NCBI GenBank assembly: GCA_050011875.1
Contig: JBEKIG010000004.1
Coordinates: 196,028-260,027, forward strand
Reading direction: 5' to 3'
Length of the DNA stretch: 64,000 nucleotides
DNA from: Nitrososphaeria archaeon
GTDB taxonomy: Archaea > Thermoproteota > Nitrososphaeria > JACIWG01
The translations under genes were made by a program, and so were the position numbers. Every line of letters starts with the position of its first letter. Within the stretch, counting starts at the first letter, position 1. This document shows positions 1 to 64,000 of this stretch, in pieces. The notes beneath the pieces are model-generated. The model worked only from the letters and a program-made list of their open reading frames with translations. It was not told the DNA's origin and did no database searches.

Positions 1-1253
1 TGATATTTCTTAACACACTTTTTGTCTGGTTTGCCCTTGTCTACCTGCTCTTCCTTGTTCTAGCTCTAGCTATAGAGCAGCCTAAAAGCGTTCATATCCA
101 GAGAGTTGGAGGTGAGATAAAAGCTTATGTTAATGACGTAATTAAGTTGGAAGAACACGTCACCGTCGGAGAGGGCAGGGGTATAGTAACAGTTGCGGAT
201 AAGCTGCCAGAGCACTTTGAACTTGAATCAGATGAAGAAGATTATCATAAGAATTTTAGGGTGTTCTGGAAAGGCGAAGGGACCTTGTCTGAGGACATGT
301 CATATAATGTTAAGCTGACTAGGAGAGGAAATTACGATATAGGTCCTCCCATCTATGAATCTTTGCACACTGCGAACCTGAGACAGGTTGAAGTCGGATT
401 TGGAAGCGACCCTCTGAAACTTGTTGTGAGACATCGTCCTATAAATGTAAGAAAATTAAGAGATCCGAATGTGCTATCACAGATACCCATGCCGTTGGGA
501 GCGATGACCTTGTTCGGTGTTCGCACAAACGAATTCATAGAGCTAAGAGAATACAAGCACGGAGACCCCTATAGCAGAATAAACTGGAAGGCCACGGCGA
601 GGCTCAGTTGTCGAAGACCAAACTCAACTCCGCTGGTTAACGATTACGAAAGTGAAGGGAAGAAGACGGTTTGGTTCTTCTTAGATTCCTCCATGAACAT
701 GCGTATAGGCACCGAAATAGATAACGCGTTTGAATATGCCATAAAAGCTATATCAGGTCTTTCACAATTCTACCTGTCGAAGAACTGTAGAGTAGCTTTA
801 AACGTTTACAATTGCGGTAAGACTATTCTTCCAGACACGGGCCGAAGGCAGGAATACAAGATAGCAAGGGAACTCGAAAGAGTCGAAATAAACGAACTCC
901 ATGGAACCCTCAGGCAGGCAATCGAAGACAACAAATGGCATCTGGTAGGCCAAAACCCTCTTTTTATCGTCGTCACAATGGTGAGGAAAGAAAATTTAAG
1001 GGAACTTTTACAGGGCATAAAAAGTATGCGCCTCTATTCAACGGTCGGTCGAGCGCAGATCATCATCATACACGTGATGGGTTATGACATCGCGGCGAGG
1101 GGTTCTTTTGAAGAGGCTGGAGCCCGGATGCTTGATTTATCAAACCTTGCATTGTTAAGGTCATTGAGAAGGGCTGGAGCCTTTGTCGTGCCCTGGAACA
1201 CCAAGACCCAGATAATACTTAAGCCCATGTTAGCGAGGGCGAGAATTAGATGA
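1..1253 (+). CDS. DUF58-domain (vWA-like, MoxR-associated) protein, 5' end outside window
   Basis: EFIELREYKHGDPYSRINWKATAR and FFLDSS motifs. The frame is open back to base 3 and includes a TM segment. Confidence 0.9.
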   Translation, partial: IFLNTLFVWFALVYLLFLVLALAIEQPKSVHIQRVGGEIKAYVNDVIKLEEHVTVGEGRGIVTVADKLPEHFELESDEEDYHKNFRVFWKGEGTLSEDMSYNVKLTRRGNYDIGPPIYESLHTANLRQVEVGFGSDPLKLVVRHRPINVRKLRDPNVLSQIPMPLGAMTLFGVRTNEFIELREYKHGDPYSRINWKATARLSCRRPNSTPLVNDYESEGKKTVWFFLDSSMNMRIGTEIDNAFEYAIKAISGLSQFYLSKNCRVALNVYNCGKTILPDTGRRQEYKIARELERVEINELHGTLRQAIEDNKWHLVGQNPLFIVVTMVRKENLRELLQGIKSMRLYSTVGRAQIIIIHVMGYDIAARGSFEEAGARMLDLSNLALLRSLRRAGAFVVPWNTKTQIILKPMLARARIR

Positions 1254-1981
1254 AGTCATTGAGCACAAGTCGATATATATCGCTTCTAGAACTTATGGCT
1301 GCGATCACCCTTTTTAGTCTTTCTTTCTACATATTTGCTAGAAGCTTTGCGAGCACCGTGGTACTAAATGTTCTTACGTCGATTTCTCCTTTTCAGTGGT
1401 CTATAGACACGCTTTTTATCAGCCTAATTGTACTGATCATTTTAGGATTTGCGTACGACATAGAAAGTGGAGGATGGCCCTTAGCTGCAACAATATCATG
1501 GACCCTGCTTTTGTCCAGCCTTCTAGGATATTCAAACACGGATTTTCTGGGATTCTTCGGCATCCCTCTAAACCTTGCAATGTTTAAGCCTGATGTACCG
1601 GTTCCATTTGTCCTTGGAACAGGAATTCTGTTAGCTGCAGGGGACCTCTTTTTCTTCAACATGGATAGCTTGAAGTGGATCAGATCGAGGCTCAGCTTAA
1701 GGGGGGCACCGAGAAGGGACATCGACTTGGTGATTTGGAGGAATTTCGTATTTCTGTCCGGTATTGCCATCGCGAGCGCAGTCTTAACTTTCAGCGGTGG
1801 CATATCTTCTCTTCTTCTAGCTGACATATTTTCGGATCTAGCGTCTAAGTTTCATCTTATTTTTATAATCCTGCCGGTTGCAGCAAGCGCAATCATCTCA
1901 ATCACACTTTTACTTTATCTGAGGAAGACAGGTGAACCCGGTCAAAAAGAGGGTTTTTTAGGAGCCTCTGATGGAAGATGA
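1250..1981 (+). CDS. Multi-pass membrane protein of the DUF58 operon
   Basis: 243 aa with about 6 hydrophobic segments; ATGA overlaps with both neighbours. Confidence 0.8.
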   Translation: MKSLSTSRYISLLELMAAITLFSLSFYIFARSFASTVVLNVLTSISPFQWSIDTLFISLIVLIILGFAYDIESGGWPLAATISWTLLLSSLLGYSNTDFLGFFGIPLNLAMFKPDVPVPFVLGTGILLAAGDLFFFNMDSLKWIRSRLSLRGAPRRDIDLVIWRNFVFLSGIAIASAVLTFSGGISSLLLADIFSDLASKFHLIFIILPVAASAIISITLLLYLRKTGEPGQKEGFLGASDGR

Positions 1982-3507
1982 GAGCAGTTTCAAAGGGAAG
2001 CAACAGAAGGAGGGCCCGATTACTCGCCGTTTTAGTCATCCTAATATTATCGACAACTATGTTAGTCGCTGCCTTAAATCTTATGAACGGAAGTGTGCAG
2101 TTCGCAGGACCAGGAGCGCAGATAGGGAATGTTGTAGAAGTGGAGGTGTTTGTCAAGTACGTGAATGGTTCACTGAACCTGGTCCTACCTTTACAGGCCA
2201 ACTATACTGAGGCAAGTAACAACACACTTTTCCTCATTATCGGAAGCACCGGAACGAGCTACATGCGAAACTTTGTGGGAGAAACGTACTCTAATGGTCT
2301 ATGGTACGGCAATTATTCAAATGCCATAGGATACGGGGGGGAAAACTTGGACCTTGCGGCACCAGAGTACGCGGATTCTGGAACGGAGAAAAACATCATC
2401 ATAGAACCAGCTGCAGACCTTCAAGGTGTAATACCAACGATGAAGGACACCAGCCTCGTATCTGTGCTGCCGCAGTCTAAGCAGACAGACCTCTTATACT
2501 ACCAAGATCAGGAACTATTCTATTCGTCCAAAGCTATTGACAGCCCTTATAATTTGTCATACGCTATCTACAACTTGGATCCAAAAGTTTTGAATAACGC
2601 AACCGTAGAGGAGAATACAAAATATCTCTCGGTTCCAGATTCACTGGCTAACGACCTAAAAAATTTGGCCGAAAATATCACAGAGAACGCGGCGTCTCCA
2701 TACGAAAAGGCTAAAGAATTGGAGTCTTACCTGCAAAACAACTACGTCTACAGCCAGAATTTTACAGCAGCACCAAACGGTACGGACCCGATTGAATGGT
2801 TTCTATTCCACGATAGGAGAGGGGTCTGCACACAGTTCAATACAGCCTTCGTTTTAATGGCCAGGACCCTGGGGCTACCAGCTAGGCTAGTAGGGGGTTA
2901 CGCGATAAACAGCACAGAGGAAGATCAAGAAGTTACTCAGCAAGAAGCTCATGCCTATTCAGAGATTTTATTTAACGGCTTCGGATGGGTGACCTTTGAC
3001 GCGACAGCCCCAGTTGTAAATAAAGTCGAACGCGTCAATAACGTTATAGAACATCGCTACAACCAGAGCGATATACCAGGCTATATCACAACATACACGA
3101 CAATTCGCTCCACCCCCAAAATTGGGGTTAATGGCGACAATTTCACTGTCACGGGAACAGTCACCAGCAGAATTCGCCAGCCTATCAGCGGCCTTATAGT
3201 TCAAATCACGCTCTCGCAGAGTAGAACAATCTCTACTGTCTACTATTCTACAACTTATTCCACTGGACACGTCTTCAGTTTATACAGAAGTGAGTTAATT
3301 CAACAAAGCGCATTTGTAGGTGATGGATTAGTCAATAACGGGTTCTTCAACATCACATGCACGATTCCAAGCAACTTTACAGCCGGTGACTACAACGTAA
3401 CCGCAAGAACCCTTGGAAACGGCGTCTATAACGGTTCATCAAGCGACCCTATTATAACTGTCATGACTGGAACTAAAATAGACCTGATTACACCACAAGA
3501 AGTCTGA
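1978..3507 (+). CDS. Transglutaminase-like (TgpA-type) secreted/membrane protein, N-terminal part
   Basis: GVCTQFNTAFVLMARTLGLPARLVGGY, HAYSE and GWVTFDAT motifs (Cys-His-Asp triad); N-terminal TM. Confidence 0.9.
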   Translation: MRAVSKGSNRRRARLLAVLVILILSTTMLVAALNLMNGSVQFAGPGAQIGNVVEVEVFVKYVNGSLNLVLPLQANYTEASNNTLFLIIGSTGTSYMRNFVGETYSNGLWYGNYSNAIGYGGENLDLAAPEYADSGTEKNIIIEPAADLQGVIPTMKDTSLVSVLPQSKQTDLLYYQDQELFYSSKAIDSPYNLSYAIYNLDPKVLNNATVEENTKYLSVPDSLANDLKNLAENITENAASPYEKAKELESYLQNNYVYSQNFTAAPNGTDPIEWFLFHDRRGVCTQFNTAFVLMARTLGLPARLVGGYAINSTEEDQEVTQQEAHAYSEILFNGFGWVTFDATAPVVNKVERVNNVIEHRYNQSDIPGYITTYTTIRSTPKIGVNGDNFTVTGTVTSRIRQPISGLIVQITLSQSRTISTVYYSTTYSTGHVFSLYRSELIQQSAFVGDGLVNNGFFNITCTIPSNFTAGDYNVTARTLGNGVYNGSSSDPIITVMTGTKIDLITPQEV

Positions 3508-3523
3508 AAAACCAATCTCTAAC

Positions 3524-4984
3524 ATGACGGTAACTCTGGACGTTGATTCGCTTCCAAGAACGTTGATCACGGACAAAAATGGCTCCTTCTCTACACCCAT
3601 TACACTATCAGTATATGGGGTTCATAATGTGACAGCCAGTTTCTCAGGATTACAATATTATCTTGCAAGCCTAAGCGAAAGGCAGGTCAAAGTCCCTGAA
3701 CTCTCCATAATACCTCTGTCTGACAACATAATTCGAGGTGAAAACAATTCTCTTGCAGCGATAGTCTTGGCCGAAGACCTTCCGGTAGAAAAGGAGGATG
3801 TCCTCATCAGCATGAACGGTACAACAATATCTTCCGCCACAACCGATGTAAACGGCTACATGTTCTTATCCTACAATGCTTCTCCTAACCTCATGATAGG
3901 AAACGTTACCCTCGACTACAAGCTTAAGGACTTTGAAAACGAAGAGAACCAGACCGTCAAAGTGATGACTAAGACATTTATTTCAGTAGAAACGACAAAC
4001 TTTTTGGGGAAACAGATTGACATCACTCCGAAGCTAGTTGACAACTTGGGGACTCCTATCGTAGGACAAGACCTATCCGCTAGCTCGAATATAACAACTG
4101 CTTCTTCTCTTGGAATAACCGACGGCGGAGGAATAGCATCTCTAAAATTAGAAGTACCTAATTCGTCTATGTCTAATAATATTACCTGCAGCATCAGGTT
4201 CAATGGCAGCGAATACCTTCTGCCATCAGAACTCACCCTAATCCTGACCCCTCCGCAAGAGTCATCAGCTGTAGCAAACGCTATATTGGCGGTTGCAATC
4301 CTAGCCATAGTTGGCTTATCTATTGCCATGTTCTTGATCAATGGTCGTCTGAAGAGGCAGAAGGCTATTACCGCACAGACAATTGGATACCAAGAACCAG
4401 ATGAAGGCAGCCGGAGACTGGCTGCTTTTCTTTTTTTATTTTTTATTTCTTTTCCCCAGATACGGGAACAATTTGCGTTAGTTTGGGGAGAACGTGAACC
4501 ACTGGAGGTTCAGGTGAAGATTAACACGACACAACACAAAGAGGCGTACATGATCGTGGATGACGAGAGGGTGGGAAAGCCCGAACTTAGGGTAGGTGAA
4601 GAATTAATGAAGTTCACCCTAGAAAAGGGGACTCACACATTTGCAATAGTGGAAAAAGGCAACAAGATCGCCGAAGTTAAGATCAGGATAGTGAACTACA
4701 GGGAAGAAGTGGTTCAGCTCTACAGAGAATACTTTTTATCGCTTAAGAAAAGGGACCCCAGAATCGTTGAAGAGACAACGCCGAGAGAGTTTGAATCGAT
4801 AGTTAAAAAGGGCGTGCCATCTAACAAGCATCATTCATTGGAATCGGTGGTCTCCCTGTTCGAAGTGGCTAACTATAGCCTCCATACGATAGCGAGAAGA
4901 CAGTATGAGGAAATGTATGTCAACCTTCTTGAGCTGGAACGAAATGAATCTGGTCGAGGAAAAAATTATGCAAGAGAAGATTAG
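3524..4984 (+). CDS. Ig-like repeats + TM + DUF4129-like C-terminus; probable frameshifted continuation of the transglutaminase gene
   Basis: TPREF...LFEVANYS motif. No signal peptide. The frame is open from about 3503 (SEKPISNMTVT). Confidence 0.75.
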   Translation: MTVTLDVDSLPRTLITDKNGSFSTPITLSVYGVHNVTASFSGLQYYLASLSERQVKVPELSIIPLSDNIIRGENNSLAAIVLAEDLPVEKEDVLISMNGTTISSATTDVNGYMFLSYNASPNLMIGNVTLDYKLKDFENEENQTVKVMTKTFISVETTNFLGKQIDITPKLVDNLGTPIVGQDLSASSNITTASSLGITDGGGIASLKLEVPNSSMSNNITCSIRFNGSEYLLPSELTLILTPPQESSAVANAILAVAILAIVGLSIAMFLINGRLKRQKAITAQTIGYQEPDEGSRRLAAFLFLFFISFPQIREQFALVWGEREPLEVQVKINTTQHKEAYMIVDDERVGKPELRVGEELMKFTLEKGTHTFAIVEKGNKIAEVKIRIVNYREEVVQLYREYFLSLKKRDPRIVEETTPREFESIVKKGVPSNKHHSLESVVSLFEVANYSLHTIARRQYEEMYVNLLELERNESGRGKNYARED

Positions 4985-6320
4985 GGAAAATCTAGAATTT
5001 GGACAGGGAAGCGGCCAGGCATCAAAGGAGGCTGTAGGCACTAAGAGAAATTCTAAATCGGTTATTAAAACGACTATCTTAGTATTTGCAACACTTGTCG
5101 TACTGAGTCTGCTTTTTTTCTACGTCGGTTCGAACTTGAGTCAAATTTTTTGGGGCAAATTTTTCATGTACTTATATTATCCGATATCAGGCATTATCAT
5201 TGTCGTTTATACAATAGAAATGTTTGGTCAGTTCTTTGAAGGCGATTTTGTTAAGGCCATATCCAACCATATAGAAGTCCCGGTTATGGTGGTCACCTTT
5301 ACGCTTACCCTGTTCAACCCCCAGATCGTGTTCCCCGACTCCTACAAGACTGCAGGGTATTTGATCATCGGCACAGTATTGGTTTGGGCCACCCACAGCA
5401 TAATAAAAACTTATTCGAAGATCGCGAGCACCTTCACGTTCGCAGCTCTACTCACAATCACCGGATATATGATAAAGACAATAATAGAATCCTATATGGG
5501 TTTAAATCTGGATCTACCTTTTTCACCCGGCAACATAGTTTTCTACTGCTTTCTAGCAACTGCTGCTCTATCATTGTTATCCTTCTTCAAATACTCCAGT
5601 AAAGACTACCTTTACTATATCGGAAACAAGCTGAGCAGCTACACCGTATTATTTGGCATAGGGGTTGTTGCATTCTTTGTTCAGGTATACCTGCTGTACA
5701 TCAGGCCTTCCTTTCCAGCATCGATTTCTCCGTATCTTTTAGTCGCCGAATGGACCGCTGTCTGCTGCATTTCATTCGCGGTCTTCAAGAGTGTGAGAGA
5801 CCATCTCTTGAGTGTCTCACAGACCTTGAAGTTTGGCGAATGGAGTGTGCTAACACAGAAGATAACCAACAAGAAGGAGGAACTAAACATTATGTCGGAC
5901 TTCATTGATGACGGAAAAAAGGAACGCCTGTTAATGCTAATCTCCCATATCCTTCTTTCCAACGACATCCCATATAAGATCGGTGAAGAAGCAATAGGAG
6001 AGCTTGTGCAATACCGCGACCCTGAACCTCCAAAGATCGTATCAAAGCGTATGGCTGGAGAAATGAGAGAAGAGAATAGAAGAAACAGGCAGAGGATACT
6101 GGAGAAGACGCTCAAAACCGTGGAAGATGTCATCAACAAAAACTATCTTTCGAATAACGATAGGCAATTCATAGAACCGGGTGAACTTCCGGATAGTTCC
6201 AATGTATTGAAAAGATGCAGCCAGTGTGGAAAGGAATATCCAGTAAGGTTTGGAGAGTGCCCATTTTGTTATGTAAGAAAGGCTTCCCCAAGAGTATATC
6301 TTCCTGAAGAATATATCTGA
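4968..6320 (+). CDS. Multi-pass membrane protein with C-terminal zinc ribbon
   Basis: About 8 TM segments and CSQC...CPFC. Start chosen at ATG 4968 to minimise overlap. Confidence 0.75.
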   Translation: MQEKIRENLEFGQGSGQASKEAVGTKRNSKSVIKTTILVFATLVVLSLLFFYVGSNLSQIFWGKFFMYLYYPISGIIIVVYTIEMFGQFFEGDFVKAISNHIEVPVMVVTFTLTLFNPQIVFPDSYKTAGYLIIGTVLVWATHSIIKTYSKIASTFTFAALLTITGYMIKTIIESYMGLNLDLPFSPGNIVFYCFLATAALSLLSFFKYSSKDYLYYIGNKLSSYTVLFGIGVVAFFVQVYLLYIRPSFPASISPYLLVAEWTAVCCISFAVFKSVRDHLLSVSQTLKFGEWSVLTQKITNKKEELNIMSDFIDDGKKERLLMLISHILLSNDIPYKIGEEAIGELVQYRDPEPPKIVSKRMAGEMREENRRNRQRILEKTLKTVEDVINKNYLSNNDRQFIEPGELPDSSNVLKRCSQCGKEYPVRFGECPFCYVRKASPRVYLPEEYI

Positions 6321-6408
6321 ATGTGCGGTTTTTAATTCTCGGATATTAACCTATCAGAAACAATAACTATATTTGAATGAAACATATAAGAATTGATTTA
6401 ACGTATAC

Positions 6409-7335
6409 ATGGGGATGAATGCTAGACCTATCAGTACGTATTCGATAATTGCGATAAGTAAAAAAGAAAATTTAATGGGCGTAGCGGTGCAATCGCACTG
6501 TTTCTCCGTTGGTTCGGTCGTTCCCTGGGCTGAATCAGGTGTAGGAGTCGTTGCAACCCAGTCGAGGACTGAACCTAGTTACGGCCCCTTAGGCCTGTTT
6601 CTTATGAAAGCTGGCATTAGAGCAGGAAAAACGCTTGAGGCGCTTTTAACAACCGATCCTAAAGAAGACGTTAGGCAGGTTGCTATGCTGGATACAATTG
6701 ACGGAATAGCGGCGCACACAGGCACCCAATGTATTCCTGAGTCAGGACATCTAATAGGGGATGACTTTAGTGTTCAGGCTAACCTAATGAAGAGCAAGGA
6801 AGTTTGGCCTGCTATGGCTTCCGCTTTTAGAAGGAGTGGAGGAACTTTCATGAGACGGCTGATGTCCGCTTTAGATGCCGCTGAAGACGTTGGAGGCGAC
6901 ATTAGAGGAAGACAGTCCGCTGCGATGCTTGTCGTAAAATGTCGGTCAACAGGCATACCTTGGGAAGATAAGGTCATCGACCTAAGAGTAGAGGACCATC
7001 CTGAGCCGCTTAAGGAACTCCACAGATTGATAACAATCAGCGAAGCCTACGAGATTAACAGCATTGGAGACGACTTGATCGCACAGGGAAAGGTCAAAAA
7101 GGCAATCAAAGAGTACAGGTTGGCAAACAGGAAAGCGCCAGAGATATTGGAGCTTAAGTTTTGGCAGGTGGTATCATTGCTCAATAGCGGCAACTTCGAA
7201 ACCGCAAGGGAAATCCTCAAAGATGTTCTGGCCGCCGACAGAAGATGGAAGAAGATTCTGTTATCTCTTCCCCGACCAGCTATACTATCTGTGGATGAGG
7301 AAACCCTGTATAAAATTGTAAACGAACCTAGATAG
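6409..7335 (+). CDS. DUF1028 family Ntn-hydrolase-like protein with TPR-like tail
   Basis: TYSIIA, GVAVQSH, GVVATQS, GGDIRGRQSAA and DLRVEDHPEP motifs. Confidence 0.9.
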   Translation: MGMNARPISTYSIIAISKKENLMGVAVQSHCFSVGSVVPWAESGVGVVATQSRTEPSYGPLGLFLMKAGIRAGKTLEALLTTDPKEDVRQVAMLDTIDGIAAHTGTQCIPESGHLIGDDFSVQANLMKSKEVWPAMASAFRRSGGTFMRRLMSALDAAEDVGGDIRGRQSAAMLVVKCRSTGIPWEDKVIDLRVEDHPEPLKELHRLITISEAYEINSIGDDLIAQGKVKKAIKEYRLANRKAPEILELKFWQVVSLLNSGNFETAREILKDVLAADRRWKKILLSLPRPAILSVDEETLYKIVNEPR

Positions 7336-7870
7336 GATATCGCTGAAATAAACGAACAAAGAATTATGTATTTGCGGCCAACGAACCGTGAACCTCAGAC
7401 AATGTTGGCACCAAACGTCTTTTGTCTGGTATAGTTGACGATGAGCTTCCGGAAGGAAGCTGTACCAAGGTGACCTGGGATAGTTATTAAGGTAAAAGAA
7501 CGTACAAGTACCTAGTGCAAGATCGTCCTTGATAAGCACTCCAACTAGGATATTATACGGAATAATCCTTAAAAGTAAAGAAGATGTAGATAAAAAAACT
7601 GATAATATGGCTCAAGGTCTCCTACGAAGCTTCTTAATCATAAAGAAAGAAAGGAACTGGAAACGGCGTCTATGCTTCATCAGCAGTTAAGGAGATCTTC
7701 AGGGCTTTCATACAGGTCACAAAGTATTCATATCTCCCGTTTGGGCTTCGAGTTCCCTCTCCTTACTAAATTCATCTCCCAACTCATTTAGCCAAAATCT
7801 CGGCTGCGATTTTTCCTAAGTCAGATGTACCCCGATAAGGGCACATTACGCAAGGTCATAGAGCAGATGT

Positions 7871-8014
7871 ATGAGGTATTTTAAAAAGAATGATGATTTC
7901 ATCACATTATTCATCTGGATTATCGGAGTTGGTTCCGTAGTCGTACTTATCTGTGCGATAGCGTACTTCCTGTTATCGGTACGGGGCAAAAGGAGCTATT
8001 TCCTGAATTGGTAA
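7871..8014 (+). CDS. 47-aa single-TM small protein
   Basis: Manual translation: MRYFKKNDDFITLFIWIIGVGSVVVLICAIAYFLLSVRGKRSYFLNW*. Confidence 0.45.
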   Translation: MRYFKKNDDFITLFIWIIGVGSVVVLICAIAYFLLSVRGKRSYFLNW

Positions 8015-8148
8015 ACGGTCTTTTAGGTCGTTTCAAGTCCAAATTTACCTAAAAAAAATAGTGCAAAAACATACGATTTTTTTACCATGAAACGAGTCTG
8101 GCACGACGTCGCCGTGCCATTTACTAATGTGGTAAACGTAAGGGACAC

Positions 8149-8182
8149 ATAACCAGTTTGGTTATATAACCAGTTTGGTTAT
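8149..8182. repeat. Two tandem copies of the 17-bp palindrome ATAACCAGTTTGGTTAT
   Basis: Exact copies at 8149-8165 and 8166-8182, with arms ATAACCA/TGGTTAT. Confidence 0.95.
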
Positions 8183-8185
8183 ATC

Positions 8186-8386
8186 CTAAATATTGCCCTT
8201 TCGATATAAATCTTGTTTTAGATTCTTCAGCTCGTTCAAAGTAGTTAGAATGTTCTTTTGTATGGCATCCTGGTTCCCACACACCTGCTTGAACTGAGCC
8301 TTCTGATCAGCAAATAGAGCGTTCACTGTCTTGTTCTGCTCACTTATTGAAGCCAGAATCAGAAGCTCCAGCTCCCTATCGGACAA
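8186..8386 (-). CDS. 66-aa helical hypothetical protein
   Basis: ORF track; amphipathic/coiled-coil composition; TTG start. Confidence 0.5.
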   Translation of the reverse strand: MSDRELELLILASISEQNKTVNALFADQKAQFKQVCGNQDAIQKNILTTLNELKNLKQDLYRKGNI

Positions 8387-8407
8387 CTTTCCAAAAATTA
8401 AAACTGA

Positions 8408-8610
8408 TTGAGCAAAAAAATAATTTTAAATTTGGTTTGGCTCAACACGTTTTAAAACAAAATGCTAACGATAACTATTTCCCGTTGGCTCAACTTAAAT
8501 GCGTTCTGCATGAGAGCGATATGATGCACGATATTGCACAGGGACATCAGAACAGGGCCAGATGCAGAATGTTTATCGATAGCATTTCCGATTTTTTCTG
8601 TTTGAGCCGG
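8408..8610. repeat. ~204-nt structured repeat, copy A
   Basis: Aligns with 8941-9145. Shared blocks are TGCATGAGAGCGATATGATG and TAGCATTTCCGATTTTTTCTGTYTGAGCCGGA. Confidence 0.9.
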
Positions 8611-8650
8611 AATTAGCCCAGTATTATCTAATGATATTATATAATGATAT

Positions 8651-8675
8651 TTTATAATCCAATTTGGGTTATAAA
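8651..8675. repeat. Palindrome TTTATAATCCAATTTGGGTTATAAA
   Basis: 12-bp arms with one mismatch; core related to the 8149 and 9199 palindromes. Confidence 0.8.
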
Positions 8676-8689
8676 CATTAACCATTAAT

Positions 8690-8862
8690 GGTAATTTTGT
8701 TTTAAAGCGAACATTAAACGTTTTTTCATCCGGCCCCGTTGCAAACATTAACTATTTTAGGATAGTTTCTTCTTCTCGAACGTGTATCCCCTCATCTTCT
8801 ATTTCTTTATAGTCTCTTGACGCCAGCAGAACCCAGATATCTTCCATTGATTTCTCCTCCAT
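8690..8862 (-). pseudogene. Small ORF with in-frame TAG (MEEKSMEDIWVLLASRDYKEIEDEGIHVREEETILK*LMFATGPDEKTF...); 3' end uncertain
   Basis: Manual translation from ATG 8862. TAG at 8754-8752 is in frame with track ORF 8452..8748. Confidence 0.4.
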
Positions 8863-8940
8863 ATTTTATTATAATGGGATCCATAAAAGTGATAAAAGCA
8901 GGTCTTATGTCATCTGGTACATTTATCAATTTAAATTAAT

Positions 8941-9145
8941 TTGAGCCAAAGAACAATTTGCAATATTATGTTCGGCTCAAATCATTTTTAACAAAATTGC
9001 TAACGTTAACTTTTTCCTGTTAGCTCAACTTAATATCATCTTGCATGAGAGCGATATGATGTTCAATTGAGCTCTGAGGGATCATACCGAGCTAACAAGT
9101 AGAATATTTGGAGTTAGCATTTCCGATTTTTTCTGTCTGAGCCGG
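8941..9145. repeat. ~204-nt structured repeat, copy B
   Basis: Paralog of 8408-8610 at an offset of 533-535 bp. Confidence 0.9.
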
Positions 9146-9198
9146 ATTTAAAAATCTTAAAACGCACTGGCTCAATGCGTTTTTTTGTTCAGCTATTT

Positions 9199-9219
9199 AC
9201 TTAACCAATTTGGTAAAGT
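9199..9219. repeat. Palindrome ACTTAACCAATTTGGTAAAGT
   Basis: 10-bp arms with one mismatch; TAACCA-RTT-TGGT core. Confidence 0.8.
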
Positions 9220-9291
9220 TTCTTGGATGTTAGGTTGACTAAGTTCCCATATCATTGAAAAGTTTTAATGTAATTTTTGTGATTATTTTTA

Positions 9292-9690
9292 TTATTGTTT
9301 CAACTTCTCTATCACAGACTCAATCGTCTCTACGACTGTTGTTTCATTCCTCAAACCGAGTATAACAATCTTACCTGATGCATAAAGAAGGGTTGTAATA
9401 TTCTTATTAAGTTTAAAAATGGCACCTGGAAACTGTTCTGGTTCATAGATTACATTATCCAGCCTATTCGCTACTTTTTCAATGTCAATCATGCTCCCAA
9501 TATCTGCTAACACAACGATGTTTCTGACTTTAAAATTTGAAGGAATAACAATACTATTAATCACTCTATGGACCTTTAATATTTGAATACATCGATCCAA
9601 GTCATCCGAAGATTCAATAACACTTTTTGAACCAAAGAATTAATGAAAAAAGAATTAGAATACGACCCTTGGAGCAACTGATTTAACGTT
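9292..9690 (-). pseudogene. tbp: TATA-binding protein paralog, intact second repeat and decayed first repeat
   Basis: NIVVLAD...YEPEQFPGAIFK...LLYASGKIVILG. Upstream FGSKSVIESSDDL is in frame, preceded by a stop and a frameshifted KGRILI. Confidence 0.85.
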
Positions 9691-9919
9691 ATTCTTTGAA
9701 TATCAAATTTGAAATTAACTATTACATTAATGCTTAAACCTATAAGAACAATTTTTAGAATAAACTTGATAGACTATATAAAATCTTTTTGAAATTCATT
9801 CTTTTTATGTTCTTGGCAAAAGCTAACAAACCAAGATTGTTTAAGTATCTTTACTACTTTTTGGAGGGGTAATTCCTACTCTATTTTTTATGTGTAGATT
9901 ATTATAATTTTTTATCAGC

Positions 9920-10189
9920 AAAAGATGTAATAGGGACTCGAACCCATTTAGGTATGAATCGCGCCTGGTCCACTCGATTGTTGGTATTACCTGAACCAGT
10001 TTAAGGCCTCGGCACCAGGGTGTTAACTGCTAAATAGTGTAGATTAGGGGTTTAAAGAGGGTTTAAACCGCTTGTCTTCCTGAGCTTGGAGTTATTTTAA
10101 CAGGATTTCCACCTTAATTAATTGGGGAATCGAACAAGGTAAGCTTGATCCAGCATCTATAGTAAGTACACACAGCAGACTGTTTACAT
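9920..10189 (-). ncRNA. Candidate structured non-coding element, copy 1 (conserved core 9976-10189)
   Basis: About 92% identical to 59337-59551, with several hairpins and no conserved ORF. The repeat is certain; RNA status is inferred. Confidence 0.6.
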
Positions 10190-10259
10190 TCTGGTTTGAA
10201 TATCAACCTAATGTAGTTCAACTTTTTGTAAAAGACCGTAATGATGTTCTAAACCTAAG

Positions 10260-10541
10260 GTGAGAAACAGAACTAAAATTGTAATTGTTGTTGTTATTGT
10301 CCTACTCGTAGCTGTATATTATTCTCTAAGCACGTTTGAAATTAGTACTGTAGACTCCAACCCAACAGGGAGGTACTATGAACTGTCTGTTTATGATGGA
10401 CAGGCACAGATAGCTTACGTTTCAGTCATATTGTCTAAACAAGTCTATAGAAACAATGCTTTGAAGATAGCTAATGGGTTGCTGGAAGATGGTGCGCGTT
10501 TTGCAGTTGGAATCGATGGCTTTGACAGTAAAATCAATTGA
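10260..10541 (+). CDS. Small secreted/membrane-anchored hypothetical protein
   Basis: Basic N-terminus followed by a hydrophobic stretch; 93 aa. Confidence 0.6.
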   Translation: MRNRTKIVIVVVIVLLVAVYYSLSTFEISTVDSNPTGRYYELSVYDGQAQIAYVSVILSKQVYRNNALKIANGLLEDGARFAVGIDGFDSKIN

Positions 10542-10560
10542 ATAAAGACAGTTCTGGCGA

Positions 10561-10905
10561 TTATGCTATGTAAGATACCATGTTCTGAAATTTTGGGCAC
10601 CAATTTGAGAATTCGCATACATCCTTAATTTTACAGAAAGTAAGGTCATTCGAATACATCGAATCATAGTTCTTACACTGGTTCCAAGGCTCTATCACTC
10701 CTATTCCATAAAAACAGAGCCTCAGCCTAGACAACTTCTTTAAAGAGATAGGCTCCTTAGTTTCCCAGTCCCATGCCGGAATCTTAACTACTCTATCTTG
10801 GAACCTTATTTCAATGAACTCGCCTGCCTTTAAAATCTTTCTTGCATCAATTGGCACCTTCACCGACGCCATAGCCCATTTTTTGCATGACCGACAACAC
10901 TTCAA
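10561..10905 (-). CDS. Cys-rich hypothetical protein
   Basis: CCRSC at the N-terminus and several C-terminal Cys residues; 114 aa. Confidence 0.6.
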   Translation of the reverse strand: MKCCRSCKKWAMASVKVPIDARKILKAGEFIEIRFQDRVVKIPAWDWETKEPISLKKLSRLRLCFYGIGVIEPWNQCKNYDSMYSNDLTFCKIKDVCEFSNWCPKFQNMVSYIA

Positions 10906-11080
10906 CTAGGATCACATCTAAACTCCTAATAGTGTGTAAGACAAAGATAAAATCCTTTTTGCAGTTAATATAAATCCGTTCAGAATAGTTCAGACACTTG
11001 AATAGAATATATTTGAATATGGAGAGTAACTCCTTTCCTAGACTTGCTTCCGTTGCTTTTTAACTACATCATATAAATAT

Positions 11081-12643
11081 TCAGTGAGACTGACTTTGGA
11101 CATCCACATCCTTTCTTATCCTGCTCTTTTCGATATCCAAACCATTCCATGTTATTGAATAGCCCAGAGCTTCGATTACCTGGTACGGTTCTTTTATGTT
11201 GTTTGCTTCAACAGCCTCCAACGCTTCAGAGAGCTTCTCTATCCCCATTAGACTAGTTTCTATTTTTTTTAGAACTGAGTCGGATATGAAGTAGTCACCA
11301 ACCCTCTTGTAGCCTTCGAAGGTTAGGGTTGAAAGAACCTTCCTGGCAGATTCGACACTAATCGAATTACCTCCTGCTATGTCTTCTATTTTTACTATAT
11401 CACCTGCCAATTTGATGTCCCTAAGCTTTGATGCATGAGACTCGTTTTCGATAACACCTTTCTCGCGCTCCTTTAAGTGTTCTATTATAGGCTTGATCGA
11501 CACATCATCCTTATAGTATACGACTTGGATTTTTAGGTCGCGGAGTCTAGAGCACGCGTACTTTTCATTCACTGCGACAATTAAGTCGACATCTTCCACC
11601 GTTTCAAGCTTTGCGATCTTTCTTTCAAGATAGTCTGGGGTCCAGAATCCAACGATCTCCAAGTACACCTTCATATTGTATTTCGTAAACCTGAAGTCAG
11701 GTATCAGCACATGTCTGCCCACAGGCAGAGGTTCAGGCTCTCTTTCGAGCACCCATCCGGAGCCGTAAGCGTTGAAGGTTTTGGCAAATCGTTCTTCAAC
11801 ACTGCTATCATATGTCTGTTTGGATGGTGTGTCTTCTGATCCAGTGCTCTCGATCAACCCCTTCATCTCATCGCTGGTAAGTTTGAATGTGTAGATTCTG
11901 TCTTTGTTCCTTCCCAGTACATCAGCTTTAATCCTCCAATAGCCCGATTCGATCACCGTTAGTAGAAGTTTCGCCAGCGCTGTTCCATATCTGTCGGTCA
12001 TTTTAAAGAGCGAAAGTGGGCCGTCGACAGTTACCTTATAACTATCGTCCTCACGTTCGACCGCATACATTAAGCCCAACCATTTAATAGATCTGAAGAT
12101 GCTCTTCCAATTTCCTGAAACTGTGAACTCCAGCTTTAGGGATCTAAAGAGCATTGTCTGCGTTATTGAAAGGTTGTAAGACTTCAACAACGCATCCGGC
12201 GATATTGGACTGAAGTCCTTTAGGATCAGTTCTTCTTCGACGTCGGAATATAGTACTTTTTCAAGAGCTTCAGCATGTATGCCAAGCTTCGCTGAGACTT
12301 CTTGGATAACTCTCCCCCTTTGCTCAACGTCCACTACTCTGACGTCGCTTGCCTTTTGGAACACCATCATCCTGGCTTCTGCGGGATCGATAGGCGCATC
12401 GGATTTAAACACACTTCGCCTTTCGAGAAGAGCGAACAACCCTCTTACGAACCTGTAATCGAAGCCTTCATCTTCAAGGGTTCTCAGCTTTTCCATCATC
12501 TCTCCCTTCCTTCTACCCACATTGTTTCTAAAGACTTCAATAACCCGTCCAGCGAAGTTCAAGTCGCCTTCTTCCAAATGCGCGTATACGGGGTTAACCT
12601 GCCCATGTGAAACTCTAACCCTTAGAAGGTCATATGCAAGCGT
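11081..12643 (-). CDS. bax1: Bax1 / DUF790 family endonuclease
   Basis: IPDF...YLEIVGFWTPDYL PD-(D/E)xK motif, and located downstream of XPB. The frame extends to an ACG at 12643 (xLAYDLLRVRV). Confidence 0.9.
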   Translation of the reverse strand, partial: TLAYDLLRVRVSHGQVNPVYAHLEEGDLNFAGRVIEVFRNNVGRRKGEMMEKLRTLEDEGFDYRFVRGLFALLERRSVFKSDAPIDPAEARMMVFQKASDVRVVDVEQRGRVIQEVSAKLGIHAEALEKVLYSDVEEELILKDFSPISPDALLKSYNLSITQTMLFRSLKLEFTVSGNWKSIFRSIKWLGLMYAVEREDDSYKVTVDGPLSLFKMTDRYGTALAKLLLTVIESGYWRIKADVLGRNKDRIYTFKLTSDEMKGLIESTGSEDTPSKQTYDSSVEERFAKTFNAYGSGWVLEREPEPLPVGRHVLIPDFRFTKYNMKVYLEIVGFWTPDYLERKIAKLETVEDVDLIVAVNEKYACSRLRDLKIQVVYYKDDVSIKPIIEHLKEREKGVIENESHASKLRDIKLAGDIVKIEDIAGGNSISVESARKVLSTLTFEGYKRVGDYFISDSVLKKIETSLMGIEKLSEALEAVEANNIKEPYQVIEALGYSITWNGLDIEKSRIRKDVDVQSQSH

Positions 12644-12662
12644 TATCCATCACCACTCAGTC

Positions 12663-14018
12663 TTAATCCTCCGTCATTCTGCTCCGTTTTCTTCTCCAAC
12701 TGGTCCGTGTTTCTGATGTCCCACTCGACACGATTTCTATCAGTTTGGCTTTTTTCCCTTCCCTCTTCCTCAGTAGTCTACCTAACCTCTGTATGAATTC
12801 TCTCGCGCTACCTGTGCCGCTTACTATGATCCCAAGGGACGCTTCAGGTACATCTATTCCCTCATCCAACACCTTAGAGGTTACTACCGCCCTGAACCTT
12901 CCATCTTTGAAACGCTTCAGTATTTCATGTCTCTCTTCTTTGTCAGACATATATGTTATGTAAGGGATAAGGAAACGCTTTGATATACGGTACACTAGGT
13001 CGTTATGTTGTGTGAAGATGAGTGTTCTGTCTTCAGGGTTTGATCTCAGTATATCCTCCAAGGCTTTGATCTTAGATTCTGAGTTGAGGGCTATGTCCTG
13101 CGCTCGATTTCTAGCGAGTAGCGCCTGTCTAGCGTTTCTGTCTCTCGCCGTAAGCATGATAAACTTCCTAAATTCATCAGGCGAAGTGATTCTTATCTTC
13201 CCACTTGATAGGTAGTCAGAGAACACCCTCCAGTTCCTTCCATATTCTTCCTTCTCTTCATCTGTAAGTTCAACGCTTATTCTATGGAGAGTATACGTTG
13301 AGAGATACCTTCCTGTAAGATCTTCCGGCTTTCTCCTGTACACGACGCCTCCCGTTAACCTCGGCAGCTCTTTATGGAGCATGTCCTCCCTTTCATAGGT
13401 CGCCGTCAAGCCCATCCTATAAGGAGCTGTGAACATTTCCGCGATCAACCTGTAACCTTCAGCCGCTAAATGGTGAACTTCATCAAAAATAATGAGGCTG
13501 AACCTGTTGCCTATCTCACCCGCCTTAAGATATGCGGAGTCGTAGGTGGAAACCGTTAGAGAGCCAATCCGAGTGTCTCCTCCTCCGTAAACTCCAATTT
13601 CGATCCCGAATTCCGCTTCAAGCCTGCTTCTCCACTGCTCTACCAGATCTAGAGTTGGCACGATAACTATTGACGACTGGTCAACGAGTTCGATGGCCTT
13701 GATGGCTATGACAGTTTTTCCAGAACCCGTAGGAAGCACTATTATCCCCTTCCTCCCACCTTTATCCCAAGCTTCCAACGCATCTTCTTGATAGTCCCTT
13801 AAGTGGATCCCGCTTCTCAAGTTCGGCGATGGCACAAGGTTTTGGACGGTGTCGCTAAAAGTCATCCTACTGTTCCTAAGATATTCGACTATTTCTTGAT
13901 AATATAGCGCTTGAGCCCTAAAAGCTCTAACTCTGTCGTCCCATACGGCGTACGGTATTCTAACATCCCCTCTGACCAGTATGCTACCTCTATCAAAGGA
14001 TAGGACCACAGGCTGCAA
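12663..14018 (-). CDS. xpb: XPB-family SF2 DNA repair helicase
   Basis: LPTGSGKT, DEVHH, GLTAT and QRLGRLLR motifs. Start is probably TTG 14018 or GTG 14009 rather than 14105. Confidence 0.92.
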   Translation of the reverse strand: MQPVVLSFDRGSILVRGDVRIPYAVWDDRVRAFRAQALYYQEIVEYLRNSRMTFSDTVQNLVPSPNLRSGIHLRDYQEDALEAWDKGGRKGIIVLPTGSGKTVIAIKAIELVDQSSIVIVPTLDLVEQWRSRLEAEFGIEIGVYGGGDTRIGSLTVSTYDSAYLKAGEIGNRFSLIIFDEVHHLAAEGYRLIAEMFTAPYRMGLTATYEREDMLHKELPRLTGGVVYRRKPEDLTGRYLSTYTLHRISVELTDEEKEEYGRNWRVFSDYLSSGKIRITSPDEFRKFIMLTARDRNARQALLARNRAQDIALNSESKIKALEDILRSNPEDRTLIFTQHNDLVYRISKRFLIPYITYMSDKEERHEILKRFKDGRFRAVVTSKVLDEGIDVPEASLGIIVSGTGSAREFIQRLGRLLRKREGKKAKLIEIVSSGTSETRTSWRRKRSRMTED

Positions 14019-14256
14019 CGGTAAACCACAAGCCATCCGGTGTTCGGCGTTTACAGCGTATAAAGTTATATAAACAATCGGAATGAATTCACTTAATCTG
14101 TACATTCATTGCGCCATATCAAGAGAGAATGTCGAAAAAGATCTGGCAAAAAACAAGTTTGGAAAGATGCAGATTAAGGGAATGTTAACGGAATTGCACC
14201 AGCTTGTTCTAATAACGCATCTTTAGACGAGTATATCACAAAGCATTTGCTGGGCT

Positions 14257-15117
14257 TTAGGTTCTTACATTTTTGTTAACTAGGTAGATGCCAAATAAAA
14301 CCACAGCAACACCAATTATCTGATACAGGTTAACGGTTTCATTAAGTAAAAACGCTCCTGCGATAAAGGCTATTACAGGAATCAGTAGACTCGACGAAGA
14401 TACAGTTGTTGCATCCTCATTCTTAATAAGGTAGAACCATAGGAAGAATACTAATACGGTTGATAGGACTGTCGCATAAACTATTGATAACAAATAAGTT
14501 GGCTCATATATGAAGCTGATTCCACCTGTGGCAAGCGCCAGAGGAAGCACTATAAAGGAGCCGACTGCGACCCCTGAGAAGCTGATCCAGTAAGGGTGAA
14601 CTGAGCTAGAAATCAGTTTATAATAGACTATCGACACAGCCCAGAGGAACGCTCCAATCAACAGAAAAAGAAAAGATTCTAAAGTTCCACTTCCTAATTC
14701 CTCCAGATAGATGATTCCTATCCCAACAAATCCCAGCAGAACGCCTACGATCTTCACTTTCGTAATCTCATTTTTAAGGAACATCGCTGATAAGACAAAG
14801 ACGAATAATGGCTGTGTGTAGGTGACAATAGCACTTATGCCTGAACCCTCAACCTGCAGCGCTAACATCATGAAAACCATACTAAACGAGTAAATAGCGG
14901 ATTGTAGTATAACATTTATGATGTTTCTAGAGTCTCTATGAAATCCGTTCTTGATAAAAAAAAGAAACGGAACCATCATAAAGGCTGAAAAGAAGAATCT
15001 CTGAAAAAGATAGTTCATTGAGCTCGTATAGCTGAGTCCTATCTTCATGTTAGCCCAGTTAAAACCCCATATTATTGCAACAACCAAAATAATGATCAAA
15101 TCCTTTCGATTCTTCAA
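14257..15117 (-). CDS. EamA/DMT family transporter
   Basis: 10 TM segments in two EamA repeats (IIWGFNW, YTQPLFV, LNE). Confidence 0.9.
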   Translation of the reverse strand: MKNRKDLIIILVVAIIWGFNWANMKIGLSYTSSMNYLFQRFFFSAFMMVPFLFFIKNGFHRDSRNIINVILQSAIYSFSMVFMMLALQVEGSGISAIVTYTQPLFVFVLSAMFLKNEITKVKIVGVLLGFVGIGIIYLEELGSGTLESFLFLLIGAFLWAVSIVYYKLISSSVHPYWISFSGVAVGSFIVLPLALATGGISFIYEPTYLLSIVYATVLSTVLVFFLWFYLIKNEDATTVSSSSLLIPVIAFIAGAFLLNETVNLYQIIGVAVVLFGIYLVNKNVRT

Positions 15118-15434
15118 GCTCTTTTATCTCTGGATATGACCGACTGAAGAGCCCTTTATTAAAACGTATTCATAAAGATTTATTGGACTCCGTACATATG
15201 AACTGTATACATCAAGATCACAGATCTTGAACCATCCTATTCCAGACATCAATTTACACTCCTAATGTTCTAATCATTCTCGAATATGTGGTCTGGAGAT
15301 GAACGACCCCGAAACGAACTTATATATTACTGGTCTTTTGATTGAGATATGACAAATTTGTTAAAGCAACAAAGACTTATTGCGAATTATAAGGTTCGCT
15401 TTATTGAAATCTTAATTGCCTATGGTGAATCTTA

Positions 15435-16181
15435 ATGGCTAAATTGGACATTCTTATGCAGGGTTCAGGTTTTAGGACAAACCTTGTGTCACTTGGAATC
15501 TGCACCATCGCTCTTATACGCGATAGAGGCAACATACTCGTCGACACAGGGCACTTTGGAAACAGAAGGCAGATCATCGATGCTTTAAAACGTTTAAATC
15601 TTGCACCCTCAGACATTGACAAAGTAATACTCACCCACTCACACTGGGACCATAGTTTAAACGTCGAACTCTTCAGAAACGCAACTGTCTTCATAAACTC
15701 TAAGGAATTGTCCTATGTACGTTCAGTCAAGGGGGACGACTGGGCGACTTCCATCAGCTTAGGTATGATTTTGGAAAAAATGAAGACTGAGATATTGGAG
15801 GGCGACAAAGATCTTTCAAATGATGTCGGGGTAATAGAGTCTCCAGGTCACTCTCAAGGACACCAAGCAGTCTTTGTAAGAACTGATGGAGGAACCGTTC
15901 TCCTCACAGGAGATGCGATGCCTACTCTAAGATCCTATATCAGGGGCCTACCGGACTACATCGCGACCACAGAAGATGAAGCTAGGCGAAGTATCGCTAA
16001 GCTGAAGGCTTTCAAACCCTCTACGTACTACCCTGGCCACGACAGGCCATTCCGCATTGACGGAGAGAAGCCTGAATACCTTTCTCATTCAGAAATTAAG
16101 GTCATCTTCAGGAGGGAGACAGAAGAGAACTTTGGAATAGTCCTTGGAACAGAGGCTGCTGATAAGCCTGAGAAGGTTTAA
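15435..16181 (+). CDS. Metallo-beta-lactamase fold hydrolase (lactonase-like)
   Basis: THSHWDH, PGHSQGH, GDA and PGHD motifs. Confidence 0.9.
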   Translation: MAKLDILMQGSGFRTNLVSLGICTIALIRDRGNILVDTGHFGNRRQIIDALKRLNLAPSDIDKVILTHSHWDHSLNVELFRNATVFINSKELSYVRSVKGDDWATSISLGMILEKMKTEILEGDKDLSNDVGVIESPGHSQGHQAVFVRTDGGTVLLTGDAMPTLRSYIRGLPDYIATTEDEARRSIAKLKAFKPSTYYPGHDRPFRIDGEKPEYLSHSEIKVIFRRETEENFGIVLGTEAADKPEKV

Positions 16182-16655
16182 TGGAGATGCAATTGGCAAA
16201 CGGCACTTAAAATTATATGCCGGATTCGATCTACACTTTCCGATTTGAATTTACAAGGATTTACATCGGTTACTAGCAGAGCTTTTAAATCACTAATAAT
16301 TGTGCTTGCTTTCTTGTTCACAAAATCTCTACAATGGAGGCACAGATATTAGCTAGCCCAGCTAGTGTAGCAGAATCTTTTACAATTAATTCAATAAAAA
16401 AAGCAGCCATATGTGGAAACCGATCAAGTAGACTTATCACATAAACCGTAAAGATACGCAAGATGATTCTAACCTCTACTATTAACTTACACCTTGTAAA
16501 GACTTCACGATAGTAAGCCTGATTTTCCAACCCAATGCAATAGGCCAGCAAAGACGAGTGTAATTGGGTTTCACAAACACGTTGCAAATGTGCTAATATC
16601 TCCTTAACAGGCCAGTAAAAGTTCATAAACATCTCATAGAAAAGAGATTCTGTTC

Positions 16656-17510
16656 ATGTCATACCAGCCTAGCATAAGATCACCCCGTGGTCCACGACGT
16701 GGAATGTCGCGACGTGAGAAGACCGAGGCCAAGACTAAGAGAAAGAAACATCGATCTAGCGGTAGCAAAATGTGGGAGGAGAATCAAGCAACGACCTCAG
16801 AAGAGGTTATAGACAGAACTCTTAACATGATACACAGTCTAGGAAGACAGAAATTTGGACTACCACCTTTTAGCGATCACTTTAGCCGCTGGCTTATTAA
16901 TCTAAGAGGCATCGTATCCGAGTTTGAGTCAAGTAAAGCAAGTGTGGATGATCAATTCTTGAAAGAAAGTTCTCAAATACTCTCGAATATTGAGCTTGAA
17001 CTCGAAAAAGGAAGGCAGCAGGAAGCTTCTTGTCGGGAGGTCATCAAAAATCTCTCGAACTACAGGATTCTTCTTGAACAAATCAAAGAAGAGTATGCCA
17101 CCAAGGCCAAAGAGATAGAGGGGCGGAAAGAGAGTCAAATCAAACGTTTATCCAGCAATATAGACGATTTAAGAGAAGAACTGACCTACATTTCTCGATT
17201 GAAAACTGGCATCTTCAGAGCTCTCACGGTTAAAGCTAAGGCGCAAAAAGAGGCGGAAGCGACTCAGAGACTTAATTCAGCTGAAAAGGAGCTAGAATCA
17301 GCTGTGAAAAATTTTTCTTTAGAGCAAAAAAACCTATTAGACGAATACGAAAAAAGGAAACAGCCAATTATCGAACAGATACAAAACCAAGAGAAGGAGA
17401 TCGAAAACCAAGAGGTTGACAGCTCAATAGAAGCTAGAGGAATCGCATGCGAAGCTCTTGTAAATACAGTGAACGCACTTGTTCAGAGAAAAAGATCAAT
17501 GGTTCATTAA
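16656..17510 (+). CDS. Coiled-coil hypothetical protein
   Basis: 284 aa with E/K/Q-rich heptads and a basic N-terminus. Confidence 0.75.
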   Translation: MSYQPSIRSPRGPRRGMSRREKTEAKTKRKKHRSSGSKMWEENQATTSEEVIDRTLNMIHSLGRQKFGLPPFSDHFSRWLINLRGIVSEFESSKASVDDQFLKESSQILSNIELELEKGRQQEASCREVIKNLSNYRILLEQIKEEYATKAKEIEGRKESQIKRLSSNIDDLREELTYISRLKTGIFRALTVKAKAQKEAEATQRLNSAEKELESAVKNFSLEQKNLLDEYEKRKQPIIEQIQNQEKEIENQEVDSSIEARGIACEALVNTVNALVQRKRSMVH

Positions 17511-17669
17511 ACTGTCCCTCAAGAAGATGTTCTCTCGCAGTCATAGGAAAGAGAAGTTGAACTTGCATCAAATTGATGCATCGTTCACGTTGCATGCCCT
17601 CTTGCAATCCCATAAAAAAAGGGTTTAAAAAAAAAGGTTTAAATATAATTTTTCCCGATGCCATAAATT

Positions 17670-18761
17670 ATGCTTTGCCCTAAATGTGGTACTCAGCTTC
17701 CAGATAATGCGACCTTCTGCATGAAATGTGGAGCCCAAGTTGGCGCGACTGAACAGCCAAATCAGGCACAACCTGGTGCAACTGAGCAGCCAAAGCAGGA
17801 ACAACCCTCGATGGCACCGATATTGGCGCCTTATGGGGCTACGGTCCTAAATTGCCCCAGTTGTGGTGCCCCAATTTCACCAAAATTCGGTGAGATGGTC
17901 ATAACTTGCGAGTACTGCGGAAGCGGCATTACTTTGGGAACTCAGGGATGGACTGGCATACAAAAGCAGACAATGCTTACTCTGAAAATTGCCAGCGTTG
18001 ACGAAGTGAATTCCATAATCAACCCAATGATGGACAAGGGTCTTCTACATAGACACCTCCAAGAGAACTCTACCCAAGAGGAAATGAACCTCTCATACGT
18101 ACCTTACTGGATCGTAAGTGTCTCCGCACGCACCACTGTAGTCGCCCAAAATGTTGCCGCGCAAGTTGGACAAACTGCTACGACCGCCGCACTGATGGGC
18201 GTCATATTGGGAGGGATGGGTGGCGGGTTTGGAGGCGGAGGAAGAGCAGGCCGCAGATTCGCTTTAGGATACGAAGGAATAGGAATAACTGGCTTGTTCA
18301 GCGGGGGTTTCAGGTTGGTTCGAAACATGGCCTTCGGAATGGGAATGGGATACGGTGGCGGGGGAATAAGGAAAACCGAGCAGTTGGACGCGAACTACAA
18401 CTTTCCTGTGGTTGCACTAAAAGCGCTCACGGAATATCAGCCACGGGACTATCAATTTGCTCTCGAAGGCAGAACTCTGTTTGACATCACAAAGTTGCCC
18501 AAGAACATCAAGATCCTTAACGGAGACATCAGCGAAGACGTTGCGAAGTCCCAGGCAAAGACCCTAGTTGATCAGCTGCAATCAGAGAAGGCGCACGCAA
18601 AATATCACATGATCCAACAACTAGATACACAGTCGGACGTCGGGGACGTAGAGTTACTCCATGTTCCAATATGGTTCGTGAGGTACGATCACAAGGGAAA
18701 GAAGATTGCGCTGGTCATTGATGCAAACTCCGGCTACGTGATCAACAGCCTCGGTCTCTGA
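17670..18761 (+). CDS. Double zinc-ribbon protein with Gly-rich insert
   Basis: CPKCG..FCMKCG and CPSCG..CEYCG; YVPYW and HVPIW motifs. Confidence 0.85.
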   Translation: MLCPKCGTQLPDNATFCMKCGAQVGATEQPNQAQPGATEQPKQEQPSMAPILAPYGATVLNCPSCGAPISPKFGEMVITCEYCGSGITLGTQGWTGIQKQTMLTLKIASVDEVNSIINPMMDKGLLHRHLQENSTQEEMNLSYVPYWIVSVSARTTVVAQNVAAQVGQTATTAALMGVILGGMGGGFGGGGRAGRRFALGYEGIGITGLFSGGFRLVRNMAFGMGMGYGGGGIRKTEQLDANYNFPVVALKALTEYQPRDYQFALEGRTLFDITKLPKNIKILNGDISEDVAKSQAKTLVDQLQSEKAHAKYHMIQQLDTQSDVGDVELLHVPIWFVRYDHKGKKIALVIDANSGYVINSLGL

Positions 18762-18945
18762 AGGCGAAGACAAATCTAGAGATATTGATAGCCGTACCTT
18801 AAAGCAAATCTTCAAGGACCTATCTAGCGCGCTAGTTTCATATAATGTAATGAATAGATACATGTTCCGATAAAATCGTCTATGATCCAATCTCTAACTT
18901 ACATTAATATTACCCTAATACAGAGTATATTATAGGATATAGTTA

Positions 18946-19338
18946 TTAAGACCTCTCGATTAGTTCAATAAGCGTTCCATCAGGATCTTCTATGAATGCT
19001 ATAACAGAACCTCCTGGACCAAGCCTAAAGGGTTCGTCGGTTATCGTAACCTTTCCATTTCTCAACATATCAATAGTTTTTTTCATATCCTTAACGTCAA
19101 AAGCAATGTGATCAAATAGACGGTCTTCGTAATCGGCTTGAATAAAATTCTTCTGTCCCTTATAAAAGGTAAGCTCAAGGCTTGCTCCCTTCCCTTCCGG
19201 ATCCTGTAAGAACGCGACCTCAGCATTATTCTGCGGGATCTCCCTCCGTCTTATGAGTTTTAGGCCCATCATTTTAGTGTAGAAGTCTATAGATCTATCC
19301 ATATTTCTTGTTCGGACGCTAGTGTGAACAAAAATCAT
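18946..19338 (-). CDS. VOC family / lactoylglutathione lyase-like protein
   Basis: HTSVR, LELTF, DHIAFDV and DPDGTLIELIE motifs. Confidence 0.9.
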   Translation of the reverse strand: MIFVHTSVRTRNMDRSIDFYTKMMGLKLIRRREIPQNNAEVAFLQDPEGKGASLELTFYKGQKNFIQADYEDRLFDHIAFDVKDMKKTIDMLRNGKVTITDEPFRLGPGGSVIAFIEDPDGTLIELIERS

Positions 19339-19428
19339 AACTCTTCACCGCTTAACATATCTATCTTTTGAATATAAATTATCGCTACACATTTTATGTT
19401 GATAGCCGATGATTAAAAGTTCCTGTTT

Positions 19429-19770
19429 TTACCTAAAGACCTTACCGCTGATGTGTAAATCTGTTCTTTCAGTTAATCCCTTTCCAAGTACCCCATCTAG
19501 GCGTTTTGAAACTTTCCCATTTTTGAATAGAAGTACTGTAGGTACTACTTCCACAGAATATTTATTCAAGAGATTTAACTTATCATCTATCTTTACACAT
19601 AAACAATTTTTTACATTATCTTTAGCATATCTCTCAAATACCGGTAAGAACCTTGAGGAAAAAGGGCACCAAGACGCATAGAAACGAATGAAAACTTTAT
19701 CTTTGGATTAAAGTATGTTGTCGAGGTCACCTTCGCCATCGATTAGCTTGCAATTATCGATTTTACTCAT
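19429..19770 (-). pseudogene. Thioredoxin-like protein (WCPFS) with in-frame TAA
   Basis: Manual translation: MSKIDNCKLIDGEGDLDNIL*SKDKVFIRFYASWCPFS...VVPTVLLFKNGK. TAA at 19710-19708. Confidence 0.85.
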
Positions 19771-19788
19771 CAAACTTCTCTCTCCATG

Positions 19789-20490
19789 TTATTCGGGATA
19801 ATGGCTGCTGTCACAGAAAGGTTTGTTTGAAGACTTACCGCAGCGGCAAAGGGTAACTCGATTGCGAACTTCGTAAACCTTTCCGTCAGCTGATTCGATC
19901 GGAATGCCACCGCGAACCCAGAGGGGACCACTAACCCCTACTTTGGGGTCTTCAACCAATATAATGGACCTTTCAAAATCTGGTTCCATCGCTTTTCCAT
20001 TTTTTTTATCCCAAACAACTAAAGTACCAGATGGGCAGTCCCCAGCTTCTTCGATGGCTATTCTATTAGCTTCAGGGTCATCCTTTTGCGATACCAGATC
20101 CCAGATTCCTCCAGCTCGGTGGCAGAAACGTGCTGATGCGCATAAACTCTCATCATCGGTTAATTTTAAAACTGGACCAACGATCTCTTTAGCCCTATTA
20201 ACGTAAGGTTCACGACTTCCCGTCTCAGTGCAGTTGAAATTAACTTTTGAGTGTGTCCCATCACAGAACGGTTTTTCCTTAGACTGGCCGCAGCGGCAAA
20301 GGGTGTAATTCTCATGAGGTGGGTATTTATTGCTCACTTTCCACTCAACAGAAGTTCCTTCATTGTCTGTGCCGATTATCATCTTTATCAAGGGGATTCC
20401 ACCAGAAACAAGATAGGGACCATTCTTGCATACCTTGATCTTACACTTATCATTGATATTCCCTATATAATTTACGTTCCTAGTCGTCAT
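19789..20490 (-). CDS. CDGSH iron-sulfur domain protein
   Basis: LCRCGQSKEKPFCDGTH and LCRCGKSSNKPFCDSSH flanking a divergent ferredoxin-like domain. Confidence 0.92.
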   Translation of the reverse strand: MTTRNVNYIGNINDKCKIKVCKNGPYLVSGGIPLIKMIIGTDNEGTSVEWKVSNKYPPHENYTLCRCGQSKEKPFCDGTHSKVNFNCTETGSREPYVNRAKEIVGPVLKLTDDESLCASARFCHRAGGIWDLVSQKDDPEANRIAIEEAGDCPSGTLVVWDKKNGKAMEPDFERSIILVEDPKVGVSGPLWVRGGIPIESADGKVYEVRNRVTLCRCGKSSNKPFCDSSHYPE

Positions 20491-20768
20491 ATCCTAATCT
20501 TTCTCTTTCCCTATTGAGACCTCAAAGAAGAGAATTAAATGTATCCATAAATTGGTCACAATAAATTTTGTAATATATCATTTTATTCATGATTTTTAAC
20601 ATGATATAATATCGTTCTTTCTAAATCATTGATCTTCAGCAAAAAGCAAATCACCGCAAAGCATTATTATCTTAAATACCAAATTCCAAATTTTCTCAAG
20701 CATCCGTTCTTTATTAAAAGAATCGGATGTTAGAAACCTTTATTAAATATGAGCTAGAAATTAATTCT

Positions 20769-21305
20769 ATGTCTGCAAGGCAAATATGGATTATGCGCGA
20801 CTATCCAAAATGCACCGGCTGTCGAAGGTGTGAAATCGCGTGTTCCCTATACCATGAGAAGAAAATCTGGCCTGAAGCATCTAGGGTAAGAGTTTTCATG
20901 CTGGCTCCAGGTCTAGAATATCCACACTTGTGCACCCAATGCCATGACTATCCTTGTGTGGAATCCTGTCCAACAGAGCCTAAAGCGCTTTCAGTTGATG
21001 CGAAAACTGGTGCTGTTCTTGTCGATCGGGAACTTTGTATCAGCTGCATGAAATGTATTAAAGCGTGCCCGGGTCACGTCCCATTCCTTCACCCTAGTGA
21101 TAAAAAATCAACCATCTGCGATCTTTGCAACGGTGATCCACAGTGTGTTAAGGTCTGCCAAGAAGCTAAGTATGATGTCTTAAGGACAATACAATACGAT
21201 AAAGGGAAAGGCGATGCGCTTATCTTTAAAGTTTATGCGAAAACACCCAAGGAAATAACGGAAGGGCTCTCCGAGTTAATTTATGGAGAGAATTTTGAAG
21301 TGTGA
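20769..21305 (+). CDS. 4Fe-4S dicluster protein (AOR partner)
   Basis: Four Cys clusters; overlaps the AOR start. Confidence 0.9.
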   Translation: MSARQIWIMRDYPKCTGCRRCEIACSLYHEKKIWPEASRVRVFMLAPGLEYPHLCTQCHDYPCVESCPTEPKALSVDAKTGAVLVDRELCISCMKCIKACPGHVPFLHPSDKKSTICDLCNGDPQCVKVCQEAKYDVLRTIQYDKGKGDALIFKVYAKTPKEITEGLSELIYGENFEV

Positions 21306-23170
21306 TAAAAATGAATGGATATGCTGGAAAGTTTGCAGAAATAAATCTTGACGATGGAAAGATTAAGGAAATTAAATTTGATGAGAAAACTCTAAGAAAA
21401 TATATTGGCGGTAGAGGTTTGTCTGCTAAAGTCTTATGGGATAGGCTAGGGGATAGATGGGAAGAGATTGACCCATTGGGTCCAGATAATATTTTAACAC
21501 TCTTTTCTGGTCCACTCACAGGATACTACCCCGGCGGCCGCCTTTGTGTTTCAGGGAAGTCCCCACAGAGCAATGGCATTACCGGAAGCACTGTTGCAGG
21601 TGAATTTGCAGTCGATCTCAGATGCGCTGGATGGGACGGCCTAATCATATTAGGCGCTGCAGAAAAACCCTCCTACATTTTGGTGAGAGATTCCTCAATT
21701 GAAATAAGGAACGCCAGTCATGTCTGGGGAAAGGACGGAAAAAAGGTTTCACTGACCCTGTCAAAGGAGGTTAGAGAAGAATGGAACAGGAAGTACCCTA
21801 GTCGAGAATGGAAAGAGCCTTCGATGGTGTACGTGGGACCAGCTGGACAGAACAAGACCAGAGTTGCTGCAGTGGAGTCAAAGTGGGCTCATGGAGCGGG
21901 ATATGGCGGATACGGCGGTGTAATGGGGTCTAAGAATCTTGTCGCTGTTCTGGCAAGAGGAACCGGACCTTTGCCTGACGTCTACGATCAACCAAAGGTC
22001 TTGGAGCTTCTCGACCAAGTGGCTAAAGAATGCATAAACAACGATAGCATGAGAAGGTGGGGTACAGGTAGTGCTGGATTTTCTGTTGGAAGCACAACGA
22101 GTTCTGAGCCTGTAAGGAACTGGCAGGAGGAGTGGCATGACGAAAGATCATACGGCGTTGACCAGTTTGAAAGTAGGGTTTGGGTAAAAAGGTACTGGGC
22201 TGACTTCGGATGTCCGACATCCTGCGAAAAACTTTCAGTGGTCAGGACGGGAGAGTTCAAGGGGGCTATAACCGATAACCCAGACTATGAGACGCAAGCC
22301 TACTGCGGACCAAACGTAGGCGTCTTTGTCCCAGAGGCGAGCGTCTACTTGAATTCGTGCCTGGAAGACCTTGGGTTCTGTGGAATACAGGGTGGTAACG
22401 TGCTAGGTTTCACAGGCGAACTCTACCAACGCGGTATACTTACAAAGGAGGAGTTGGGCGGTGTAGAACTTAAATGGGGTGACACCAAAGCGTTTGCAAA
22501 GATTGCAGAAATGATCGCCTACCGTAAAGGCGTAGGCAATATACTTGCTGAAGGCACATATCGGGCAGCCATAAAATTAGGAAAGATGAAGGGGCAAGAC
22601 CTGCTTAAATATGCTATCCAATGTAAGGGTATTTCCCTAGGTGCCCACGGCATCAGAAGCGGCCTCGATTACGTCCCCGTAATGGGGTATACGTGTGGCG
22701 CCCAGGGAGGAGATCACACCTCTGTGGCTTATCTTCCAGTAACCCATTCCGGCAGTGAGCACAGCACAATCCTGCAAGACTCTGGCGTGTACTGCATGTT
22801 CAACGCGGGACCTATGACGCCACAGTTCCAGATAGATTTCCTGAACGCTGTCACGGGATTCAACATCACAGCCGATGAGTGGTATAACGATATCGCTTTA
22901 TCAATTATACAGATCCAGAGAGCTGCGCTGCTGATCGGAGGGCCGGACGCTAAATGGGCTGGAATAGACGAAAACCCGCCAAGGTTCTATGAACCGCTGC
23001 CGTCAGGTCCACACAAAGGAAAAGTCACCGACATCAAAGAGGTGGAAGAAATGAAGCTTGAGTACTACAAGGTGGTTGGCTGGAATGAAAAGGGAGTTCC
23101 CACATCTGAAACTTTGAAAAAGCTGGGACTGGAGGATGTGGACAGAATCTTGTCGAAGAAGCTAAAATAG
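21302..23170 (+). CDS. Tungsten aldehyde:ferredoxin oxidoreductase family protein
   Basis: YIGGRGL, KSPQS, GVMGSKNL and LAEG motifs; C-terminal GVPTSETLKKLGL. Confidence 0.92.
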   Translation: MIKMNGYAGKFAEINLDDGKIKEIKFDEKTLRKYIGGRGLSAKVLWDRLGDRWEEIDPLGPDNILTLFSGPLTGYYPGGRLCVSGKSPQSNGITGSTVAGEFAVDLRCAGWDGLIILGAAEKPSYILVRDSSIEIRNASHVWGKDGKKVSLTLSKEVREEWNRKYPSREWKEPSMVYVGPAGQNKTRVAAVESKWAHGAGYGGYGGVMGSKNLVAVLARGTGPLPDVYDQPKVLELLDQVAKECINNDSMRRWGTGSAGFSVGSTTSSEPVRNWQEEWHDERSYGVDQFESRVWVKRYWADFGCPTSCEKLSVVRTGEFKGAITDNPDYETQAYCGPNVGVFVPEASVYLNSCLEDLGFCGIQGGNVLGFTGELYQRGILTKEELGGVELKWGDTKAFAKIAEMIAYRKGVGNILAEGTYRAAIKLGKMKGQDLLKYAIQCKGISLGAHGIRSGLDYVPVMGYTCGAQGGDHTSVAYLPVTHSGSEHSTILQDSGVYCMFNAGPMTPQFQIDFLNAVTGFNITADEWYNDIALSIIQIQRAALLIGGPDAKWAGIDENPPRFYEPLPSGPHKGKVTDIKEVEEMKLEYYKVVGWNEKGVPTSETLKKLGLEDVDRILSKKLK

Positions 23171-23322
23171 ACCTCTAACCGAGCCCCTTTTTTACAATTA
23201 TTGTTACTCTCTTATACAGCTTAGTGATTTTCTTCATAGCCCAAATCATCCCTTTCAGAAATATACCCGAAAAAGTTCGGGAAATACTTAATTATGACAA
23301 GCTCAAATTAATTACGATTAAT

Positions 23323-23514
23323 ATGGTAGAAGAAGTATGTCCAAACTGCAAGGAGAAAATTTCAGTTCATGACGACACTGTAGTAAAGAAGATAGGTGGC
23401 AAAACAATGAAGTTCTGCTCCCTGGCCTGCGCTGATGCCTATAAGGAAGTTGGCAAGAAACGTGAAGAATTAGCAAAAGAAAAAAAAGGCACATTGTTTG
23501 GTCCAGCCGTATAG
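23323..23514 (+). CDS. TRASH/YHS-like small metal-binding protein
   Basis: CPNC...KFCSLACA; ATG 23323 preferred over the track start. Confidence 0.75.
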   Translation: MVEEVCPNCKEKISVHDDTVVKKIGGKTMKFCSLACADAYKEVGKKREELAKEKKGTLFGPAV

Positions 23515-23582
23515 AAATTGGGGATGAAAAAGTCCCGAACTTGAAATTTGAACCTTACTCCTTTTTTTGATAAAGCTTAAAG

Positions 23583-23903
23583 TTACGTTATCACTACCGT
23601 TTTGGGATACTCTTTACCAGAGTAGGTGTATAACACCATGTTTGTTATACCCGCAGGTAGCGAGGAACTGAAGTTTAGAATAATAGTTTCTGATCCTCTT
23701 TCCTTGAGATAAATTGGTGTCCTTGGGTTCGATCTTCCTCCGTTTACCGCATTCAAAGGCTTACCTTCAATTAATATTTTGGTGATGATGGCCTCTATGG
23801 TCCCTATATTTTTGACGTTTATTAGTATCTCTGACCTGCTATTTGAAATCGCCCATATGTCGAGGTATTCGAAACCCCTCTTGGCCTGGGAGCTCATAGT
23901 CAT
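23583..23903 (-). CDS. Archaeal pilin-like globular domain lacking N-terminal hydrophobic helix
   Basis: INVKNIG...ITKILIEG...LYTYSGKEYP pattern resembles archaeal pilin C-domains. Confidence 0.5.
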   Translation of the reverse strand: MTMSSQAKRGFEYLDIWAISNSRSEILINVKNIGTIEAIITKILIEGKPLNAVNGGRSNPRTPIYLKERGSETIILNFSSSLPAGITNMVLYTYSGKEYPKTVVIT

Positions 23904-24007
23904 CTCTGGAAATATGACTGCAACATGCTATTTAAAATTAATTCTAAGACAAGTTTTAATATATAGAGTCATTAAAAATCTATATATCTTCAATAACACC
24001 ATTACAA

Positions 24008-24712
24008 ATGAGGGGAGAATTTGTGAATAAGCTGACTCGTGATGAAATCGCAAAAATGGTTGATTACGCCTCCGCTCTAAACGCTAATGCTACAAAAGAC
24101 GACGTTATCAGAAGCTGTGATGATGCTATTGAAAATAAATTTAACGCTGTCGCAGTGACCCCTGATTACGTTGCCCTCGCATCAAAACGACTTAAAGGCA
24201 GCGGAGTTAAAGTTCTAGCTGCTGTCGGCTTTCCTTGGGGTTCAAATGCGACTGGAACAAAGGTTGCAGAAACGAAACGTGCGATAGAGGATGGCGCTAA
24301 GGAAATCGACATGGTCATTAACATAGGTTGGCTAAAGTCTGGAGACTACAAGTCCGTAGAAGACGACATCAGAGCAGTAGTCAAAGCCTCAAAGGAAGGA
24401 GGAGAAGATATTATTGTAAAGGTGATCATAGAAATTGGCTACTTGACTGATGATGAAAAAATAAAGGCAAGTAGACTTATAAGAGATGCTGGAGCGGATT
24501 TTGTCAAGACATGTACGGGAGTAGGTCCCGGCGCGGCAACAATACACGATGTAGCCTTGATTTATAACGCAGTCGGAAAGGAAATAGGGGTTAAAGCGTC
24601 GGGTTCCGTAAATTACCTAGAAGATTTGCTACAACTGCATGAAGCCGGTGCAACTAGGTTCGGGTCTAGATCGTTGGCTTTGATAAACGCGTTGAAAAAG
24701 TTAGAGAAATAG
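24008..24712 (+). CDS. deoC: Deoxyribose-phosphate aldolase
   Basis: VGFPWG, EIDMVINIG, KVIIE, FVKTCTG and GVKASG motifs. Confidence 0.93.
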   Translation: MRGEFVNKLTRDEIAKMVDYASALNANATKDDVIRSCDDAIENKFNAVAVTPDYVALASKRLKGSGVKVLAAVGFPWGSNATGTKVAETKRAIEDGAKEIDMVINIGWLKSGDYKSVEDDIRAVVKASKEGGEDIIVKVIIEIGYLTDDEKIKASRLIRDAGADFVKTCTGVGPGAATIHDVALIYNAVGKEIGVKASGSVNYLEDLLQLHEAGATRFGSRSLALINALKKLEK

Positions 24713-25067
24713 TCATGCGAAAATTAAAGAGTAAAGATTAACATATATTAAAAGAAAGTGCGGAATAGGCGTTAAATTTTACCGCAGTAAATCAACAGTG
24801 AAGAGTAACTAACAGTTTACAATGTAGAAGTCCATTTATTAATTAATCCTTGTGAATTAGAATAATAATTTTCTCACTATTCTGTACAGCATATTTACTA
24901 GAGGCTTAGCTTCGTTCTGGTAATGAAAATATTCAGGTTATTTTGGATTTAATGCTTAAAACCTTTTTCTGCAGAAATGGGTTATTTCCATTTCCGTAAA
25001 GCACCCCCTTGTTTGGAACCAGTTGTCCTTTTAAACAGTTAAATAGAAACTTCCCTTAACTGAATAT

Positions 25068-26129
25068 ATGCTTGGATTGGCGCATTATCCGGAAGGCGAA
25101 TTAAGGCTTTTAAATACGGAGGAACCTAAAATCGGAAAGAACCCTTACGCACCAAACGACACGATTTTGGAGGTAAAATACTGTGGAGTCTGCGGCACAG
25201 ATGTGAAATTCTGGAAGGGGAAAGGTAAGATAATGGGGCCGGAGAAGCCTGTTGTGACAGGCCACGAAATATCAGCTGTCATAAAAGACGTTGGCGAAAA
25301 TGTCGAAGATTTCAAGAAAGGGGACAGAGTCGTCGCTGAAATAGTCACATTCTTTTGTGGCCGATGCGTAAACTGTAAACAAGGAAAAGTCAACATCTGT
25401 TGCAACATGCCCCACAGAGAACAGAGAGTCTACTTTACAACTGGGGGAGGATTTGCCAGATATGCTGCTTGGCCCTCTTACTGCTTGCATAGGTTACCCG
25501 ATGAAATATCTCTTGAAGAAGCGTCCCTGATTGAGACGACCGCGGGCAGCGTTCACGCTATAATTGAAAGAGCTAACCTCACGGCAGGCGAATCCATAAT
25601 AATCTTTGGCCCAGGTGCAAGGGGGCTTGTAATGCTGCAGATCGCAAAATCACTCGGTGCATACCCGATAATTGTGGCCGGTACGAGCACCGATGAAGTA
25701 AAAAGGCTCAAGATGGCTAAAGAGCTTGGAGCAGACGAGGTTCTGAACGTCGAGAAGGAGGATGTAAAAAAGGCCGTGAAATCTTACACGAAAAACTGGG
25801 GCGCGGACGTAGTTATTGAGTGCGCAGGAAGCGCAGAAGCGGTTCTGCAGGGTATCAGGTCGGTTAGACCAGGGGGTAGGATGATATTGTCAGGTGGTGG
25901 AACTGTTACGTTGGATACTGGGGACCTGATCGAAAAAGAAGTGTCATTAATTGGAGAAGTTTCGCACATATGGACTTCTTGGGAGACAGCCATCACACTT
26001 GTCAAAAGTGGTAAAGTAAAGCTTAAGCCTCTGATCTCACATATTTTTCCTCTGGCCAGCTGGGAGGAAGCGTTCCGCACAGCCGCAGACAACAAAATAT
26101 CTCTGAAAGTCCTCATCAAACCAGAATAG
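25068..26129 (+). CDS. Zn-dependent alcohol/polyol dehydrogenase
   Basis: GVCGTD, GHE and CGRCVNC..C motifs. Confidence 0.92.
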   Translation: MLGLAHYPEGELRLLNTEEPKIGKNPYAPNDTILEVKYCGVCGTDVKFWKGKGKIMGPEKPVVTGHEISAVIKDVGENVEDFKKGDRVVAEIVTFFCGRCVNCKQGKVNICCNMPHREQRVYFTTGGGFARYAAWPSYCLHRLPDEISLEEASLIETTAGSVHAIIERANLTAGESIIIFGPGARGLVMLQIAKSLGAYPIIVAGTSTDEVKRLKMAKELGADEVLNVEKEDVKKAVKSYTKNWGADVVIECAGSAEAVLQGIRSVRPGGRMILSGGGTVTLDTGDLIEKEVSLIGEVSHIWTSWETAITLVKSGKVKLKPLISHIFPLASWEEAFRTAADNKISLKVLIKPE

Positions 26130-26503
26130 CTTAACAAAATTAAGAAAAATTCGATCTGTTTCAATAAAGGGATACTGCAGCAGTATAGATCATCGTACTG
26201 TAGAGACTGATTTAGGTTGAAGCCTTAATCCCCGACGTATCAGTTAGAGCCTTGAAATATATTAAAAGAGAGGAGGGAATATTGTCACATACCATTCATT
26301 ATGCTATAGCAAAGGCACTGATTAAAGAGACCGCCAAATGAATAGCTAATGTTTTGTGAATAAAGCAGATCACGAAAATTATTTTTTCTCTAATGATAAG
26401 ATAAGAAGCAAATGGTCAAAGACAAAGTTAGGTAAATAAGAAGAAAATTCTGAAGATTAGGATAGCTTTTTATAATTCTGCAGGGAATGAATATTGAGAC
26501 CGA

Positions 26504-26638
26504 ATGCCTAGGTGTGACGTGTGCGGCAAAATCGTAAAGGATGTAGCTAAGCACAAGAGAAGAAAGAGATGTGGCGCAAAGACGTCCCCTCCCCCAACGT
26601 TAGACAATCTAAGAAACAGGATAGCACACGGTTGGTGA
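26504..26638 (+). CDS. 44-aa zinc-finger microprotein
   Basis: MPRCDVCGKIVKDVAKHKRRKRCG...; TATA-like TTTTTATAAT about 30 nt upstream. Confidence 0.65.
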   Translation: MPRCDVCGKIVKDVAKHKRRKRCGAKTSPPPTLDNLRNRIAHGW

Positions 26639-26773
26639 CATAAATGTCTGCGACTTTCGTAAAAAGGTCAGAGTATTAAGACTCATCACGCACCTGTTGT
26701 TGGACACGTATTTTGGATCAAATTCCCTGACATTTATTGATTATAGGAGTTATGATGTTTGTCTGGTGGGGAC

Positions 26774-28210
26774 TTAGTCTTTCGGAAGTTTGTAATGTTC
26801 AGTGATTATGTGATGGTATTCTTCTGGTTCGACAAGTGACCCGAACGCCCTCTGTACAACTTCGCTTAATGAGGGATGTATGTGCATTCCCTGTGTAATC
26901 GGGTTAACACTCTGCGATGGCGTATACATCAGGTTTATGATTTCCTGTATAAGGATAGAGGCGGAGGGTCCAATAACATGCGCGCCCAAGATCTTCCTTT
27001 CTTTCTTCTCAACGATTACTTTCACGAAGTAGTCCTTTACGTTCATTGCCAGCCCCTTGGCCGTGTCTTCGTATCTTTCTACACCTATCACTATGTCGTC
27101 TGAACCGTATCTTTCAAGTGCTTCCTTCTCCTTTAACCCCACACTAGCAACTTCCGGGTAGGCGAATATAGCGTGTGGGACGGCGTGATAGTCCACTTCC
27201 ATCTTTTTCCCAAGTACCGCGTTGTAGTATACGACAAGAGCTTCATAGTTTGCGACATGCTTGAACATGTATTTGCCATCTGCGTCGCCGAGCGCCCAAA
27301 CGTTGGGCTGTGAAGTTTGAAGGTATTTGTCAACGATAATCCATCCTTCTTTGTCCGTCTTTATCCCACCTCTTTCGGGGTGCAGGATGTCGCTGTTGGA
27401 GCTTCTTCCTGAAGCAACTAAAATTTCATCCACTTCTATCACTACTTCTTCTCCGTCTACCCTGTTTACAGCGGTGACCTTCTTTTTATTCGCTGAAGCA
27501 TTTTCTACCCTGCGTACTTCAAGACCTGTCATCACAATCATGTGCTTCTGGAACTCACGTTTAGCTAACGCAGATATTTCAGGTTCTTCCTCAGGGATAA
27601 ACTTGGGATTTCTGCCTATAATCGTGACCTCCGAACCCATGGCTGATAGGAAGTGCCCATATTCCGCGGCGATGTACCCTCCCCCGATAATAGCTGTGCT
27701 TTTCGGGAGCACATCCATTTTTAAAAACGTGTCACTTGTATAATATTTGACGCTGTCAAGGCCGTCTATTTTTGGTATAGTAGGTTTTGAGCCCGCGCCG
27801 AGAAAGATGAGACCAGAATGTATAGCGTCATCTCCTACCTTTAACATATATGGAGAGATAAACTCTGCAACTGTTGGATAGTAATCGATGTTATTCATAT
27901 GGGTGAGTCCCATCCGAATCGATTCAATATCTTCGTAGATTAGCTTTCTCATCCTATCCATAACGGCCTTGAAATCTATTTCTTCTATAGTTGTGTGTAT
28001 ACCAAATTCTTTAGCTTTTTCGATCGTCCTCACAACCTCCGCGGGATAAAGAAGAATCTTTGATGGAATACAGCCTCGTGTTAGGCAGATCCCTCCAGGC
28101 TCATCCTTATCTATGACCGCGACCTTCGCTTTTGGGTTACCATAAATTAGAGCGTTAACGATTTCGATGACCGAACCCGTGCCTATCGCGATGGCATCAT
28201 ATTCTTTCAT
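26774..28210 (-). CDS. Dihydrolipoamide dehydrogenase / mycothione reductase-like disulfide oxidoreductase
   Basis: GGICLTRGCIPSK, GGGYIAAE and HIHPSLSE motifs. Confidence 0.9.
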   Translation of the reverse strand: MKEYDAIAIGTGSVIEIVNALIYGNPKAKVAVIDKDEPGGICLTRGCIPSKILLYPAEVVRTIEKAKEFGIHTTIEEIDFKAVMDRMRKLIYEDIESIRMGLTHMNNIDYYPTVAEFISPYMLKVGDDAIHSGLIFLGAGSKPTIPKIDGLDSVKYYTSDTFLKMDVLPKSTAIIGGGYIAAEYGHFLSAMGSEVTIIGRNPKFIPEEEPEISALAKREFQKHMIVMTGLEVRRVENASANKKKVTAVNRVDGEEVVIEVDEILVASGRSSNSDILHPERGGIKTDKEGWIIVDKYLQTSQPNVWALGDADGKYMFKHVANYEALVVYYNAVLGKKMEVDYHAVPHAIFAYPEVASVGLKEKEALERYGSDDIVIGVERYEDTAKGLAMNVKDYFVKVIVEKKERKILGAHVIGPSASILIQEIINLMYTPSQSVNPITQGMHIHPSLSEVVQRAFGSLVEPEEYHHIITEHYKLPKD

Positions 28211-28586
28211 ACTGAAAACATTGAATCAGCTTAATATAAGCATGCGCAATAAACATTTACGAATCTAACCAAATAGATGACGGCATCGCTCCAGTTTATT
28301 TGAAAACTATTGCACAGTAACCATGAACGTTATCAAAGGTTTAGAGGTAAACGTAACGACCGAATACGCTTAATTTTTCCTAGAGACCCCCAAATTTCTT
28401 GATATCATTCCTCCTTTTTTCAAATGAACCTTCTATATTACTTTCCTAGAACATCACCCTTTAGCACAACTTCCCTTATTCAATATTTCGTTCAACAAGA
28501 AAGATTCCACAGATAAACAAAAACAAAAAAGAGAGGGGTTAATAGTCGTTAATGTTAAGACTGTCTATCGTTCTGTCCTTTCTACT

Positions 28587-28760
28587 TCACCTACATTCTA
28601 CCGCGGTCCTTCCTCTTAAAATCCACGCCAGTCCGCCTATCGTTAGACCACCCAGTACGAAAGCGGTTGTTAGTGCGATACGTGGGTGCTCTTTTGTCAT
28701 GTCCTCAGCCCTATCGACCCCTATTTTCACATTTTCCTTTATTTTATTCACAGGGTACAT
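28587..28760 (-). CDS. 57-aa tail-anchored small protein (ElaB/YqjD-like pattern)
   Basis: MYPVNKIKENVKIGVDRAEDMTKEHPRIALTTAFVLGGLTIGGLAWILRGRTAVECR*. Confidence 0.55.
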   Translation of the reverse strand: MYPVNKIKENVKIGVDRAEDMTKEHPRIALTTAFVLGGLTIGGLAWILRGRTAVECR

Positions 28761-28906
28761 ATCTATCGTTTCTATTTATGGAGGGGAAGAGAGATAAAAA
28801 TTTCCCGAATATATTCGTGTTATTTCGTAAGAGAGAACATCTGCGAATAAGACGATTTAATTGGACAAAGATCGATTTTCCTAGAAAATTGCATACAAAG
28901 GAAACC

Positions 28907-29710
28907 TTATTCGGGTTCCTTGATCTTTGATAACGTCGTAAGGTATGTACCGTCCGTCAGGTACAGCTTTGTCTTTTCCTCTATCAGGTACTTCATTATA
29001 GTGTTTGAATGTCTTTCCGCAGCCCTGTTTATCGGAATCCCTCCCACTAGTTTGTTGAAGGCTGGTAAAACGATAAGCTTTATGTTCTCCTTTGGGATTC
29101 GAAAGCTTGGCTTGTTTTTCGTATATGCTTCAGCATATCTGCCTCTGTCTATTTCCCCAATAAGCCAGACCGGCTCGAACAGCCTCAGGCCGATGCTGTC
29201 CCTCAACTCGATCATGTAGTGTCCATGTCCGGTTATAATATATGATGTCCGCAGGCTTTCCTCTATCGGCCACGCGTTGCCGTGCAGGAGGGTAAATGAG
29301 CTGCTCTTACATTTTACGTACGTTCCCCTAGATGTGACGATTTGCACATTTTCTGGCAGCAGTTTCCTTATGCCTCCATCATGGTTCCCAAGTGTCACAA
29401 CGATGTGCTCGAACCATTCGTTCAACCTGTTAAAGAACGTCGTAACCTGAAAGAAATCGAAGGATGAAGCCCAGGCGACCTTGTGCTTGACGTCCCCGAG
29501 GATGAACAGACCTTTAGCTCTGTGCTTCTTGCCTATTTCGACCAGTCTGTCTGCTAACGCAGTTGTCCTCTGTGGCAGGCTGATGCCCTTCTTTAACAGT
29601 TCTATCTCGTACCCTATATGAATGTCCGAAACTGCCAGCTCCCTTCTTTTACAGTCCAGTAAAACTGCTGAGTCCTCAAATAATATTCTGAGATCACCCA
29701 TTTTTTTCAA
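28907..29710 (-). CDS. Metallophosphoesterase (Lhr-associated)
   Basis: SDIHIG, GDVKH, GNHD, HG and GHGH motifs. Confidence 0.9.
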   Translation of the reverse strand: MKKMGDLRILFEDSAVLLDCKRRELAVSDIHIGYEIELLKKGISLPQRTTALADRLVEIGKKHRAKGLFILGDVKHKVAWASSFDFFQVTTFFNRLNEWFEHIVVTLGNHDGGIRKLLPENVQIVTSRGTYVKCKSSSFTLLHGNAWPIEESLRTSYIITGHGHYMIELRDSIGLRLFEPVWLIGEIDRGRYAEAYTKNKPSFRIPKENIKLIVLPAFNKLVGGIPINRAAERHSNTIMKYLIEEKTKLYLTDGTYLTTLSKIKEPE

Positions 29711-30392
29711 GGCTCAGTAGCGGGAATATTTCTGTCTTAACAAAAGAGGCTAGGTCCGTGATTTCTATCTTGGTGAAGGAGACCACTATGCCATTTCTCG
29801 TAAACCCTACGATATACCCAAACTTCTTTGATCTCACGACGATGTACCAGAGCTTTCCATGAGTCAGGTACTCTGAATAGAGGGCGGTGTTCGCCAAGCC
29901 CGAACCGTACAGCGAAAGTTTGCTGATGTTGGGGATGTCTATGTCGTCGAAGAACAGGACCTTTGCGTCCTCCATGTGTTCTTCGTGATACTTCTTGATG
30001 GTGTCCGGCTCTATCCTAACCTCCAGAATCCTTCCGGGCAGGAGGAAAAGTATCTTGCTCAGCTGGTTTGCTACATTGTTGGCTCTCTCCTTTTTTTCGA
30101 ATACGACCAAAAGTAGTCTTCCGTTGAAAGAGAAGAGTTCAAAGACAACTTCGAATGTTCTAGGGATAAGCCTGAGCAACCCCTTGCTTGGGATGTAAAG
30201 GGGTGTGTCGAAGCTGAATATGCCCCTTAAGGAGTCAGCTCGTATCTCCAGATCCTTTATTTCGTTCACGAGCTCGGCCTTCTGTTCACCTTCCACGAAG
30301 TCGTTTGCAACCCTGAACCCTTTGAGTTTCAGAGCGGTTTCCTCCAAGGACATGTACTCTTCAGCGACGAAGATTTTACAGGCGATAACCAT
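29694..30392 (-). CDS. Hypothetical protein between Lhr and the phosphoesterase
   Basis: 232-aa ORF in an operon-like position. Confidence 0.75.
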   Translation of the reverse strand: MVIACKIFVAEEYMSLEETALKLKGFRVANDFVEGEQKAELVNEIKDLEIRADSLRGIFSFDTPLYIPSKGLLRLIPRTFEVVFELFSFNGRLLLVVFEKKERANNVANQLSKILFLLPGRILEVRIEPDTIKKYHEEHMEDAKVLFFDDIDIPNISKLSLYGSGLANTALYSEYLTHGKLWYIVVRSKKFGYIVGFTRNGIVVSFTKIEITDLASFVKTEIFPLLSLEKNG

Positions 30393-30483
30393 AAAGAAGT
30401 GTCTGAAGAGTGCATTATAAAACTTTTGCGCATTAAACTAATCTTCGACATTCAAACATTGGAACGTTTACTGTTGAACTATG

Positions 30484-33342
30484 TCAGGAGAACTTTCTCC
30501 TCATCTTCTTCCTACTAGCATCTATTATGGCCTGAACAAGTTCGTCGGAGACAGTGCTGTGCTTTTCAAGTATCGACTCCGCATCGGAAGCAGCCAGTGA
30601 CCTTTCAGCCAAAACAAAGGTAGCAGTGCCCCCATATTTTTCGATCAGCCTACTCGAATCGATAATTTTCTTGTACGTCCTCCTCAGGCTGATCGGCGGT
30701 TTCTCTGCTCCACTCCTCATCCTTGAAATCAGCCTTTTGACCCTTTCTTCTTCCTCCTGCGATACTCCAACCTTCTTTGAGCTGCAGATTGGGCAGCTTA
30801 TGCCATGCAGAATCTGCTTTACCCTGAATGTCTCCGAGTATTTCCAGCAGTTCGTACATACGAGAATAAATGCTTCCTCTAGCAGCCTTGCCTTGACGAC
30901 CTGCGCTATTATATGCCTGAGCTTTTCCGGTGGAACAATTTCGGCCCTTCTGCTTAGTTCTTCGATACCTATTCTCGACAGCGGGGTTAGAGTCTCCTCT
31001 TTCACAACTTGAACCTGAAGCTCATTTCTCTCTATCATGGCAAGGACAGTTTTGGAGTCCTCTAGGTCTGTGTCGCTTCTGATCGCGCTTCTGTAGGCTT
31101 CCTCTACGACAGCCGTGTCTTTCATAGCTTCGATAAGCCTGTTGATTGAGATATCGGTGAGATTTGCTTCTTTGGAGATCGCCCCAAACTTTTTGGCAGC
31201 GTTCACGAAATTCTTTTTGAAGATTCCTGAACCGAGCATCTGTTTTCTGACTATATCCTCTAGGTTAACGGTAGCCAGCGTCTTAAGGCCCTCAACTATG
31301 TCTTCCTGAGATGCCCAAAGAGCTCTTAACACGATCCTGTACGGGTCAACCTGGACCCCCACTGGATAACCGAACCTGTTGGACAGAAGGTAGGACAGGG
31401 CTCTTCCAATCGTTCTGTTCACAAGATGGCCCCAGCAGGTCTGAATTATAAGATACTCCCTCCACTTTTCTACGGTGATCCTCTTATCAGTGGGAAGTGG
31501 GAACCCCTCCTTCAGGTTTTCGTAAACCTCCTTGAGCCCTTTACTGCCTTCCTCTGGAGATATTGAATATTCCTTTGAAATCAGATATGATACCTCCTTA
31601 CTTTCCAGATTTTTCTGGCGGTATTCTTCTACAGTTCTCCGAACCTTACCCACTTCCTGAGCTATCTGGAATGGAACGGGTATTTCCTCGCCCACCCAGA
31701 ACGGAATCGCCCCGGTCGGGTCTGACTCCGATTTCACATGGACTTTACCGCCGGAGATGCTTTCGATCTTCCAGAGAGAGCTCCTCAGTATGAACTTCAA
31801 CCCGACCTCCCCATATTCTGAGACAAAGCTCTCGTCTAAGATCCCCACGGAATCGTTGTCCGAGTCGACTACAAGGTACTGCCTCTCCTCGGGGATCATT
31901 GACAGGTTGTTGAAGTAGTAGTTGTAGAGTGCGCTGATCTTCATAGCTTTTCTGAAGTATGAGTCTCCCTCAAGTTTCGCTAGCCTCGGCTGTAAATCAC
32001 TCATGTAGCGCAGGACCATCAGCAGCTCTTCTCTGGACAGATTTCTGTAAACATACGACCTTCTGACGAACTCTAGGGCTTCGTCGATGTACCAAGACGA
32101 TCTATCTAGCAGCATTCCCGCGAGCTGATGCGCTAGCACATCTAGGGGTTTATCGATTACCTGAGTGCTTTCCAGTATGCCGTTGACTGCCCTCTTCGCT
32201 ATCACCGCTGATTCAAGAAAGTCGTCTGAATCTTGGGTTATTATGACGCCATTGGCTATCAACCCTATCTTGTGCCCACTTCTTCCAACCCTCTGAACCA
32301 GCCTTGTCACCTGGCGCGGTGAATTATACTGGATGACCAGATCGAGCCTGCCGACGTCTATGCCCATTTCGAGTGAGCTGGTGCAGATGATCCCCTTCAG
32401 GGTGCCGTCCTTCAGCTCGTTTTCGGCCTTCACCCTGGAAGCTTTCGATAGTGAACCGTGATGTACCGCGATCGGAAAACTGTCGTCCCATACCCTGAAC
32501 CTACTTCCCAAGACTTCGTTTTCAACCCTAGTGTTTGTGAAGACCAGCGTTGACTCGTGCTCTTCGATCAGTTTCCTTATCAGCCTGAGTCTGGCAGCGA
32601 CTTCGGGGAACATGAACAATTGTGATGCGAGGGCGTAATCTTGGGATTCAGCCTGTGGATACTTTACATCAACCTGCAGCAGCCTTTCTACCTTTACTTT
32701 GATAATCCTGCAGTCCCTCTGTGCGCCCACAAGGAATTTGGCGACCCTGTCGGGGGAACCGACTGTCGCCGATAATCCTATTACCTGAAAATCCTTTCCT
32801 ATGTTCTCTCTGAGCCTCTCCAGGCCTAACGAAAGCTGGGCGCCCCTCTTGTCTTCTGATAGTTCCTGGACTTCATCGACTATAACCCACTTTACAGACC
32901 TTAGATGCTCCCTTATCCGCCTTGCTGGAAGGATCGCCTGTAACGTTTCCGGCGTAGTTATAAGAATGTCCGGTGGCGCGATGGACTGCTTGGTCCTCTC
33001 CCCCACCGGCGTATCCCCGTGTCTTACAGCCAGCTTCAGGTCGAACCTCTTGCACCACCATTCAAGCCTTCCAAGAAGGTCCCTGTTCAGAGCCCTCAAT
33101 GGCGTGACGTAGAGCAGCTTTATGCCCGGCGACCTCTCTAAGCCTATCATCGTGCTTAGAATGGGGAGAAAGGCTGCCTCCGTCTTTCCTGTACCGGTCG
33201 GAGCCATCAAGAGGACGTTCTTGCCCTGCAAAATGATGGGGATTGCTTGAACTTGAGGTTCGGTCGGTGTATTAAAACCGAACTCCTCTATAGCCCTCTT
33301 GAGAACTGGGGGGAAAAGTGAGAATGTCTCCGACATCGTCAA
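30484..33342 (-). CDS. lhr: Lhr-like ATP-dependent helicase
   Basis: APTGTGKT, TTPETL, HHGSLS and QRVGRSGH motifs; C-terminal zinc ribbon. Confidence 0.93.
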   Translation of the reverse strand: MTMSETFSLFPPVLKRAIEEFGFNTPTEPQVQAIPIILQGKNVLLMAPTGTGKTEAAFLPILSTMIGLERSPGIKLLYVTPLRALNRDLLGRLEWWCKRFDLKLAVRHGDTPVGERTKQSIAPPDILITTPETLQAILPARRIREHLRSVKWVIVDEVQELSEDKRGAQLSLGLERLRENIGKDFQVIGLSATVGSPDRVAKFLVGAQRDCRIIKVKVERLLQVDVKYPQAESQDYALASQLFMFPEVAARLRLIRKLIEEHESTLVFTNTRVENEVLGSRFRVWDDSFPIAVHHGSLSKASRVKAENELKDGTLKGIICTSSLEMGIDVGRLDLVIQYNSPRQVTRLVQRVGRSGHKIGLIANGVIITQDSDDFLESAVIAKRAVNGILESTQVIDKPLDVLAHQLAGMLLDRSSWYIDEALEFVRRSYVYRNLSREELLMVLRYMSDLQPRLAKLEGDSYFRKAMKISALYNYYFNNLSMIPEERQYLVVDSDNDSVGILDESFVSEYGEVGLKFILRSSLWKIESISGGKVHVKSESDPTGAIPFWVGEEIPVPFQIAQEVGKVRRTVEEYRQKNLESKEVSYLISKEYSISPEEGSKGLKEVYENLKEGFPLPTDKRITVEKWREYLIIQTCWGHLVNRTIGRALSYLLSNRFGYPVGVQVDPYRIVLRALWASQEDIVEGLKTLATVNLEDIVRKQMLGSGIFKKNFVNAAKKFGAISKEANLTDISINRLIEAMKDTAVVEEAYRSAIRSDTDLEDSKTVLAMIERNELQVQVVKEETLTPLSRIGIEELSRRAEIVPPEKLRHIIAQVVKARLLEEAFILVCTNCWKYSETFRVKQILHGISCPICSSKKVGVSQEEEERVKRLISRMRSGAEKPPISLRRTYKKIIDSSRLIEKYGGTATFVLAERSLAASDAESILEKHSTVSDELVQAIIDASRKKMRRKFS

Positions 33343-33438
33343 TCGATAATATTATAGCCTTAATTAAATGAATTTGTTGTTTAAAAGCAAAGCTGCTCCG
33401 TGAAGCCTACTCGTTAAGGTGATAACTCTTACTAACTT

Positions 33439-34026
33439 TCACTCAGAAGCCTGTTTAGACTTCAATCTTGCTTTGACCCTTTCAGTGTTCAAATAATCTG
33501 CTGGATCGAATGGACAGACCCTTATTACGCGAATATCTTCTGGGAAATCCAGCCTACGTCTTGAGTCGACAATTAACAGGCCGACTTCCCCTTCGCCCAA
33601 AGCTTGGGTTATGCGATTCGAAAGGTCTTGATTTCTCTCCTTAAGGCTCTGTTCGTAGAGCTCGAATAGTGTATCGTTTGGGGAGTCCTTGATCATGTTC
33701 AGCCAGGACTCAGTTTCACCTACTAAAATTGGGTCCTCTGTAGGTTTTAGTTCAGCCCCTTCTTCAAGAAAGCCCACTATTAGAGCGTAACCTCCCTCAT
33801 CATCCTTACTAACCACCTTCAGGGCTTCCCTTGTATCCTTTGACAGCGACTCGCGAAAGACCTTTTGTACGCGGCCCCCAAAGACCTTCAACTTGTCGTT
33901 GACGTAGCTCCAGAACTCTTCGAATTTGGCATCGTAATCATCAGGCACATAAGACAAGGCTTCGATGAACTCGCTCTTTGTGAACATCCTAGGGACAATT
34001 ATCAGTGTGGAGCGCATGCTCGTCAA
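33439..34026 (-). CDS. Hypothetical protein
   Basis: 195-aa ORF with protein-like composition. Confidence 0.7.
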   Translation of the reverse strand: MTSMRSTLIIVPRMFTKSEFIEALSYVPDDYDAKFEEFWSYVNDKLKVFGGRVQKVFRESLSKDTREALKVVSKDDEGGYALIVGFLEEGAELKPTEDPILVGETESWLNMIKDSPNDTLFELYEQSLKERNQDLSNRITQALGEGEVGLLIVDSRRRLDFPEDIRVIRVCPFDPADYLNTERVKARLKSKQASE

Positions 34027-34282
34027 TCATATGGGAGGCTGATAGATTACTATTATGTTTTTAAAACCCTGCTAAAGGTTTTTGTGGTTCAACTGAGTCT
34101 TAGGCCGATTATTTTACCTATTAACTGTAAGGTGACGAGTTTTCTAGGATTTTGTAGTTATTATTTATTCTACGATTGAATAGTAGATATATATTGTAGT
34201 TATATTGATGTTGAGACCGCTTCAATATCTTCTACTCTAACGTCCAACTAATATTCGCAAAATCATGGTACATAATTGTAAT

Positions 34283-35671
34283 TTATTTGTGCTTCACAGA
34301 AAAGTATGTTTCCTGCATCTTCCGCAGCTGGAAAAGAACTGAATCTCCTAATTCAACATCGTCATAGGTTATTAAATAATCTTCAGGCATTTCCTTCTTT
34401 AATTTAGCTCCTGCAGCAAGACCTAGAGGAAGAAGGTTTTGCGCCCTAGCCGTTCCAGCTTTTACCATATAGCCATATACTGTATATCCTCCGCCTGCTG
34501 CGTCAATAGTTGTTCCCTTTTCTAGTTTCCTCTTAGCTGCGCAGACAGCTTCTGAATAGACACCTATTGGTGCACCCGTGGGTTCGCGATATAGAGCTAC
34601 CTTAGCAATTGAGAGAGGGGCTTCCATACCAATCAGGTGGACGTACCTGTAGAGTAGAGCGTTTCCGCTCTTTTTACCTACAATCGCACCATAATGTTTC
34701 AGGCATTCTTGAAGGTAGTCATTAGGTGCTCTGAAGACGAGGAATATGCCATTCGTTATCTCTTCTTCAACAACTCCTCCATCAGGATAATATGAAGTGA
34801 TGGTCTCTACCACATTATGGTTCTCCAGCACACCTCCTGAAGATCTTAAACTCATAACGTCAGCGAGATCTTTAAGGCCTGCGGTAGCAAAATGCATCCC
34901 GTCAGTATCAGGCAAAAGCCCAGTGGCATTTGAGACCGCAGTACATTCAACAGCCGGCTTGGTTCCGTCAAGGAATGAATTGTACATGACGGCGTTGAGT
35001 TCATGGCCAAAAGAATCTTTGAACTTCTTATAATATTCGCTGAACCAGCCAGGTCCTTCGATAATGTCCTTAGGGGTCTTCCTCCTATTCTCGGGCATGT
35101 ACCTGGAACCTCTTCCTGCAGCAACAATTTCGAATCCTAACGTCTTTGCCCAGTCATAGAAGTCAATTATTATCGCCGGCTGATCGCCATAAATCAGGCT
35201 GTAAACTACCCCCGCGTTGTCAGCCAAACGTTTTAAGATAGGCCCTATTACTGCGTCTGTTTCAACATTTATCATTACGATATCCTTTTTATTCATTATA
35301 GCTTTGAAAGCGTGATTTGCTCCAGCAATAGAGCTACCTGTAGCTTCCAGAACAACATCTACACCGCTATTGATCAGGATATCGCTGTCTAAAGTTATGG
35401 CAGGACGCCCATTTTCGATAGCCTCGTTCGCCTGCTCTACACTTTCTACTTCAGTTACCTTGTTACGGGAAGTTCCGCCAAATTCGTAGGCCTTGTAAGC
35501 CTTCTCAGATATCTTTTCAGCTATCAACGAAAGACGCATTCCAGGAATGGTTGAAACCTTAGAGACAACTTGGGAACCGAACATTCCGGCACCGATCAAA
35601 CCAATTTTGATCGGTTCACCCGACCTCTCTCGAGCAAGTAATTTTTCATACAAAACAATGCACTTTTTCAC
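34283..35671 (-). CDS. Homoserine dehydrogenase-like NAD(P) oxidoreductase with C-terminal SAF domain (COG4091-type)
   Basis: GAGMFG, NVETD, GDQP, DGTK and LPLGLA motifs. Confidence 0.88.
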   Translation of the reverse strand: MKKCIVLYEKLLARERSGEPIKIGLIGAGMFGSQVVSKVSTIPGMRLSLIAEKISEKAYKAYEFGGTSRNKVTEVESVEQANEAIENGRPAITLDSDILINSGVDVVLEATGSSIAGANHAFKAIMNKKDIVMINVETDAVIGPILKRLADNAGVVYSLIYGDQPAIIIDFYDWAKTLGFEIVAAGRGSRYMPENRRKTPKDIIEGPGWFSEYYKKFKDSFGHELNAVMYNSFLDGTKPAVECTAVSNATGLLPDTDGMHFATAGLKDLADVMSLRSSGGVLENHNVVETITSYYPDGGVVEEEITNGIFLVFRAPNDYLQECLKHYGAIVGKKSGNALLYRYVHLIGMEAPLSIAKVALYREPTGAPIGVYSEAVCAAKRKLEKGTTIDAAGGGYTVYGYMVKAGTARAQNLLPLGLAAGAKLKKEMPEDYLITYDDVELGDSVLFQLRKMQETYFSVKHK

Positions 35672-35839
35672 CTATCTAGCACAATGTTCACTATTATTCT
35701 TTTCTAAAAGAATGTTTGTAAGGATATAATCATTTTTCATCTTCTAAAAATTAGCGTAGAGGGATTAAATCGTAGATTTTAGAAACGATAGGTCAACCGC
35801 TTAAATACTTATAGGACAATACTGCCAATTGGAAAGTGA

Positions 35840-36883
35840 ATGTCTACAGGATTATCTTTTGATGAACTTGCAAAGGTTGCAAAACTTGAGTCGCGTTCAA
35901 TCTCAGCTGAAAATATCTTTTGAGAGAAAGGTAAAGGAGGTATGACAGCGAGCCCATTAGGAGTTGGCCGAAAGGGAAACGCTTGGATATGGTTAAAGGC
36001 AGGTGAAACAAAAACTTTGTGTGAAATACAGGGACCTAGTTGCATAAGGCATATCTGGATCACGTTTAAGCAGGATCCGAGCTTTCTAAGAGGAACACTC
36101 CTTCGCATGTACTGGGATAATCTTCCTTACCCAAGTGTTGAATGTCCTTTAGGTGACTTCTTTGGAATTGCGCATGGAAGAACAGTGCCATATGCTTCCA
36201 TCTTGACAGCTATCGTTGAAGGCCGTGGCTTTAATACTTGGATACCTATGCCCTTTAACTCAGCTCGGATAGAGATAGCTAATGAATCATCTATAGACAA
36301 TAAACTCTTCTATCAAATCGACTATACTTTAGGTGATAAGGTCGATGACATGGGCAGGTTATGCTGCACCTTTAGACGCGAAAATCCGACTGTTTTAGGG
36401 AGGGATTTTACAATTTTGGAAAAGGTGAATGGAGAAGGACGTTTTATTGGAGACGCAGTTGGTGTCAGAACGTTAGCTGGTGAATGGTGGGGCGAAGGTG
36501 AAGTCAAAATATACATGGATGGAGACACGAGTTACCCAACTATATGTGGAACTGGAACAGAGGACTATATTGGGTCGGCTTGGGAGGTCGGTCCTCATGC
36601 CAACATATATCAGGGATGCCCACTTTGCAGACAGGACCTTATCTCCTTCTACAGATGGCATGTACTTGACCCAATATACTTCCATAAGGACATCAAGATC
36701 ACTATCCAGCAGATAGGATTCCGTCGAAGAGAGAAGACTCTCTTCGAAAGAGTTGATGATTGGTCAGCAGCTGCCTTCTTCTATCTTATGCGACCGACTA
36801 AGCTTCCTGAAGTGCCTAATTTCGAAGAAAGAATTTCCAACATTATTGAAATGAGGGAAGGCGACCCAACGTTTACACAATAA
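35840..36883 (+). pseudogene. DUF2961 / GH172 glycoside hydrolase with in-frame TGA at codon 28
   Basis: SRSISAENIF*EKGKGG, with TGA at 35921; PLGDFFG, WWGEGE and GTGTEDY motifs. Confidence 0.85.
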
Positions 36884-36957
36884 ACCATTCTTTTTTTATA
36901 TTAATCATATACTAGAAAAGAAAACTCAAATAAGTACTACTTATATTAGATATTTCT

Positions 36958-37716
36958 ATGAAGAATAAGTTAAAAGAAATTTTGGAACGTGGTGAAGTTG
37001 CTTTAGGTGTTTCTGTCTCCATCGGCCACCCAGATGTTGCGGAGATTATTGGTAAGATAGGCTTTGACTTTATCCACTTTGACACACAACATACGCCACT
37101 TAGTATAGAAACAGTGCAGTCTATGATGCAGGCAATGAGCTATTCGCAGTCCACCCCGATCGTGCGTGTACAATGGAACAATATTTCAATGATCAACCGT
37201 GCACTTGACATAGGTGCCCATGGAGTGGTCGTGCCGTTTGTGAATACAAAAGAGGATGCGATAAGAGCCGTCCAATATTCGACCTTTCCACCTAAAGGTA
37301 TGAGAAGCTATGGTCCCAGACGTGCAATGTTGAGGGATCCAGAATACATGGCTACCTGCGATGAAGAAATTCTCGTTATTCCTCAAATCGAGACTAAGGA
37401 AGCACTAGATAATGTGGAAGATATTCTTTCAGTCGATGGAATTGAAGCCTGCTTCGTAGGTCCATATGACCTATCTCGATCACTTGGTATTTTCACCCAA
37501 TGGAAAAATCCTACATTTGAGAAAGCCCTCGAGAAGGTTCTCAGAGCTGCCGAAAAGACTGGAACAACGCCTGGAATGCTTGCCCTAACGGAAGAAGCTG
37601 TAAAGACTATAGAACGTGGTTTCAGGCTTATCAACATTGGTGGCGACATCAACTTCTTTGTGGATGGAGCCAATTCCGCTCTTATGAGAGCCAGAAATGC
37701 TAATCCAAAGGTATAG
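36958..37716 (+). CDS. HpcH/HpaI class II aldolase
   Basis: DTQH, QIET and VGPYDLS motifs. Confidence 0.9.
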   Translation: MKNKLKEILERGEVALGVSVSIGHPDVAEIIGKIGFDFIHFDTQHTPLSIETVQSMMQAMSYSQSTPIVRVQWNNISMINRALDIGAHGVVVPFVNTKEDAIRAVQYSTFPPKGMRSYGPRRAMLRDPEYMATCDEEILVIPQIETKEALDNVEDILSVDGIEACFVGPYDLSRSLGIFTQWKNPTFEKALEKVLRAAEKTGTTPGMLALTEEAVKTIERGFRLINIGGDINFFVDGANSALMRARNANPKV

Positions 37717-37821
37717 ACGTAAATAATCCCTAAGAATAAGGGTATACAAAAAGTAGTAATAACACTGTAGACGATCAAAATTTATTTATATGCAATGAGT
37801 TATTTGATTTGAGGTAATAAG

Positions 37822-38826
37822 ATGCTGGTAAACTGCTCTGGTATACTCGTATGTGACATTATCGCAGCCGGCCTACCCAGAATATCGAAGCCAGGCGAGC
37901 TCACATTTGCGCCTTTAGGAATAAAACCACACGTTGGCGGGCATGCTGCAAATGTTTCAATCGACTTGATGAAGCTTTGTCTACCAAAAGGGGAAGTAAG
38001 CTTGGTCGGCGCAGTTGGCCAAGACCTTTTTGGCGATTTCATAGAAGACGAATTGAAAAAGTATGGAATAATTACGCACATAGAGAGGGTAAGAAAAGCT
38101 GTAACCTCAGTGGATGAAGTATTAGTTGTCACCGGGGAAGATCGTAGGTTCCACACAAATGTAGGGGCAAATCTCTGGCTGAACCCTGACCGCACACTAG
38201 CTATTCTAGAGGAGGAGAAACCTCTTATCTTCTATGTTGGGGCAACCGGGATCATGGGGCAATTCGATCATCGGCTTGCTCAAGTTCTTCAGGCAGCAAA
38301 GAAGCTAAACTGCCTCACATTCGTCGATCCAGTTGTCCCATATAAACATGGATGGGGTCCACTTTTATCAGCCCTAAAATGGATCGATATATTTCATTGC
38401 AACAATATTGAAGCCTTGGAGATGACAGGAAAGAAGGAGCTGGACGAAGCTTTAGAAGTCCTTTCAAAAGGCGCTAAACTGACAGTTGTAACAACAGGCG
38501 AACACGGTCTCCTCGCTAAGGTTAAGGAGCGGAAGATAGGTATGCCCGCATTTAAAGTTCAAACAGTAGACCCCTCGGGAGCGGGTGACGCCTTCTGCGC
38601 GGGGATGATCTATCGTCTTATCCAAATATTAAGACATAAAAAGATAGAAATAGATGAAATATCAACTGAAGAACTAATAAGAGTTTTGTTGGAGGGGGCA
38701 GCAAGTGGCGCTACTTGCGTAACTGGCGTAGGAACGACAACGGCCGTAACTCGAAGAAAAGTTGACAAACTTCTTAAAGAACAGGGTTCAACTATTTTAA
38801 AGCGGGTCCTTGTTTACTCGAAATAA
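37822..38826 (+). CDS. PfkB-family carbohydrate kinase
   Basis: GGHAAN, VGQDLFG and DPSGAGDAF motifs. Confidence 0.92.
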   Translation: MLVNCSGILVCDIIAAGLPRISKPGELTFAPLGIKPHVGGHAANVSIDLMKLCLPKGEVSLVGAVGQDLFGDFIEDELKKYGIITHIERVRKAVTSVDEVLVVTGEDRRFHTNVGANLWLNPDRTLAILEEEKPLIFYVGATGIMGQFDHRLAQVLQAAKKLNCLTFVDPVVPYKHGWGPLLSALKWIDIFHCNNIEALEMTGKKELDEALEVLSKGAKLTVVTTGEHGLLAKVKERKIGMPAFKVQTVDPSGAGDAFCAGMIYRLIQILRHKKIEIDEISTEELIRVLLEGAASGATCVTGVGTTTAVTRRKVDKLLKEQGSTILKRVLVYSK

Positions 38827-38986
38827 GTTGAACAGAAATTTGTTTTATAAAAATAGTATCTTTATAACATATTATTTATTAGAAGGTTTGAATAAAATAG
38901 ATTTAAGAATAACTGTAAAGAGAAGGCTCATCTTTCAATAGCTCTGGCTGATTGGATTGGCCGGCATCATCATGTGTTGTTCACTG

Positions 38987-40243
38987 TCAAACTGTTACTG
39001 ACCCTGCTATTTCTTCGAATTTCTTTTTGAGCGAGAACTGATAGCTTGCTGGCCTGGCGTAGCCGAGCTTCAGCATCGTTTTATTGACAAAGATCTTATT
39101 CCTTAGGTAAACGTAGGCATAAACTATGCCATTATCAATTTTCTGGGGCTTATCAAACTTTAAGAACACCCACTTTGCTCTAATGTACCTGTCTAAATAT
39201 TCTATGGCATTTTTCTCTTTTACAAGGTCCACCTCAATACCAAGCAATTTGATCGTAAGGCCGTTATCAAGCTGTAAAGAGTCCTTGTTTAAGACTGCAA
39301 CGACCCTGTAAAGCTTTTCTGTTTTAATTTTAAGGGATTTAGGCTCTATCAGGGGCCTCGCATCTCGTATTGTGGGAACGTAATCAATCTTGTCTAGGAC
39401 AATATCCTTAGTCCTCTTCTGGAATTCGAACTTCACATCGAAATCAAGGTGTGCCACTCCTACATCGATTTTATCTTTTATCATCTCAAGATACTTTTCG
39501 TTTATTTCGTAGCCTATCGCGTTACGTCCTAAGCCTATTGCAGCCTTAATTGTCGTACCGCTTCCTAGGAAAGGATCGAGGACGGTGTCGCCTACAAACG
39601 TAAACATCTTTATCAACCTCTTTGGCAACTCCTCAGGAAACATCGCCTCATGGTTTATCTGTCTTTCACCTGCGAAATACCAGTGTCCTGAATAGTACTC
39701 CTTCCACTCATCCTTGCTCAACTTCGACAATTCCTTTGATTGCTTGGATACTTTCTTCTGCCCAGTCTTCTTGAAGATCAAGATAAACTCGTAGTCTATT
39801 TCAATTAGGCCATTGTCAGGATACGGATAGGAGCCCATTACGGTTGCACCTCCTGTCGTATGCATTGTAGTCTTCTTCTGCCAGATTATAGATCCCAGGT
39901 AGTCGAACCCGAGCTTCTCACACTGTCCGATGAATTCAGAGTGTAAAGGGGTAATCTTGTAACGCCCGTAGACAGCACTCCTGAGGAACTGGTCTCCAAT
40001 ATTTATGCACAGTCTTGTGCCAGGCTTTAAAACTCGAAAACACTCATTCCAAACAAGGAATATACCTTCTAAATATTGGTGCAGGCTCTGATTGTAGCCT
40101 ATCTGATTCTCGGCACCATAATCCTTTATGTGCCAGTAGGGTGGTGAGGTAACAACTAAATCTACCGTTGAATCTCCTACTTCTATCATCTTTCTGCTGT
40201 CGCCGATGATTACCTTAGCAAATCTTTCTTCCATTTCTTCCAT
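38987..40243 (-). CDS. Beta-class N4-C/N6-A DNA methyltransferase fused to a thermonuclease-like C-terminal domain
   Basis: VTSPPY precedes DPFLGSGTT; C-terminal LLGI..YAYVYL..VNKTMLKLGYA. Confidence 0.9.
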   Translation of the reverse strand: MEEMEERFAKVIIGDSRKMIEVGDSTVDLVVTSPPYWHIKDYGAENQIGYNQSLHQYLEGIFLVWNECFRVLKPGTRLCINIGDQFLRSAVYGRYKITPLHSEFIGQCEKLGFDYLGSIIWQKKTTMHTTGGATVMGSYPYPDNGLIEIDYEFILIFKKTGQKKVSKQSKELSKLSKDEWKEYYSGHWYFAGERQINHEAMFPEELPKRLIKMFTFVGDTVLDPFLGSGTTIKAAIGLGRNAIGYEINEKYLEMIKDKIDVGVAHLDFDVKFEFQKRTKDIVLDKIDYVPTIRDARPLIEPKSLKIKTEKLYRVVAVLNKDSLQLDNGLTIKLLGIEVDLVKEKNAIEYLDRYIRAKWVFLKFDKPQKIDNGIVYAYVYLRNKIFVNKTMLKLGYARPASYQFSLKKKFEEIAGSVTV

Positions 40244-40334
40244 TCTTTCTAAATTATAGCCTAATTATTAATAAACATACAATTTAGCCCTCATTCTATA
40301 GAACTTATATCAATGGTCACAATCTTCCTTACCT

Positions 40335-40625
40335 TTATCGCTGCCGACCAGACATATGTAACCAGAAAATCCACATTAGGCCTATCAGCAGACCGATGAT
40401 TATCAGCGAGACGATTGTCACGATGACGTCCTGAAACAGATTGAAACGACTAGACCAATAGAGCGCGAAGAGCAGGATAAAGAGGGCCCACGCGATAATA
40501 CCGAGGATCGAAACAACGACGGGTGCGAACGGGCCTTCGTACTTCCATGAGGACTGACTTTGCTGAAGGCGTCCTGAGCCCATAATGAAATGATTTTGAA
40601 GGGGTTGATATTTGTGGCTTGACAT
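40335..40625 (-). CDS. Small 2-TM membrane protein
   Basis: Two hydrophobic helices; start uncertain. Confidence 0.7.
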   Translation of the reverse strand: MSSHKYQPLQNHFIMGSGRLQQSQSSWKYEGPFAPVVVSILGIIAWALFILLFALYWSSRFNLFQDVIVTIVSLIIIGLLIGLMWIFWLHMSGRQR

Positions 40626-40756
40626 AGCTGTTTTTTATTTATTTTCTTTTGATATTTAAGCTTGCCGTTTTATCGTAAGCAAAGCGATGTAAAGAATTTC
40701 GTAGTTTGTGGGAATCTCAATGCACTTATAAGAGTTGCCAGAATCATCCAGATCGA

Positions 40757-41854
40757 CTAGTGAACAATTTCCACCCCTATCGCATTCCCTTCCTTTTTAA
40801 TTAACATCATCATAGCTTCATCCGCCATGTCCTCTGGGAGCTTGTGTGTTATCCACTTTGATACGTGCACTTTACCTTGACCGATCATCGTAAGTGCTTC
40901 ATCAACATCTTTCCTTATGCTGATCCCCCATTCTGCAACTATCCTGCCCGCTTTATGCATCAGATCTGAGACGTTGATCATCAACTTAGGATCTTCGAAA
41001 AGGCCCATAAGGCAGTAGGTTCCAGAGCCTCCTACTTCGGTCTTCAACATGTCAAGCCCCCTTTTTGTTACCTCAGCGTTACCGACTGTGTCGTAGACAA
41101 AATCAACACCCGATCCACCGGAAAGTTCCAGGACCCTTCCAACAGCATCTTCTTTTACTGGGTCTATGACGTAATCGGCGCCTAGTTCATAGGCCATCTT
41201 TGCTCGATAGCCAAAAGGCTCTGAGACGATTAATGGATAAATTCCAGCGGCCTTTGCGACCTCTAAGGCACGCAGTCCGATAGGCCCTGCCCCTTGGATG
41301 ACTGCGGAATCACCGACTTTAGCTCCGGACCTTCTGACAACGCCAATAACATATGCTAGGTCTGTGATTGTGGCAGCTTCATAATATGAGACGTTATCTG
41401 GAAGCTTATAGGCAGAACCCTCATGCCCTATCGTGTAAGAACCGAACCCGCTTGGGAAGCGTGCGACACTCTTCCCTCCTATATGGAAGCTAGTTGGAAT
41501 ATGAGGGTTAAGGCACTTCGAGGTTTCGCCTCTTACACAGTTAAAGCATTGGCCGCATGCTATCGGATCCGACCCGCTGCCTAGGACGTAGACCCTGTCA
41601 CCCACCTTTAAGCTTGTCACTTCACTCCCTGTTTCAACAACCTCTGCAGCTACTTCGTGCCCACAGCACGCTGGAAGTGGTGCGAAAGGATGCAGGCCTT
41701 TGTAAACGTGGAGATCGCTTCCGCATATTAAACAGGCCCTGATCCGAAAAATGGATTCATGTGGTGCAGGGTCTGGTAGTTTAACATCTAACCAAGTAAA
41801 CTTGAATGGCTCGATTACGATTGGTGACCTGAATGTTACGCCCATATCAATCAT
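40757..41854 (-). CDS. Zn-dependent alcohol dehydrogenase
   Basis: ICGSD, GHE, CGQCFNC and GAGPIG motifs. Confidence 0.92.
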   Translation of the reverse strand: MIDMGVTFRSPIVIEPFKFTWLDVKLPDPAPHESIFRIRACLICGSDLHVYKGLHPFAPLPACCGHEVAAEVVETGSEVTSLKVGDRVYVLGSGSDPIACGQCFNCVRGETSKCLNPHIPTSFHIGGKSVARFPSGFGSYTIGHEGSAYKLPDNVSYYEAATITDLAYVIGVVRRSGAKVGDSAVIQGAGPIGLRALEVAKAAGIYPLIVSEPFGYRAKMAYELGADYVIDPVKEDAVGRVLELSGGSGVDFVYDTVGNAEVTKRGLDMLKTEVGGSGTYCLMGLFEDPKLMINVSDLMHKAGRIVAEWGISIRKDVDEALTMIGQGKVHVSKWITHKLPEDMADEAMMMLIKKEGNAIGVEIVH

Positions 41855-41918
41855 TTACATCCTATAACGTTCTATATCTGTATTTATTCTGAACCGTCAG
41901 GGGACGGCAGATACTTTT

Positions 41919-42374
41919 TTATTGCCCATTCCATCGATATTTCTGTTTCTTGTTTCTCAGCTTTTCTAGGTCACAGCTGAAACAGAGGCCGTTATGGCAG
42001 CAGATCAGTCCCTCGCAATTTGGACACTTCCATAATTTCTCCTGCTCCTTAAGGAATTTCTCCATTCCAAATTCTCTGATGAACCCCAGGTTTTCTATCA
42101 TGCTCATTTTGTAACGGGACCTGTACCTTTCGTCAATGGTTTTTAATCTGTTGCATGGGAAGGTTTCGCACTCAAAACAGAAGGTTACTTCACCCTCAGA
42201 TAACTTGGAGCACTGTTTCTTCAAAAAGGCACACTTTTTGTTCCTCGGCCTGCAGCCTGCGCAACGAACCGTTCTAATCCCTTTGCCCTTTAGATCATTC
42301 TTTAGAGCCAAATAGCCTGCACAGATTGCGCAGTTCATCCCACAGGGCGCAATTAACGCATAGTCTACCGTCAG
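41919..42374 (-). CDS. DUF3795 Cys-rich protein, probable CTG start
   Basis: IAPCGMNCAIC motif extends upstream of the track start to CTG 42374, with GGAGTG upstream. Confidence 0.85.
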   Translation of the reverse strand: MTVDYALIAPCGMNCAICAGYLALKNDLKGKGIRTVRCAGCRPRNKKCAFLKKQCSKLSEGEVTFCFECETFPCNRLKTIDERYRSRYKMSMIENLGFIREFGMEKFLKEQEKLWKCPNCEGLICCHNGLCFSCDLEKLRNKKQKYRWNGQ

Positions 42375-42402
42375 CCTTTATCACTCCGAACCAATCTAAA
42401 AT

Positions 42403-42936
42403 CTAATCTTTCTTACCAGCATATTTTTCATAGTGCAGTATTTCATTAAGGGATTTCCGGGACTTAGCCCCTGGTCGCTCATCCGGATATCCGACTGTTA
42501 AGAGTGATACTACTCGAAGATGTGCGGGTATTCCAAGAAGTTCTCTAACCTTCCCTTCATTAAATGCCCCTATCCAGCAGCTGCCTATGCCTAAGTCCCA
42601 CGAAGTTAGGGCCATATTTTCGATGGCTATAGCTAGATCTATGAGAAAACCTTCGAAAGGGCCTACTTTAGCGCTTTTCTCAATGTTAGCTAAACATACT
42701 ACAACCGCCGCAGCCTCGCCGACGAAAGATTGATTGTTTGCGGCTTCAGCAACCTTACCCTTTATCGTAGGATTTGTCACTAAAATAAACTCCCAAGGCT
42801 GTCGGTTGGCAGCAGACTGTGCAAGCCTCGCTGATTCAATTATATTTAATAGTTCCTGATGTGGTATAATCTTATCCTTGTAGCTTCTTATACTTCCTCT
42901 ATTTTTTATCAAGTTCAAAATGTTAGAGTCAGACAT
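42403..42936 (-). CDS. Nitroreductase family protein
   Basis: RGSIRSY, SAANRQPWEF and LGIGSCWIG motifs. Confidence 0.92.
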   Translation of the reverse strand: MSDSNILNLIKNRGSIRSYKDKIIPHQELLNIIESARLAQSAANRQPWEFILVTNPTIKGKVAEAANNQSFVGEAAAVVVCLANIEKSAKVGPFEGFLIDLAIAIENMALTSWDLGIGSCWIGAFNEGKVRELLGIPAHLRVVSLLTVGYPDERPGAKSRKSLNEILHYEKYAGKKD

Positions 42937-43060
42937 AGAAATAGTAGGATAGTGCTTGATAATTAAGGATTTCTTATTCTATTGAGGTATCTCGAACTAA
43001 AAAAAAAACATACATGTGGATATTAAATAAAGATTTAAGTAAAAACCAACTTACCTCTAT

Positions 43061-43255
43061 TTGATGGCAGCTGCCCTGCATCTTGAAACCGTCGTCATCG
43101 GTGCGTTTTCAGAAGACCAAGTGAAGGCTGTCGTGAGAGCACAGGGAAGCGAGCAGCCGTTATACGTACAGCCAGTAGGTGTTCCACTTGAGCCCTACGA
43201 GATTACCGGGAAAGAAATAGCTGAGTATTACACGAAGGTGAGGCAGTCTGAGTAA
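43061..43255 (+). pseudogene. C-terminal fragment of a SagB/nitroreductase-like gene
   Basis: LMAAALHLETVVIGAF...PLYVQPVG; the N-terminal part is absent. Confidence 0.7.
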
Positions 43256-43604
43256 AGCTTCCAGAGCTAGAATATATAGGCTTATCGTTGAATATACATC
43301 AATACCTCTAATTATAGCTCTTGGCCTGACCTTTATCTCAGGCTATGGGCTGGTTAAAGTTCGACTAGTTAGTGAGCTGACGTTCGGTCTATTACAATTC
43401 CCAGAAAGCTTCTTCCTTCACACAAACCACTATATAATCTACTTTGTGGGATTACTTGTAATATTGCATTCCTTTTCAGGCCTGGGACTGCTTATAATAA
43501 GGAAGATAAGGTATAATACTCTTGAAGTCGTGCTTGAATCGATAAACATTATGCTAGTAGGTGCTGCCCCCTTGGTGGTATTGACGGTCTTCGTATTCCT
43601 CTGA
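43248..43604 (+). CDS. 118-aa 3-TM membrane protein with His residues, CTG start (not in ORF track)
   Basis: Open frame LSKASRARIYRL...ISGYG...FFLHTNH...ILHSFSG; GGTGAGG SD upstream of the CTG. Confidence 0.75.
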   Translation: MSKASRARIYRLIVEYTSIPLIIALGLTFISGYGLVKVRLVSELTFGLLQFPESFFLHTNHYIIYFVGLLVILHSFSGLGLLIIRKIRYNTLEVVLESINIMLVGAAPLVVLTVFVFL

Positions 43605-44069
43605 CATGTATAAAACTAACATCTGCTCCTTAAGATTTCTTATTTCGAAAAGTAAATTTTCTAAGAAGCAAATACATTCTAGGACGACTACCTTAGGAGA
43701 CCGCCCCGATCAGCGATTGTCAAAAAATTGGCTAACAGTGTCAGTTCTGTTAAATGCAATTATTGTGGCGCAATTGTTGAAGCAGCCGATGTTTTAACAA
43801 AAGTTAAAGATATTATTAATCTTAAAGAATAGAAAAATGGTAAATCACCTTACCTAGTAATGTGCTTTGTAGGTTACCTGTTTTCTTGATAAAGTTTAAG
43901 CGATAATTCTTTCACGTTATTATTTTAACACTGTATTTTACCATTTTAGGGTTTGATCCGTCATATGTTACAGAGTAGCTTCTTTAAAGGCTTGAAAAAA
44001 ATGGCTTATGCCATAAAAATCCTCAGGAAAGTTCCCTTAGATAGTTTTATTGCAAACTCTCTTATTTAC

Positions 44070-45302
44070 CTAAAGAGAAGTAAACATGTTATTGAAAACT
44101 GGGCGCACCGTGTCGATGATAAATGGGTAGACGTTGGACTGAAATTCGACCGGTATTCCCCCATACATTCGGTCATAACTCCTTCTGTATTCTTCTATTG
44201 CATCCAAGTCGGGATCTAATCCTAGGCCTGGTACATCAGGTAATTTCGCCCATCCATTTATAGGCCGAATGCCCTTCGGCAAAAATCTTCTTCCGGTCTC
44301 CTCTTGAAACCTTCCGATGGTCGTATTCGATAGGCGGTTTGCATCCAGAAATTCCACGAGCATGCCATTTGGAGTAGCTGCTATACAATGTGCGCTGACA
44401 ATTTCTTGACAGTGTGGGGACATTGGGATGTTGAAGGCTTCGGCCATCGCTGCTATCTTCATGTATTCTGTTATTCCTCCAACTTTAGCGACATCTGGTT
44501 GGCATATGTCGATGCACTGTCGCACAAAAAGCTCCCTAAAGCCAAATTTAGTATACTCGCTCTCCCCCCCTGCGATGGGAACCTCTGTTGACGCTGCAAC
44601 TCTCGCGTAGCCGTCATAGTCTTCAGCCATCACAGGCTCCTCGAGCCATCTGATGTCAAATTTCTCAAGTTGCTTCGACATTCGAATGGCTGTCTTAACG
44701 GACCATCCGTTGTTCGCATCCACCATAAGGTCAATATCGTTGCCGATTGCCTTGCGGACAGCTCTAACTCTTTCTATATCGTCAATTGGATCACGTTGAC
44801 CCACTTTCATCTTTACTGCCCTGAACCCGGATTCCACCCAGCTCCTTTGCTCCTTGACGAGTTCTTCTTTGCTAAGGTTGAGCCCTCCACCACTGCCATA
44901 TCCTGGAACACGATCCCTATAACCGCCTAGGAGATGGTGCACAGGTGTCTTAAGCCTCTTACCTGCGATGTCCCAGATGCCTATGTCGATCAGACTCATT
45001 GCGATTATGGCTGCACCCTTTCTACCTTCGTTAAAGCACTTCCAGTACATACGATCCCAGATCCTCTGCACGTTCATGGGATCCTCACCGATAACGACCG
45101 GCTTAAGGATGTTTAGCATGTCTGTTGATATTGCGCCCGGCGCTATCCCCGTTATACCCTCGTCGGTGAGAATTTCAGTAAACGTCCACAGTACATAGTC
45201 TCCGCCGTAGTTAATGGCATCGAAGTATTTCTCAGCGCGTTGTCTATCGAGCACCTTGCCGATGACGGGTTTTGGAAAAGGCCTTATGCCAACTATTTTC
45301 AA
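44070..45302 (-). CDS. Mandelate racemase / acid-sugar dehydratase (enolase superfamily)
   Basis: KMK, MVDAN, WLEEP, GES and PH motifs. Confidence 0.92.
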   Translation of the reverse strand: MKIVGIRPFPKPVIGKVLDRQRAEKYFDAINYGGDYVLWTFTEILTDEGITGIAPGAISTDMLNILKPVVIGEDPMNVQRIWDRMYWKCFNEGRKGAAIIAMSLIDIGIWDIAGKRLKTPVHHLLGGYRDRVPGYGSGGGLNLSKEELVKEQRSWVESGFRAVKMKVGQRDPIDDIERVRAVRKAIGNDIDLMVDANNGWSVKTAIRMSKQLEKFDIRWLEEPVMAEDYDGYARVAASTEVPIAGGESEYTKFGFRELFVRQCIDICQPDVAKVGGITEYMKIAAMAEAFNIPMSPHCQEIVSAHCIAATPNGMLVEFLDANRLSNTTIGRFQEETGRRFLPKGIRPINGWAKLPDVPGLGLDPDLDAIEEYRRSYDRMYGGIPVEFQSNVYPFIIDTVRPVFNNMFTSL

Positions 45303-45520
45303 ATCTCAAGACTCCTAGCCTTGGAAAAGCTAACAACTTATAAGTCTATGCAGAAAAGCACGAAACGAAAGTAGCGTTAACCATTAGTCAAACTAACAAA
45401 AGCCTGATGCATTCTTTCCCATCACCTGAAAGTTAACGAGCAGAACAATCACCCAACAAGTTAACAGAGCCGAATTTTTTATAAATTTTAAATATCACCA
45501 TCATTTGCCATTCCAAATGA

Positions 45521-48262
45521 ATGGAAACTGAGGGAGAGGACCGCACTAGGCATAGCAGGAGGTCCTTCTGGATACTCATGAGTTTCATCGTAGCTATAGT
45601 AATCCTTTACGTTGCTTGGGTGATACTCAATTGGTCTATAGCTGAATCGGTGTACTCAACAAAAGCGGGTGTTAACTGGTTCGGGATTATGTTCTACCAT
45701 GACTATCTCTTTGCAGCGGCAGCTCTCTTTTCCCTTCTGTTGGTCTATCCCAAGGTAGGAGGAAGCGACCTCTATCAGCTTGCTGGCACACTTTGGACGT
45801 ACATCAGGCGGTACCAAGGAGAGGAGGTGGAACCGAAAGGTGGGGAAATGATTAACGGTTGGATCTGGGCCATTTGGCAGACGCTAAAGTGGGCAATCGG
45901 ATTCCTTTTATTCGTAAACTTGCACGGCTTCCTAATACTTGGGGAGACTATGAACTCGATAATGATGATGGTGATGGGACTTGGGAGTTGGGGAAACGTA
46001 CCTAGAATCTTCATGCTTCCGTTACTCCCGGCTTCAGGAAGTAAGCTCGTCGGGCTCATGTCGTCGATGCAGATCCAGTACTCTGTGCTGTCCTACATCC
46101 TCTCCGCCTTCCTCCTGATCTTTACGGTGAGGATGATCCTACGTCTCGTAACAAACCTGACGACGAGGGGAAGCAACGTTTGGTTGAGGAACATACTCGG
46201 TGTGATCGCAGCTGTTACACTCGAATTAATTCTCGGTGCCCCGTACTGGCTGATGAACATAGCCACTCCTTATGTGTACGGAATAGCATGGACCGCGTTA
46301 ATTCTTATAGTAGTGGGCATCTTCTATGTCCCCAGAAGGAATGCTCTTATGGTGAGGTCGAACATCTTTAAGGGGATAGCTCTCCTGCTCGCCCTCATGC
46401 TCGTTATCGAGGTGGGTGCTGGTGCCTACTACTTCTTCAACTGGAATAACAATTACTTGACGTACCAGTGGTACCCTCAGACTCAGAAGGAGATTACGGT
46501 GACGAGATGGGCTGCGGGCCTGAATGACATCCAGGTCAGCAACATCTCTAACTTGCCAACAAGTAACCCTTCGACAACCCTCAACCTTGTCAGGCAATGG
46601 GACCAGCAGGCAGCCGCGGTAACGAATACGAAGGAGATCGGAGCCTACAATTGGATGGGTTTAGCAAGCTCGGAGATAGTCTTTTACAACAACACTGAAT
46701 ACTGGGTTTCACCGACGACTCCCACATACCCTCAGACCGATTGGATAAGCGAACATTTAATTTATACTCACGCGGCAAAAGTTTTGGTGATAAATACCCA
46801 CAATGGTTCGGTCGTACCTGCGACCCAAGCCTATGAAATCCCTGTTGAGCCTCTGATCTATTACGGTGAGGGAGCCGGGTTCAACCAGAGTGTGTACGTG
46901 CATGTCCCCAGCTACGATGAGGTTCAGAACGTTTCATATGTCGGAGCGCCCGATTACGTGCTGAGTGGATGGCAGAAGGCGATGTGGTTCACCTTCTCCG
47001 AGGGCCAGCTTGGTTTTGCCTTTTCAGGTCAATCGATAGACATGCTCTGGAACAGAAATATCTTCACGAGGGTGGGAAGTATACTCATCCCTGGCCTAAC
47101 AATGGACCCCTCAGCATACGTGGTTTCAGACGGAAAGAACCTGTACTATGCTGTACAAATCTACATAGACTCCCCCCTCAAGTCGGGTTTCTCTGCGAGC
47201 CCCTACCTAAGATTCTTCGGTGTGGTCCTCGTGAACGTGCAGGACGGGGCAATGCAGGGGTATACTGTCTCCAACCTGATCGGCGCCAACAGCACAGACT
47301 TCATCACAAAGTATTATCAAGAATACTACAACCAATGGACAGCCCCTCCCTCTTGGCTGGTGCCCCAGCTGAGGTACCCCGAACAACTTCTGGGAACGAC
47401 GAACATCCCAGGTCAGCTGGATTACGATTTCATCTTCCATGTGAGTGATCCTTTCATCTTCAGATCTGGCACCCAGTTCTACGAGCGACCGGAGAACAAT
47501 ACGGTGCAGTACATTCCGTTTGCTGTAGTGAATAAGACCTATTTCGTTGGCATACAGCTGATTCACTACCAGAGCGCGGTAAGCAAGAACCTTGCCGGTC
47601 TCTACGTGGCTTACGGTGGGGATAGGCTTGGCCAGATCTACCTCTACCAGAATCCATCGCAGGCCGCGGTTATAATCGGACCTTCTGCAGCTGAGAATGC
47701 GCTTACGACGAACAGCGAGGTGAGGACTCAGCTGACTCTCCTTCCTAACTACAGGTTCGGCACCTACCTTCTCTACTCGGTAGGAGGACAGCTCACATAC
47801 TTCGTGGCCGTATATACCAAACCTGGGACATCAGGAGTTGTTACACAGCTGCCTTTTATGACATCAGTGAACCCGAACACGGGTGTGGTTGGCGTTGGCA
47901 CCGATGCCACAGCTGCATTCCAGAATTTGGGCCTGGGAAACCAAACGAGGGTTGTGAGCTTAGGCGAGGGTGCAGCGATCCATCAGATCGTAAACCTAGT
48001 TGCCTCTGACGGTTTCAATCTAGTAAACGCCACAGAAGTCAACCCAACGGTCTGGATAAACGTGGGCACAGTATCTTTTAGCGGAGTAGGAGCGAACCAG
48101 ACGGTCGCTCAGGTCGCCGGCCTGCTCGGAGATTATGGAAATGGAAGCGTTGGGAAAACTGTTTATACATGGGCGAACAACTCTCAGGACATCAACTTCG
48201 GCGTACTCAGGGTTCCGGTTCAAGGTGTGACCGAGCTGTATTACGTCACCATCAAGCCATAA
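45521..48262 (+). CDS. UPF0182 family membrane protein
   Basis: N-terminal TM bundle; VRQWD, HLIYTH, IYYGE and LRYPE motifs. Confidence 0.88.
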   Translation: METEGEDRTRHSRRSFWILMSFIVAIVILYVAWVILNWSIAESVYSTKAGVNWFGIMFYHDYLFAAAALFSLLLVYPKVGGSDLYQLAGTLWTYIRRYQGEEVEPKGGEMINGWIWAIWQTLKWAIGFLLFVNLHGFLILGETMNSIMMMVMGLGSWGNVPRIFMLPLLPASGSKLVGLMSSMQIQYSVLSYILSAFLLIFTVRMILRLVTNLTTRGSNVWLRNILGVIAAVTLELILGAPYWLMNIATPYVYGIAWTALILIVVGIFYVPRRNALMVRSNIFKGIALLLALMLVIEVGAGAYYFFNWNNNYLTYQWYPQTQKEITVTRWAAGLNDIQVSNISNLPTSNPSTTLNLVRQWDQQAAAVTNTKEIGAYNWMGLASSEIVFYNNTEYWVSPTTPTYPQTDWISEHLIYTHAAKVLVINTHNGSVVPATQAYEIPVEPLIYYGEGAGFNQSVYVHVPSYDEVQNVSYVGAPDYVLSGWQKAMWFTFSEGQLGFAFSGQSIDMLWNRNIFTRVGSILIPGLTMDPSAYVVSDGKNLYYAVQIYIDSPLKSGFSASPYLRFFGVVLVNVQDGAMQGYTVSNLIGANSTDFITKYYQEYYNQWTAPPSWLVPQLRYPEQLLGTTNIPGQLDYDFIFHVSDPFIFRSGTQFYERPENNTVQYIPFAVVNKTYFVGIQLIHYQSAVSKNLAGLYVAYGGDRLGQIYLYQNPSQAAVIIGPSAAENALTTNSEVRTQLTLLPNYRFGTYLLYSVGGQLTYFVAVYTKPGTSGVVTQLPFMTSVNPNTGVVGVGTDATAAFQNLGLGNQTRVVSLGEGAAIHQIVNLVASDGFNLVNATEVNPTVWINVGTVSFSGVGANQTVAQVAGLLGDYGNGSVGKTVYTWANNSQDINFGVLRVPVQGVTELYYVTIKP

Positions 48263-48273
48263 CAGGAGGTAGC

Positions 48274-48564
48274 CTAGCTCCTAGCTAAAACGATGACGAC
48301 CACGAGGATAACCGCGATCAGGGCCAAGACTATCAGGCGGAGAACCCCATTCCGCTCCCAGATCATTACACTCGCGTTGATCTGCGAGAACGGGTTCCTT
48401 GAGTTAAGCATTCTCACCAGCTGCAGAGCCTCTTCGTACACAAACTGCCCTCCATCAACTGCGGTAATGTTGCCCTCCTTAATTACGAAAGAGTGCCCCT
48501 TAACGGCGAGGGGGTAGCGCGGTCTCATATTGACCCACTCACGGAACTGCTGTTCGCTCATCAT
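48274..48564 (-). CDS. Small C-terminally anchored hypothetical protein
   Basis: 96 aa with a terminal hydrophobic helix. Confidence 0.65.
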   Translation of the reverse strand: MMSEQQFREWVNMRPRYPLAVKGHSFVIKEGNITAVDGGQFVYEEALQLVRMLNSRNPFSQINASVMIWERNGVLRLIVLALIAVILVVVIVLARS

Positions 48565-48968
48565 CCTGTTACCATCATTTATTGCATTGGACGTTATATT
48601 TTTCCCATTCTAAAGAAATAAAGTCTAAGATTGGATCTATAGTGTTATGTAACCTGAGTTCAAGTAGGCCGTCTTCAACTAGGGTATGCTAAAAATTAAC
48701 TAATTTATGATAATTTCGGATAAAAGATGGTTTGTGTTACATGCTAAAACTTATAGATTACGCTAACAAATTAAGCACACAAGCGATCATTAGGATTACA
48801 GTGAAGATGTTTAATTTATTATTATGGAGATTTGTAGCTCGAGATTATGTGCAGAACCTCCTGCGAGGTGCATAAAAGTCATGGATGGCATCATTCCTTG
48901 AATTCCTGCAGGGGGAGGCATCTAATTTGGTCCTAGAGATGATTGGAAATGGTATTGATGGAACAGGA

Positions 48969-49913
48969 TCAGAGATGTATATGTGCAAACTTCTGTACAG
49001 TTCTAGAACCGCGATTAATCTTCGCATAACTCATTGATACTTCACCAACATAGAGGTCGCCTCTTGAATCAACAGCAATTGCGTGAGGAGCAACAAATAA
49101 TGGGTCTTTCACATCGTGACCTTCGTTTCCCCAGCGCGTTAATAACTTTCCATCTATCGTGAAAATGGAGACACGCCTACACAGCTCGGATACATAGACG
49201 ACATCATCACCAACTATAGACAAGTCGGTTGGACGAATCAAGTCTATCCACTGGGTCAAAAATTCACCTTTATCATTAAAGACTTGGATTCGACTATTTT
49301 CACGATCTGAGACCCATACCCGATCATGGACATCCACCCGAACCGAATGCGGAAGCCGGAACTGGCTTGGCCCCGCTCCCGGCTCACCCCATGAGAACAA
49401 TAGCTCACCTTCTGGGCTGAACTTATGTACTCGCGCATTACCATAGCCATCAGAAACATAGATATCCCCTGATAAGGAGAGCGCCACTCCTGTCGGGCGG
49501 TTGAAAGGTGGTCCACCTCGTGTAATCGAGGCTATACTCTCAAAAAGATCGGGCATTTGTATATATCCGGTGTCTGAAGATTTGTCATTCGTCCCTAGTT
49601 TCATTAGAACGTTACCCTCAATATCAAATTTTGTAACGGTATGGCTTTTATCGTCGGTGCAGTAGAGCGCACCATCTGGACCAATACAGATTCCGTGAGC
49701 TCTGTTAAAGTAGCCTTCCCCCCACGATGAGATCAAATCTCCATCACGGTTGAAGACCATCAGAGGGTATTTGCCGCGGTTGAGAATGTAAACCTGGTCC
49801 TGACGGCCAACGGCTATACCACAGACGTCAAGGAACTCTACATCACGAAGTTTAGCCCATCCATCAACTAGTTCAAATGAATATTTCCCACTACCGTATA
49901 TCACTTTTGACAA
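48969..49913 (-). CDS. NHL-repeat beta-propeller (peptidyl-alpha-hydroxyglycine lyase-like)
   Basis: AHGI, SDGYGNARVH, LPHS and SDRENSRIQ motifs. Confidence 0.9.
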   Translation of the reverse strand: MSKVIYGSGKYSFELVDGWAKLRDVEFLDVCGIAVGRQDQVYILNRGKYPLMVFNRDGDLISSWGEGYFNRAHGICIGPDGALYCTDDKSHTVTKFDIEGNVLMKLGTNDKSSDTGYIQMPDLFESIASITRGGPPFNRPTGVALSLSGDIYVSDGYGNARVHKFSPEGELLFSWGEPGAGPSQFRLPHSVRVDVHDRVWVSDRENSRIQVFNDKGEFLTQWIDLIRPTDLSIVGDDVVYVSELCRRVSIFTIDGKLLTRWGNEGHDVKDPLFVAPHAIAVDSRGDLYVGEVSMSYAKINRGSRTVQKFAHIHL

Positions 49914-49974
49914 CTCCTCTATGGAACATTATTGTAACTTGATTTAAATATTACGTCTTGATCTCCCTTTGTAG

Positions 49975-50231
49975 AAGGTTGACGATATAGGCATAGATGG
50001 TTGGGTCGAGCTTGACATTCCTCTGCAGGTCAAGCAGTGGGACGGAGTGGGACGAAAGGTTGTCCATGAATTTGAAGCTGCGATAACCCGATATAGAAGA
50101 CAAGAGAAGAAAGTGGTAATCGTAGGGTTCAGCTTCACAAAGACGCCTACGATGAAGTCGCAAAGCTAAAGCTCAAAGGGAACATGGAGATAAAGCTGAT
50201 GAGTGTTAGAGACACATTAGATAACACCTAA
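49975..50231 (+). pseudogene. Remnant of an Mrr-like restriction endonuclease domain
   Basis: DIGIDG...PLQVKQ..VGRKVVHEFEAAI...IVGFSFTK, then a frameshift to DAYDEVAKLK. No start codon. Confidence 0.7.
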
Positions 50232-50338
50232 CCACCAAACGAAAATTTACAGAGAGATAGACAACAGAGACTTTACATAACCAACTGGCATAAAATTTAA
50301 ATACTATTCACGAGAATTGTTTCGTATGTGGTGGTTAT

Positions 50339-51337
50339 ATGAAATATAAGCGTCTTGGAAGATGTGGCATCAACGTATCCGAAATATGTCTTGGCACAAT
50401 GGGTTTTGGAGACGAAGTTGATGAGCCAACTGCCAATAAAATTATTAAGAAGGCGGTTGACTTGGGGATAAACTTTGTTGACACGGCAAATGTTTACGCC
50501 AAAGGCAAGTCTGAAGAAATTGTGGGTAGAGCGATCAAAGGCATGAGAGAAAGCCTCGTCCTGGCTACGAAAGTCCGTCATGGAATGGGCCCCGGCCCCA
50601 ACGATGAGGGACTAAGTCGAAAACATATAATGCATCAGGTCCAGGAAAGCCTCAGAAGACTCGACACCAACTACATCGACATCCTATACCTTCATAGACC
50701 AAGCAACGTGGATATGATGAAGGGGTTCGTCGGCGAACCGGTGCCTTTAGAGGAGACACTTGGTGCTCTTACTGATCTGGTCAGATGGGGGAAAGTTCAT
50801 TACATTGGATGCTCAAACTTTCCAGCCTGGCTTCACTGCAAAGCCCTTTGGACAAGTGACGTCCATGACTTTGAGAAAATTGTTGTCAGTCAACCTAGAT
50901 ACAATCTTCTTCAGAGGGAGATCGAACGTGAAATTATACCTCTATGCGTAGACCAAGGAATTGGAATTGTACCATATAGTCCTTTGGCTGGAGGATCTTT
51001 GACAGGAAAGTACAAGGCCGGTAGCCCTCCTCCAGAAGGCAGCCGAGGTGCTATCAAACCAGGCTTCTTCCCGAGACATGGATTTCATTGGGAGGACCCA
51101 CACAACCTGAAAGTAATTCAGGGTTTAGAAGCCTTCTCTAAAGAAATTGGTAAACCAATGGCGCAGATCGCTTTAGCATGGATGCTTGCCAACCCTGCCA
51201 TAACCTCACCCATTATAGCCGCAACTAGTATAAAGCAGCTTGAAGAGAATCTGGCTGCAACAGAACTCAGTCTCAACAAGTCTGATCTTGGGAGAATTGA
51301 CCAAATAGCGCCAGTATTAGGACCTTACTTCACTTAA
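50339..51337 (+). CDS. Aldo/keto reductase
   Basis: LGTMGFG, DTANVY, LATK and YSPLAGG motifs. Confidence 0.93.
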   Translation: MKYKRLGRCGINVSEICLGTMGFGDEVDEPTANKIIKKAVDLGINFVDTANVYAKGKSEEIVGRAIKGMRESLVLATKVRHGMGPGPNDEGLSRKHIMHQVQESLRRLDTNYIDILYLHRPSNVDMMKGFVGEPVPLEETLGALTDLVRWGKVHYIGCSNFPAWLHCKALWTSDVHDFEKIVVSQPRYNLLQREIEREIIPLCVDQGIGIVPYSPLAGGSLTGKYKAGSPPPEGSRGAIKPGFFPRHGFHWEDPHNLKVIQGLEAFSKEIGKPMAQIALAWMLANPAITSPIIAATSIKQLEENLAATELSLNKSDLGRIDQIAPVLGPYFT

Positions 51338-51645
51338 AATAATTGAATAGACTCTGCAGACCTTGTAAGATTAGGCATCATGCTTAACGTAGGGTACGTT
51401 CCCCAACCTGAAAGCAGCTTCGGAGGTACAGGAAGTACTTACCATCCTTCCTCCGAGAAATGCTTCCAAAACATTGAATTCAGCTATAAATCTTTAAAAG
51501 AGGAAATCGTAATGGTTCCATACGGCTTCATTAGAGCAGAAAAAACTACAGCTGAGTACTTTTAGAGGTGTGGTACTTATGTACTTCTTCCTTTATTTAC
51601 TTCATTCTAACCTTTAAATAGGATGCCTATTGAGTTTTTGTTTGT

Positions 51646-52473
51646 GTGATAAATTTGAGGAGTATGAAGAATAGGCTTAGAGAGCTGATTAAACAGAACA
51701 AGCCGAGTCTGGGAACTCGTATTCTTAGCACATGGCCGGGTGTCATTGAACTTCTCGGCCAGACGGGAACCTTCGATTACGTGGAATTCGTCGCAGAATA
51801 TTCGTCTTGGACGCTTCCCGATCTTGATAACATAGCCAAAACCGCTGAGCTTTACGACATTTCATCCATGATAAAGATCGATGCCATACCCCGAAGTTAC
51901 ATAGCTTCCAAGGCTCTATCATCTGGAATACAGAATTTCCTTTTCGCAGATATAAGAACTGTGGAAGACGCAGAAGAAGCGGTGAAATCTGTAAGAAATG
52001 AACCAAAAGGGATAATGGGTATTGGAAGCTATCGAACAGCAGGTTACGTATTAACCAAATTTTCTGTATCAGACTACAGAAACGCATGCCAAGATGCGGT
52101 AATCGCCGTAATGATTGAAAAGAAAAGTGCAGTCGAACATCTTGAAGAAATACTGTCCATTGATGAGATAGATTTCGTTCAATTTGGTCCATCTGATTAC
52201 GGCCTAAGCATAGGCTTAACCGGCGAACCTGGTTCTACTTGGGGATTTAATAATCAGAAGGTAAAAGAAGCGGAACAGAAAACGATCAAGACAGCATTGA
52301 AAATGGGTAAGCACCCAAGAGTTGAACTACAGACCCTAGACTCTATCCAGCAGTACATCGATTTAGGTGTTACCGACTTCAATATTGGAACTGACATTAG
52401 AGTACTCTACAACTATTGGAAGGAGAAAGGCGACGAATTTAGAAAACTGTTCTCCAATCTTGGAAAGTCCTAA
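51646..52473 (+). CDS. HpcH/HpaI class II aldolase
   Basis: MIEK and FGPSDYGLS motifs. Confidence 0.85.
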   Translation: MINLRSMKNRLRELIKQNKPSLGTRILSTWPGVIELLGQTGTFDYVEFVAEYSSWTLPDLDNIAKTAELYDISSMIKIDAIPRSYIASKALSSGIQNFLFADIRTVEDAEEAVKSVRNEPKGIMGIGSYRTAGYVLTKFSVSDYRNACQDAVIAVMIEKKSAVEHLEEILSIDEIDFVQFGPSDYGLSIGLTGEPGSTWGFNNQKVKEAEQKTIKTALKMGKHPRVELQTLDSIQQYIDLGVTDFNIGTDIRVLYNYWKEKGDEFRKLFSNLGKS

Positions 52474-52502
52474 CTAGAAAGTTTTAATTTATCACTTGCC
52501 AC

Positions 52503-54320
52503 TTAATGATTCGCGATCGGGCGTTTAAAAGAGTACGTGTACGAAGACTTACCTTTCGTATACTTCTCGAGGTGCACGTCTATGAGTGCGGGCTGTCCTC
52601 TTGAAACCATGTTAAAACCCGACCTCAATTTTTCCTCTGCTTCCTCAGGATGTGATAACGTCTCCGCCCTTATCCCAAAAGCTTCGGCTAATTTGGCGAA
52701 GTTGATTCGAGGTTCTTCAATATCAACACATTCATAGTTATTGTTCGATAAAGCTAACTTGAGTGTAGTATCCTCGATGAAAGGCCACTCAATCCCCCAA
52801 CAGGCGTTGTTGAAGACTAGATATAGGACGGGTATGTGGAAGTGGCTACATGTCCAAAGAAAGGAAGCGGGATTGCCGAAGACGAAGTCGCCGTCGCCTG
52901 TCATCGCAACAACCTTCTCATTAGGGCGTGCGAGAGCAACTCCGTAGGCCATAGCCGCTACCGGTCCCAAATGACCTGAAGGGTTTGAGAAGTAGGTGCC
53001 GGGCTTGGTAAGTTTTATGGCCTGGAGAAGTGGCTGCTTCATCGTTATAGTACTGTTCACCCATATAGTGTTTTCATCCCAGAGCTTGCTTATCTCGAAC
53101 GCGACTCTATATATTGAAACAGGATCATCGTCTAGATGTTTCTTCGCTTCTTTGCTCCACTCAGATAGCATATTGTCGTGTCGCAATTTGTTGCGAGCAC
53201 CTCTTTCCATAGCAGTCTGCCTAAACTGAAGATCGATCTTCCTTCGAATAGAAGAAGTTAATTGAGAGAGGATTATAGCGGAGTTTCCGACAAGTCTTAC
53301 ATTAGACGGATAAAGGTTCCCCCCGTAGTCACCACCAGCGCCTCCCTGCAACATTAGCGGATCTGGACCAATAGTTATCACCTTGCAACCCTCTGGTGGC
53401 GAGAATGGATATTCATAATTGGTCTCGATGTACACGAATAAGTCAGCTTCCTTTGCGTACGGGATTTCTCCAAAAGTACTGCTGTAACCTAAAAAGAGGG
53501 GGTGATCCGTTGGAAAATTGAGAAAGTTCCTTCCGTCTAAAATACCACCTCCAAGTACATCAGCAAGGTCTACAAGTTTCTGTACAGCTGAAGCATTTCT
53601 TCCCATATTGGTGGCTAGGATCACGGGGTTTTCTGCCCCAATCAGAAGCTTCACAGCAGCCTCCACGCTTTCCTCATCGGCTACACAAACATTCGTCGAA
53701 AAATCTGACATTTTTAGATGATGAGATGACTGGTTTACCTTGGCGGCCATTAAATCTTGTCTCAGTGTTACGTAGGTTGGCCCCTGTGGTTCAGCCTTAG
53801 CGATCATGAAGGCTTTCATGACGCTCTGAGGGAGTAGATCGAGGTTCGATAACTCATGCCGCCACTTAGTCCAAGGTGTCGGGAGAATGCTTTGCCAGCT
53901 GTTGTAATGGAAAGCATTACGGGGTCCACCATCAGGGTTATGGCCTGAAGCTAGACCTGGCAGGTTCTGTGAAGCAAAGACGATGACAGGTGCATAGTTC
54001 TCATAGGCCGTGTAAAAAGCGCCCAGAGCATTACTTGTCCCTACTACACGGTCGATCAGACAAACCGAAGCCTCTTCCGACGCTAGAGCATATCCAGCGG
54101 CTGCAGAGAGTGAATCGAACTCATGGAGTCCCTGAATCCATATAGGGGGCTTCACCGCTGTAAATGCGTCTTGGATATCGGGCATACCTCCACCTGTGGT
54201 GCCGAAGACATACTTTACTCCTAAGTCTTGTAATAGCCTAAGAAACCATTCTCCACCGGTTCTAGCCCACTGTTCGCTTCCTTGGGTATCTGACGATCCC
54301 AACTTTCTATCATTTTCCAT
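52503..54320 (-). CDS. Thiamine pyrophosphate-dependent enzyme
   Basis: HE motif; GDG...NN ThDP-binding motif. Confidence 0.92.
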   Translation of the reverse strand: MENDRKLGSSDTQGSEQWARTGGEWFLRLLQDLGVKYVFGTTGGGMPDIQDAFTAVKPPIWIQGLHEFDSLSAAAGYALASEEASVCLIDRVVGTSNALGAFYTAYENYAPVIVFASQNLPGLASGHNPDGGPRNAFHYNSWQSILPTPWTKWRHELSNLDLLPQSVMKAFMIAKAEPQGPTYVTLRQDLMAAKVNQSSHHLKMSDFSTNVCVADEESVEAAVKLLIGAENPVILATNMGRNASAVQKLVDLADVLGGGILDGRNFLNFPTDHPLFLGYSSTFGEIPYAKEADLFVYIETNYEYPFSPPEGCKVITIGPDPLMLQGGAGGDYGGNLYPSNVRLVGNSAIILSQLTSSIRRKIDLQFRQTAMERGARNKLRHDNMLSEWSKEAKKHLDDDPVSIYRVAFEISKLWDENTIWVNSTITMKQPLLQAIKLTKPGTYFSNPSGHLGPVAAMAYGVALARPNEKVVAMTGDGDFVFGNPASFLWTCSHFHIPVLYLVFNNACWGIEWPFIEDTTLKLALSNNNYECVDIEEPRINFAKLAEAFGIRAETLSHPEEAEEKLRSGFNMVSRGQPALIDVHLEKYTKGKSSYTYSFKRPIANH

Positions 54321-54627
54321 CTATAAGATCTCTAAGTATTTTATATCTGTTATCACCTATTAAACCTTCTAAAGTTACCAGTACCCCTATTATTTAGTAT
54401 AAAACTCGTTTTTTGATGCATTATAAAACCTTCTCATTGTACTTATTTTATATTCTGCTGATATGTTTACATTACAGGCGGGCCTAGCGGATTCGTAGAC
54501 GTTGGTATTCACTATATTCGACGGCTTCCCATATTGGAGCACCCTTAGAAATCATCCCCTTCACTATTAAATGTCTAACGAATGAAGAATAAATAGAACT
54601 CAGGGTAAAGTTTAATAATTTTAGTCA

Positions 54628-55446
54628 GTGATTCTATACATGGTCAAAAAGATTCTTTATGATGAAATGAGCTGGCCTGAAACTAAGGAAACTGTAAAGC
54701 AGGATCGGATTCCGCTTATACCTGTTGGCTCAACCGAGCAACACGGGCCTCATCTACCTACAAAGACGGACGCTTTTTTAGCCTATGAAGTTTGTAAGTC
54801 TGTGGCAAAAAAGGTACCGGACATTGCTGTGGTTATGCCCACCGTGAATTATGGCTACAACGAACATCATTTGGACTTTCCAGCTACAATACACATAGAT
54901 TATGAAACGCTTATCAGGTTTGTGATAGACATCGGCAAAAGTCTGGGACATCATGGATTCAAACGCATAGTAATAGTAAACGGGCATGGTAGCAACCAGG
55001 CACCCATGGAAATAGCTGCAAGGAGAATAACTCTGGAGACAAAGGCGATCTGTGCTTCGCTTTCATATTTTGCTATCGCCCCTGAGGCTTACAAGCTTTT
55101 GAAAGGCGAATCAGCGCACGCCTGTGACCTTGAAACTTCGATGATGCTCTACCTTTCTCCAGAATCCGTCGACATGAGCAAGGCGGTGAGGGACTGGAGC
55201 TTCCAAAAATCCAAGTTCATTAAATATGGAGTAGAACCAGGTGGCGAATCTTTTGCTGCAGCCGGTGGTACTGTTCAGTTTATGGACTGGTGGAGCAGGA
55301 TGAGCAGGACGGGGATAGTTGGGGACCCTACAAAGGCGGATGCCCAAAGGGGAAAAGAAATGTTCGAGGCCTTTGTAGACAAGACGGCGGAGTTCGTCGC
55401 AGAATTCAGGAGAAGACGGATACCTCCGAGAAAGGACTATCACTGA
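54628..55446 (+). CDS. Creatininase family amidohydrolase
   Basis: GSTEQHGPHLP, NGHGSN and HACDLETS motifs. Confidence 0.93.
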   Translation: MILYMVKKILYDEMSWPETKETVKQDRIPLIPVGSTEQHGPHLPTKTDAFLAYEVCKSVAKKVPDIAVVMPTVNYGYNEHHLDFPATIHIDYETLIRFVIDIGKSLGHHGFKRIVIVNGHGSNQAPMEIAARRITLETKAICASLSYFAIAPEAYKLLKGESAHACDLETSMMLYLSPESVDMSKAVRDWSFQKSKFIKYGVEPGGESFAAAGGTVQFMDWWSRMSRTGIVGDPTKADAQRGKEMFEAFVDKTAEFVAEFRRRRIPPRKDYH

Positions 55447-55651
55447 TCTTTCGAAATTAAAATATACCTTAGTTTTTCTTTCAAAATTTTGCACAGAACT
55501 GGAAACTGAACTAAAATCCTCCAAAAAATCTCAGGTTGATGATAAACTGATGGTAACTCAAAAAATTCTGTATTTTATTTATAATAGAAGTGTGCGTGAT
55601 TAAAGTTTAGCATCGACCCAGTACACTTGTTTCCACTGGAAAAACCCAACA

Positions 55652-56026
55652 TTAATTTGATTCATGCCTGAGCTTTGGGATCAATCGTGGGGTTCGTTGC
55701 ATGTATTCACGATACTTGTCGCCGAACCTATCGATCAGCATAAGCTCCTCCTTACCTATCTGCGCGTAGATAATCGTGATCAGGACAAGGGCCGGCAAAA
55801 GGAGAAGCCAATTGGAGGCCACAAGAGCGAGGGCTACTATGAAGGTGAAGGACCCCAAGTAAATCGGATTCCTAACATAGTGGTACGGCCCGCTCGTCAC
55901 CAGTGTCTCCCTCTTCCTCTCCAAGAACTTCGACGATTCCAGGACATGTACCCAATTCTTACCAAGCGTCCGATAACCCCAGAGTGTGAATGGAATGCTC
56001 AGAGCGGATACGCCGACCATAATTAA
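55652..56026 (-). pseudogene. ICMT/PEMT-family methyltransferase, 3' half of an interrupted gene
   Basis: LGKNW, LVTSGPYHYVRNPIYLG and EELMLIDRFGDKYREY motifs; N-terminus missing here. Confidence 0.9.
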
Positions 56027-56181
56027 TGACAACTATTTTGATATTGGTTATTCCTGGAATCGTATGTATTTTACTAGGTCTATTTTATGACAATGGAGGA
56101 TTTAGTTTTTCTAATAATCTTTAATAATTATTGTTTCATAGATATTTGTAAATTTAGATCGTTCTAAAGTTTAAAAAGAAT

Positions 56182-57234
56182 CTAAACTTTCCCTCCAAGA
56201 GATAAAGGTCGTGCCAAGGTTTTCAAGTCTAGTTGCTTGTCATACAAGTCAAGAAAACGTTTAACAGGCTGTTCATGTCCACGATATTTCTTAGCAACCT
56301 TCAAAAAATCTTTCGCCTGCCATTTTGGTCTTAAGAAAAGGTCACGGAAGTACTGTATTCCGATATCAGCTACTATTGAATAAGCCATGCTAAGAGGAAT
56401 CGAACCTCCAGAAAGTAAATAAACAATTATCCCAAGAAGCCCGTTATAAAAAGCATGTGGACCGTATTTCTTTAGGGGTGACCGCCTCTCTTGCTGTGCT
56501 ACTCGGTAAGCAGCAGAGAAATCAACGAAATTTGGCCAAGATCTTGCCCGTTCCTCGCACCAATTTGCCATCTCGATTTGAATATCCTGTAATCTCTCAG
56601 CTTGTTCTTTTAGGTGAATGCTACTCCTCTCAGAAGGTTTTTCAGAAACTGTTCTAAAGTTACCCCCAATGTTCTGGACAAGCTTATTTATTTTTTTAAA
56701 AATATCAAACAGTTTGATATTCTGTTGATCTGCTATTTTTAATTGTTTAATATATCCTTCTTCAATTAACGTTTTGGGGTTGGGGTAGACACAATTTCTG
56801 CTAACATCAACTATTTTACTAACGTAATTAATGTAGGTGTCAAAAAGTTCGAATAGTCTAGGTGGATAGAAAGGGGTAAGATAAATGTTCAACCAAACAA
56901 TCGTTGTCTTAAAGATTCGTGTGTATAATCTTGCATCAAAAGGGATAGTCCTTGCCTTGGAATCCATAACGCTGAACCCCTCAACGATATCTCCCAAGGT
57001 TCTAGCTTTGAGATATAAAGAAGGAATTATGGGAGTTAAGAGATATAAAGGTAAGTTCATTAAGTTAAATTTCCAATATTTAAAGTTAGGATAGTAAAAT
57101 GCAACAAAATATTCCTTATTTTCAATCTCAATAGGCCCGTAAACGTTAATATGTTCATGACTAGTTTTCAATAAAGATGCCTCGTCTTGGAATACCCTAT
57201 CCATTACTATGCCTCCCAAACGTCTAACTTTCAT
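56182..57234 (-). CDS. 350-aa hypothetical protein with C-terminal hydrophobic hairpin
   Basis: Long ORF with its own TATA box (TATAAATA about 35 nt upstream). Confidence 0.75.
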   Translation of the reverse strand: MKVRRLGGIVMDRVFQDEASLLKTSHEHINVYGPIEIENKEYFVAFYYPNFKYWKFNLMNLPLYLLTPIIPSLYLKARTLGDIVEGFSVMDSKARTIPFDARLYTRIFKTTIVWLNIYLTPFYPPRLFELFDTYINYVSKIVDVSRNCVYPNPKTLIEEGYIKQLKIADQQNIKLFDIFKKINKLVQNIGGNFRTVSEKPSERSSIHLKEQAERLQDIQIEMANWCEERARSWPNFVDFSAAYRVAQQERRSPLKKYGPHAFYNGLLGIIVYLLSGGSIPLSMAYSIVADIGIQYFRDLFLRPKWQAKDFLKVAKKYRGHEQPVKRFLDLYDKQLDLKTLARPLSLGGKV

Positions 57235-57452
57235 CGACTAGGTCAAAGATAATTTCTCTTTAGACAACTATTTATAGTGTTTCTGCCTAAGTTACTTGTC
57301 AAATAAGAAGCCCTTGTTTCGTTAATCCAATAATCGAAAAGTCTATTTGACACGTTCGATGGTTTACATATTCCAATTTAATATCAGATAATATACGAAA
57401 ATGGTTATTTGTTTTTCTGAATCTACTTATTTTGGCTTGGAAAATTATAAAA

Positions 57453-57902
57453 TTAAAGATGATGATAAATTGTCATGATCGAATCTGGTCCATTAAATTC
57501 CACTATCCATTTTTTCATGATTTCCAATCCTATTAAACCATGATCAAGATTTCCCTGAAAACAAATGGCAGCTTCTATGCCCGAGGATGGGGCAATCCAA
57601 TCATCGATTTTGACTATATTTCCAAAACAATAAGTGGCGGAAACTGTTTGACCTGTCGCTACCTTGATATTGGTTGGTGAAAGCCTAACTCCTATTTGTA
57701 GAGGTTCACTTTTATATTGGAAAGGCATGGAAATAGCACCACTATAACCAGTATCAAGCATACATTTAATAGGGATAGAAATTGTTTGTGCATTTTGAGG
57801 ATTAACCATTTTTATTGTGATTCTAACATAATACCCTTTTCTTTCTCCTTTTTTCTTCAGAACAAGCTCCCTTCTATTAATACCAGCCGTCAAAGTAATC
57901 AC
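57453..57902 (-). CDS. Retropepsin-like (clan AA) aspartyl protease
   Basis: MLDTGYSG catalytic motif, ATG flap-like segment and GLIGLE hydrophobic-hydrophobic-Gly motif. Confidence 0.85.
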   Translation of the reverse strand: MITLTAGINRRELVLKKKGERKGYYVRITIKMVNPQNAQTISIPIKCMLDTGYSGAISMPFQYKSEPLQIGVRLSPTNIKVATGQTVSATYCFGNIVKIDDWIAPSSGIEAAICFQGNLDHGLIGLEIMKKWIVEFNGPDSIMTIYHHL

Positions 57903-58398
57903 TACCCACTTTCCATATAAATATTGATAACGATTGTGGGATCATCTGAATTTTTTTCAGTAGATCGACTTTTGTCGGGGCTACTTCTATTACTTGGCCT
58001 TTGAAATTGAATGCTACAAATAACCCATCTTGGAGTTTAAAATGTTGTATTGCATGTTTAGCTATCGATCGCATTAAGTATGTAAAATCCCTCTCTGATA
58101 ATTCCTTTTTATCACGTAGTTTCAAAGTTGATGGCGGAAGATATGGAAAAGGGGTTGGATCAAAGAAGAATTTGATTTCATCTTGTTCTTGGATTAGAGT
58201 AAAATGTTGTTTTCCAGCTCTTGAAAGTGAGGTGTCATGTATGAAAGGATCAGGTTTTTCAAATTCGACTAGTTCGTGTCCTATTTGAGAGACGGCCGAC
58301 GTTTTTTCTATATAACCCTGATAGTAGTCCCTTGTATGATTGCCTACTATTATCTTTTCATTAGGTTGAGTGCTTGCACTAGGTAATAAGCTACTCAA
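57877..58398 (-). CDS. Hypothetical protein with DUF5678-like C-terminal domain
   Basis: GLFVAFNFKGQVIEVAPT...IFIWKVG pattern; overlaps the protease gene. Confidence 0.6.
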   Translation of the reverse strand: MSSLLPSASTQPNEKIIVGNHTRDYYQGYIEKTSAVSQIGHELVEFEKPDPFIHDTSLSRAGKQHFTLIQEQDEIKFFFDPTPFPYLPPSTLKLRDKKELSERDFTYLMRSIAKHAIQHFKLQDGLFVAFNFKGQVIEVAPTKVDLLKKIQMIPQSLSIFIWKVGSDYFDGWY

Positions 58399-59059
58399 GT
58401 TTCATGACCTCAATAATATTCTTAATCAATTCCTTATCTTGTGAAACCCATTTATCCACTTTATCTTTCTCTTTACTTCTAAAAACTACGTTGCAAGCAA
58501 ATTTATTTGGTTGAAGAACATCTGGATATACATCTATATTAAACCATTCTATCTGATTAGGCATAGCATTCTTTGGGCAGAACTTTAAACCGAATAGTTG
58601 AGTAGGAATTGATAGTATATTTTCTATTTTCTGATTGAAAATTATCATATTTGTTAAAAGACCAAACTGTTTTATTGCACTTTCTGTTGCCTGGATTCCA
58701 TAAGAACCTATAGATTCATAAAATTTTACATTGGATTTTAGATTGACTTGAATTTGCTTTTCTACAATGTCAATCAATTCATTAAATGCTTCAACTATCC
58801 TTTCTGAAGATGAACCCTCCAAACCTAATTGGTTATTGATTGTTTCTATATTAACTACAAACTCATTCTTTCTGGCAAAATAACCACTCGCTTGAAAATG
58901 AGCTGGTCGAGGTGGAAGGGATTTTGTAAGGGGTTCAATTTGATAGCCATTTTTTGCAAGAACTTCTCGAAAGTCTCTGATATCTATTGGGAAAAAGACA
59001 TCGTTTGTTACAATAGCTAAAGAAATGTTGTATGTAACTACTAATGGTGAAGTTAACAT
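58391..59059 (-). CDS. Hypothetical alpha/beta protein heading the protease module
   Basis: About 222 aa from ATG 59059; 8-nt overlap with the next gene. Confidence 0.75.
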   Translation of the reverse strand: MLTSPLVVTYNISLAIVTNDVFFPIDIRDFREVLAKNGYQIEPLTKSLPPRPAHFQASGYFARKNEFVVNIETINNQLGLEGSSSERIVEAFNELIDIVEKQIQVNLKSNVKFYESIGSYGIQATESAIKQFGLLTNMIIFNQKIENILSIPTQLFGLKFCPKNAMPNQIEWFNIDVYPDVLQPNKFACNVVFRSKEKDKVDKWVSQDKELIKNIIEVMKLE

Positions 59060-59302
59060 AGTATCCCAACTAAATTCATAATTAATAATTGCCAATTTAA
59101 AAATATTTTCTTTTTCTTCTCACAAGTAGAATTTAAGGAGTTGCATACCCGTTCAGATACAAATCCCGGACGCCGCATTGACTTTGGCGTTATGTGCTAA
59201 AATCATGCTTAATTTATTATTAATTATAATATCCAGATGTCTTTTTTTGGCGTTATGATTTGCCAATGACAAAGGCCTTTTCATTATCTAAAAGAAATTT
59301 GG

Positions 59303-59551
59303 AAAAAATAACAGATCCAAATAGCTGAGCCAGCTTGATTGTTGGTGTTACCTGAACCAGTTTAAGGCCTCGGCACCAGGGTGTTAACTGCAAAATAGTG
59401 CAGGTTAAGGGTTTAAAGAGGGTTTAAACCACCTTGTCTGCCTGAGCTTGGAGTTATTTTAACAGGATTTCCACCTTAATTAATTGGGGAATCGAACAAG
59501 GTAGGCCTGATCCAGCATTTATAGCAAGTGCAGACAGCAAATTTTGAACAT
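59303..59551 (-). ncRNA. Candidate structured non-coding element, copy 2 (conserved core 59337-59551)
   Basis: Same orientation as, and about 92% identical to, 9976-10189; ends in a minus-strand U-tract. Confidence 0.6.
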
Positions 59552-59613
59552 AAGGCATAAAAAAGACGCAAATAATTAATTAAAAAAATAATTAACAGTC
59601 AACTATAGGTTTG

Positions 59614-59871
59614 TTTGAACTAATCAGGCAAAGGAATCGAGAGAAACATAATCCAACTCGGAATTATGATGTAGAGTATTATCCCTCCAAACCAGAAGAG
59701 AGCAAACAGGGCAAGGGCTACGATATGCAACCGACTTTCACGTCGAACCGTCTGGTCAATCGATGGTTTACTCTTCGGCTCCCTTAATGAGTACATTACC
59801 CATGTTATATTAACAATGAAGATAAACCACAGAGTCGAGAAGATAACCCTGAAAAGCAGCTCGTTCGTCAT
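59614..59871 (-). pseudogene. ICMT/PEMT-family methyltransferase, 5' half
   Basis: MTNELLFRVIF...FLSIPLPD*FK, with two TM helices; TAG at 59622-59620. Confidence 0.8.
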
Positions 59872-59881
59872 TGTGGCAGCC

Positions 59882-60277
59882 TTAATCATTATCAGTTTTT
59901 CGTTTGAAATGTGCTAATGAATAGCAAAGTAAATTTGACGCTAGTTCATCGTATTTCTTGCATTGAGCCTTTAACTCATTTAATCCAGCAGGTTCAAAGC
60001 CATAGATCTTGCAATCTCGTTCTAACTGTTGATATTTTACCCAAGCCCTTTCACTTTCTGAAATCTGAAAATCCGTGACCTTATTAAGATCCTCTATTGC
60101 AGAATCTAGTGCGTTCCGATCTGCACCAGTAGAGGATTCATTATGGCTGACTTTTAGTTCTAGCCTGTTCATCTTCTCCTTAATTTTTTCTACAGACCTC
60201 AGGGCCTTCATGTAACTTTTCCTGATGTCTCTCACTTCTTTGTCAATTTGGCTTTGAATCTTGACAACTTCTTGCAA
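59882..60277 (-). CDS. Coiled-coil hypothetical protein
   Basis: 131 aa, helical composition. Confidence 0.6.
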   Translation of the reverse strand: MQEVVKIQSQIDKEVRDIRKSYMKALRSVEKIKEKMNRLELKVSHNESSTGADRNALDSAIEDLNKVTDFQISESERAWVKYQQLERDCKIYGFEPAGLNELKAQCKKYDELASNLLCYSLAHFKRKTDND

Positions 60278-60383
60278 ATCTTTTCTTTCCTTCTATCCAA
60301 TTATTGTTCACAGATTATTTTAGTTTTCCTAAATTTCGAAAACTATTTAATCTTATGAAGTGTCGATAACTTGATGGATAAAT

Positions 60384-61079
60384 ATGGAAGCTACATCTTT
60401 TATGGTCGAGTTTCCGAGCCGAGAGATCGGTAGAAAAACCCGGGGTTTTTTGGCGAGACCGAAGGAAGCTGGAAGGCATCCTGCAGTCATAGTGATTCAT
60501 GAGATATGGGGTCTAGTTGACAATATTAAGGATATAAGTAATAGACTTGCCGCCGAGGGCTACGTAGCCCTTGCTGTCGACCTATTTGACGGTGAAACTG
60601 TTTCAAAATTAGAAGAGGGTCGCAAAATACGCGAAAAGTTTACAGAAGAGAAGATTCTAGGAGACCTAAACGGTGGATACGACTATCTCAAAACTCTCAA
60701 CTATGTGAGCCCCACGCGAATAGGCAGTGTCGGTTTCTGCATGGGAGGTGGGCTTTCACTTCTATCTGCCTGCCTCAATAAAGAACTGGCGGCCTCAGTT
60801 GTATTTTATGGTAGGAACCCTTCACCTATTGATTTAGTGAAGAACATAAAGTGCCCGATCTTAGGTAATTATGCAGGAGCCGATTTGGGTATAACAGAAT
60901 CAGATATTAAGCTATTAGAACAGACTCTAACTAAATATGGAAAGACATTCGACATCAAAGTCTACCCAGGTGCTCCACACGGCTTCTTTAACGACACTAG
61001 AGAAAGTTATAGACCTGATGCTGCCAAAGACGCTTGGAACAGAACCCTTAAGTTTTTCAGCAAATATCTGAATATCTAA
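60384..61079 (+). CDS. Dienelactone hydrolase family protein
   Basis: HEIWG, GFCMGG and PHGF motifs. Confidence 0.93.
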   Translation: MEATSFMVEFPSREIGRKTRGFLARPKEAGRHPAVIVIHEIWGLVDNIKDISNRLAAEGYVALAVDLFDGETVSKLEEGRKIREKFTEEKILGDLNGGYDYLKTLNYVSPTRIGSVGFCMGGGLSLLSACLNKELAASVVFYGRNPSPIDLVKNIKCPILGNYAGADLGITESDIKLLEQTLTKYGKTFDIKVYPGAPHGFFNDTRESYRPDAAKDAWNRTLKFFSKYLNI

Positions 61080-61258
61080 AGGACTATGAACAAGAAAAAA
61101 GGATTACACCCAATGTTGGAACTGTCTTTCAATCTTAAATACATAATTGTTTCTTGACTTCTATATTTGGTCTTTTTATCAATTTGTCGATGCATAAATT
61201 GTTCTTCAAAACTTTCCGAACGATTGGGTTTTTAATTTTAATAGGATATATACCCAAG

Positions 61259-61861
61259 TCACCGTCGTCTCCCAATTGTTACAAGCAGGAACCCCGACAT
61301 CCGCCGTCGTTGTGCTTGAACATCTAAGCCAGCCCGAGCAAAGATTTCGCGTATTATGGCCGGGTCATTGGTTCGGAAATGATGGACGATTTTCGACAAT
61401 CCGAAAGGCATCGAAATGTCGGCGAGGAAGAAGTATCCTCCTGGACGTAGAACACGCACGATCTCGTGTATACCCTGCTCTTGATCGAGCCAGTGATGAA
61501 AAGAAAGGGTACTAAAGATGAGGTCAACTGAGGCATCGGGTAGAGGAAGCGATTCTGCCATGCTTATGTAGAATGTGGCGTAAGGCATCAGTTGGCGGGC
61601 CTTCTCCACCATACCTTCTGCCGGGTCAACTCCCATCAGCCGCGCCATATGCCAGCGTTCCCTGACTTTGCGGAGTAGTCGCCCTGTCCCGCAACCGACA
61701 TCCAAGATACTTTCTGGGTTGGCTCCGCTATCGACCATATTCAGCACTGCTTTATGTACCCGGTCGAAAAAAAACCACTGTTCTAATGAAGTTTCATACG
61801 TCTGTGACCTTCGGTTAAATTCTTGAATGTCGTCGGTCTTCTGTTTTGTGACCATAATCAA
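61259..61861 (-). CDS. Class I SAM-dependent methyltransferase
   Basis: ILDVGCGTG, SFHHW and RVLRPGG motifs. Confidence 0.92.
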   Translation of the reverse strand: MIMVTKQKTDDIQEFNRRSQTYETSLEQWFFFDRVHKAVLNMVDSGANPESILDVGCGTGRLLRKVRERWHMARLMGVDPAEGMVEKARQLMPYATFYISMAESLPLPDASVDLIFSTLSFHHWLDQEQGIHEIVRVLRPGGYFFLADISMPFGLSKIVHHFRTNDPAIIREIFARAGLDVQAQRRRMSGFLLVTIGRRR

Positions 61862-62142
61862 TACTCCTTCAAAACCTGATTAGTCTCCCTTAACACATAT
61901 TACCAGCTTTTTATAAGTTTATGACCTTTGTTCGCTGTATCAAATGCTATCCTATCTTTTCTTCTATAGTGGAAAATTCAAAAAGGGAGAAAAAGGCCAC
62001 AGCTTTTCTTAAGATATCTAATAGCATAGTAATACTTTTCTTTTGTTGTGGCTTTTGGTATGATGGAACTGAAGAAATCATATATAGGAGTATAGAATTC
62101 GCTAAACATTTAGCATGAGATTCTCCCTTACTTTTTTTCTCG

Positions 62143-63150
62143 CTACGCTACTTTATCTATCATGTCTGCCCTAACTTCGCAAGAAAGCTCCTTGCCAGCT
62201 AGGTAGTTCTTAAGCGCTCTTAACACCTGGTGGCCAAGTCTATAACATTCTTGGTTGATGCTCCCGGCAATATGGGGTGTGATAATGCAGTTTTGTAGTT
62301 TGTAAAATTCACTTTTTCTGGGAGGAGGTTCTTCGGTAAAAACATCGAGACAAGCATAAATGCGCCCAGTACGAAGTTCATCAACAAGTGCCTTTTCGTC
62401 TATTAAGTCTCCTCTAGAAGTGTTTATAAGCACTGCACCATCCTTCATTTTTGAAAGTAATTCACGATTTATCATGTTTCTGTTTTCAGGTATATTTGCT
62501 GCGTGCAAAGTAATTACATTACTTTCAGACATTAATTCTGAAAGTGAAACCTTTTTTGCTTTCATAGCAGCAGCTTTTTCTTCAGGGAAATATTTGGAAT
62601 ATATTAATATGTTGAAATCAAACGGTTGCAATAGGCTTAACAATTGTCTTCCTACTTTCCCCAAACCCACTATTCCAACAGTGCTTCTAAAGTAGGTGGG
62701 TATTGAATCACGGCTGAAGTATCACCTCCACGCATCAGGTCCTCTTTGATGCAATTCAGTATTCAATCTAAACACACATTTTAATGTGGTTAGGATAATT
62801 CCCAAAGTGAATTCCGCCACAGGGATAGCGTTAACGTTTGCTGCACTCGTTACCCTTATTCCTCTCTTCCAAACCTCGTCTGAAACGAGAGGTCGAAGGC
62901 TTCCTCCTGAGTATAAAATAATCTTAAGATTTGGTGCTTGGTCAAGGACCTCCTTTGTAAATTTTATAGGCTCCCAGCCAGCTATGCAACCTTCAACCTC
63001 TTTAAGGTTCTTTATGAGATCTTCGATTCTGTTCTCTTCCGTCACAGTGCCAACAATGTCCACAAGTTGTGATATTTCCCATTTTGTTTTTTCATCGAAA
63101 CAAAGATCAAAGACCTCCTTTCGCATGTTATAAGTAAACTTCGGCTCCAT
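62143..63150 (-). pseudogene. D-2-hydroxyacid dehydrogenase with one in-frame TGA
   Basis: Track ORFs 62722..63150 and 62143..62670 share one frame: GPDAWR*YFSRD...VGIVGLGKVG, INTSRG, TPHIAG. Confidence 0.88.
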
Positions 63151-63595
63151 CTGGTGTGTTCTATATTTGTCCCAGAAGGTTCTATTTATCTATTGTACTT
63201 TCTCTTAAGATTCTGAAATAATTTCACCGCTCTTCCTTTTTATTGTAGAAGAAAAACTAAGATTTTTTCTTTAACTAACTTATATCATCCATGGTTCAGT
63301 TACCAAACCGAAGAATTGAAGAAATGAAAATAACAGTATGGCTAAAATGTAGAAGATTAGTTGAACAAGTAAAGATCTCTCTAAACGAACTCCATATACG
63401 CTTGAGATGTATGTAACTCCTAGTATAAGGAATACCAGTTCCACATACTAGTACCAAGTGTATTCGAAAAAATCCCAAAGATAAGATGTACCATAAATAA
63501 AGTGGAAGAAACCTTTGTGTAGTCCGTCTTAAATTATTGGATTATTTATCAAGAGTTGGCTGATCAATGCAAGAATAAGTGAATAAGAATGGGCT

Positions 63596-64000
63596 TTATT
63601 CTTCTCCCATTCCGCCGCCGTATCCACCCATTCCGCCTGGCGGGGCGCCTGGCGGTCCACGCATACCACCTGGCGGTCCACCCCCTGTCTTGCTGGACGC
63701 TATGACATCATCTATCCTCAGAAGCATTGTCGCCGCTTCAGTGGCTGCTGAAAGAATCTCTTCTTTGACAGCCGTCGGCTCATAGACCCCAAAGTTCTTA
63801 ACATCCTCAACCTTTCCGACAAGTCCATTTATGCCAACAGTCTTTCCACCCTTACTATGCTTCGCTCTAAGCTCAACCAGCGTGTCTATCGGATTCATTC
63901 CAGCGTTTTCAGCCAGAGTCAAAGGTATGACTTCCATGGCCTCTGCAAACTTTTGAACTGCAAGCTGCACCCTTCCTGAGAGAGTTTGAGCAAATTCAAA
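63596..64000 (-). CDS. Thermosome (group II chaperonin) subunit, 3' end
   Basis: IPLTLAENAG and ATEAATMLLRIDDVI motifs; GGM-rich tail. Confidence 0.95.
   Translation of the reverse strand, partial: FEFAQTLSGRVQLAVQKFAEAMEVIPLTLAENAGMNPIDTLVELRAKHSKGGKTVGINGLVGKVEDVKNFGVYEPTAVKEEILSAATEAATMLLRIDDVIASSKTGGGPPGGMRGPPGAPPGGMGGYGGGMGEE

Follow-up and report, generated by a model that had tools for sequence, protein, structure and literature searches.

Genes and Features of the Locus

The window, that is, the whole 64-kb stretch of DNA that was analysed, carries two diverged copies of a repeat in the same orientation, set among small genes. A repeat search of the window aligned copy A (8430-8615) with copy B (8965-9150) over 186 nt at 74% identity, without gaps and at a spacing of 535, in agreement with a preliminary description that had placed a duplication here. 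MAFFT alignment of both copies also recovered the two blocks singled out in that description, one identical at 20 of 20 positions (TGCATGAGAGCGATATGATG) and one identical at 31 of 32, ending with GAGCCGGA; the divergent segment that separates them has the same length in both copies. The words it had named are likewise present in the sequence, namely TTGAGC/GCTCAA, GCTAACG with CGTTGGC (copy A) or TGTTAGC (copy B), and GCGTTCTGCAT/ATGCAGAATGT in copy A. The similarity of the copies is far beyond chance, with 11 places in the same genome matched by BLAST at E <1e-30 and 15 copies recognized by R1, a covariance model built from 20 copies. As a whole repeat unit, copy A spans 8397-8672 (+; extent from the alignments, nhmmer hit C4:204427-204695) and comprises a 5' hairpin, a 181-nt core and a sub-family 2-type tail ending in the palindrome CCAATTTGG; its core, an imperfect long hairpin, occupies 8434-8614 (+; R1 match C4:204461-204641, 175.5 bits). 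Copy B spans 8930-9217 (+; nhmmer hit C4:204964-205242 and alignments) and has the usual sub-family 1 tail, while its 181-nt core (8969-9149, +; R1 match C4:204996-205176, 176.1 bits) contains stop codons in all six frames.

In nine copies of the family, the element lies at the right of a roughly 1-kb cassette that also contains a membrane-peptide gene, a covarying hairpin (8100-8118) and a gene of 66-91 aa on the opposite strand. The membrane-peptide gene lies at the left end of the cassette (7871-8014, +) and encodes a small hydrophobic product with the core ITLFIWIIGVG...AYFLL; its frame is conserved in eight copies, with 156/92/163 differences at codon positions 1/2/3. This product is reminiscent of type I toxin peptides. 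The E. coli LDR and SIB/QUAD type I toxin-antitoxin repeats are also intergenic repeats of a few hundred nucleotides that combine a small hydrophobic peptide gene with a structured non-coding part, but in the present family the core hairpin does not lie antisense to the peptide gene, which is itself absent from many copies. The hairpin at 8100-8118, GGCACGACGTCGCCGTGCC, has conserved flanks and a stem that varies yet stays complementary (GGCTCC..GGGAGCC, GGCACC..GGTGCC).

The opposite-strand gene encodes 66 aa in the cassette of copy A (8186-8386, -) and 72-91 aa in other cassettes, with 414/286/630 codon-position differences across seven copies. Its protein family carries the motif KLSDRELELLILA, has no Pfam match and forms only two clusters among 5.8 billion proteins; a 91-aa relative appears in one source under the name 'CsgD family regulator'. 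The list of open reading frames places a 36-aa ORF (8752-8862, -) in the interval that separates copies A and B, with related sequence beside the copies C7b and C4_55k, and similar short ORFs sit directly 5' of other copies. Directly past copy B, within the variable region, a 102-aa ORF (9292-9600, -) holds a single TBP repeat in one stretch (PF00352, E 1.5e-20), which is half a normal TATA-binding protein.

Coding Potential of the Core

The core is non-coding, as judged by codon-position substitutions and stop codons. In its open plus-strand frame, pairwise differences number 451/500/344 at codon positions 1/2/3, and stops interrupt this frame in 9 of 20 copies and the co-phased minus-strand frame in 15 of 20. 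The two neighbouring genes, 8186-8386 and 7871-8014, served as positive controls and display the coding pattern in the counts given above. The non-coding character assigned in the preliminary description is thereby borne out, and the decayed coding duplication that it had raised against itself is disfavoured, with codon position 2 changing most and position 3 least. Decay of a duplicated small protein gene, corresponding to a plus-strand ORF of 54-89 aa, would agree with the absence of indels from most cores and with a frame that stays open in 10 of the 11 copies of sub-family 1; against the substitution pattern, the interrupted frames and the lack of a Pfam match for either overlapping ORF, this origin is highly improbable. 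The plus-frame stops, moreover, often coincide at one TGA, to which the word TTGAAC/TTGAGC gives rise. The ORFs 8347-8616 (+) and 8452-8748 (-), which overlap the element, should not be annotated as genes.

A Dispersed Family Restricted to One Genus

The notion of a local two-copy duplication did not survive genome-wide comparison by covariance model and BLAST, which places both copies in a dispersed family with 15 full-length members. Within this genome (2.64 Mb, 119 contigs), BLAST with copy A found 11 places at E <1e-30 and 74-92% identity, and a profile search (nhmmer) returned 17 hits below 1e-20. The R1 model located the 15 full-length copies on nine contigs, plus a rearranged copy on contig C22. 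At 74-92% identity to copy A, the copies are old. In the one congeneric genome compared, R1 detected eight copies, and in eight genomes of four other genera of the family and order (68-95% complete) it detected none, with which BLAST concurs. Across these genomes, one congener and eight from four other genera, the repeat family is restricted to one genus.

Broader collections were scanned with a pattern of the core. The genome collection yielded nine stretches, five of them in one Nitrososphaeria MAG and confirmed by the model, and four bacterial (L036-L038, L044) that are pattern matches only. Metagenomes also yielded nine stretches, of which seven hold eight copies whose bit scores equal those of this genome's copies and thus add no diversity, while two (L104 and L105) have no match to the covariance model. 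The element was not found in plasmid and phage collections. The stretch itself is present in five public DNA runs, all of them peat metagenomes, and no RNA run is listed as containing it; contigs from the DNA runs are short pieces whose joints match other genomic copies, and among them no excision form could be assigned to the window locus. Descriptions of interspersed structured repeats from uncultured archaea of soil and peat are scarce; among the papers listed by a literature search, none contains the MITE phrase, and no title or abstract deals with such repeats.

Modular Architecture of the Repeat Unit

The shared core measures 181 nt, exactly so in 19 of 23 copies and within 179-182 nt in all 23. 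It is embedded in a 250-450-nt mosaic of common modules, which include a 5' hairpin, a tail with a hairpin and a T run, TTWACC-N5-GGTWAA palindromes and further shared stretches to the right. The alignments reveal that the modules around the core differ by sub-family and are shuffled among copies; copy A is itself a mosaic of a sub-family 1 core and a sub-family 2 tail. In copy B, the tail hairpin AAAACGC..GGCTCAA..GCGTTTT (9159-9186, +) precedes a run of seven T read from the plus strand; the terminator scan lists this hairpin on the minus strand (9183-9159). It is conserved among sub-family 1 tails. The tail ends in the palindrome TTAACCAATTTGGTAAAG (9200-9217), which has related sites at 8121-8137, 8149-8182 (two copies) and 8657-8672. 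The TTWACC-N5-GGTWAA pattern occurs nine times in the genome vs about one expected, and these sites, recurring through the cassettes, may be operator-like. The stretch 8149-8182 consists of two exact tandem copies of the palindrome ATAACCAGTTTGGTTAT.

Each unit contains five to seven instances, in both orientations, of one word of 7-10 nt, which reads GGCTCAA or, in part of the copies, TGTTCAA. These instances change in concert between GGCTCAA-type and TGTTCAA-type copies, and this extends to the instance m7 in the loop of the tail hairpin. Inside the core, the most conserved block is TGCATGAGAGC (8507-8517, +), which is unpaired or forms at most a 3-bp stem; in the alignment of 20 copies, every position of it (columns 74-84) is either invariant or conserved to 90% or more. 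A second block (8537-8548, +; columns 104-115 of alignment A2) reads CACAGGGACATC in copy A and CACAGGGGGATC in the family consensus. Two rearranged copies break beside TGCATGAGAGC, and the rearranged pieces on C22 have breaks after CATGAG and before GATC, adjoining conserved blocks. With the internal blocks TGCATGAGAGC and CACAGGGG.ATC almost invariant and core indels nearly absent, the conserved core length and the two near-invariant blocks suggest a constraint that goes beyond the arms.

Predicted Fold and Covariation

The fold predicted by RNAalifold for 20 copies is a long hairpin in which three helices are nested (columns 3-11/172-180, 29-40/142-153 and 54-58/121-125). This structure pairs in 92.8% of cells as against 77.5% in shuffled alignments, none of 500 shuffles being as high; changes on both sides of a pair affect 106 cells vs 40 in shuffles, and slid controls pair in 27-39%. 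Complementarity is strongly kept by compensatory change between sub-families. The 5' strand of the outer helix (8436-8444, +) pairs with 8603-8611 in 96.7% of cells, with four of nine pairs changed on both sides. In the middle helix of 12 bp, ATGCTAACGATA (8462-8473, +) pairs with TATCGATAGCAT (8574-8585) in 89.2% of cells; all 12 pairs have changed on both sides, and several show three Watson-Crick types.

A further hairpin lies at the 5' end of copy A (8408-8445, +), where word instance m1, TTGAGCAAAA (8408-8417), pairs with m2, TTTGGCTCAA (8436-8445). Across 11 copies it pairs in 94.4% of cells, with three of ten pairs changed on both sides, and its slid controls pair in 25-48%. Because m2 belongs both to this hairpin and to the 5' strand of the outer core helix, the two structures are mutually exclusive. 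That one short word should form several mutually exclusive helices, with all of its instances changing together, is an unusual pattern. Taken singly, the core of copy A folds at -51.1 kcal/mol (z -3.14), and individual sequences fold better than shuffles on both strands (z -2.2 to -4.3), as is expected of any inverted repeat.

The individual stems named in the preliminary description fared less well than the complementarity they stood for. Complementarity is indeed kept family-wide, but across 20 copies the supported helices are mostly long-range and other than those named. The local GCTAACG/CGTTGGC hairpin pairs in only 61.4% of cells in these 20 copies. The GCGTTCTGCAT/ATGCAGAATGT stem pairs in 79.5%, with none of its ten pairs double-changed and 43 of 500 shuffles reaching that level.

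The 53-nt segment between the identical blocks had been regarded as variable and possibly guide-like. Across 20 copies it holds the conserved blocks CACAGGGG.ATC and GAGC, and it also contains the 3' arm of the 12-bp helix, the changes of which are matched in the 5' arm. In C/D sRNAs, box C (RUGAUGA) and box D (CUGA) lie near the ends. Copies A and B do contain ATGATG and CTGA/TTGA words, which would favour a guide RNA of the archaeal box C/D type whose guide segment varies, but the supposed box C varies, with GTTGAGG, GTTGATG or ATATGAA at this site in other copies (alignment A2, 20 copies), the supposed variable segment is part of a covarying helix, and the element is about three times as long as a usual archaeal C/D RNA. 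The Rfam check proposed earlier gave no match at gathering score in the 64-kb window; the best sub-threshold match reached 26.1 bits vs a cut-off of 70, rows at E up to 10 being at chance level. The sole sub-threshold snoRNA among them is of an H/ACA family and lies outside both copies (8275-8327, -). The guide-RNA reading is rejected on the unconserved box site, the covarying segment and the empty Rfam result, its probability being practically nil. A tRNA scan of the window found no genes.

Folding Strand and the Nature of the Folded Molecule

In the three main helices of 23 copies, G.U (in DNA, G.T) pairs outnumber A.C pairs by 42 to 11, and over all predicted pairs of 20 copies by 58 to 12. 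This excess points to the plus strand as the one that would fold, in a structure predicted on that same strand from related sequences. Oligo-T stops archaeal RNA polymerase, and runs of five or more T were counted in 22 copies, leaving aside copy C10b, whose locus is cut by a contig end. On the plus strand such a run lies inside the core in all 22, usually as 6-9 T at position 158. On the minus strand it does so in 9 of 22 and in none of the 11 copies of sub-family 1, where a run of 5-8 T follows about 20 nt beyond the core in nine of 11. Taken together, the G.T excess and the T runs fit folding of plus-strand DNA better than a full-length plus-strand RNA. The folded single-stranded DNA site offered as an alternative in the preliminary description would be a slightly better fit than full-length RNA.

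Changes private to single copies within a sub-family are as frequent in helices (0.17-0.33 per column) as in loops (0.19-0.29). Starting from Watson-Crick pairs, 21 such changes gave eight mismatches, six A.C and seven G.U pairs; with these few events, the private changes look like neutral drift of single copies.

A structured non-coding RNA family, consisting of small RNA genes or of cis-acting leaders of the small cassette genes, ranks second among the explanations and is possible rather than probable. Strong covariation of the long-range helices and of the 5' hairpin that competes for m2, near-invariant unpaired blocks, a core length held within 179-182 nt and the concerted change of the word instances, m7 before its seven T included, would all suit an RNA, as would the G.U excess on the plus strand. 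So would the arrangement of small genes, one of which starts on the minus strand directly beside the element in at least 12 of 23 copies, and the T-free minus-strand cores of sub-family 1 with a run placed just beyond. The strand signals conflict, however, G.U pairs pointing to the plus strand and T runs to the minus strand; T runs lie within the core on the plus strand throughout and on the minus strand in part of the copies, the helices are not spared by private substitutions, and Rfam has no matching family. Moreover, the copies show no consistent orientation relative to larger flanking genes and sit in variable, mosaic regions. In this reading, the RNA would fold into the covarying helices and switch between the mutually exclusive word pairings m1/m2, m2/m6 and m6/m7, thereby gating termination at nearby U runs. 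If transcribed, the family would constitute a new archaeal RNA family of switch-like design.

Genomic Setting and Search for a Mobility Partner

The copies are located in variable regions, which are not alike in the two species. At the window locus, the flanks 5002-7357 and 10423-12500 match the congener in collinear order at 95-96% identity, while the intervening 3.07 kb (7358-10422), which contains both copies, gives way there to 10.4 kb with other genes, among them transporters and a metal-regulator-like ORF. The congener lacks the 929-nt cassette that holds the C15 copy, its site being otherwise collinear and the flanks abutting; this single junction, the only clean filled/empty comparison, has no clear direct or inverted repeat, and no direct repeat there exceeds about 3 nt. 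The C7b locus has 1285 nt vs 384 unrelated nt in the congener. At C6, identity to the orthologous copy is 93% over the initial 84 nt of the core, past which the two diverge. An empty-site search in this genome for the copies of genome G009 gave rearranged breakpoints only. The family provides clear markers of genome plasticity in the genus, with copies bordering regions that differ between species.

A 4.3-kb island abuts the diverged C6-orthologous copy (L053 1714-5873, G009:C19) and encodes membrane proteins and a 455-aa DNA methyltransferase-like ORF. Two further ORFs of this island look, by eye, like fragments of IS6-type transposases. A likeness of the element's arm to IS6 ends had suggested an IS6 origin. 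In this genome such an origin is unsupported, the loci of its three IS6-like genes (PF13610) in the 119-contig assembly carrying no element sequence and having unrelated ends. A Y1/RAYT link is equally unsupported, given that the sole Y1 transposase gene of the assembly (PF01797) is not flanked by the element and also has unrelated ends. Four tyrosine recombinase matches (PF00589) were found, none beside an array of sites; one of them, on C16, is some 2 kb away from a cassette, so that one of the 15 copies is near such a gene.

A Mosaic Foldback DNA Repeat as the Most Likely Reading

The most likely reading, held tentatively and short of even odds, is a mosaic foldback DNA repeat of MITE/BIME-like type, whose hairpin serves its own spread or recombination. 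The family would accordingly represent genus-specific, interspersed, modular foldback repeats, like MITEs and BIME/BOX elements, with no known transposase partner. In such a scheme, the hairpin would be what the element needs to spread or recombine, and it would probably be read on one DNA strand, the plus strand as written, by a candidate recombinase or transposase. Lineages still spreading would keep the fold, while single inserted copies would drift. The 42 G.T against 11 A.C pairs, which indicate one folding strand, are counted in favour of this DNA reading. Counted against it are the lack of a target-site duplication or terminal inverted repeat at the clean C15 insertion, the lack of an autonomous partner, and old copies with a near-fixed core length and invariant blocks. 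A further point against it is that the inverted arms covary but homology between copies continues outside on both sides; since homology extends beyond them, the arms are not the ends of the repeated unit.

With MITEs, the element shares a small size, non-coding sequence, multiple copies, long foldable inverted arms, sub-families, presence that differs between close species and the apparent neutral drift of single copies. It differs from them in that no target-site duplication was found at its insertion, homology runs past the arms, no parent insertion sequence has the same ends, and its internal blocks and core length are unusually conserved. REP/BIME, BOX, Correia and ERIC repeats are likewise intergenic, hairpin-forming, lineage-specific and built of shuffled modules, with tens of copies per genome, but the present family is archaeal, its core is far longer than a REP, and the Y1 (RAYT-type) gene is unflanked. 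Should the element be a DNA site, it would point to a system of recombination or transposition that has so far escaped recognition.

Resemblance to Integron Recombination Sites

Sites of the attC type in integrons are about 55-140 nt long, are conserved in structure only and have R''/R' core sites of the form RYYYAAC ... GTTRRRY. On the minus strand of 8186-9600, genes and elements alternate, with the TBP-like ORF, copy B, the 36-aa ORF, copy A and the 66-aa gene in succession and all genes in the same direction, and a similar pair of copies lies at C4:55882-56646. This arrangement would suit a folded single-strand recombination site, integron attC-like, between small co-oriented cassettes, as would the position of the G.T excess on the strand opposite to the genes and the 5' arm, where GCTCAAC or GTTCAAC fits RYYYAAC. 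The 3' arm, however, reads TTTGAGC or ATTGAGC ([AT]TTGAGC) and not GTTRRRY, the 181-nt core with its conserved interior departs from the length and the structure-only conservation of attC, homology between units is unbroken at the arms, and the PF00589 search with its four matches identified no integron-type integrase. Most copies are also solitary, the exceptions being the tandem pairs in the window and at C4:55.9-56.6 kb and the two rearranged pieces on C22. An attC-like site of this kind is consequently a long shot.

Archaea, Thermoproteota included, are reported to carry attC clusters that lack an integrase (PMC9668308), which would favour this reading. With integron attC sites and such clusters, the present repeats share an imperfect palindrome, a possible strand bias and, at two or three places, an alternation with small genes of one orientation; they differ in length, in their conserved interior, in the non-canonical 3' core, in being mostly solitary and in the lack of an identified IntI. 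A folded recombination site in single-strand DNA that is of a new kind, with its own architecture and a candidate recombinase, would be a distinct though improbable case. It would amount to an archaeal integron-like system in non-ammonia-oxidising Nitrososphaeria, shuffling cassettes that encode the membrane peptide, a small HTH-like protein, the half-TBP and others.

Other Features near Copies of the Element

On C16, a tyrosine recombinase gene and four small ORFs of unknown kind are followed by a cassette with a copy of the element (L099 5061-9197; G000:C16:75060-79196), and together they may form a small integrated element. Two additional repeats occur in the window. A 155-nt repeat at 7400-7553, which matches neither tRNA nor Rfam families, recurs at 86% identity on C11 (22190-22343) next to another cassette. 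A second repeat family of about 205 nt is represented at 9974-10178; the congener has at least four copies of it at 90-94% identity, contig depth is raised at the window site, and one copy also flanks the C15 cassette.

Follow-up and report, generated by a model that had tools for sequence, protein, structure and literature searches.

The DNA analysed here, a stretch of 64,000 nt (the window), carries a non-coding sequence of about 215 nt twice, 49 kb apart, at the head of two accessory islands, which raises the question of what this repeat is. The window corresponds to C4:196028-260027 of the source genome (G000), an archaeal MAG of 2.64 Mb in 119 contigs. In the initial annotation the repeat was taken as either the cis-acting end or the encoded RNA of an undescribed non-autonomous cargo element.

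The two copies in the window had been described as direct repeats with about 18 differences. A global alignment of 9976-10189 with 59337-59551 contained 18 mismatches and one gap column (91% identity), in agreement with that count, and BLAST aligned 206 nt at 92.7% (E 6e-82). Outside 9973 and 10189 the similarity scores between copies 1 and 2 equalled those of shuffled sequences. The repeat is not limited to two copies as first thought, since the family comprises six copies in G000 and four in a congener (G001). A BLAST search of both window copies with their flanks against the whole genome returned these six copies and small motifs only. The element was absent from the other eight genomes of the order, so that two of the ten genomes in the collection matched. 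At the class level 3 of 41 genomes gave a match, the third of which (29 nt, E 1e-3) was taken as chance. An exact 22-mer of the element had four matches in the genome collection, all in G001. A degenerate 25-nt core was searched for as well, with no match among viral contigs and four among metagenome contigs, each from the same organism and 99.4-100% identical to G000. When the genome was compared with itself, only 0.40% of the bases had at least four other copies, and these bases made up 41 segments. Most of the non-coding ones belong to the element or to another repeat of ~0.8 kb, here called the module, which were the only two non-coding interspersed families. An apparent 20-copy repeat was rejected as an IS, as it consists of coding PQQ-propeller repeats. 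The features of the window and the copies in the rest of the genome are listed in Table 1.

Table 1. Positions of the element, its copies and the surrounding features. Plain numbers refer to the window, and positions preceded by C and a number to other contigs of G000.
Feature	Position	Strand	Remarks
Copy 1 (C4a)	9973-10189	.	Counterpart of 59334-59551 in copy 2, cut on both sides; module-element distance 1.4 kb
Copy 2 (C4b), flagged part	59337-59551	.	Within the full element 59291-59622
Full-length element (~330 nt), including the flagged part of copy 2	59291-59622	.	Right terminus of the 3.59-kb insertion
Left terminal direct repeat (AAAAAATAACAG...)	59300-59326	.	
Right terminal direct repeat	59581-59607	.	
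Extra left block	59140-59290	.	Shared only with C10 and C14; BLAST 88-91% over 330 nt
Element copy C15	C15:60529-60724		G000; module-element distance 52 nt
Element copy C10	C10:120-447		G000; module-element distance 11.7 kb
Element copy C14	C14:118-448		G000; module-element distance 1.4 kb
Element copy C11	C11:17197-17298		G000; module-element distance 3.8 kb
Element copy with module in G001			Module-element distance 1.2 kb
Variable island 1, with copy 1	7358-10422	.	Replaced in G001 by 10.4 kb of other DNA, flanks conserved
187-nt piece left of the module	7395-7580	.	Shared with the C11 unit, 88% to C11:22374-22190
Module, ~0.8 kb, left of copy 1	7825-8615	.	~10 copies in the genome
Partial second module copy	8928-9238		
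Single-repeat TBP-domain gene, 102 aa	9292-9600	-	373 nt left of copy 1; PF00352 E 1.5e-20
tRNA-like fragment abutting copy 1	9933-9973	.	Multi-copy motif, 6 places
Variable island 2, with split gene and insertion	55647-59869	.	G001 has a different 5.9 kb
C-terminal ICMT/PEMT piece, residues 87-210	55652-56032	-	126-aa ORF, 90% identity to P0001; PF04191 E 7e-13
Insertion, ~3.59 kb	56027-59622	.	Four minus-strand ORFs, tRNA-Gly-like block and element
234-aa gene of an uncharacterised family	58391-59095	-	First cargo gene; 241 nt left of flagged copy 2
N-terminal ICMT/PEMT piece, residues 1-83	59620-59889	-	89-aa ORF, 89% identity to P0001

The unit of about 215 nt proved too short. It is the best-kept core of a non-coding element of ~330 nt that is rich in phased TTAA/GTTTAA motifs, at about 59291-59622 in the window, and in copy 2 the block shared with other copies reaches back to 59140. 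Copy 2 and the C3 copy of G001 are 92% identical over 59291-59605, with a weaker likeness up to 59622. The left edge at 59291/2 is common to the C15 copy and the L008 copy of G001 and is met from three different neighbours: a 150-nt block in copy 2, C10 and C14, the module in C15, and cargo in G001. The 150-nt block opens with a piece that resembles tRNA-Gly at its 3' end. Terminal inverted repeats were not found, and an inverted alignment of the left against the right end scored like shuffles; the best inverted pair near the ends (19 nt, 84% complementary, 59239/59549) is complete in copy 2 alone, and it belongs to 62 pairs of similar quality found within 4.4 kb. The ends carry direct repeats. 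In a G001 copy 22 of 25 nt are repeated at both ends, which was matched by 6 of 2000 shuffles, while the repeat of the window copy is interrupted and not significant alone (matched by 417 of 2000 shuffles). By short BLAST, a 12-mer of the terminal repeat was detected at both ends of three copies, 273-280 nt apart. The absence of a conserved ORF, claimed from the start, was borne out: the copies differ by indels of 1-2 nt, and the translated identity of C4a is 76% at the amino acid level against 93% at the nucleotide level. A six-frame translated search of 59101-59660 against the genome returned the known copies only, and therefore no diverged coding parent.

At copy 2 the element forms the last ~330 nt of an insertion. 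The copy ends 11-17 nt from the insertion end and the flagged 215 nt ends ~65 nt inside it, close to the 60 bp estimated initially. The interrupted host gene encodes an ICMT/PEMT methyltransferase and is split at codons 84-86, the intact reference protein P0001 being 211 aa in size. The N-terminal piece has 52 full-length relatives of 169-398 aa (best identity 89%) and ends in TAG where the relatives encode W84; intact relatives read ...SIPLPD-W-F/L-R-LIMVGV. Seven homologue loci were examined at the DNA level, of which three read CCT GAT TGG TTC CGG TTA ATT and one more has CTC for TTC, the other three having been missed by the search motif. In the source genome, the minus strand reads CCT GAT TAG TTC on the N side and then enters foreign DNA, and on the far side it reads ...CAAAATAGTTGTCA and then TTA ATT ATG. 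The sequence of intact relatives here is TGGTTCCGG, in place of which the source genome shows TAGTTC... at one junction and ...TAGTTGTCA at the other, so the ~3.59 kb replaces at most 9 host bases. The insertion is not ancient, because both gene pieces are otherwise undecayed.

The pentamer AACTA is present at both junctions (56031-56035 and 59618-59622; TAGTT on the minus strand) and again within the right terminal repeat of the element. Intact relatives have AACCA at the junction site, and ~4 adjoining host bases differ. This arrangement could be due to a duplication of 5 bp, both halves of which underwent an identical change, to a short att-type core that came with the insert, or to microhomology joining, and the junctions cannot decide between the three. 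The four cargo ORFs of the insertion are all single-copy in the genome, and none of them matched Pfam, PHROG or PADLOC; the family of the 234-aa protein contains 294 clusters at E<=0.001. The N-terminal ICMT piece was not found in five genomes of the family. An empty site was not found in G001 because the gene is absent there, and neither an empty site of the same species nor an excised form of the insertion was seen.

The connection of the repeat with accessory islands was confirmed, as both window copies lie in strain-variable stretches that are replaced in G001. Positions 1-7357 and 10423-19473 of the window are collinear with C19:306299-313707 and 324129-333144 of G001, and island 1, located between them, measures 3.07 kb in G000. 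At island 2, a stretch that includes the ICMT gene, the G001 replacement carries a peptide-transporter operon. The island borders defined against G001 miss the element edges by 233 nt and 75-90 nt, and a search for direct repeats at the G001 island borders gave nothing decisive. At the site of the C3 copy in G001, the conserved flanks enclose a 2.45-kb block that is bounded by the element and the module, whereas G000 has 5.3 kb of other DNA there. This G000 DNA contains an ORF that by eye resembles an IS6-type transposase, a putative assignment. For the C11 unit no empty site was found in G001, where its flanks are on different contigs.

The module encodes a coiled-coil protein of 66-72 aa and a membrane peptide of 41-47 aa. 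Six of the ten element loci contain it, always left of the element and with the same relative orientation, at the distances given in Table 1, and the cargo between the two differs from locus to locus. The remaining four element loci lack a nearby module, and the element is missing at about five copies of the module. Almost none of the cargo and neighbour proteins matched Pfam, and none matched PHROG or PADLOC.

No tRNA gene was detected in the window by ARAGORN, and the tRNA-like sequences are fragments. Positions 59160-59178 are identical (19/19 nt) to the 3' end of tRNA-Gly(CCC) at C12:32500-32576. Beside copy 1, 9956-9973 is like the 3' end of tRNA-Ala(UGC) (17/18 nt) and 9933-9946 corresponds to an inverted T-arm-like 14-mer (14/14 nt). 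A second repeat matching either fragment was not found within the window. One copy in G001 lies 137 nt upstream of a tRNA-Cys gene, beyond which, ~0.6 kb from the copy, there is a split tyrosine integrase. Another G001 copy is situated amid restriction-modification-like and TIR genes, and a putative integrase-like ORF, its motif recognised by eye, was noticed 5.5 kb away.

A recombinase gene accompanying the repeat had been envisaged, and this was not what we found: the islands of the window contain no integrase, TnpA, TnpB or IS110 gene. Elsewhere in G000, matches to PF00589 are on C6, C16 (two) and C36, and TnpB matches are on C81, C4:1272-3402, C24 and C3, of which the one closest to the window is ~190 kb away. 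Each of the two genomes has tyrosine integrases and a single IS200/605 TnpA elsewhere. A direct link to the resident IS200/605 was rejected, as its tnpA-tnpB locus shares no sequence with the element.

With moderate confidence, we consider that the element acts at the DNA level, as the end segment of cargo islets that are non-autonomous or were once mobile, that are or were moved by an enzyme supplied in trans, and most copies of which are now eroded. The islets would form a genus-specific family in which the element is the right-hand end of small cargo-carrying insertions. A typical unit would consist of the 187-nt piece with the ~0.8-kb module, a variable cargo of 0 to ~4 kb and the element, and the unit in the ICMT/PEMT gene would have different DNA at its left end. 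The element would act as DNA, that is, as an end or site recognised by a recombinase supplied in trans, for which the tyrosine integrases or the IS200/605 TnpA of both genomes are candidates, and the crossover may take place in the short AACTA-like core present at the termini. The insertions would be non-autonomous because they have no recombinase of their own, and most copies are probably relics by now, eroded by deletion. The repetition, the anatomy, the fixed order of module, cargo and element, one precise gene-splitting insertion and a terminus common to two genomes are shown by the data, and the crossover core and the enzyme are inferred from them. From the initial annotation this reading retains an undescribed non-coding repeat that is the terminal segment of a cargo insertion without a recognisable recombinase and whose terminus recurs in G001, and gives up the encoded RNA. 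A cis-acting role today is only a candidate function, eight of the ten copies being truncated and no enzyme being linked to the element.

The main alternative is that the copies are functionless relics of one or several old integrated elements (a provirus, a plasmid or a tRNA-targeting island), scattered and trimmed as segments were duplicated, islands replaced, and sequences deleted or altered by gene conversion. We regard this as rather unlikely. The copies are ragged on both sides and only two of the ten are full-length, the others being without the right part, the left part or both, so the pattern also fits passive decay. Several traces of the processes concerned are visible. The C10 and C14 copies are part of a larger duplication and are joined to the same 536-bp exact repeat, the G001 orthologue of the C15 copy is without the module, owing to a 930-bp difference that lies at a short microhomology and is consistent with a deletion, and the left edge of the module carries the remnant of a gene's 3' end. 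The copies are mostly ~90% alike in a star-like pattern, with no recent identical copies seen, and the one exception, C4b and C15 at 98-99%, suggests conversion. In addition, both tRNA-like motifs are scattered over the genome as small multi-copy pieces. On the other hand, module and element keep their relative order and orientation at all six loci despite the differing cargo, and the same right terminus is found at two unrelated sites in two genomes, namely in copy 2 and in the C3 copy of G001 at a non-syntenic site. The single 3.59-kb insertion within an otherwise undecayed gene, the 63-nt stretch without any difference between copies 1 and 2 and the many alignment columns that are invariant in all ten copies also argue against relics.

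It is distinctly unlikely that the element is a protein-binding DNA array, in which phased TTAA/TTTAAA boxes would serve as a promoter, an insulator or an islet-organising site, for example for a TBP-domain protein. The composition of the element is consistent with such a role: TTAA occurs 11 times per 315 nt against 2.0 expected and GTTTAA three times against 0.13 expected, successive TTAA sites are spaced 19-22 nt apart, and the C11 copy has, instead of its left half, a ~390-nt array whose units repeat every 11 nt and contain TAAAG. Furthermore, the single-repeat TBP-domain gene beside copy 1 is the sole extra TBP-domain gene in the two genomes, and the 234-aa protein encoded beside copy 2 has a weak structural match to a TBP-like fold (Atlas, TM 0.54). 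This match, however, is under the tool's own bar, the comparison of the 234-aa family with the TBP alignment by hhalign was negative (probability 1.2%), and sequence and profile searches of the protein against the PDB gave nothing below E 0.06, so the predicted TBP-like fold is only a lead. A Pfam-confirmed TBP-domain gene is present at only one of the ten element loci, and neither the orientation nor the distance of the genes beside the element copies is constant.

A more far-reaching form of the islet reading appears improbable to us, namely that the element and the module are the two ends of a new kind of non-autonomous cargo shuttle in archaea. Such a shuttle, without inverted repeats or a recombinase of its own, would have AACTA-type cores and ~25-nt terminal direct repeats recognised in trans and phased TATA-like boxes bound by TBP-fold proteins carried on some of the units, and it would swap small gene sets between the accessory islands of soil Nitrososphaeria.

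Finally, a small RNA gene, or a guide or structural RNA of a recombinase, is highly improbable, and nothing in the sequence comparisons supports the element working as a folded RNA. The stems named in the initial annotation are present in the sequence, the local stems are paired in 96.5% of the cells across the copies and TATA-like boxes lie inside the element. However, Rfam gave no match at the gathering score over the window, only five chance-level matches at E<=10 around copy 1, all far under their gathering scores, and none at E<=0.01 at the four motif-B loci. Single-sequence folding was no better than that of shuffles on both strands (MFE z-scores +0.54 and -0.14), and the first stem (helix 1) has five unpaired cells. 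Compensatory changes were found in 0/27 pairs of the four stems, with a covariation score matched by 234/500 shuffles, and in 0/28 pairs of the RNAalifold consensus, where the covariation term is a penalty (+1.37); these tests are of low power because the copies are ~90% alike. A double change from AAGCTT to AGGCCT had been noted as preserving a palindrome, which fails in two of the five covering copies (AAGCTT in two, AGGCCT, AAGCCT and AAACTT in one each). Different halves are lost in different truncated copies. The element does not adjoin a TnpB, IscB-like or IS110 gene, and the sole IS110 gene is on C61 of G000, with none in G001, which has four copies of the element. In this it also differs from the omega RNAs of TnpB/IscB and the bridge RNAs of IS110, as it is not beside a nuclease or recombinase gene.

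MITEs are short, non-coding, multi-copy sequences of narrow lineage range with no transposase of their own, and the element shares all these features. In contrast to MITEs, it has neither terminal inverted repeats nor a uniform length, the AACTA at both junctions does not amount to a clean target duplication, there is no autonomous IS with matching ends in the genome, and it is one end of a larger cargo unit and not the whole mobile unit. Members of the IS200/IS605 family and their palindrome-associated derivatives have no inverted repeats or target duplications and insert beside a short specific sequence resembling the far end of the element. The repeat resembles them in the lack of inverted repeats, and a Y1 TnpA gene is present in both genomes. 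The pentamer found at the host junction recurs at the far end and may correspond to such a sequence. It differs from them in that no convincing subterminal hairpins were found, in sharing no sequence with the resident tnpA-tnpB and in the ~4 substituted host bases at the junction. Bacterial BIMEs and REPs are mosaic intergenic repeats, and here too the element, the module, the two tRNA-fragment motifs and the array with the 11-nt period are found in varying combinations in intergenic DNA. Unlike BIMEs and REPs, the repeats occur only in accessory islands, where they enclose cargo genes, and a gene-splitting insertion ends in one of them.

The closest described things to these units are the cryptic integrated elements and other integrase-borne iMGEs of Thaumarchaeota. 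Among the integrated elements of this group, 57% target tRNA genes, the median length of the att sites is only 17 bp, insertion into the coding part of a gene is documented and arrays arise from the re-use of sites (Krupovic et al. 2019, PMC6563490). Both those elements and the units studied here are strain-variable DNA with unrelated cargo. The tRNA-like fragments beside copies 1 and 2 and the 5-nt repeat at the ICMT junctions may be the counterparts of their tRNA 3' ends and very short att sites. The window units differ in having no integrase gene inside, and their tRNA-like fragments are single and away from real tRNA genes and do not form flanking att pairs. A conserved ~330-nt end with a ~0.8-kb module is not described in the passages of PMC6563490 consulted. 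A full-text literature search on miniature inverted-repeat elements of Thaumarchaeota gave one unrelated paper and no description of this repeat. We regard the sequence as a real, lineage-restricted repeat that is best placed among non-autonomous or decayed integrated elements.

Little is known about how accessory genes move in soil archaea that have not been cultured, and a visible mobility gene is missing from most of their islands. The family described here gives a handle on this movement, with its conserved end, partner module, readable gene-splitting junctions and a congener with alternative content. If the ends are not recombination sites, the case shows that a repeat at the head of an island may be a mere relic even when it is conserved and rich in stems. 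If they are, the repeat would represent a new non-autonomous element family in Nitrososphaeria and would point to a trans-acting enzyme.

The multi-copy module to the left of the non-coding element is ~0.8 kb long, and its copies are 74–92% identical (table). One conserved ORF encodes a coiled-coil protein of 66–72 aa and another ORF a membrane peptide of 41–47 aa, and the module also contains a stretch that is kept in two overlapping frames. Searches of Pfam, PHROG and PADLOC gave no match to the module.

Coordinates of the features. Positions are those of the window or of contigs (C) of the source genome G000; L036 and L038 are loci of the congener G001 and L018 is a locus in C11.
Feature	Location	Strand	Details
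Module, window copies	7825-8615 and 8928-9238		
Module, C2 and C16	C2:113787-114835; C16:78318-79172		
Module, C7 and C11	C7:52954-53772; C11:21099-21854 and 117989-118286		
Module, C10 and C14	C10:12108-13029; C14:1880-2511		
Module, C15	C15:60776-61634		
Module, C22			
11-nt-period array	L018 1686-2072 = C11:17382-17768		~390 nt
Similar arrays	C6:5728-6241; C2:144009-144274; others		
Contig-end overlap	C10:1-119; C14:1-119; C12:1-536; C2:1-119		
TBP protein gene	window 9292-9600	-	102 aa, single TBP repeat; PF00352, E 1.5e-20
234-aa protein gene	window 58391-59095	-	large uncharacterised family
tRNA-3'-end motifs, window	59140-59180 and 9925-9975		
tRNA-3'-end motifs, C6 and C2	C6:11302; C6:93836; C2:109607-109696; C2:2942		
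tRNA-3'-end motifs, C11, C9, C15	C11:9446; C9:86824; C15:54019 and 56897		
Defence-like blocks, G001	L036 7968-13583; L038 3653-16075		
Bax1/XPB-like ORFs	window 11081-14105	-	498 aa and 480 aa
IS200/605-type locus	C4:504-3519		TnpB-like ORF, Y1 tnpA (PF01797), second tnpB, in this order
Split ICMT/PEMT gene	window 55652-56032 and 59620-59889		

The copy of the element in C11 is abutted, in the place expected for its left half, by an array of 11-nt-period units with CTTTA/TAAAG. This array is an interspersed family distinct from the element. Among the contig ends of the source genome, an exact overlap of 119 nt was found; C10 is joined to a 536-bp stretch of C12, as is C14, and this stretch branches on to C2. 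These ends are an exact two-copy repeat at which the assembly is broken, and paralogous threonine-rich secreted proteins adjoin it.

Two small multi-copy motifs, one tRNA-Gly(CCC)-like and one tRNA-Ala-like, stem from tRNA 3' ends and adjoin each other in C2 and C11 behind a common ~40-nt leader. None was predicted as a tRNA gene or had an Rfam match.

The single-repeat TBP gene beside window copy 1 sits within a strain-specific island. Its product has one relative, at 77%, and the database also holds other single-repeat TBP proteins of ~100 aa. The family of the 234-aa protein comprises 294 clusters at E<=0.001, of ~220 aa each, with Nitrososphaerota among its most frequent phyla. A language-model atlas lists a predicted TBP-like fold for this protein (TM 0.54), for which profile comparison gave no support.

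In G001, copies of the element lie within blocks of defence-like genes, including a pentapeptide-TIR protein (PF13676), the sole protein of these blocks checked with Pfam. The blocks also hold methyltransferase-like ORFs of 1081 aa and 793 aa, Vsr-plus-cytosine-methylase-like ORFs, an integrase-like ORF of 437 aa and a tRNA-Cys adjoining a split tyrosine integrase. The IS200/605-type locus of the source genome has a counterpart on C6 in G001. In the window, two ORFs lie side by side which we take, by eye, to resemble the archaeal pair of Bax1 nuclease and XPB helicase.

The split ICMT/PEMT gene has its nearest intact relatives (L061–L064) in MAGs labelled Bathyarchaeota, at 82–87% to the intact relative protein P0001. 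Several such MAGs share a sample series with G001, which itself lacks the gene. The ICMT/PEMT gene may have been acquired horizontally.

Follow-up and report, generated by a model that had tools for sequence, protein, structure and literature searches.

A membrane methyltransferase gene of a peat archaeon split by a 3.6-kb AT-rich insert, possibly an integrative islet

In an uncultured, Bathyarchaeia-type archaeon from peat, a gene for an ICMT/PEMT-family membrane methyltransferase has been inactivated by a recent, fixed insertion of foreign AT-rich DNA. The gene is a pseudogene, carrying both a 3,587-bp insert and a TAG at codon 84. At a rough probability of 40%, we take the insert to be an integrative islet, non-autonomous or decayed, that entered by recombination between short homologous sequences. 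Features of the window (the whole 64,000-nt stretch of DNA analyzed) are collected in Table 1.

Table 1. Features of the split gene, its insert, and the associated repeats
Feature	Position in window	Strand	Basis
5' part of ICMT/PEMT-family gene, codons 1-86	59614..59871	-	Ortholog alignment
3' part of ICMT/PEMT-family gene, codons 87-210 and stop	55652..56026	-	Pfam and orthologs
Insert, 3,587 bp, 34.1% G+C	56027..59613	.	Limits from ortholog continuity
Noncoding left module (LM), genus-specific dispersed repeat, ~475 nt	59140..59613	-	BLAST against own genome and G001
Second copy of the LM core	9973..10189	-	93% identical to 59334-59539
ORF of 234 aa, hypothetical	58391..59095	-	No family over cutoff
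ORF of 173 aa, hypothetical	57877..58398	-	No family match
ORF of 149 aa, DTGYSG motif	57453..57902	-	NCBIfam TIGR03698 below cutoff
ORF of 350 aa, small archaeal family	56182..57234	-	Sequence search and AlphaFold model
57-nt piece directly past the stop of the last ORF	56120..56176	-	84% identical to C10:2288-2344
Left copy of imperfect direct repeat, ATAGTTGACTGTTAATTAT, all within insert	59588..59606	-	Local alignment
Right copy of direct repeat, ATAGTTGTCATTAATTAT, across right junction	56019..56036	-	Local alignment
AACTA (gene strand TAGTT), two copies	59618..59622 and 56031-56035	+	Direct reading

RESULTS

Both halves belong to one methyltransferase gene

On the gene strand, the 5' part closes with CCT GAT TAG TTC AAA at 59614 and the 3' part opens with TTA ATT ATG GTC at 56026. 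The 3' part, which has lost its own start, matches the Pfam families PEMT (PF04191; 7.4e-13, 49.3 bits, cutoff 25) and ICMT (PF04140; 2e-9, 38.2 bits, cutoff 24), and it is 84 to 87% identical to intact orthologs. The 5' part (89 aa) has no Pfam match; it shows 80% identity to the N termini of intact orthologs (222 to 250 aa) and 76 to 88% ungapped DNA identity to the ortholog loci L019 to L023. The intact orthologs (80 to 87% identical) are continuous over the break, and both halves are collinear with one intact ortholog (alignment, n = 9). A preliminary description of this DNA had proposed that a single ICMT-family gene was split here at AAA/TTA, and the orthologs support both the single gene and, to the base, the junction: in tblastx, window position 59614 faces ortholog base 6258 and position 56026 faces base 6259. 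All nine aligned orthologs read PLPDW(F/I)RLIM, where the window reads PLPD-stop-FK before the break and LIM after it.

When joined, the halves form 210 codons with a sole internal stop. This TAG (59622-59620) stands in place of the ortholog Trp and is the only defect of the gene besides the insert; the truncated product stops at residue 83. The same description took the TAG for a probable former TGG. Indeed, TGG lies opposite in 9/9 aligned proteins and in six of the seven ortholog loci read, the seventh (L024) being a frameshifted copy. The G+C content of the two gene halves is 42 to 50%.

The insert is real and cleanly placed

Compared with the orthologs, no host bases were lost or gained at the insertion. 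The insert is foreign by its composition (34.1% G+C versus 40.8% for the genome). Its depth equals that of the flanks, and contigs from the public peat runs X1 to X3 span its junctions with 0 differences. Independent contigs of X1 and X2 covered 55000-59236 and 59474-60500, while X3, from another sample and study, contributed a 343-nt contig over 59556-59898, again with 0 differences. An X4 contig spans 59570-59778, and a 60-kb metagenome contig is identical over 59000-59700. An assembly artifact, in the form of a chimeric join at a repeat, would find an occasion in the left module (LM), which is repeated about six times in the genome, with two copies at contig ends. The right junction, however, sits in unique sequence, and because contigs of three or four public runs bridge the junctions, the insert is not a misassembly, which had been named as a possible refutation; we regard an artifact as extremely improbable.

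In run X4, a 623-nt contig of a ~90%-identical relative crosses the site without the insert. No exact empty site of the same strain, nor any contig skipping the insert, was present in the four runs, although contigs cannot show rare variants. The cargo is single copy in the genome, and a second copy of the whole insert was not found anywhere; thus, repeated movement is not demonstrated. No group I or II intron was matched by Rfam at an E value of ≤5 over 55900-59750, where the one match was a chance-level snoRNA (E value of 4.7; 20.7 bits, with the gathering score at 42). An intein, or any in-frame ORF through the insert, was ruled out: the frame closes at the junction, with the TAG and then a TGA 18 nt on.

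Several known elements interrupt genes and are excised again. The skin element in Bacillus sigK and the cyanobacterial nifD and fdxN elements each encode a recombinase, and the gene they leave behind is open once more. The present case resembles them in that the gene is precisely split by several kilobases, the frame is kept, and the remainder of the gene is undamaged save for one stop. A programmed excision that restores the methyltransferase gene is nonetheless very unlikely indeed. The in-frame TAG at codon 84 would persist after excision at any candidate joint, and, unlike those elements, the insert lacks a recombinase gene. The equal depth of insert and flanks and the missing same-strain skipping contigs point the same way, a weak point given that contigs hide rare forms.

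Four cargo ORFs without a recognized mobility gene

The insert holds four ORFs, and searches of Pfam, PHROGs, PADLOC, and NCBIfam returned no transposase, integrase, or other mobility family for any of them, in keeping with the earlier reading of the DNA. Neither a tyrosine nor a serine recombinase gene was recognized in these databases. The 350-aa ORF belongs to a family with 18 representatives at an E value of ≤0.001 among 1.84 billion sequences, which is absent from the 400 other genomes searched in the class and the 400 searched in the phylum. Its AlphaFold model (pLDDT of 82) shows a small beta domain and, behind it, a long bundle of helices, with no PDB match at an E value of ≤0.001. The 234-aa ORF has one homolog (46% identity) and is grouped by Atlas with hypothetical proteins of archaea, a TBP-like fold being weakly suggested (TM of 0.54); for the 173-aa ORF, Atlas gave weak leads to DUF5678 (scores of 0.77 and TM 0.36). 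The 149-aa ORF is possibly a retropepsin-like (clan AA) aspartic protease. It contains the DTG motif, and its match to TIGR03698 (E value of 0.0048, 17.2 bits) is far below the cutoff of 57.35; its structure model is unusable (pLDDT of 31).

The left module is a mosaic repeat of the genus

The LM occupies the gene-sense 5' end of the insert, from 59613 or 59605 down to 59140, with a previously noted 215-nt repeat (59334-59551) as its core. Nine other copies or fragments were found, in this genus only: five elsewhere in this genome and four in the sister species G001, these two being the only genomes with the LM among 41 related genomes searched. The nine start and stop at differing places on both sides and have no common end; therefore, they are no guide to where an element ends. 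This locus had been expected to place the ends of an element with the 215-nt repeat almost to the base, which was not borne out. The conserved pieces are subterminal. Only one copy, C3 of G001, comes near the left junction (within ~8 nt), and only C10 shows likeness near the other end, through the 57-nt piece, which is set back from the right junction by 93 nt of insert. At 59140/59139, a break is shared by C10, C14, and loose contig ends. The C10 locus combines the LM with a different cargo and, behind that cargo, the same 57-nt piece.

The repeat gave no Rfam match. No conserved structure backed by covariation emerged from RNAalifold on 10 repeat copies, folded directly on the minus strand: the energy was -13.9 kcal/mol, the covariation term was +1.57, and 1/26 pairs had a compensatory change, a comparison of low power given copies that are 88 to 99% alike.

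Among the neighbors of LM copies are a type IIG restriction-modification gene, a TIR-pentapeptide gene, and restriction-enzyme fragments. One copy lies ~250 nt from a tyrosine integrase pseudogene, with a tRNA-Cys gene between them. In G001, a 2.45-kb island running from the module to Repeat 2 occupies the LonB-LysE site, where this genome has 5.3 kb of different DNA; the boundary of the G001 island is 90 nt farther out than the start of likeness to the insert's left end. None of the six LM copies in this genome is on a contig with an integrase-like locus, and no integrase or other recombinase occurs near the insert on its contig. Taken together, the genus holds a pool of mosaic noncoding modules that mark its variable regions.

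The insert ends resemble each other and the target

As previously stated for this insert, terminal inverted repeats are absent: aligned with the reverse-complemented last 80 nt, the first 80 nt score 19, a level reached by 364 of 3,779 random window pairs from the insert, and no terminal pair is among the 25 longest inverted repeats listed. There is also no exact target-site duplication beyond the 5-nt TAGTT, and the 9-nt candidates TAGTTCAAA and TAGTTGTCA match at 6/9 positions. The two AACTA copies had been offered as an alternative junction. They are present, but as a junction they cannot be distinguished from chance, and that junction would also need an ancestral gene reading D-stop-LS where the orthologs read DWFR.

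The ends do share an imperfect direct repeat of 18 to 19 nt, with the pattern TCAAA..ATAGTTGWC..TTAATTAT; the last 8 nt of the right copy are the host codons L-I-M. The copies differ by a 7-nt indel and two to three substitutions. Of 4,718 random window pairs, 86 matched or exceeded their local alignment score of 22, as did 61 of 5,000 shuffles, which places it modestly above chance (p ~0.01 to 0.02). In its outer parts the repeat agrees with the target, through TCA at the left end and TTAATTAT at the right end. In four of five orthologs, the first 39 nt of the insert find their best match in the gene exactly at the insertion site, at scores that are not significant (reached by 252 of 2,000 shuffles for the best ortholog and by ~1,900 of 2,000 for the others). 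The end-repeat test and the target-match test depend on the same 8 nt. The left junction contains 17 to 18 extra element bases, so a simple crossover in TTAATTAT fails to yield it. A motif related to the end repeats, ATAGTTAACTGTTATTTTTTTGA, occurs nine times in the genome; with the variant in the insert included, 5/10 are no more than 9 kb away from the 11 integrase-like loci.

An insert with neither inverted repeats nor an exact duplication could also be a non-autonomous IS200/IS605-type element, moved as single-stranded DNA by the genome's TnpA to a position beside the short target TCAAA. The genome encodes a single Y1 TnpA (137.7 bits) along with four TnpB proteins, some of these genes being on the same contig, and TCAAA occurs both in the left flank and close to the right end. 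The absence of a transposase from the insert likewise recalls the non-autonomous derivatives of this family (PATEs). We disfavor this origin as very improbable. Subterminal hairpins are absent, as DNA folds of both ends and both strands are less stable than those of shuffles (z of +0.72 to +1.35; 150 to 188 of 200 shuffles fold as well). On inspection, the ends are unlike the ~110-nt right-end repeats of resident IS copies, and BLAST of the insert against the genome likewise gave no such match. At the right junction, 9 or 10 bases separate the inner TCAAA from host sequence, which the mechanism does not explain, and a 3-kb, four-gene cargo would be unusual.

The short sequences shared at both junctions, TCA(AA) at the left one and TTAATTAT at the right one, may have another source. 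A break in the gene could have been mended by microhomology-mediated end joining to linear or broken DNA of an islet, plasmid, or virus, that is, capture by illegitimate recombination without a dedicated recombinase or a defined element. Such capture would account for the lack of inverted repeats, exact duplication, and mobility gene. Of the three G-to-A differences that precede the junction (AGG versus AAA), two would then be element derived, with no mutation needed, and promiscuous recombination among islands would give LM copies that are mosaic with different ends. Yet end joining usually loses or adds bases, whereas the net change to the host is 0 here, or 2 bases when AA is assigned to the element. 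The mutual likeness of the two insert ends is not expected from random capture, and the left module of C10 with the same piece behind a different cargo suggests a recurrent unit. We consider capture by end joining a tentative and rather unlikely alternative.

DISCUSSION

In the reading that we prefer, the insert would be a member of a genus-specific pool of integrative islets, non-autonomous or decayed, each built from the shared ~475-nt noncoding LM and a variable cargo, with a short shared piece after the cargo in two cases. Entry would have depended on short sequence likeness between the insert ends and the target. In the favored variant, a tyrosine integrase, supplied in trans or formerly present and since lost, would have used a look-alike site within the gene as its target. 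Movement would not need the cargo, which may be transcribed from AT-rich, TATA-like boxes in the LM.

Archaeal tyrosine-integrase elements include SSV-type and pTN3-type elements and tRNA-targeting islands. The insert resembles these in its multi-kilobase size and AT richness, in the candidate direct repeats that its two ends carry, and in the likeness between element site and target, and the related LM copy beside the tRNA-Cys gene and integrase pseudogene adds to the resemblance. In contrast to such elements, the insert lacks an integrase, its target is a protein-coding rather than a tRNA gene, its end repeats are imperfect, and its left junction extends 17 to 18 bases beyond a simple core crossover.

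A more specific proposal, which we judge improbable, is that the LM, variable cargo, and short tail form an undescribed family of archaeal non-autonomous cargo cassettes, moved in trans by coiled-coil tyrosine integrases of the same genus. Each cassette would bring its own leader and promoter together with a recombination motif (an AGTTRACTG palindrome and a T-run), would enter look-alike sites, genes included, with neither inverted repeats nor duplication, and would spread defense-type and hypothetical genes between islands. Integron gene cassettes, which are reported in Archaea too, offer a parallel, as promoter-less or leader-linked variable cargo likewise lies by a conserved recombination-type module and differs between copies. 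Unlike integron cassettes, the four ORFs have no attC-type imperfect palindrome between them, form no array, and have no IntI nearby; the LM end ATGCAAC departs at one position from the integron site consensus RYYYAAC.

This case is a well-documented gene inactivation through foreign DNA of unclassified origin. The mobile DNA of Bathyarchaeia and related soil archaea is scarcely described, and an insertion inside a conserved gene yields base-level junctions, which intergenic islands never provide. If the LM family is a discrete, trans-mobilized cassette, it would be one more way for archaeal islands to exchange cargo.

A recent insertion disrupts a methyltransferase gene

The genome is metagenome-assembled (2.64 Mb, 119 contigs, 97% complete), and the window corresponds to C4:196028-260027. 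The preliminary description had claimed that an ICMT-family gene in the window is split by a 3.6-kb cargo insertion lacking a transposase, and the sequence text it gave at both breakpoints was confirmed. The 3' part of the split gene contains two Pfam domains above cut-off, PEMT (7.4e-13) and ICMT (2e-9); the 5' part alone has no Pfam match. When longer relatives of the 3' part were sought, 41 proteins were retrieved, the best of which are 222 to 250 aa in length and up to 87% identical, with the closest orthologue records derived from Candidatus Bathyarchaeota or Nitrososphaerota MAGs. Compared with nine aligned orthologues, the 5' ORF is 80% identical to the N-termini and the 3' ORF is 84% identical to the C-terminal two thirds. 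Being collinear with nine intact orthologues, the two halves do belong to one gene. The orthologue start corresponds to the ATG at 59871, inside the longest reading of the 5' ORF.

Features of the window discussed in the text
Feature	Position	Strand	Details
5' ORF of split gene	59889-59620	minus	89 aa; ends ..SIPLPD, then TAG TTC AAA
3' part of split gene	56026-55652	minus	frame picked up at 56026 (TTA ATT ATG GTC), stop at 55652; 3.6 kb downstream of 5' part
Insert	56027-59613		3,587 bp
Left module	59140-59613		non-coding; contains the 215-nt repeat as core
Short element ending the module	59130-59178		
19-nt inverted pair	59239-59257, 59549-59567		flanks the core
Copy A	9973-10189		second core copy
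Second repeat family	7866-9238		C4:203894-205265; D1 at 8430-8615, 8965-9150
Single-TBP-repeat ORF	9292-9600	minus	102 aa; Pfam TBP 1.5e-20
Adjacent ORFs	11081-14105	minus	498 aa and 480 aa
Coiled-coil-like ORF	59882-60277	minus	131 aa

Across the break, the sequence W-(F/I)-R-L-I-M is present in all nine aligned orthologues, against *-F-K followed by L-I-M past the insert in the window. The DNA of the orthologue loci reads GAT TGG TTC (C/A)GG TTA ATY ATG over the site, so the TAG was rightly suspected to stand where TGG is expected. In a tblastx comparison with one orthologue locus (L019), base 6258 lies opposite 59614 and base 6259 opposite 56026. Because these bases are contiguous in the orthologue, the limits of the insert are those given in the table, the host sequence has neither lost nor gained a base, and the AAA / TTA junction first proposed agrees with this continuity. 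The joined reading consists of 210 codons with one internal stop, at codon 84. The persistence of this TAG disfavours a programmed excisable element.

Both gene halves show 82 to 89% ungapped DNA identity to four orthologue loci (L019 to L022), from which we infer a recent event and a gene without other damage. The closest protein in the sister species, G001, is only 37% identical; with no close orthologue, G001 offers no empty site at the same locus. Beyond the gene itself, the neighbours in seven orthologue loci have nothing in common with the window. The coiled-coil-like ORF, whose 3' end lies 8 nt inside the longest methyltransferase ORF reading, has no family match above cut-off and no counterpart beside the orthologues.

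The public runs containing this stretch are labelled peat metagenomes, and their coverage was judged from Logan contigs. In two runs that are possibly the source samples (X1 and X2), contigs cover 55000-59236 and 59474-60500, with equal depth in insert and flanks (9.8 and 45.2, respectively). In a run from a different sample and study (X3), a 343-nt contig spans 59556-59898 without differences, and five more pieces, likewise without differences, lie on the insert or the gene's 3' half. A fourth run (X4) yielded a 233-nt contig over 59570-59778 with one difference. Given these contigs over the junction and the equal depth, a misassembly is disfavoured. X4 also holds a 623-nt contig (depth, 138.6; ∼10% divergent) that jumps from 56023 to 59617 across six other letters; it represents a relative's intact gene, not an empty site of the same strain. 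Neither a same-strain empty site nor a circle was found among the contigs of the four runs, from which rare forms drop out. Taken together, the insertion is recent, fixed, and clean, and foreign DNA kills the methyltransferase gene.

The cargo has no recognizable mobility function

The G+C content of the insert is 34.1%, versus 40.8% for the genome and 42 to 50% for the gene halves. Four ORFs (234, 173, 149, and 350 aa) lie on the gene's strand, the last followed by 155 nt at 23% G+C, and each is single-copy in the genome. None belongs to a mobility family: Pfam at an E value of ≤0.1 gave no match above cut-off, and PHROGs, PADLOC, and NCBIfam returned only sub-threshold rows. The claimed absence of a transposase thus holds across these four collections.

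Relatives of the 350-aa ORF are few (18 representatives among 1.84 billion at E ≤0.001), and the named members of this small family are hypothetical proteins from Nitrososphaerota and Bathyarchaeota MAGs. The family was found in 0 of 400 other genomes searched in the class and 0 of 400 searched in the phylum. Its model (pLDDT, 82) consists of a small beta domain and then a long bundle of helices, and no PDB entry matched it at E ≤0.001. Weak leads connect the 173-aa ORF with DUF5678. The 149-aa ORF matches a clan AA aspartic protease model of NCBIfam below threshold and includes a DTG motif; DUF5678 genes often adjoin clan AA-type aspartic proteases. For the fold of the 149-aa ORF, the single-sequence model was unusable and a PDB sequence search gave only chance antibody matches.

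The 234-aa ORF has one homologue (46% identity) and falls in the Atlas among clusters of archaeal hypothetical proteins, where a TBP-like fold is a lead only. Kinship with the half-TBP ORF beside copy A was rejected (BLASTP E value, 1.3). The 102-aa single-TBP-repeat ORF is located just downstream of the second repeat copy and is possibly a half-size paralogue or a fragment; the genome also has two complete TBP genes with both repeats, on C1 and C91.

The left module is common to variable regions of the genus

Both window copies of the 215-nt repeat were confirmed, and the repeat is embedded, as the core, in a longer non-coding module. Within the same genome, BLAST with the insert as query aligned C10:447-120 and C14:448-118 with 59140-59468, C15:60724-60529 with 59292-59490, C4:206000-206204 with 59334-59539, and a stretch of C11 with 59423-59525. 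Four more copies are present in G001, one of which is alike from 59605 down to 59291, ∼8 nt short of the left junction. Among 41 related genomes searched, only these two contain the module. The copies on C15 and G001:C19 occupy orthologous loci; the module is therefore older than the divergence of the two species. The insert copy is 97 to 99% alike to the C15 copy, seemingly closer than C15 is to G001:C19, as estimated by eye from the printed alignment rather than computed.

The limits of the module copies vary on both sides, so the near base-level ends that had been proposed for a "215-nt repeat element" are not defined. The sole common break is 59140/59139, after ..CGGGTATGCAAC, beyond which C10, C14, and the window each continue with different DNA; loose contig ends from the public runs fall at this break as well. 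On C10, a 57-nt piece like 56176-56120 follows a cargo unlike that of the insert, namely a 510-aa ORF on the opposite strand. No viral contig carries the 21-nt core word of the repeat. Four metagenome loci do; all are contigs of the same organism and therefore provide no independent copies. In the portions consulted of the literature on DUF5678 and on Bathyarchaeia mobile genetic elements and integrases, no description of the module was found.

Several identities for the module were rejected. For a structured RNA, Rfam gave no match at gathering level across the whole window and no relevant match at E ≤5 or E ≤10 around both window copies, and RNAalifold showed no covariation. ARAGORN found no tRNA or remnant in the window and, in 11 copy-bearing loci, none adjoining a module except a tRNA-Cys in L120; a T-arm-like stretch beside copy A has no tRNA match. 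The 19-nt inverted pair is suggestive of a MITE, but copies extend beyond both arms. Two small ORFs (46 and 43 aa) are not conserved, as the C10 copy breaks them by a 1-nt indel or a stop. TATA-like boxes occur in the module at ∼59580 and ∼59520.

Pfam analysis of 52 ORFs neighbouring the module copies revealed variable-region content, including an Eco57I/MmeI-type enzyme, a pentapeptide-TIR protein with a Vsr-Dcm pair, and TaqI_C and HSDR_N fragments. Mosaic repeats, integrase fragments included, are plentiful in the genome. At the LonB-LysE site, G001 contains a 2.45-kb island that starts 90 nt ahead of the module and stops where a second repeat family ends; the same site in the window's genome holds 5.3 kb of other DNA. 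This site is a hot spot with different islands per species (L119 6661-9110 versus C2:36214-41485), and its flanks, CTCTCA and TGAGAG, are inverted relative to each other and would fold into a hairpin at an empty site.

The second repeat family is dispersed (∼200 to 850 nt; a dozen or more copies on C2, C7, C10, C11, C14, C15, C16, and C22) and lies on the same side of the module, directly or past a variable ORF, on C15, C14, C4, and G001:C3. The short element ending the module also occurs alone (C2:109658-109696, C6:11292-11341, C9:86824-86870, and C11:9446-9480). It holds a palindrome, ATACCCGAACGGGTAT in C6 and ATATCCGAACGGATAT in C10, changed on both arms, which may be a protein-binding site. 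C-terminal fragments of an M48 peptidase gene directly precede orthologous module copies (L117 6150-6520 and L121 6640-6915), with cut points that differ between the two species. A module fragment on C11 (∼17300-17600; L118 from ∼6300 onward) leads into tandem repeats whose unit resembles CTTTACCAAAGCCTTTATGAGT. Outside the window, C4:1-4100 contains an IS200/IS605 cluster (one TnpA and two TnpB genes); ∼110-nt repeats after its TnpB genes recur on C3, C11, C14, and C18. Read by eye, the adjacent 498- and 480-aa ORFs resemble a Bax1-like nuclease and an XPB-type helicase.

Junction sequences and mode of entry

The insert has neither terminal inverted repeats nor end hairpins. The lack of hairpins, together with a comparison with resident IS repeats, disfavours an IS200/IS605-type mechanism. 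TAGTT occurs both in the host flank (59622-59618) and among the last insert bases (56035-56031); with the next four bases, the resulting 9-nt strings agree at 6 of 9 positions. The alternative junction first suggested on this AACTA duplication does keep frame, in a 5-bp or 9-bp version, but needs an ancestor unlike the orthologues at five of nine bases. The plain junction leaves three differences from the orthologues (TGG to TAG and AGG to AAA). By hand estimate, at least three differences in nine bases have a chance of ∼0.1 at the gene's overall divergence, and this count thus carries little weight.

The insert ends carry weak direct repeats overlapping the target. ATAGTTGACTGTTAATTAT is found 8 nt in from the left end, and ATAGTTGTCATTAATTAT spans the right junction, its last 8 nt being host codons; TCAAA precedes both. 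The local score of this likeness (22) was matched by 86 of 4,718 random insert window pairs and 61 of 5,000 shuffles. When the insert's first 39 nt were compared with five orthologue genes, the best match in four of them was GTTAATYAT, exactly at the insertion site. This target-match score is ordinary, being reached by 252 of 2,000 shuffles for the best orthologue and ∼1,900 of 2,000 for the others, and the two tests are not independent, since both rest on the same 8 nt. One crossover in TTAATTAT would account for the right junction but not the left, where 17 to 18 extra bases resemble a second copy of the element's arm.

Near one G001 module copy is a tyrosine integrase, in two pieces, in the order integrase, tRNA-Cys (5895-5968), motif ATAGTTAACTGTTATTTTTTGATTA, module. 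A variant of this motif, ATAGTTGACTGTTAATTATTTTTTT, is present at the left insert end. The window's genome has nine further copies (≤3 mismatches to the 20-nt core); of these 10 copies, two lie within 1.5 kb and five within 9 kb of the 11 loci that tblastn identified as integrase-like. The six module copies of this genome all lie on contigs without such a locus. We note that motif ATAGTTAACTGTTATTTTTTTGA has nine copies (C2, C3, C16, C26, and C1) with different flanks on both sides, and also occurs at L120 5991-6016; a related form is just upstream of an integrase gene on C6, and in G001 the motif is 22 nt from the tRNA-Cys 5' end. Integrases of 375 aa are encoded on C6 and C16.

Entry would have occurred by recombination dependent on short sequence likeness. 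The favoured agent, with a probability of roughly 0.4, is an integrase that acted on a look-alike site and was either supplied in trans or has since been lost. Consistent with this reading are the clean junction, the likeness of the two ends to each other, the second unit of module, cargo, and tail on C10, and the location of the motif next to integrase loci and a tRNA gene. Microhomology-mediated capture, in which the AA of AAA would be element-derived, explains the mosaic ends and the missing recombinase equally well; we regard it as only somewhat less probable. Of the preliminary interpretation, the split gene, its junction, and the lack of a transposase stand, and the repeat-element ends do not. 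The insert is a gene-disrupting islet.
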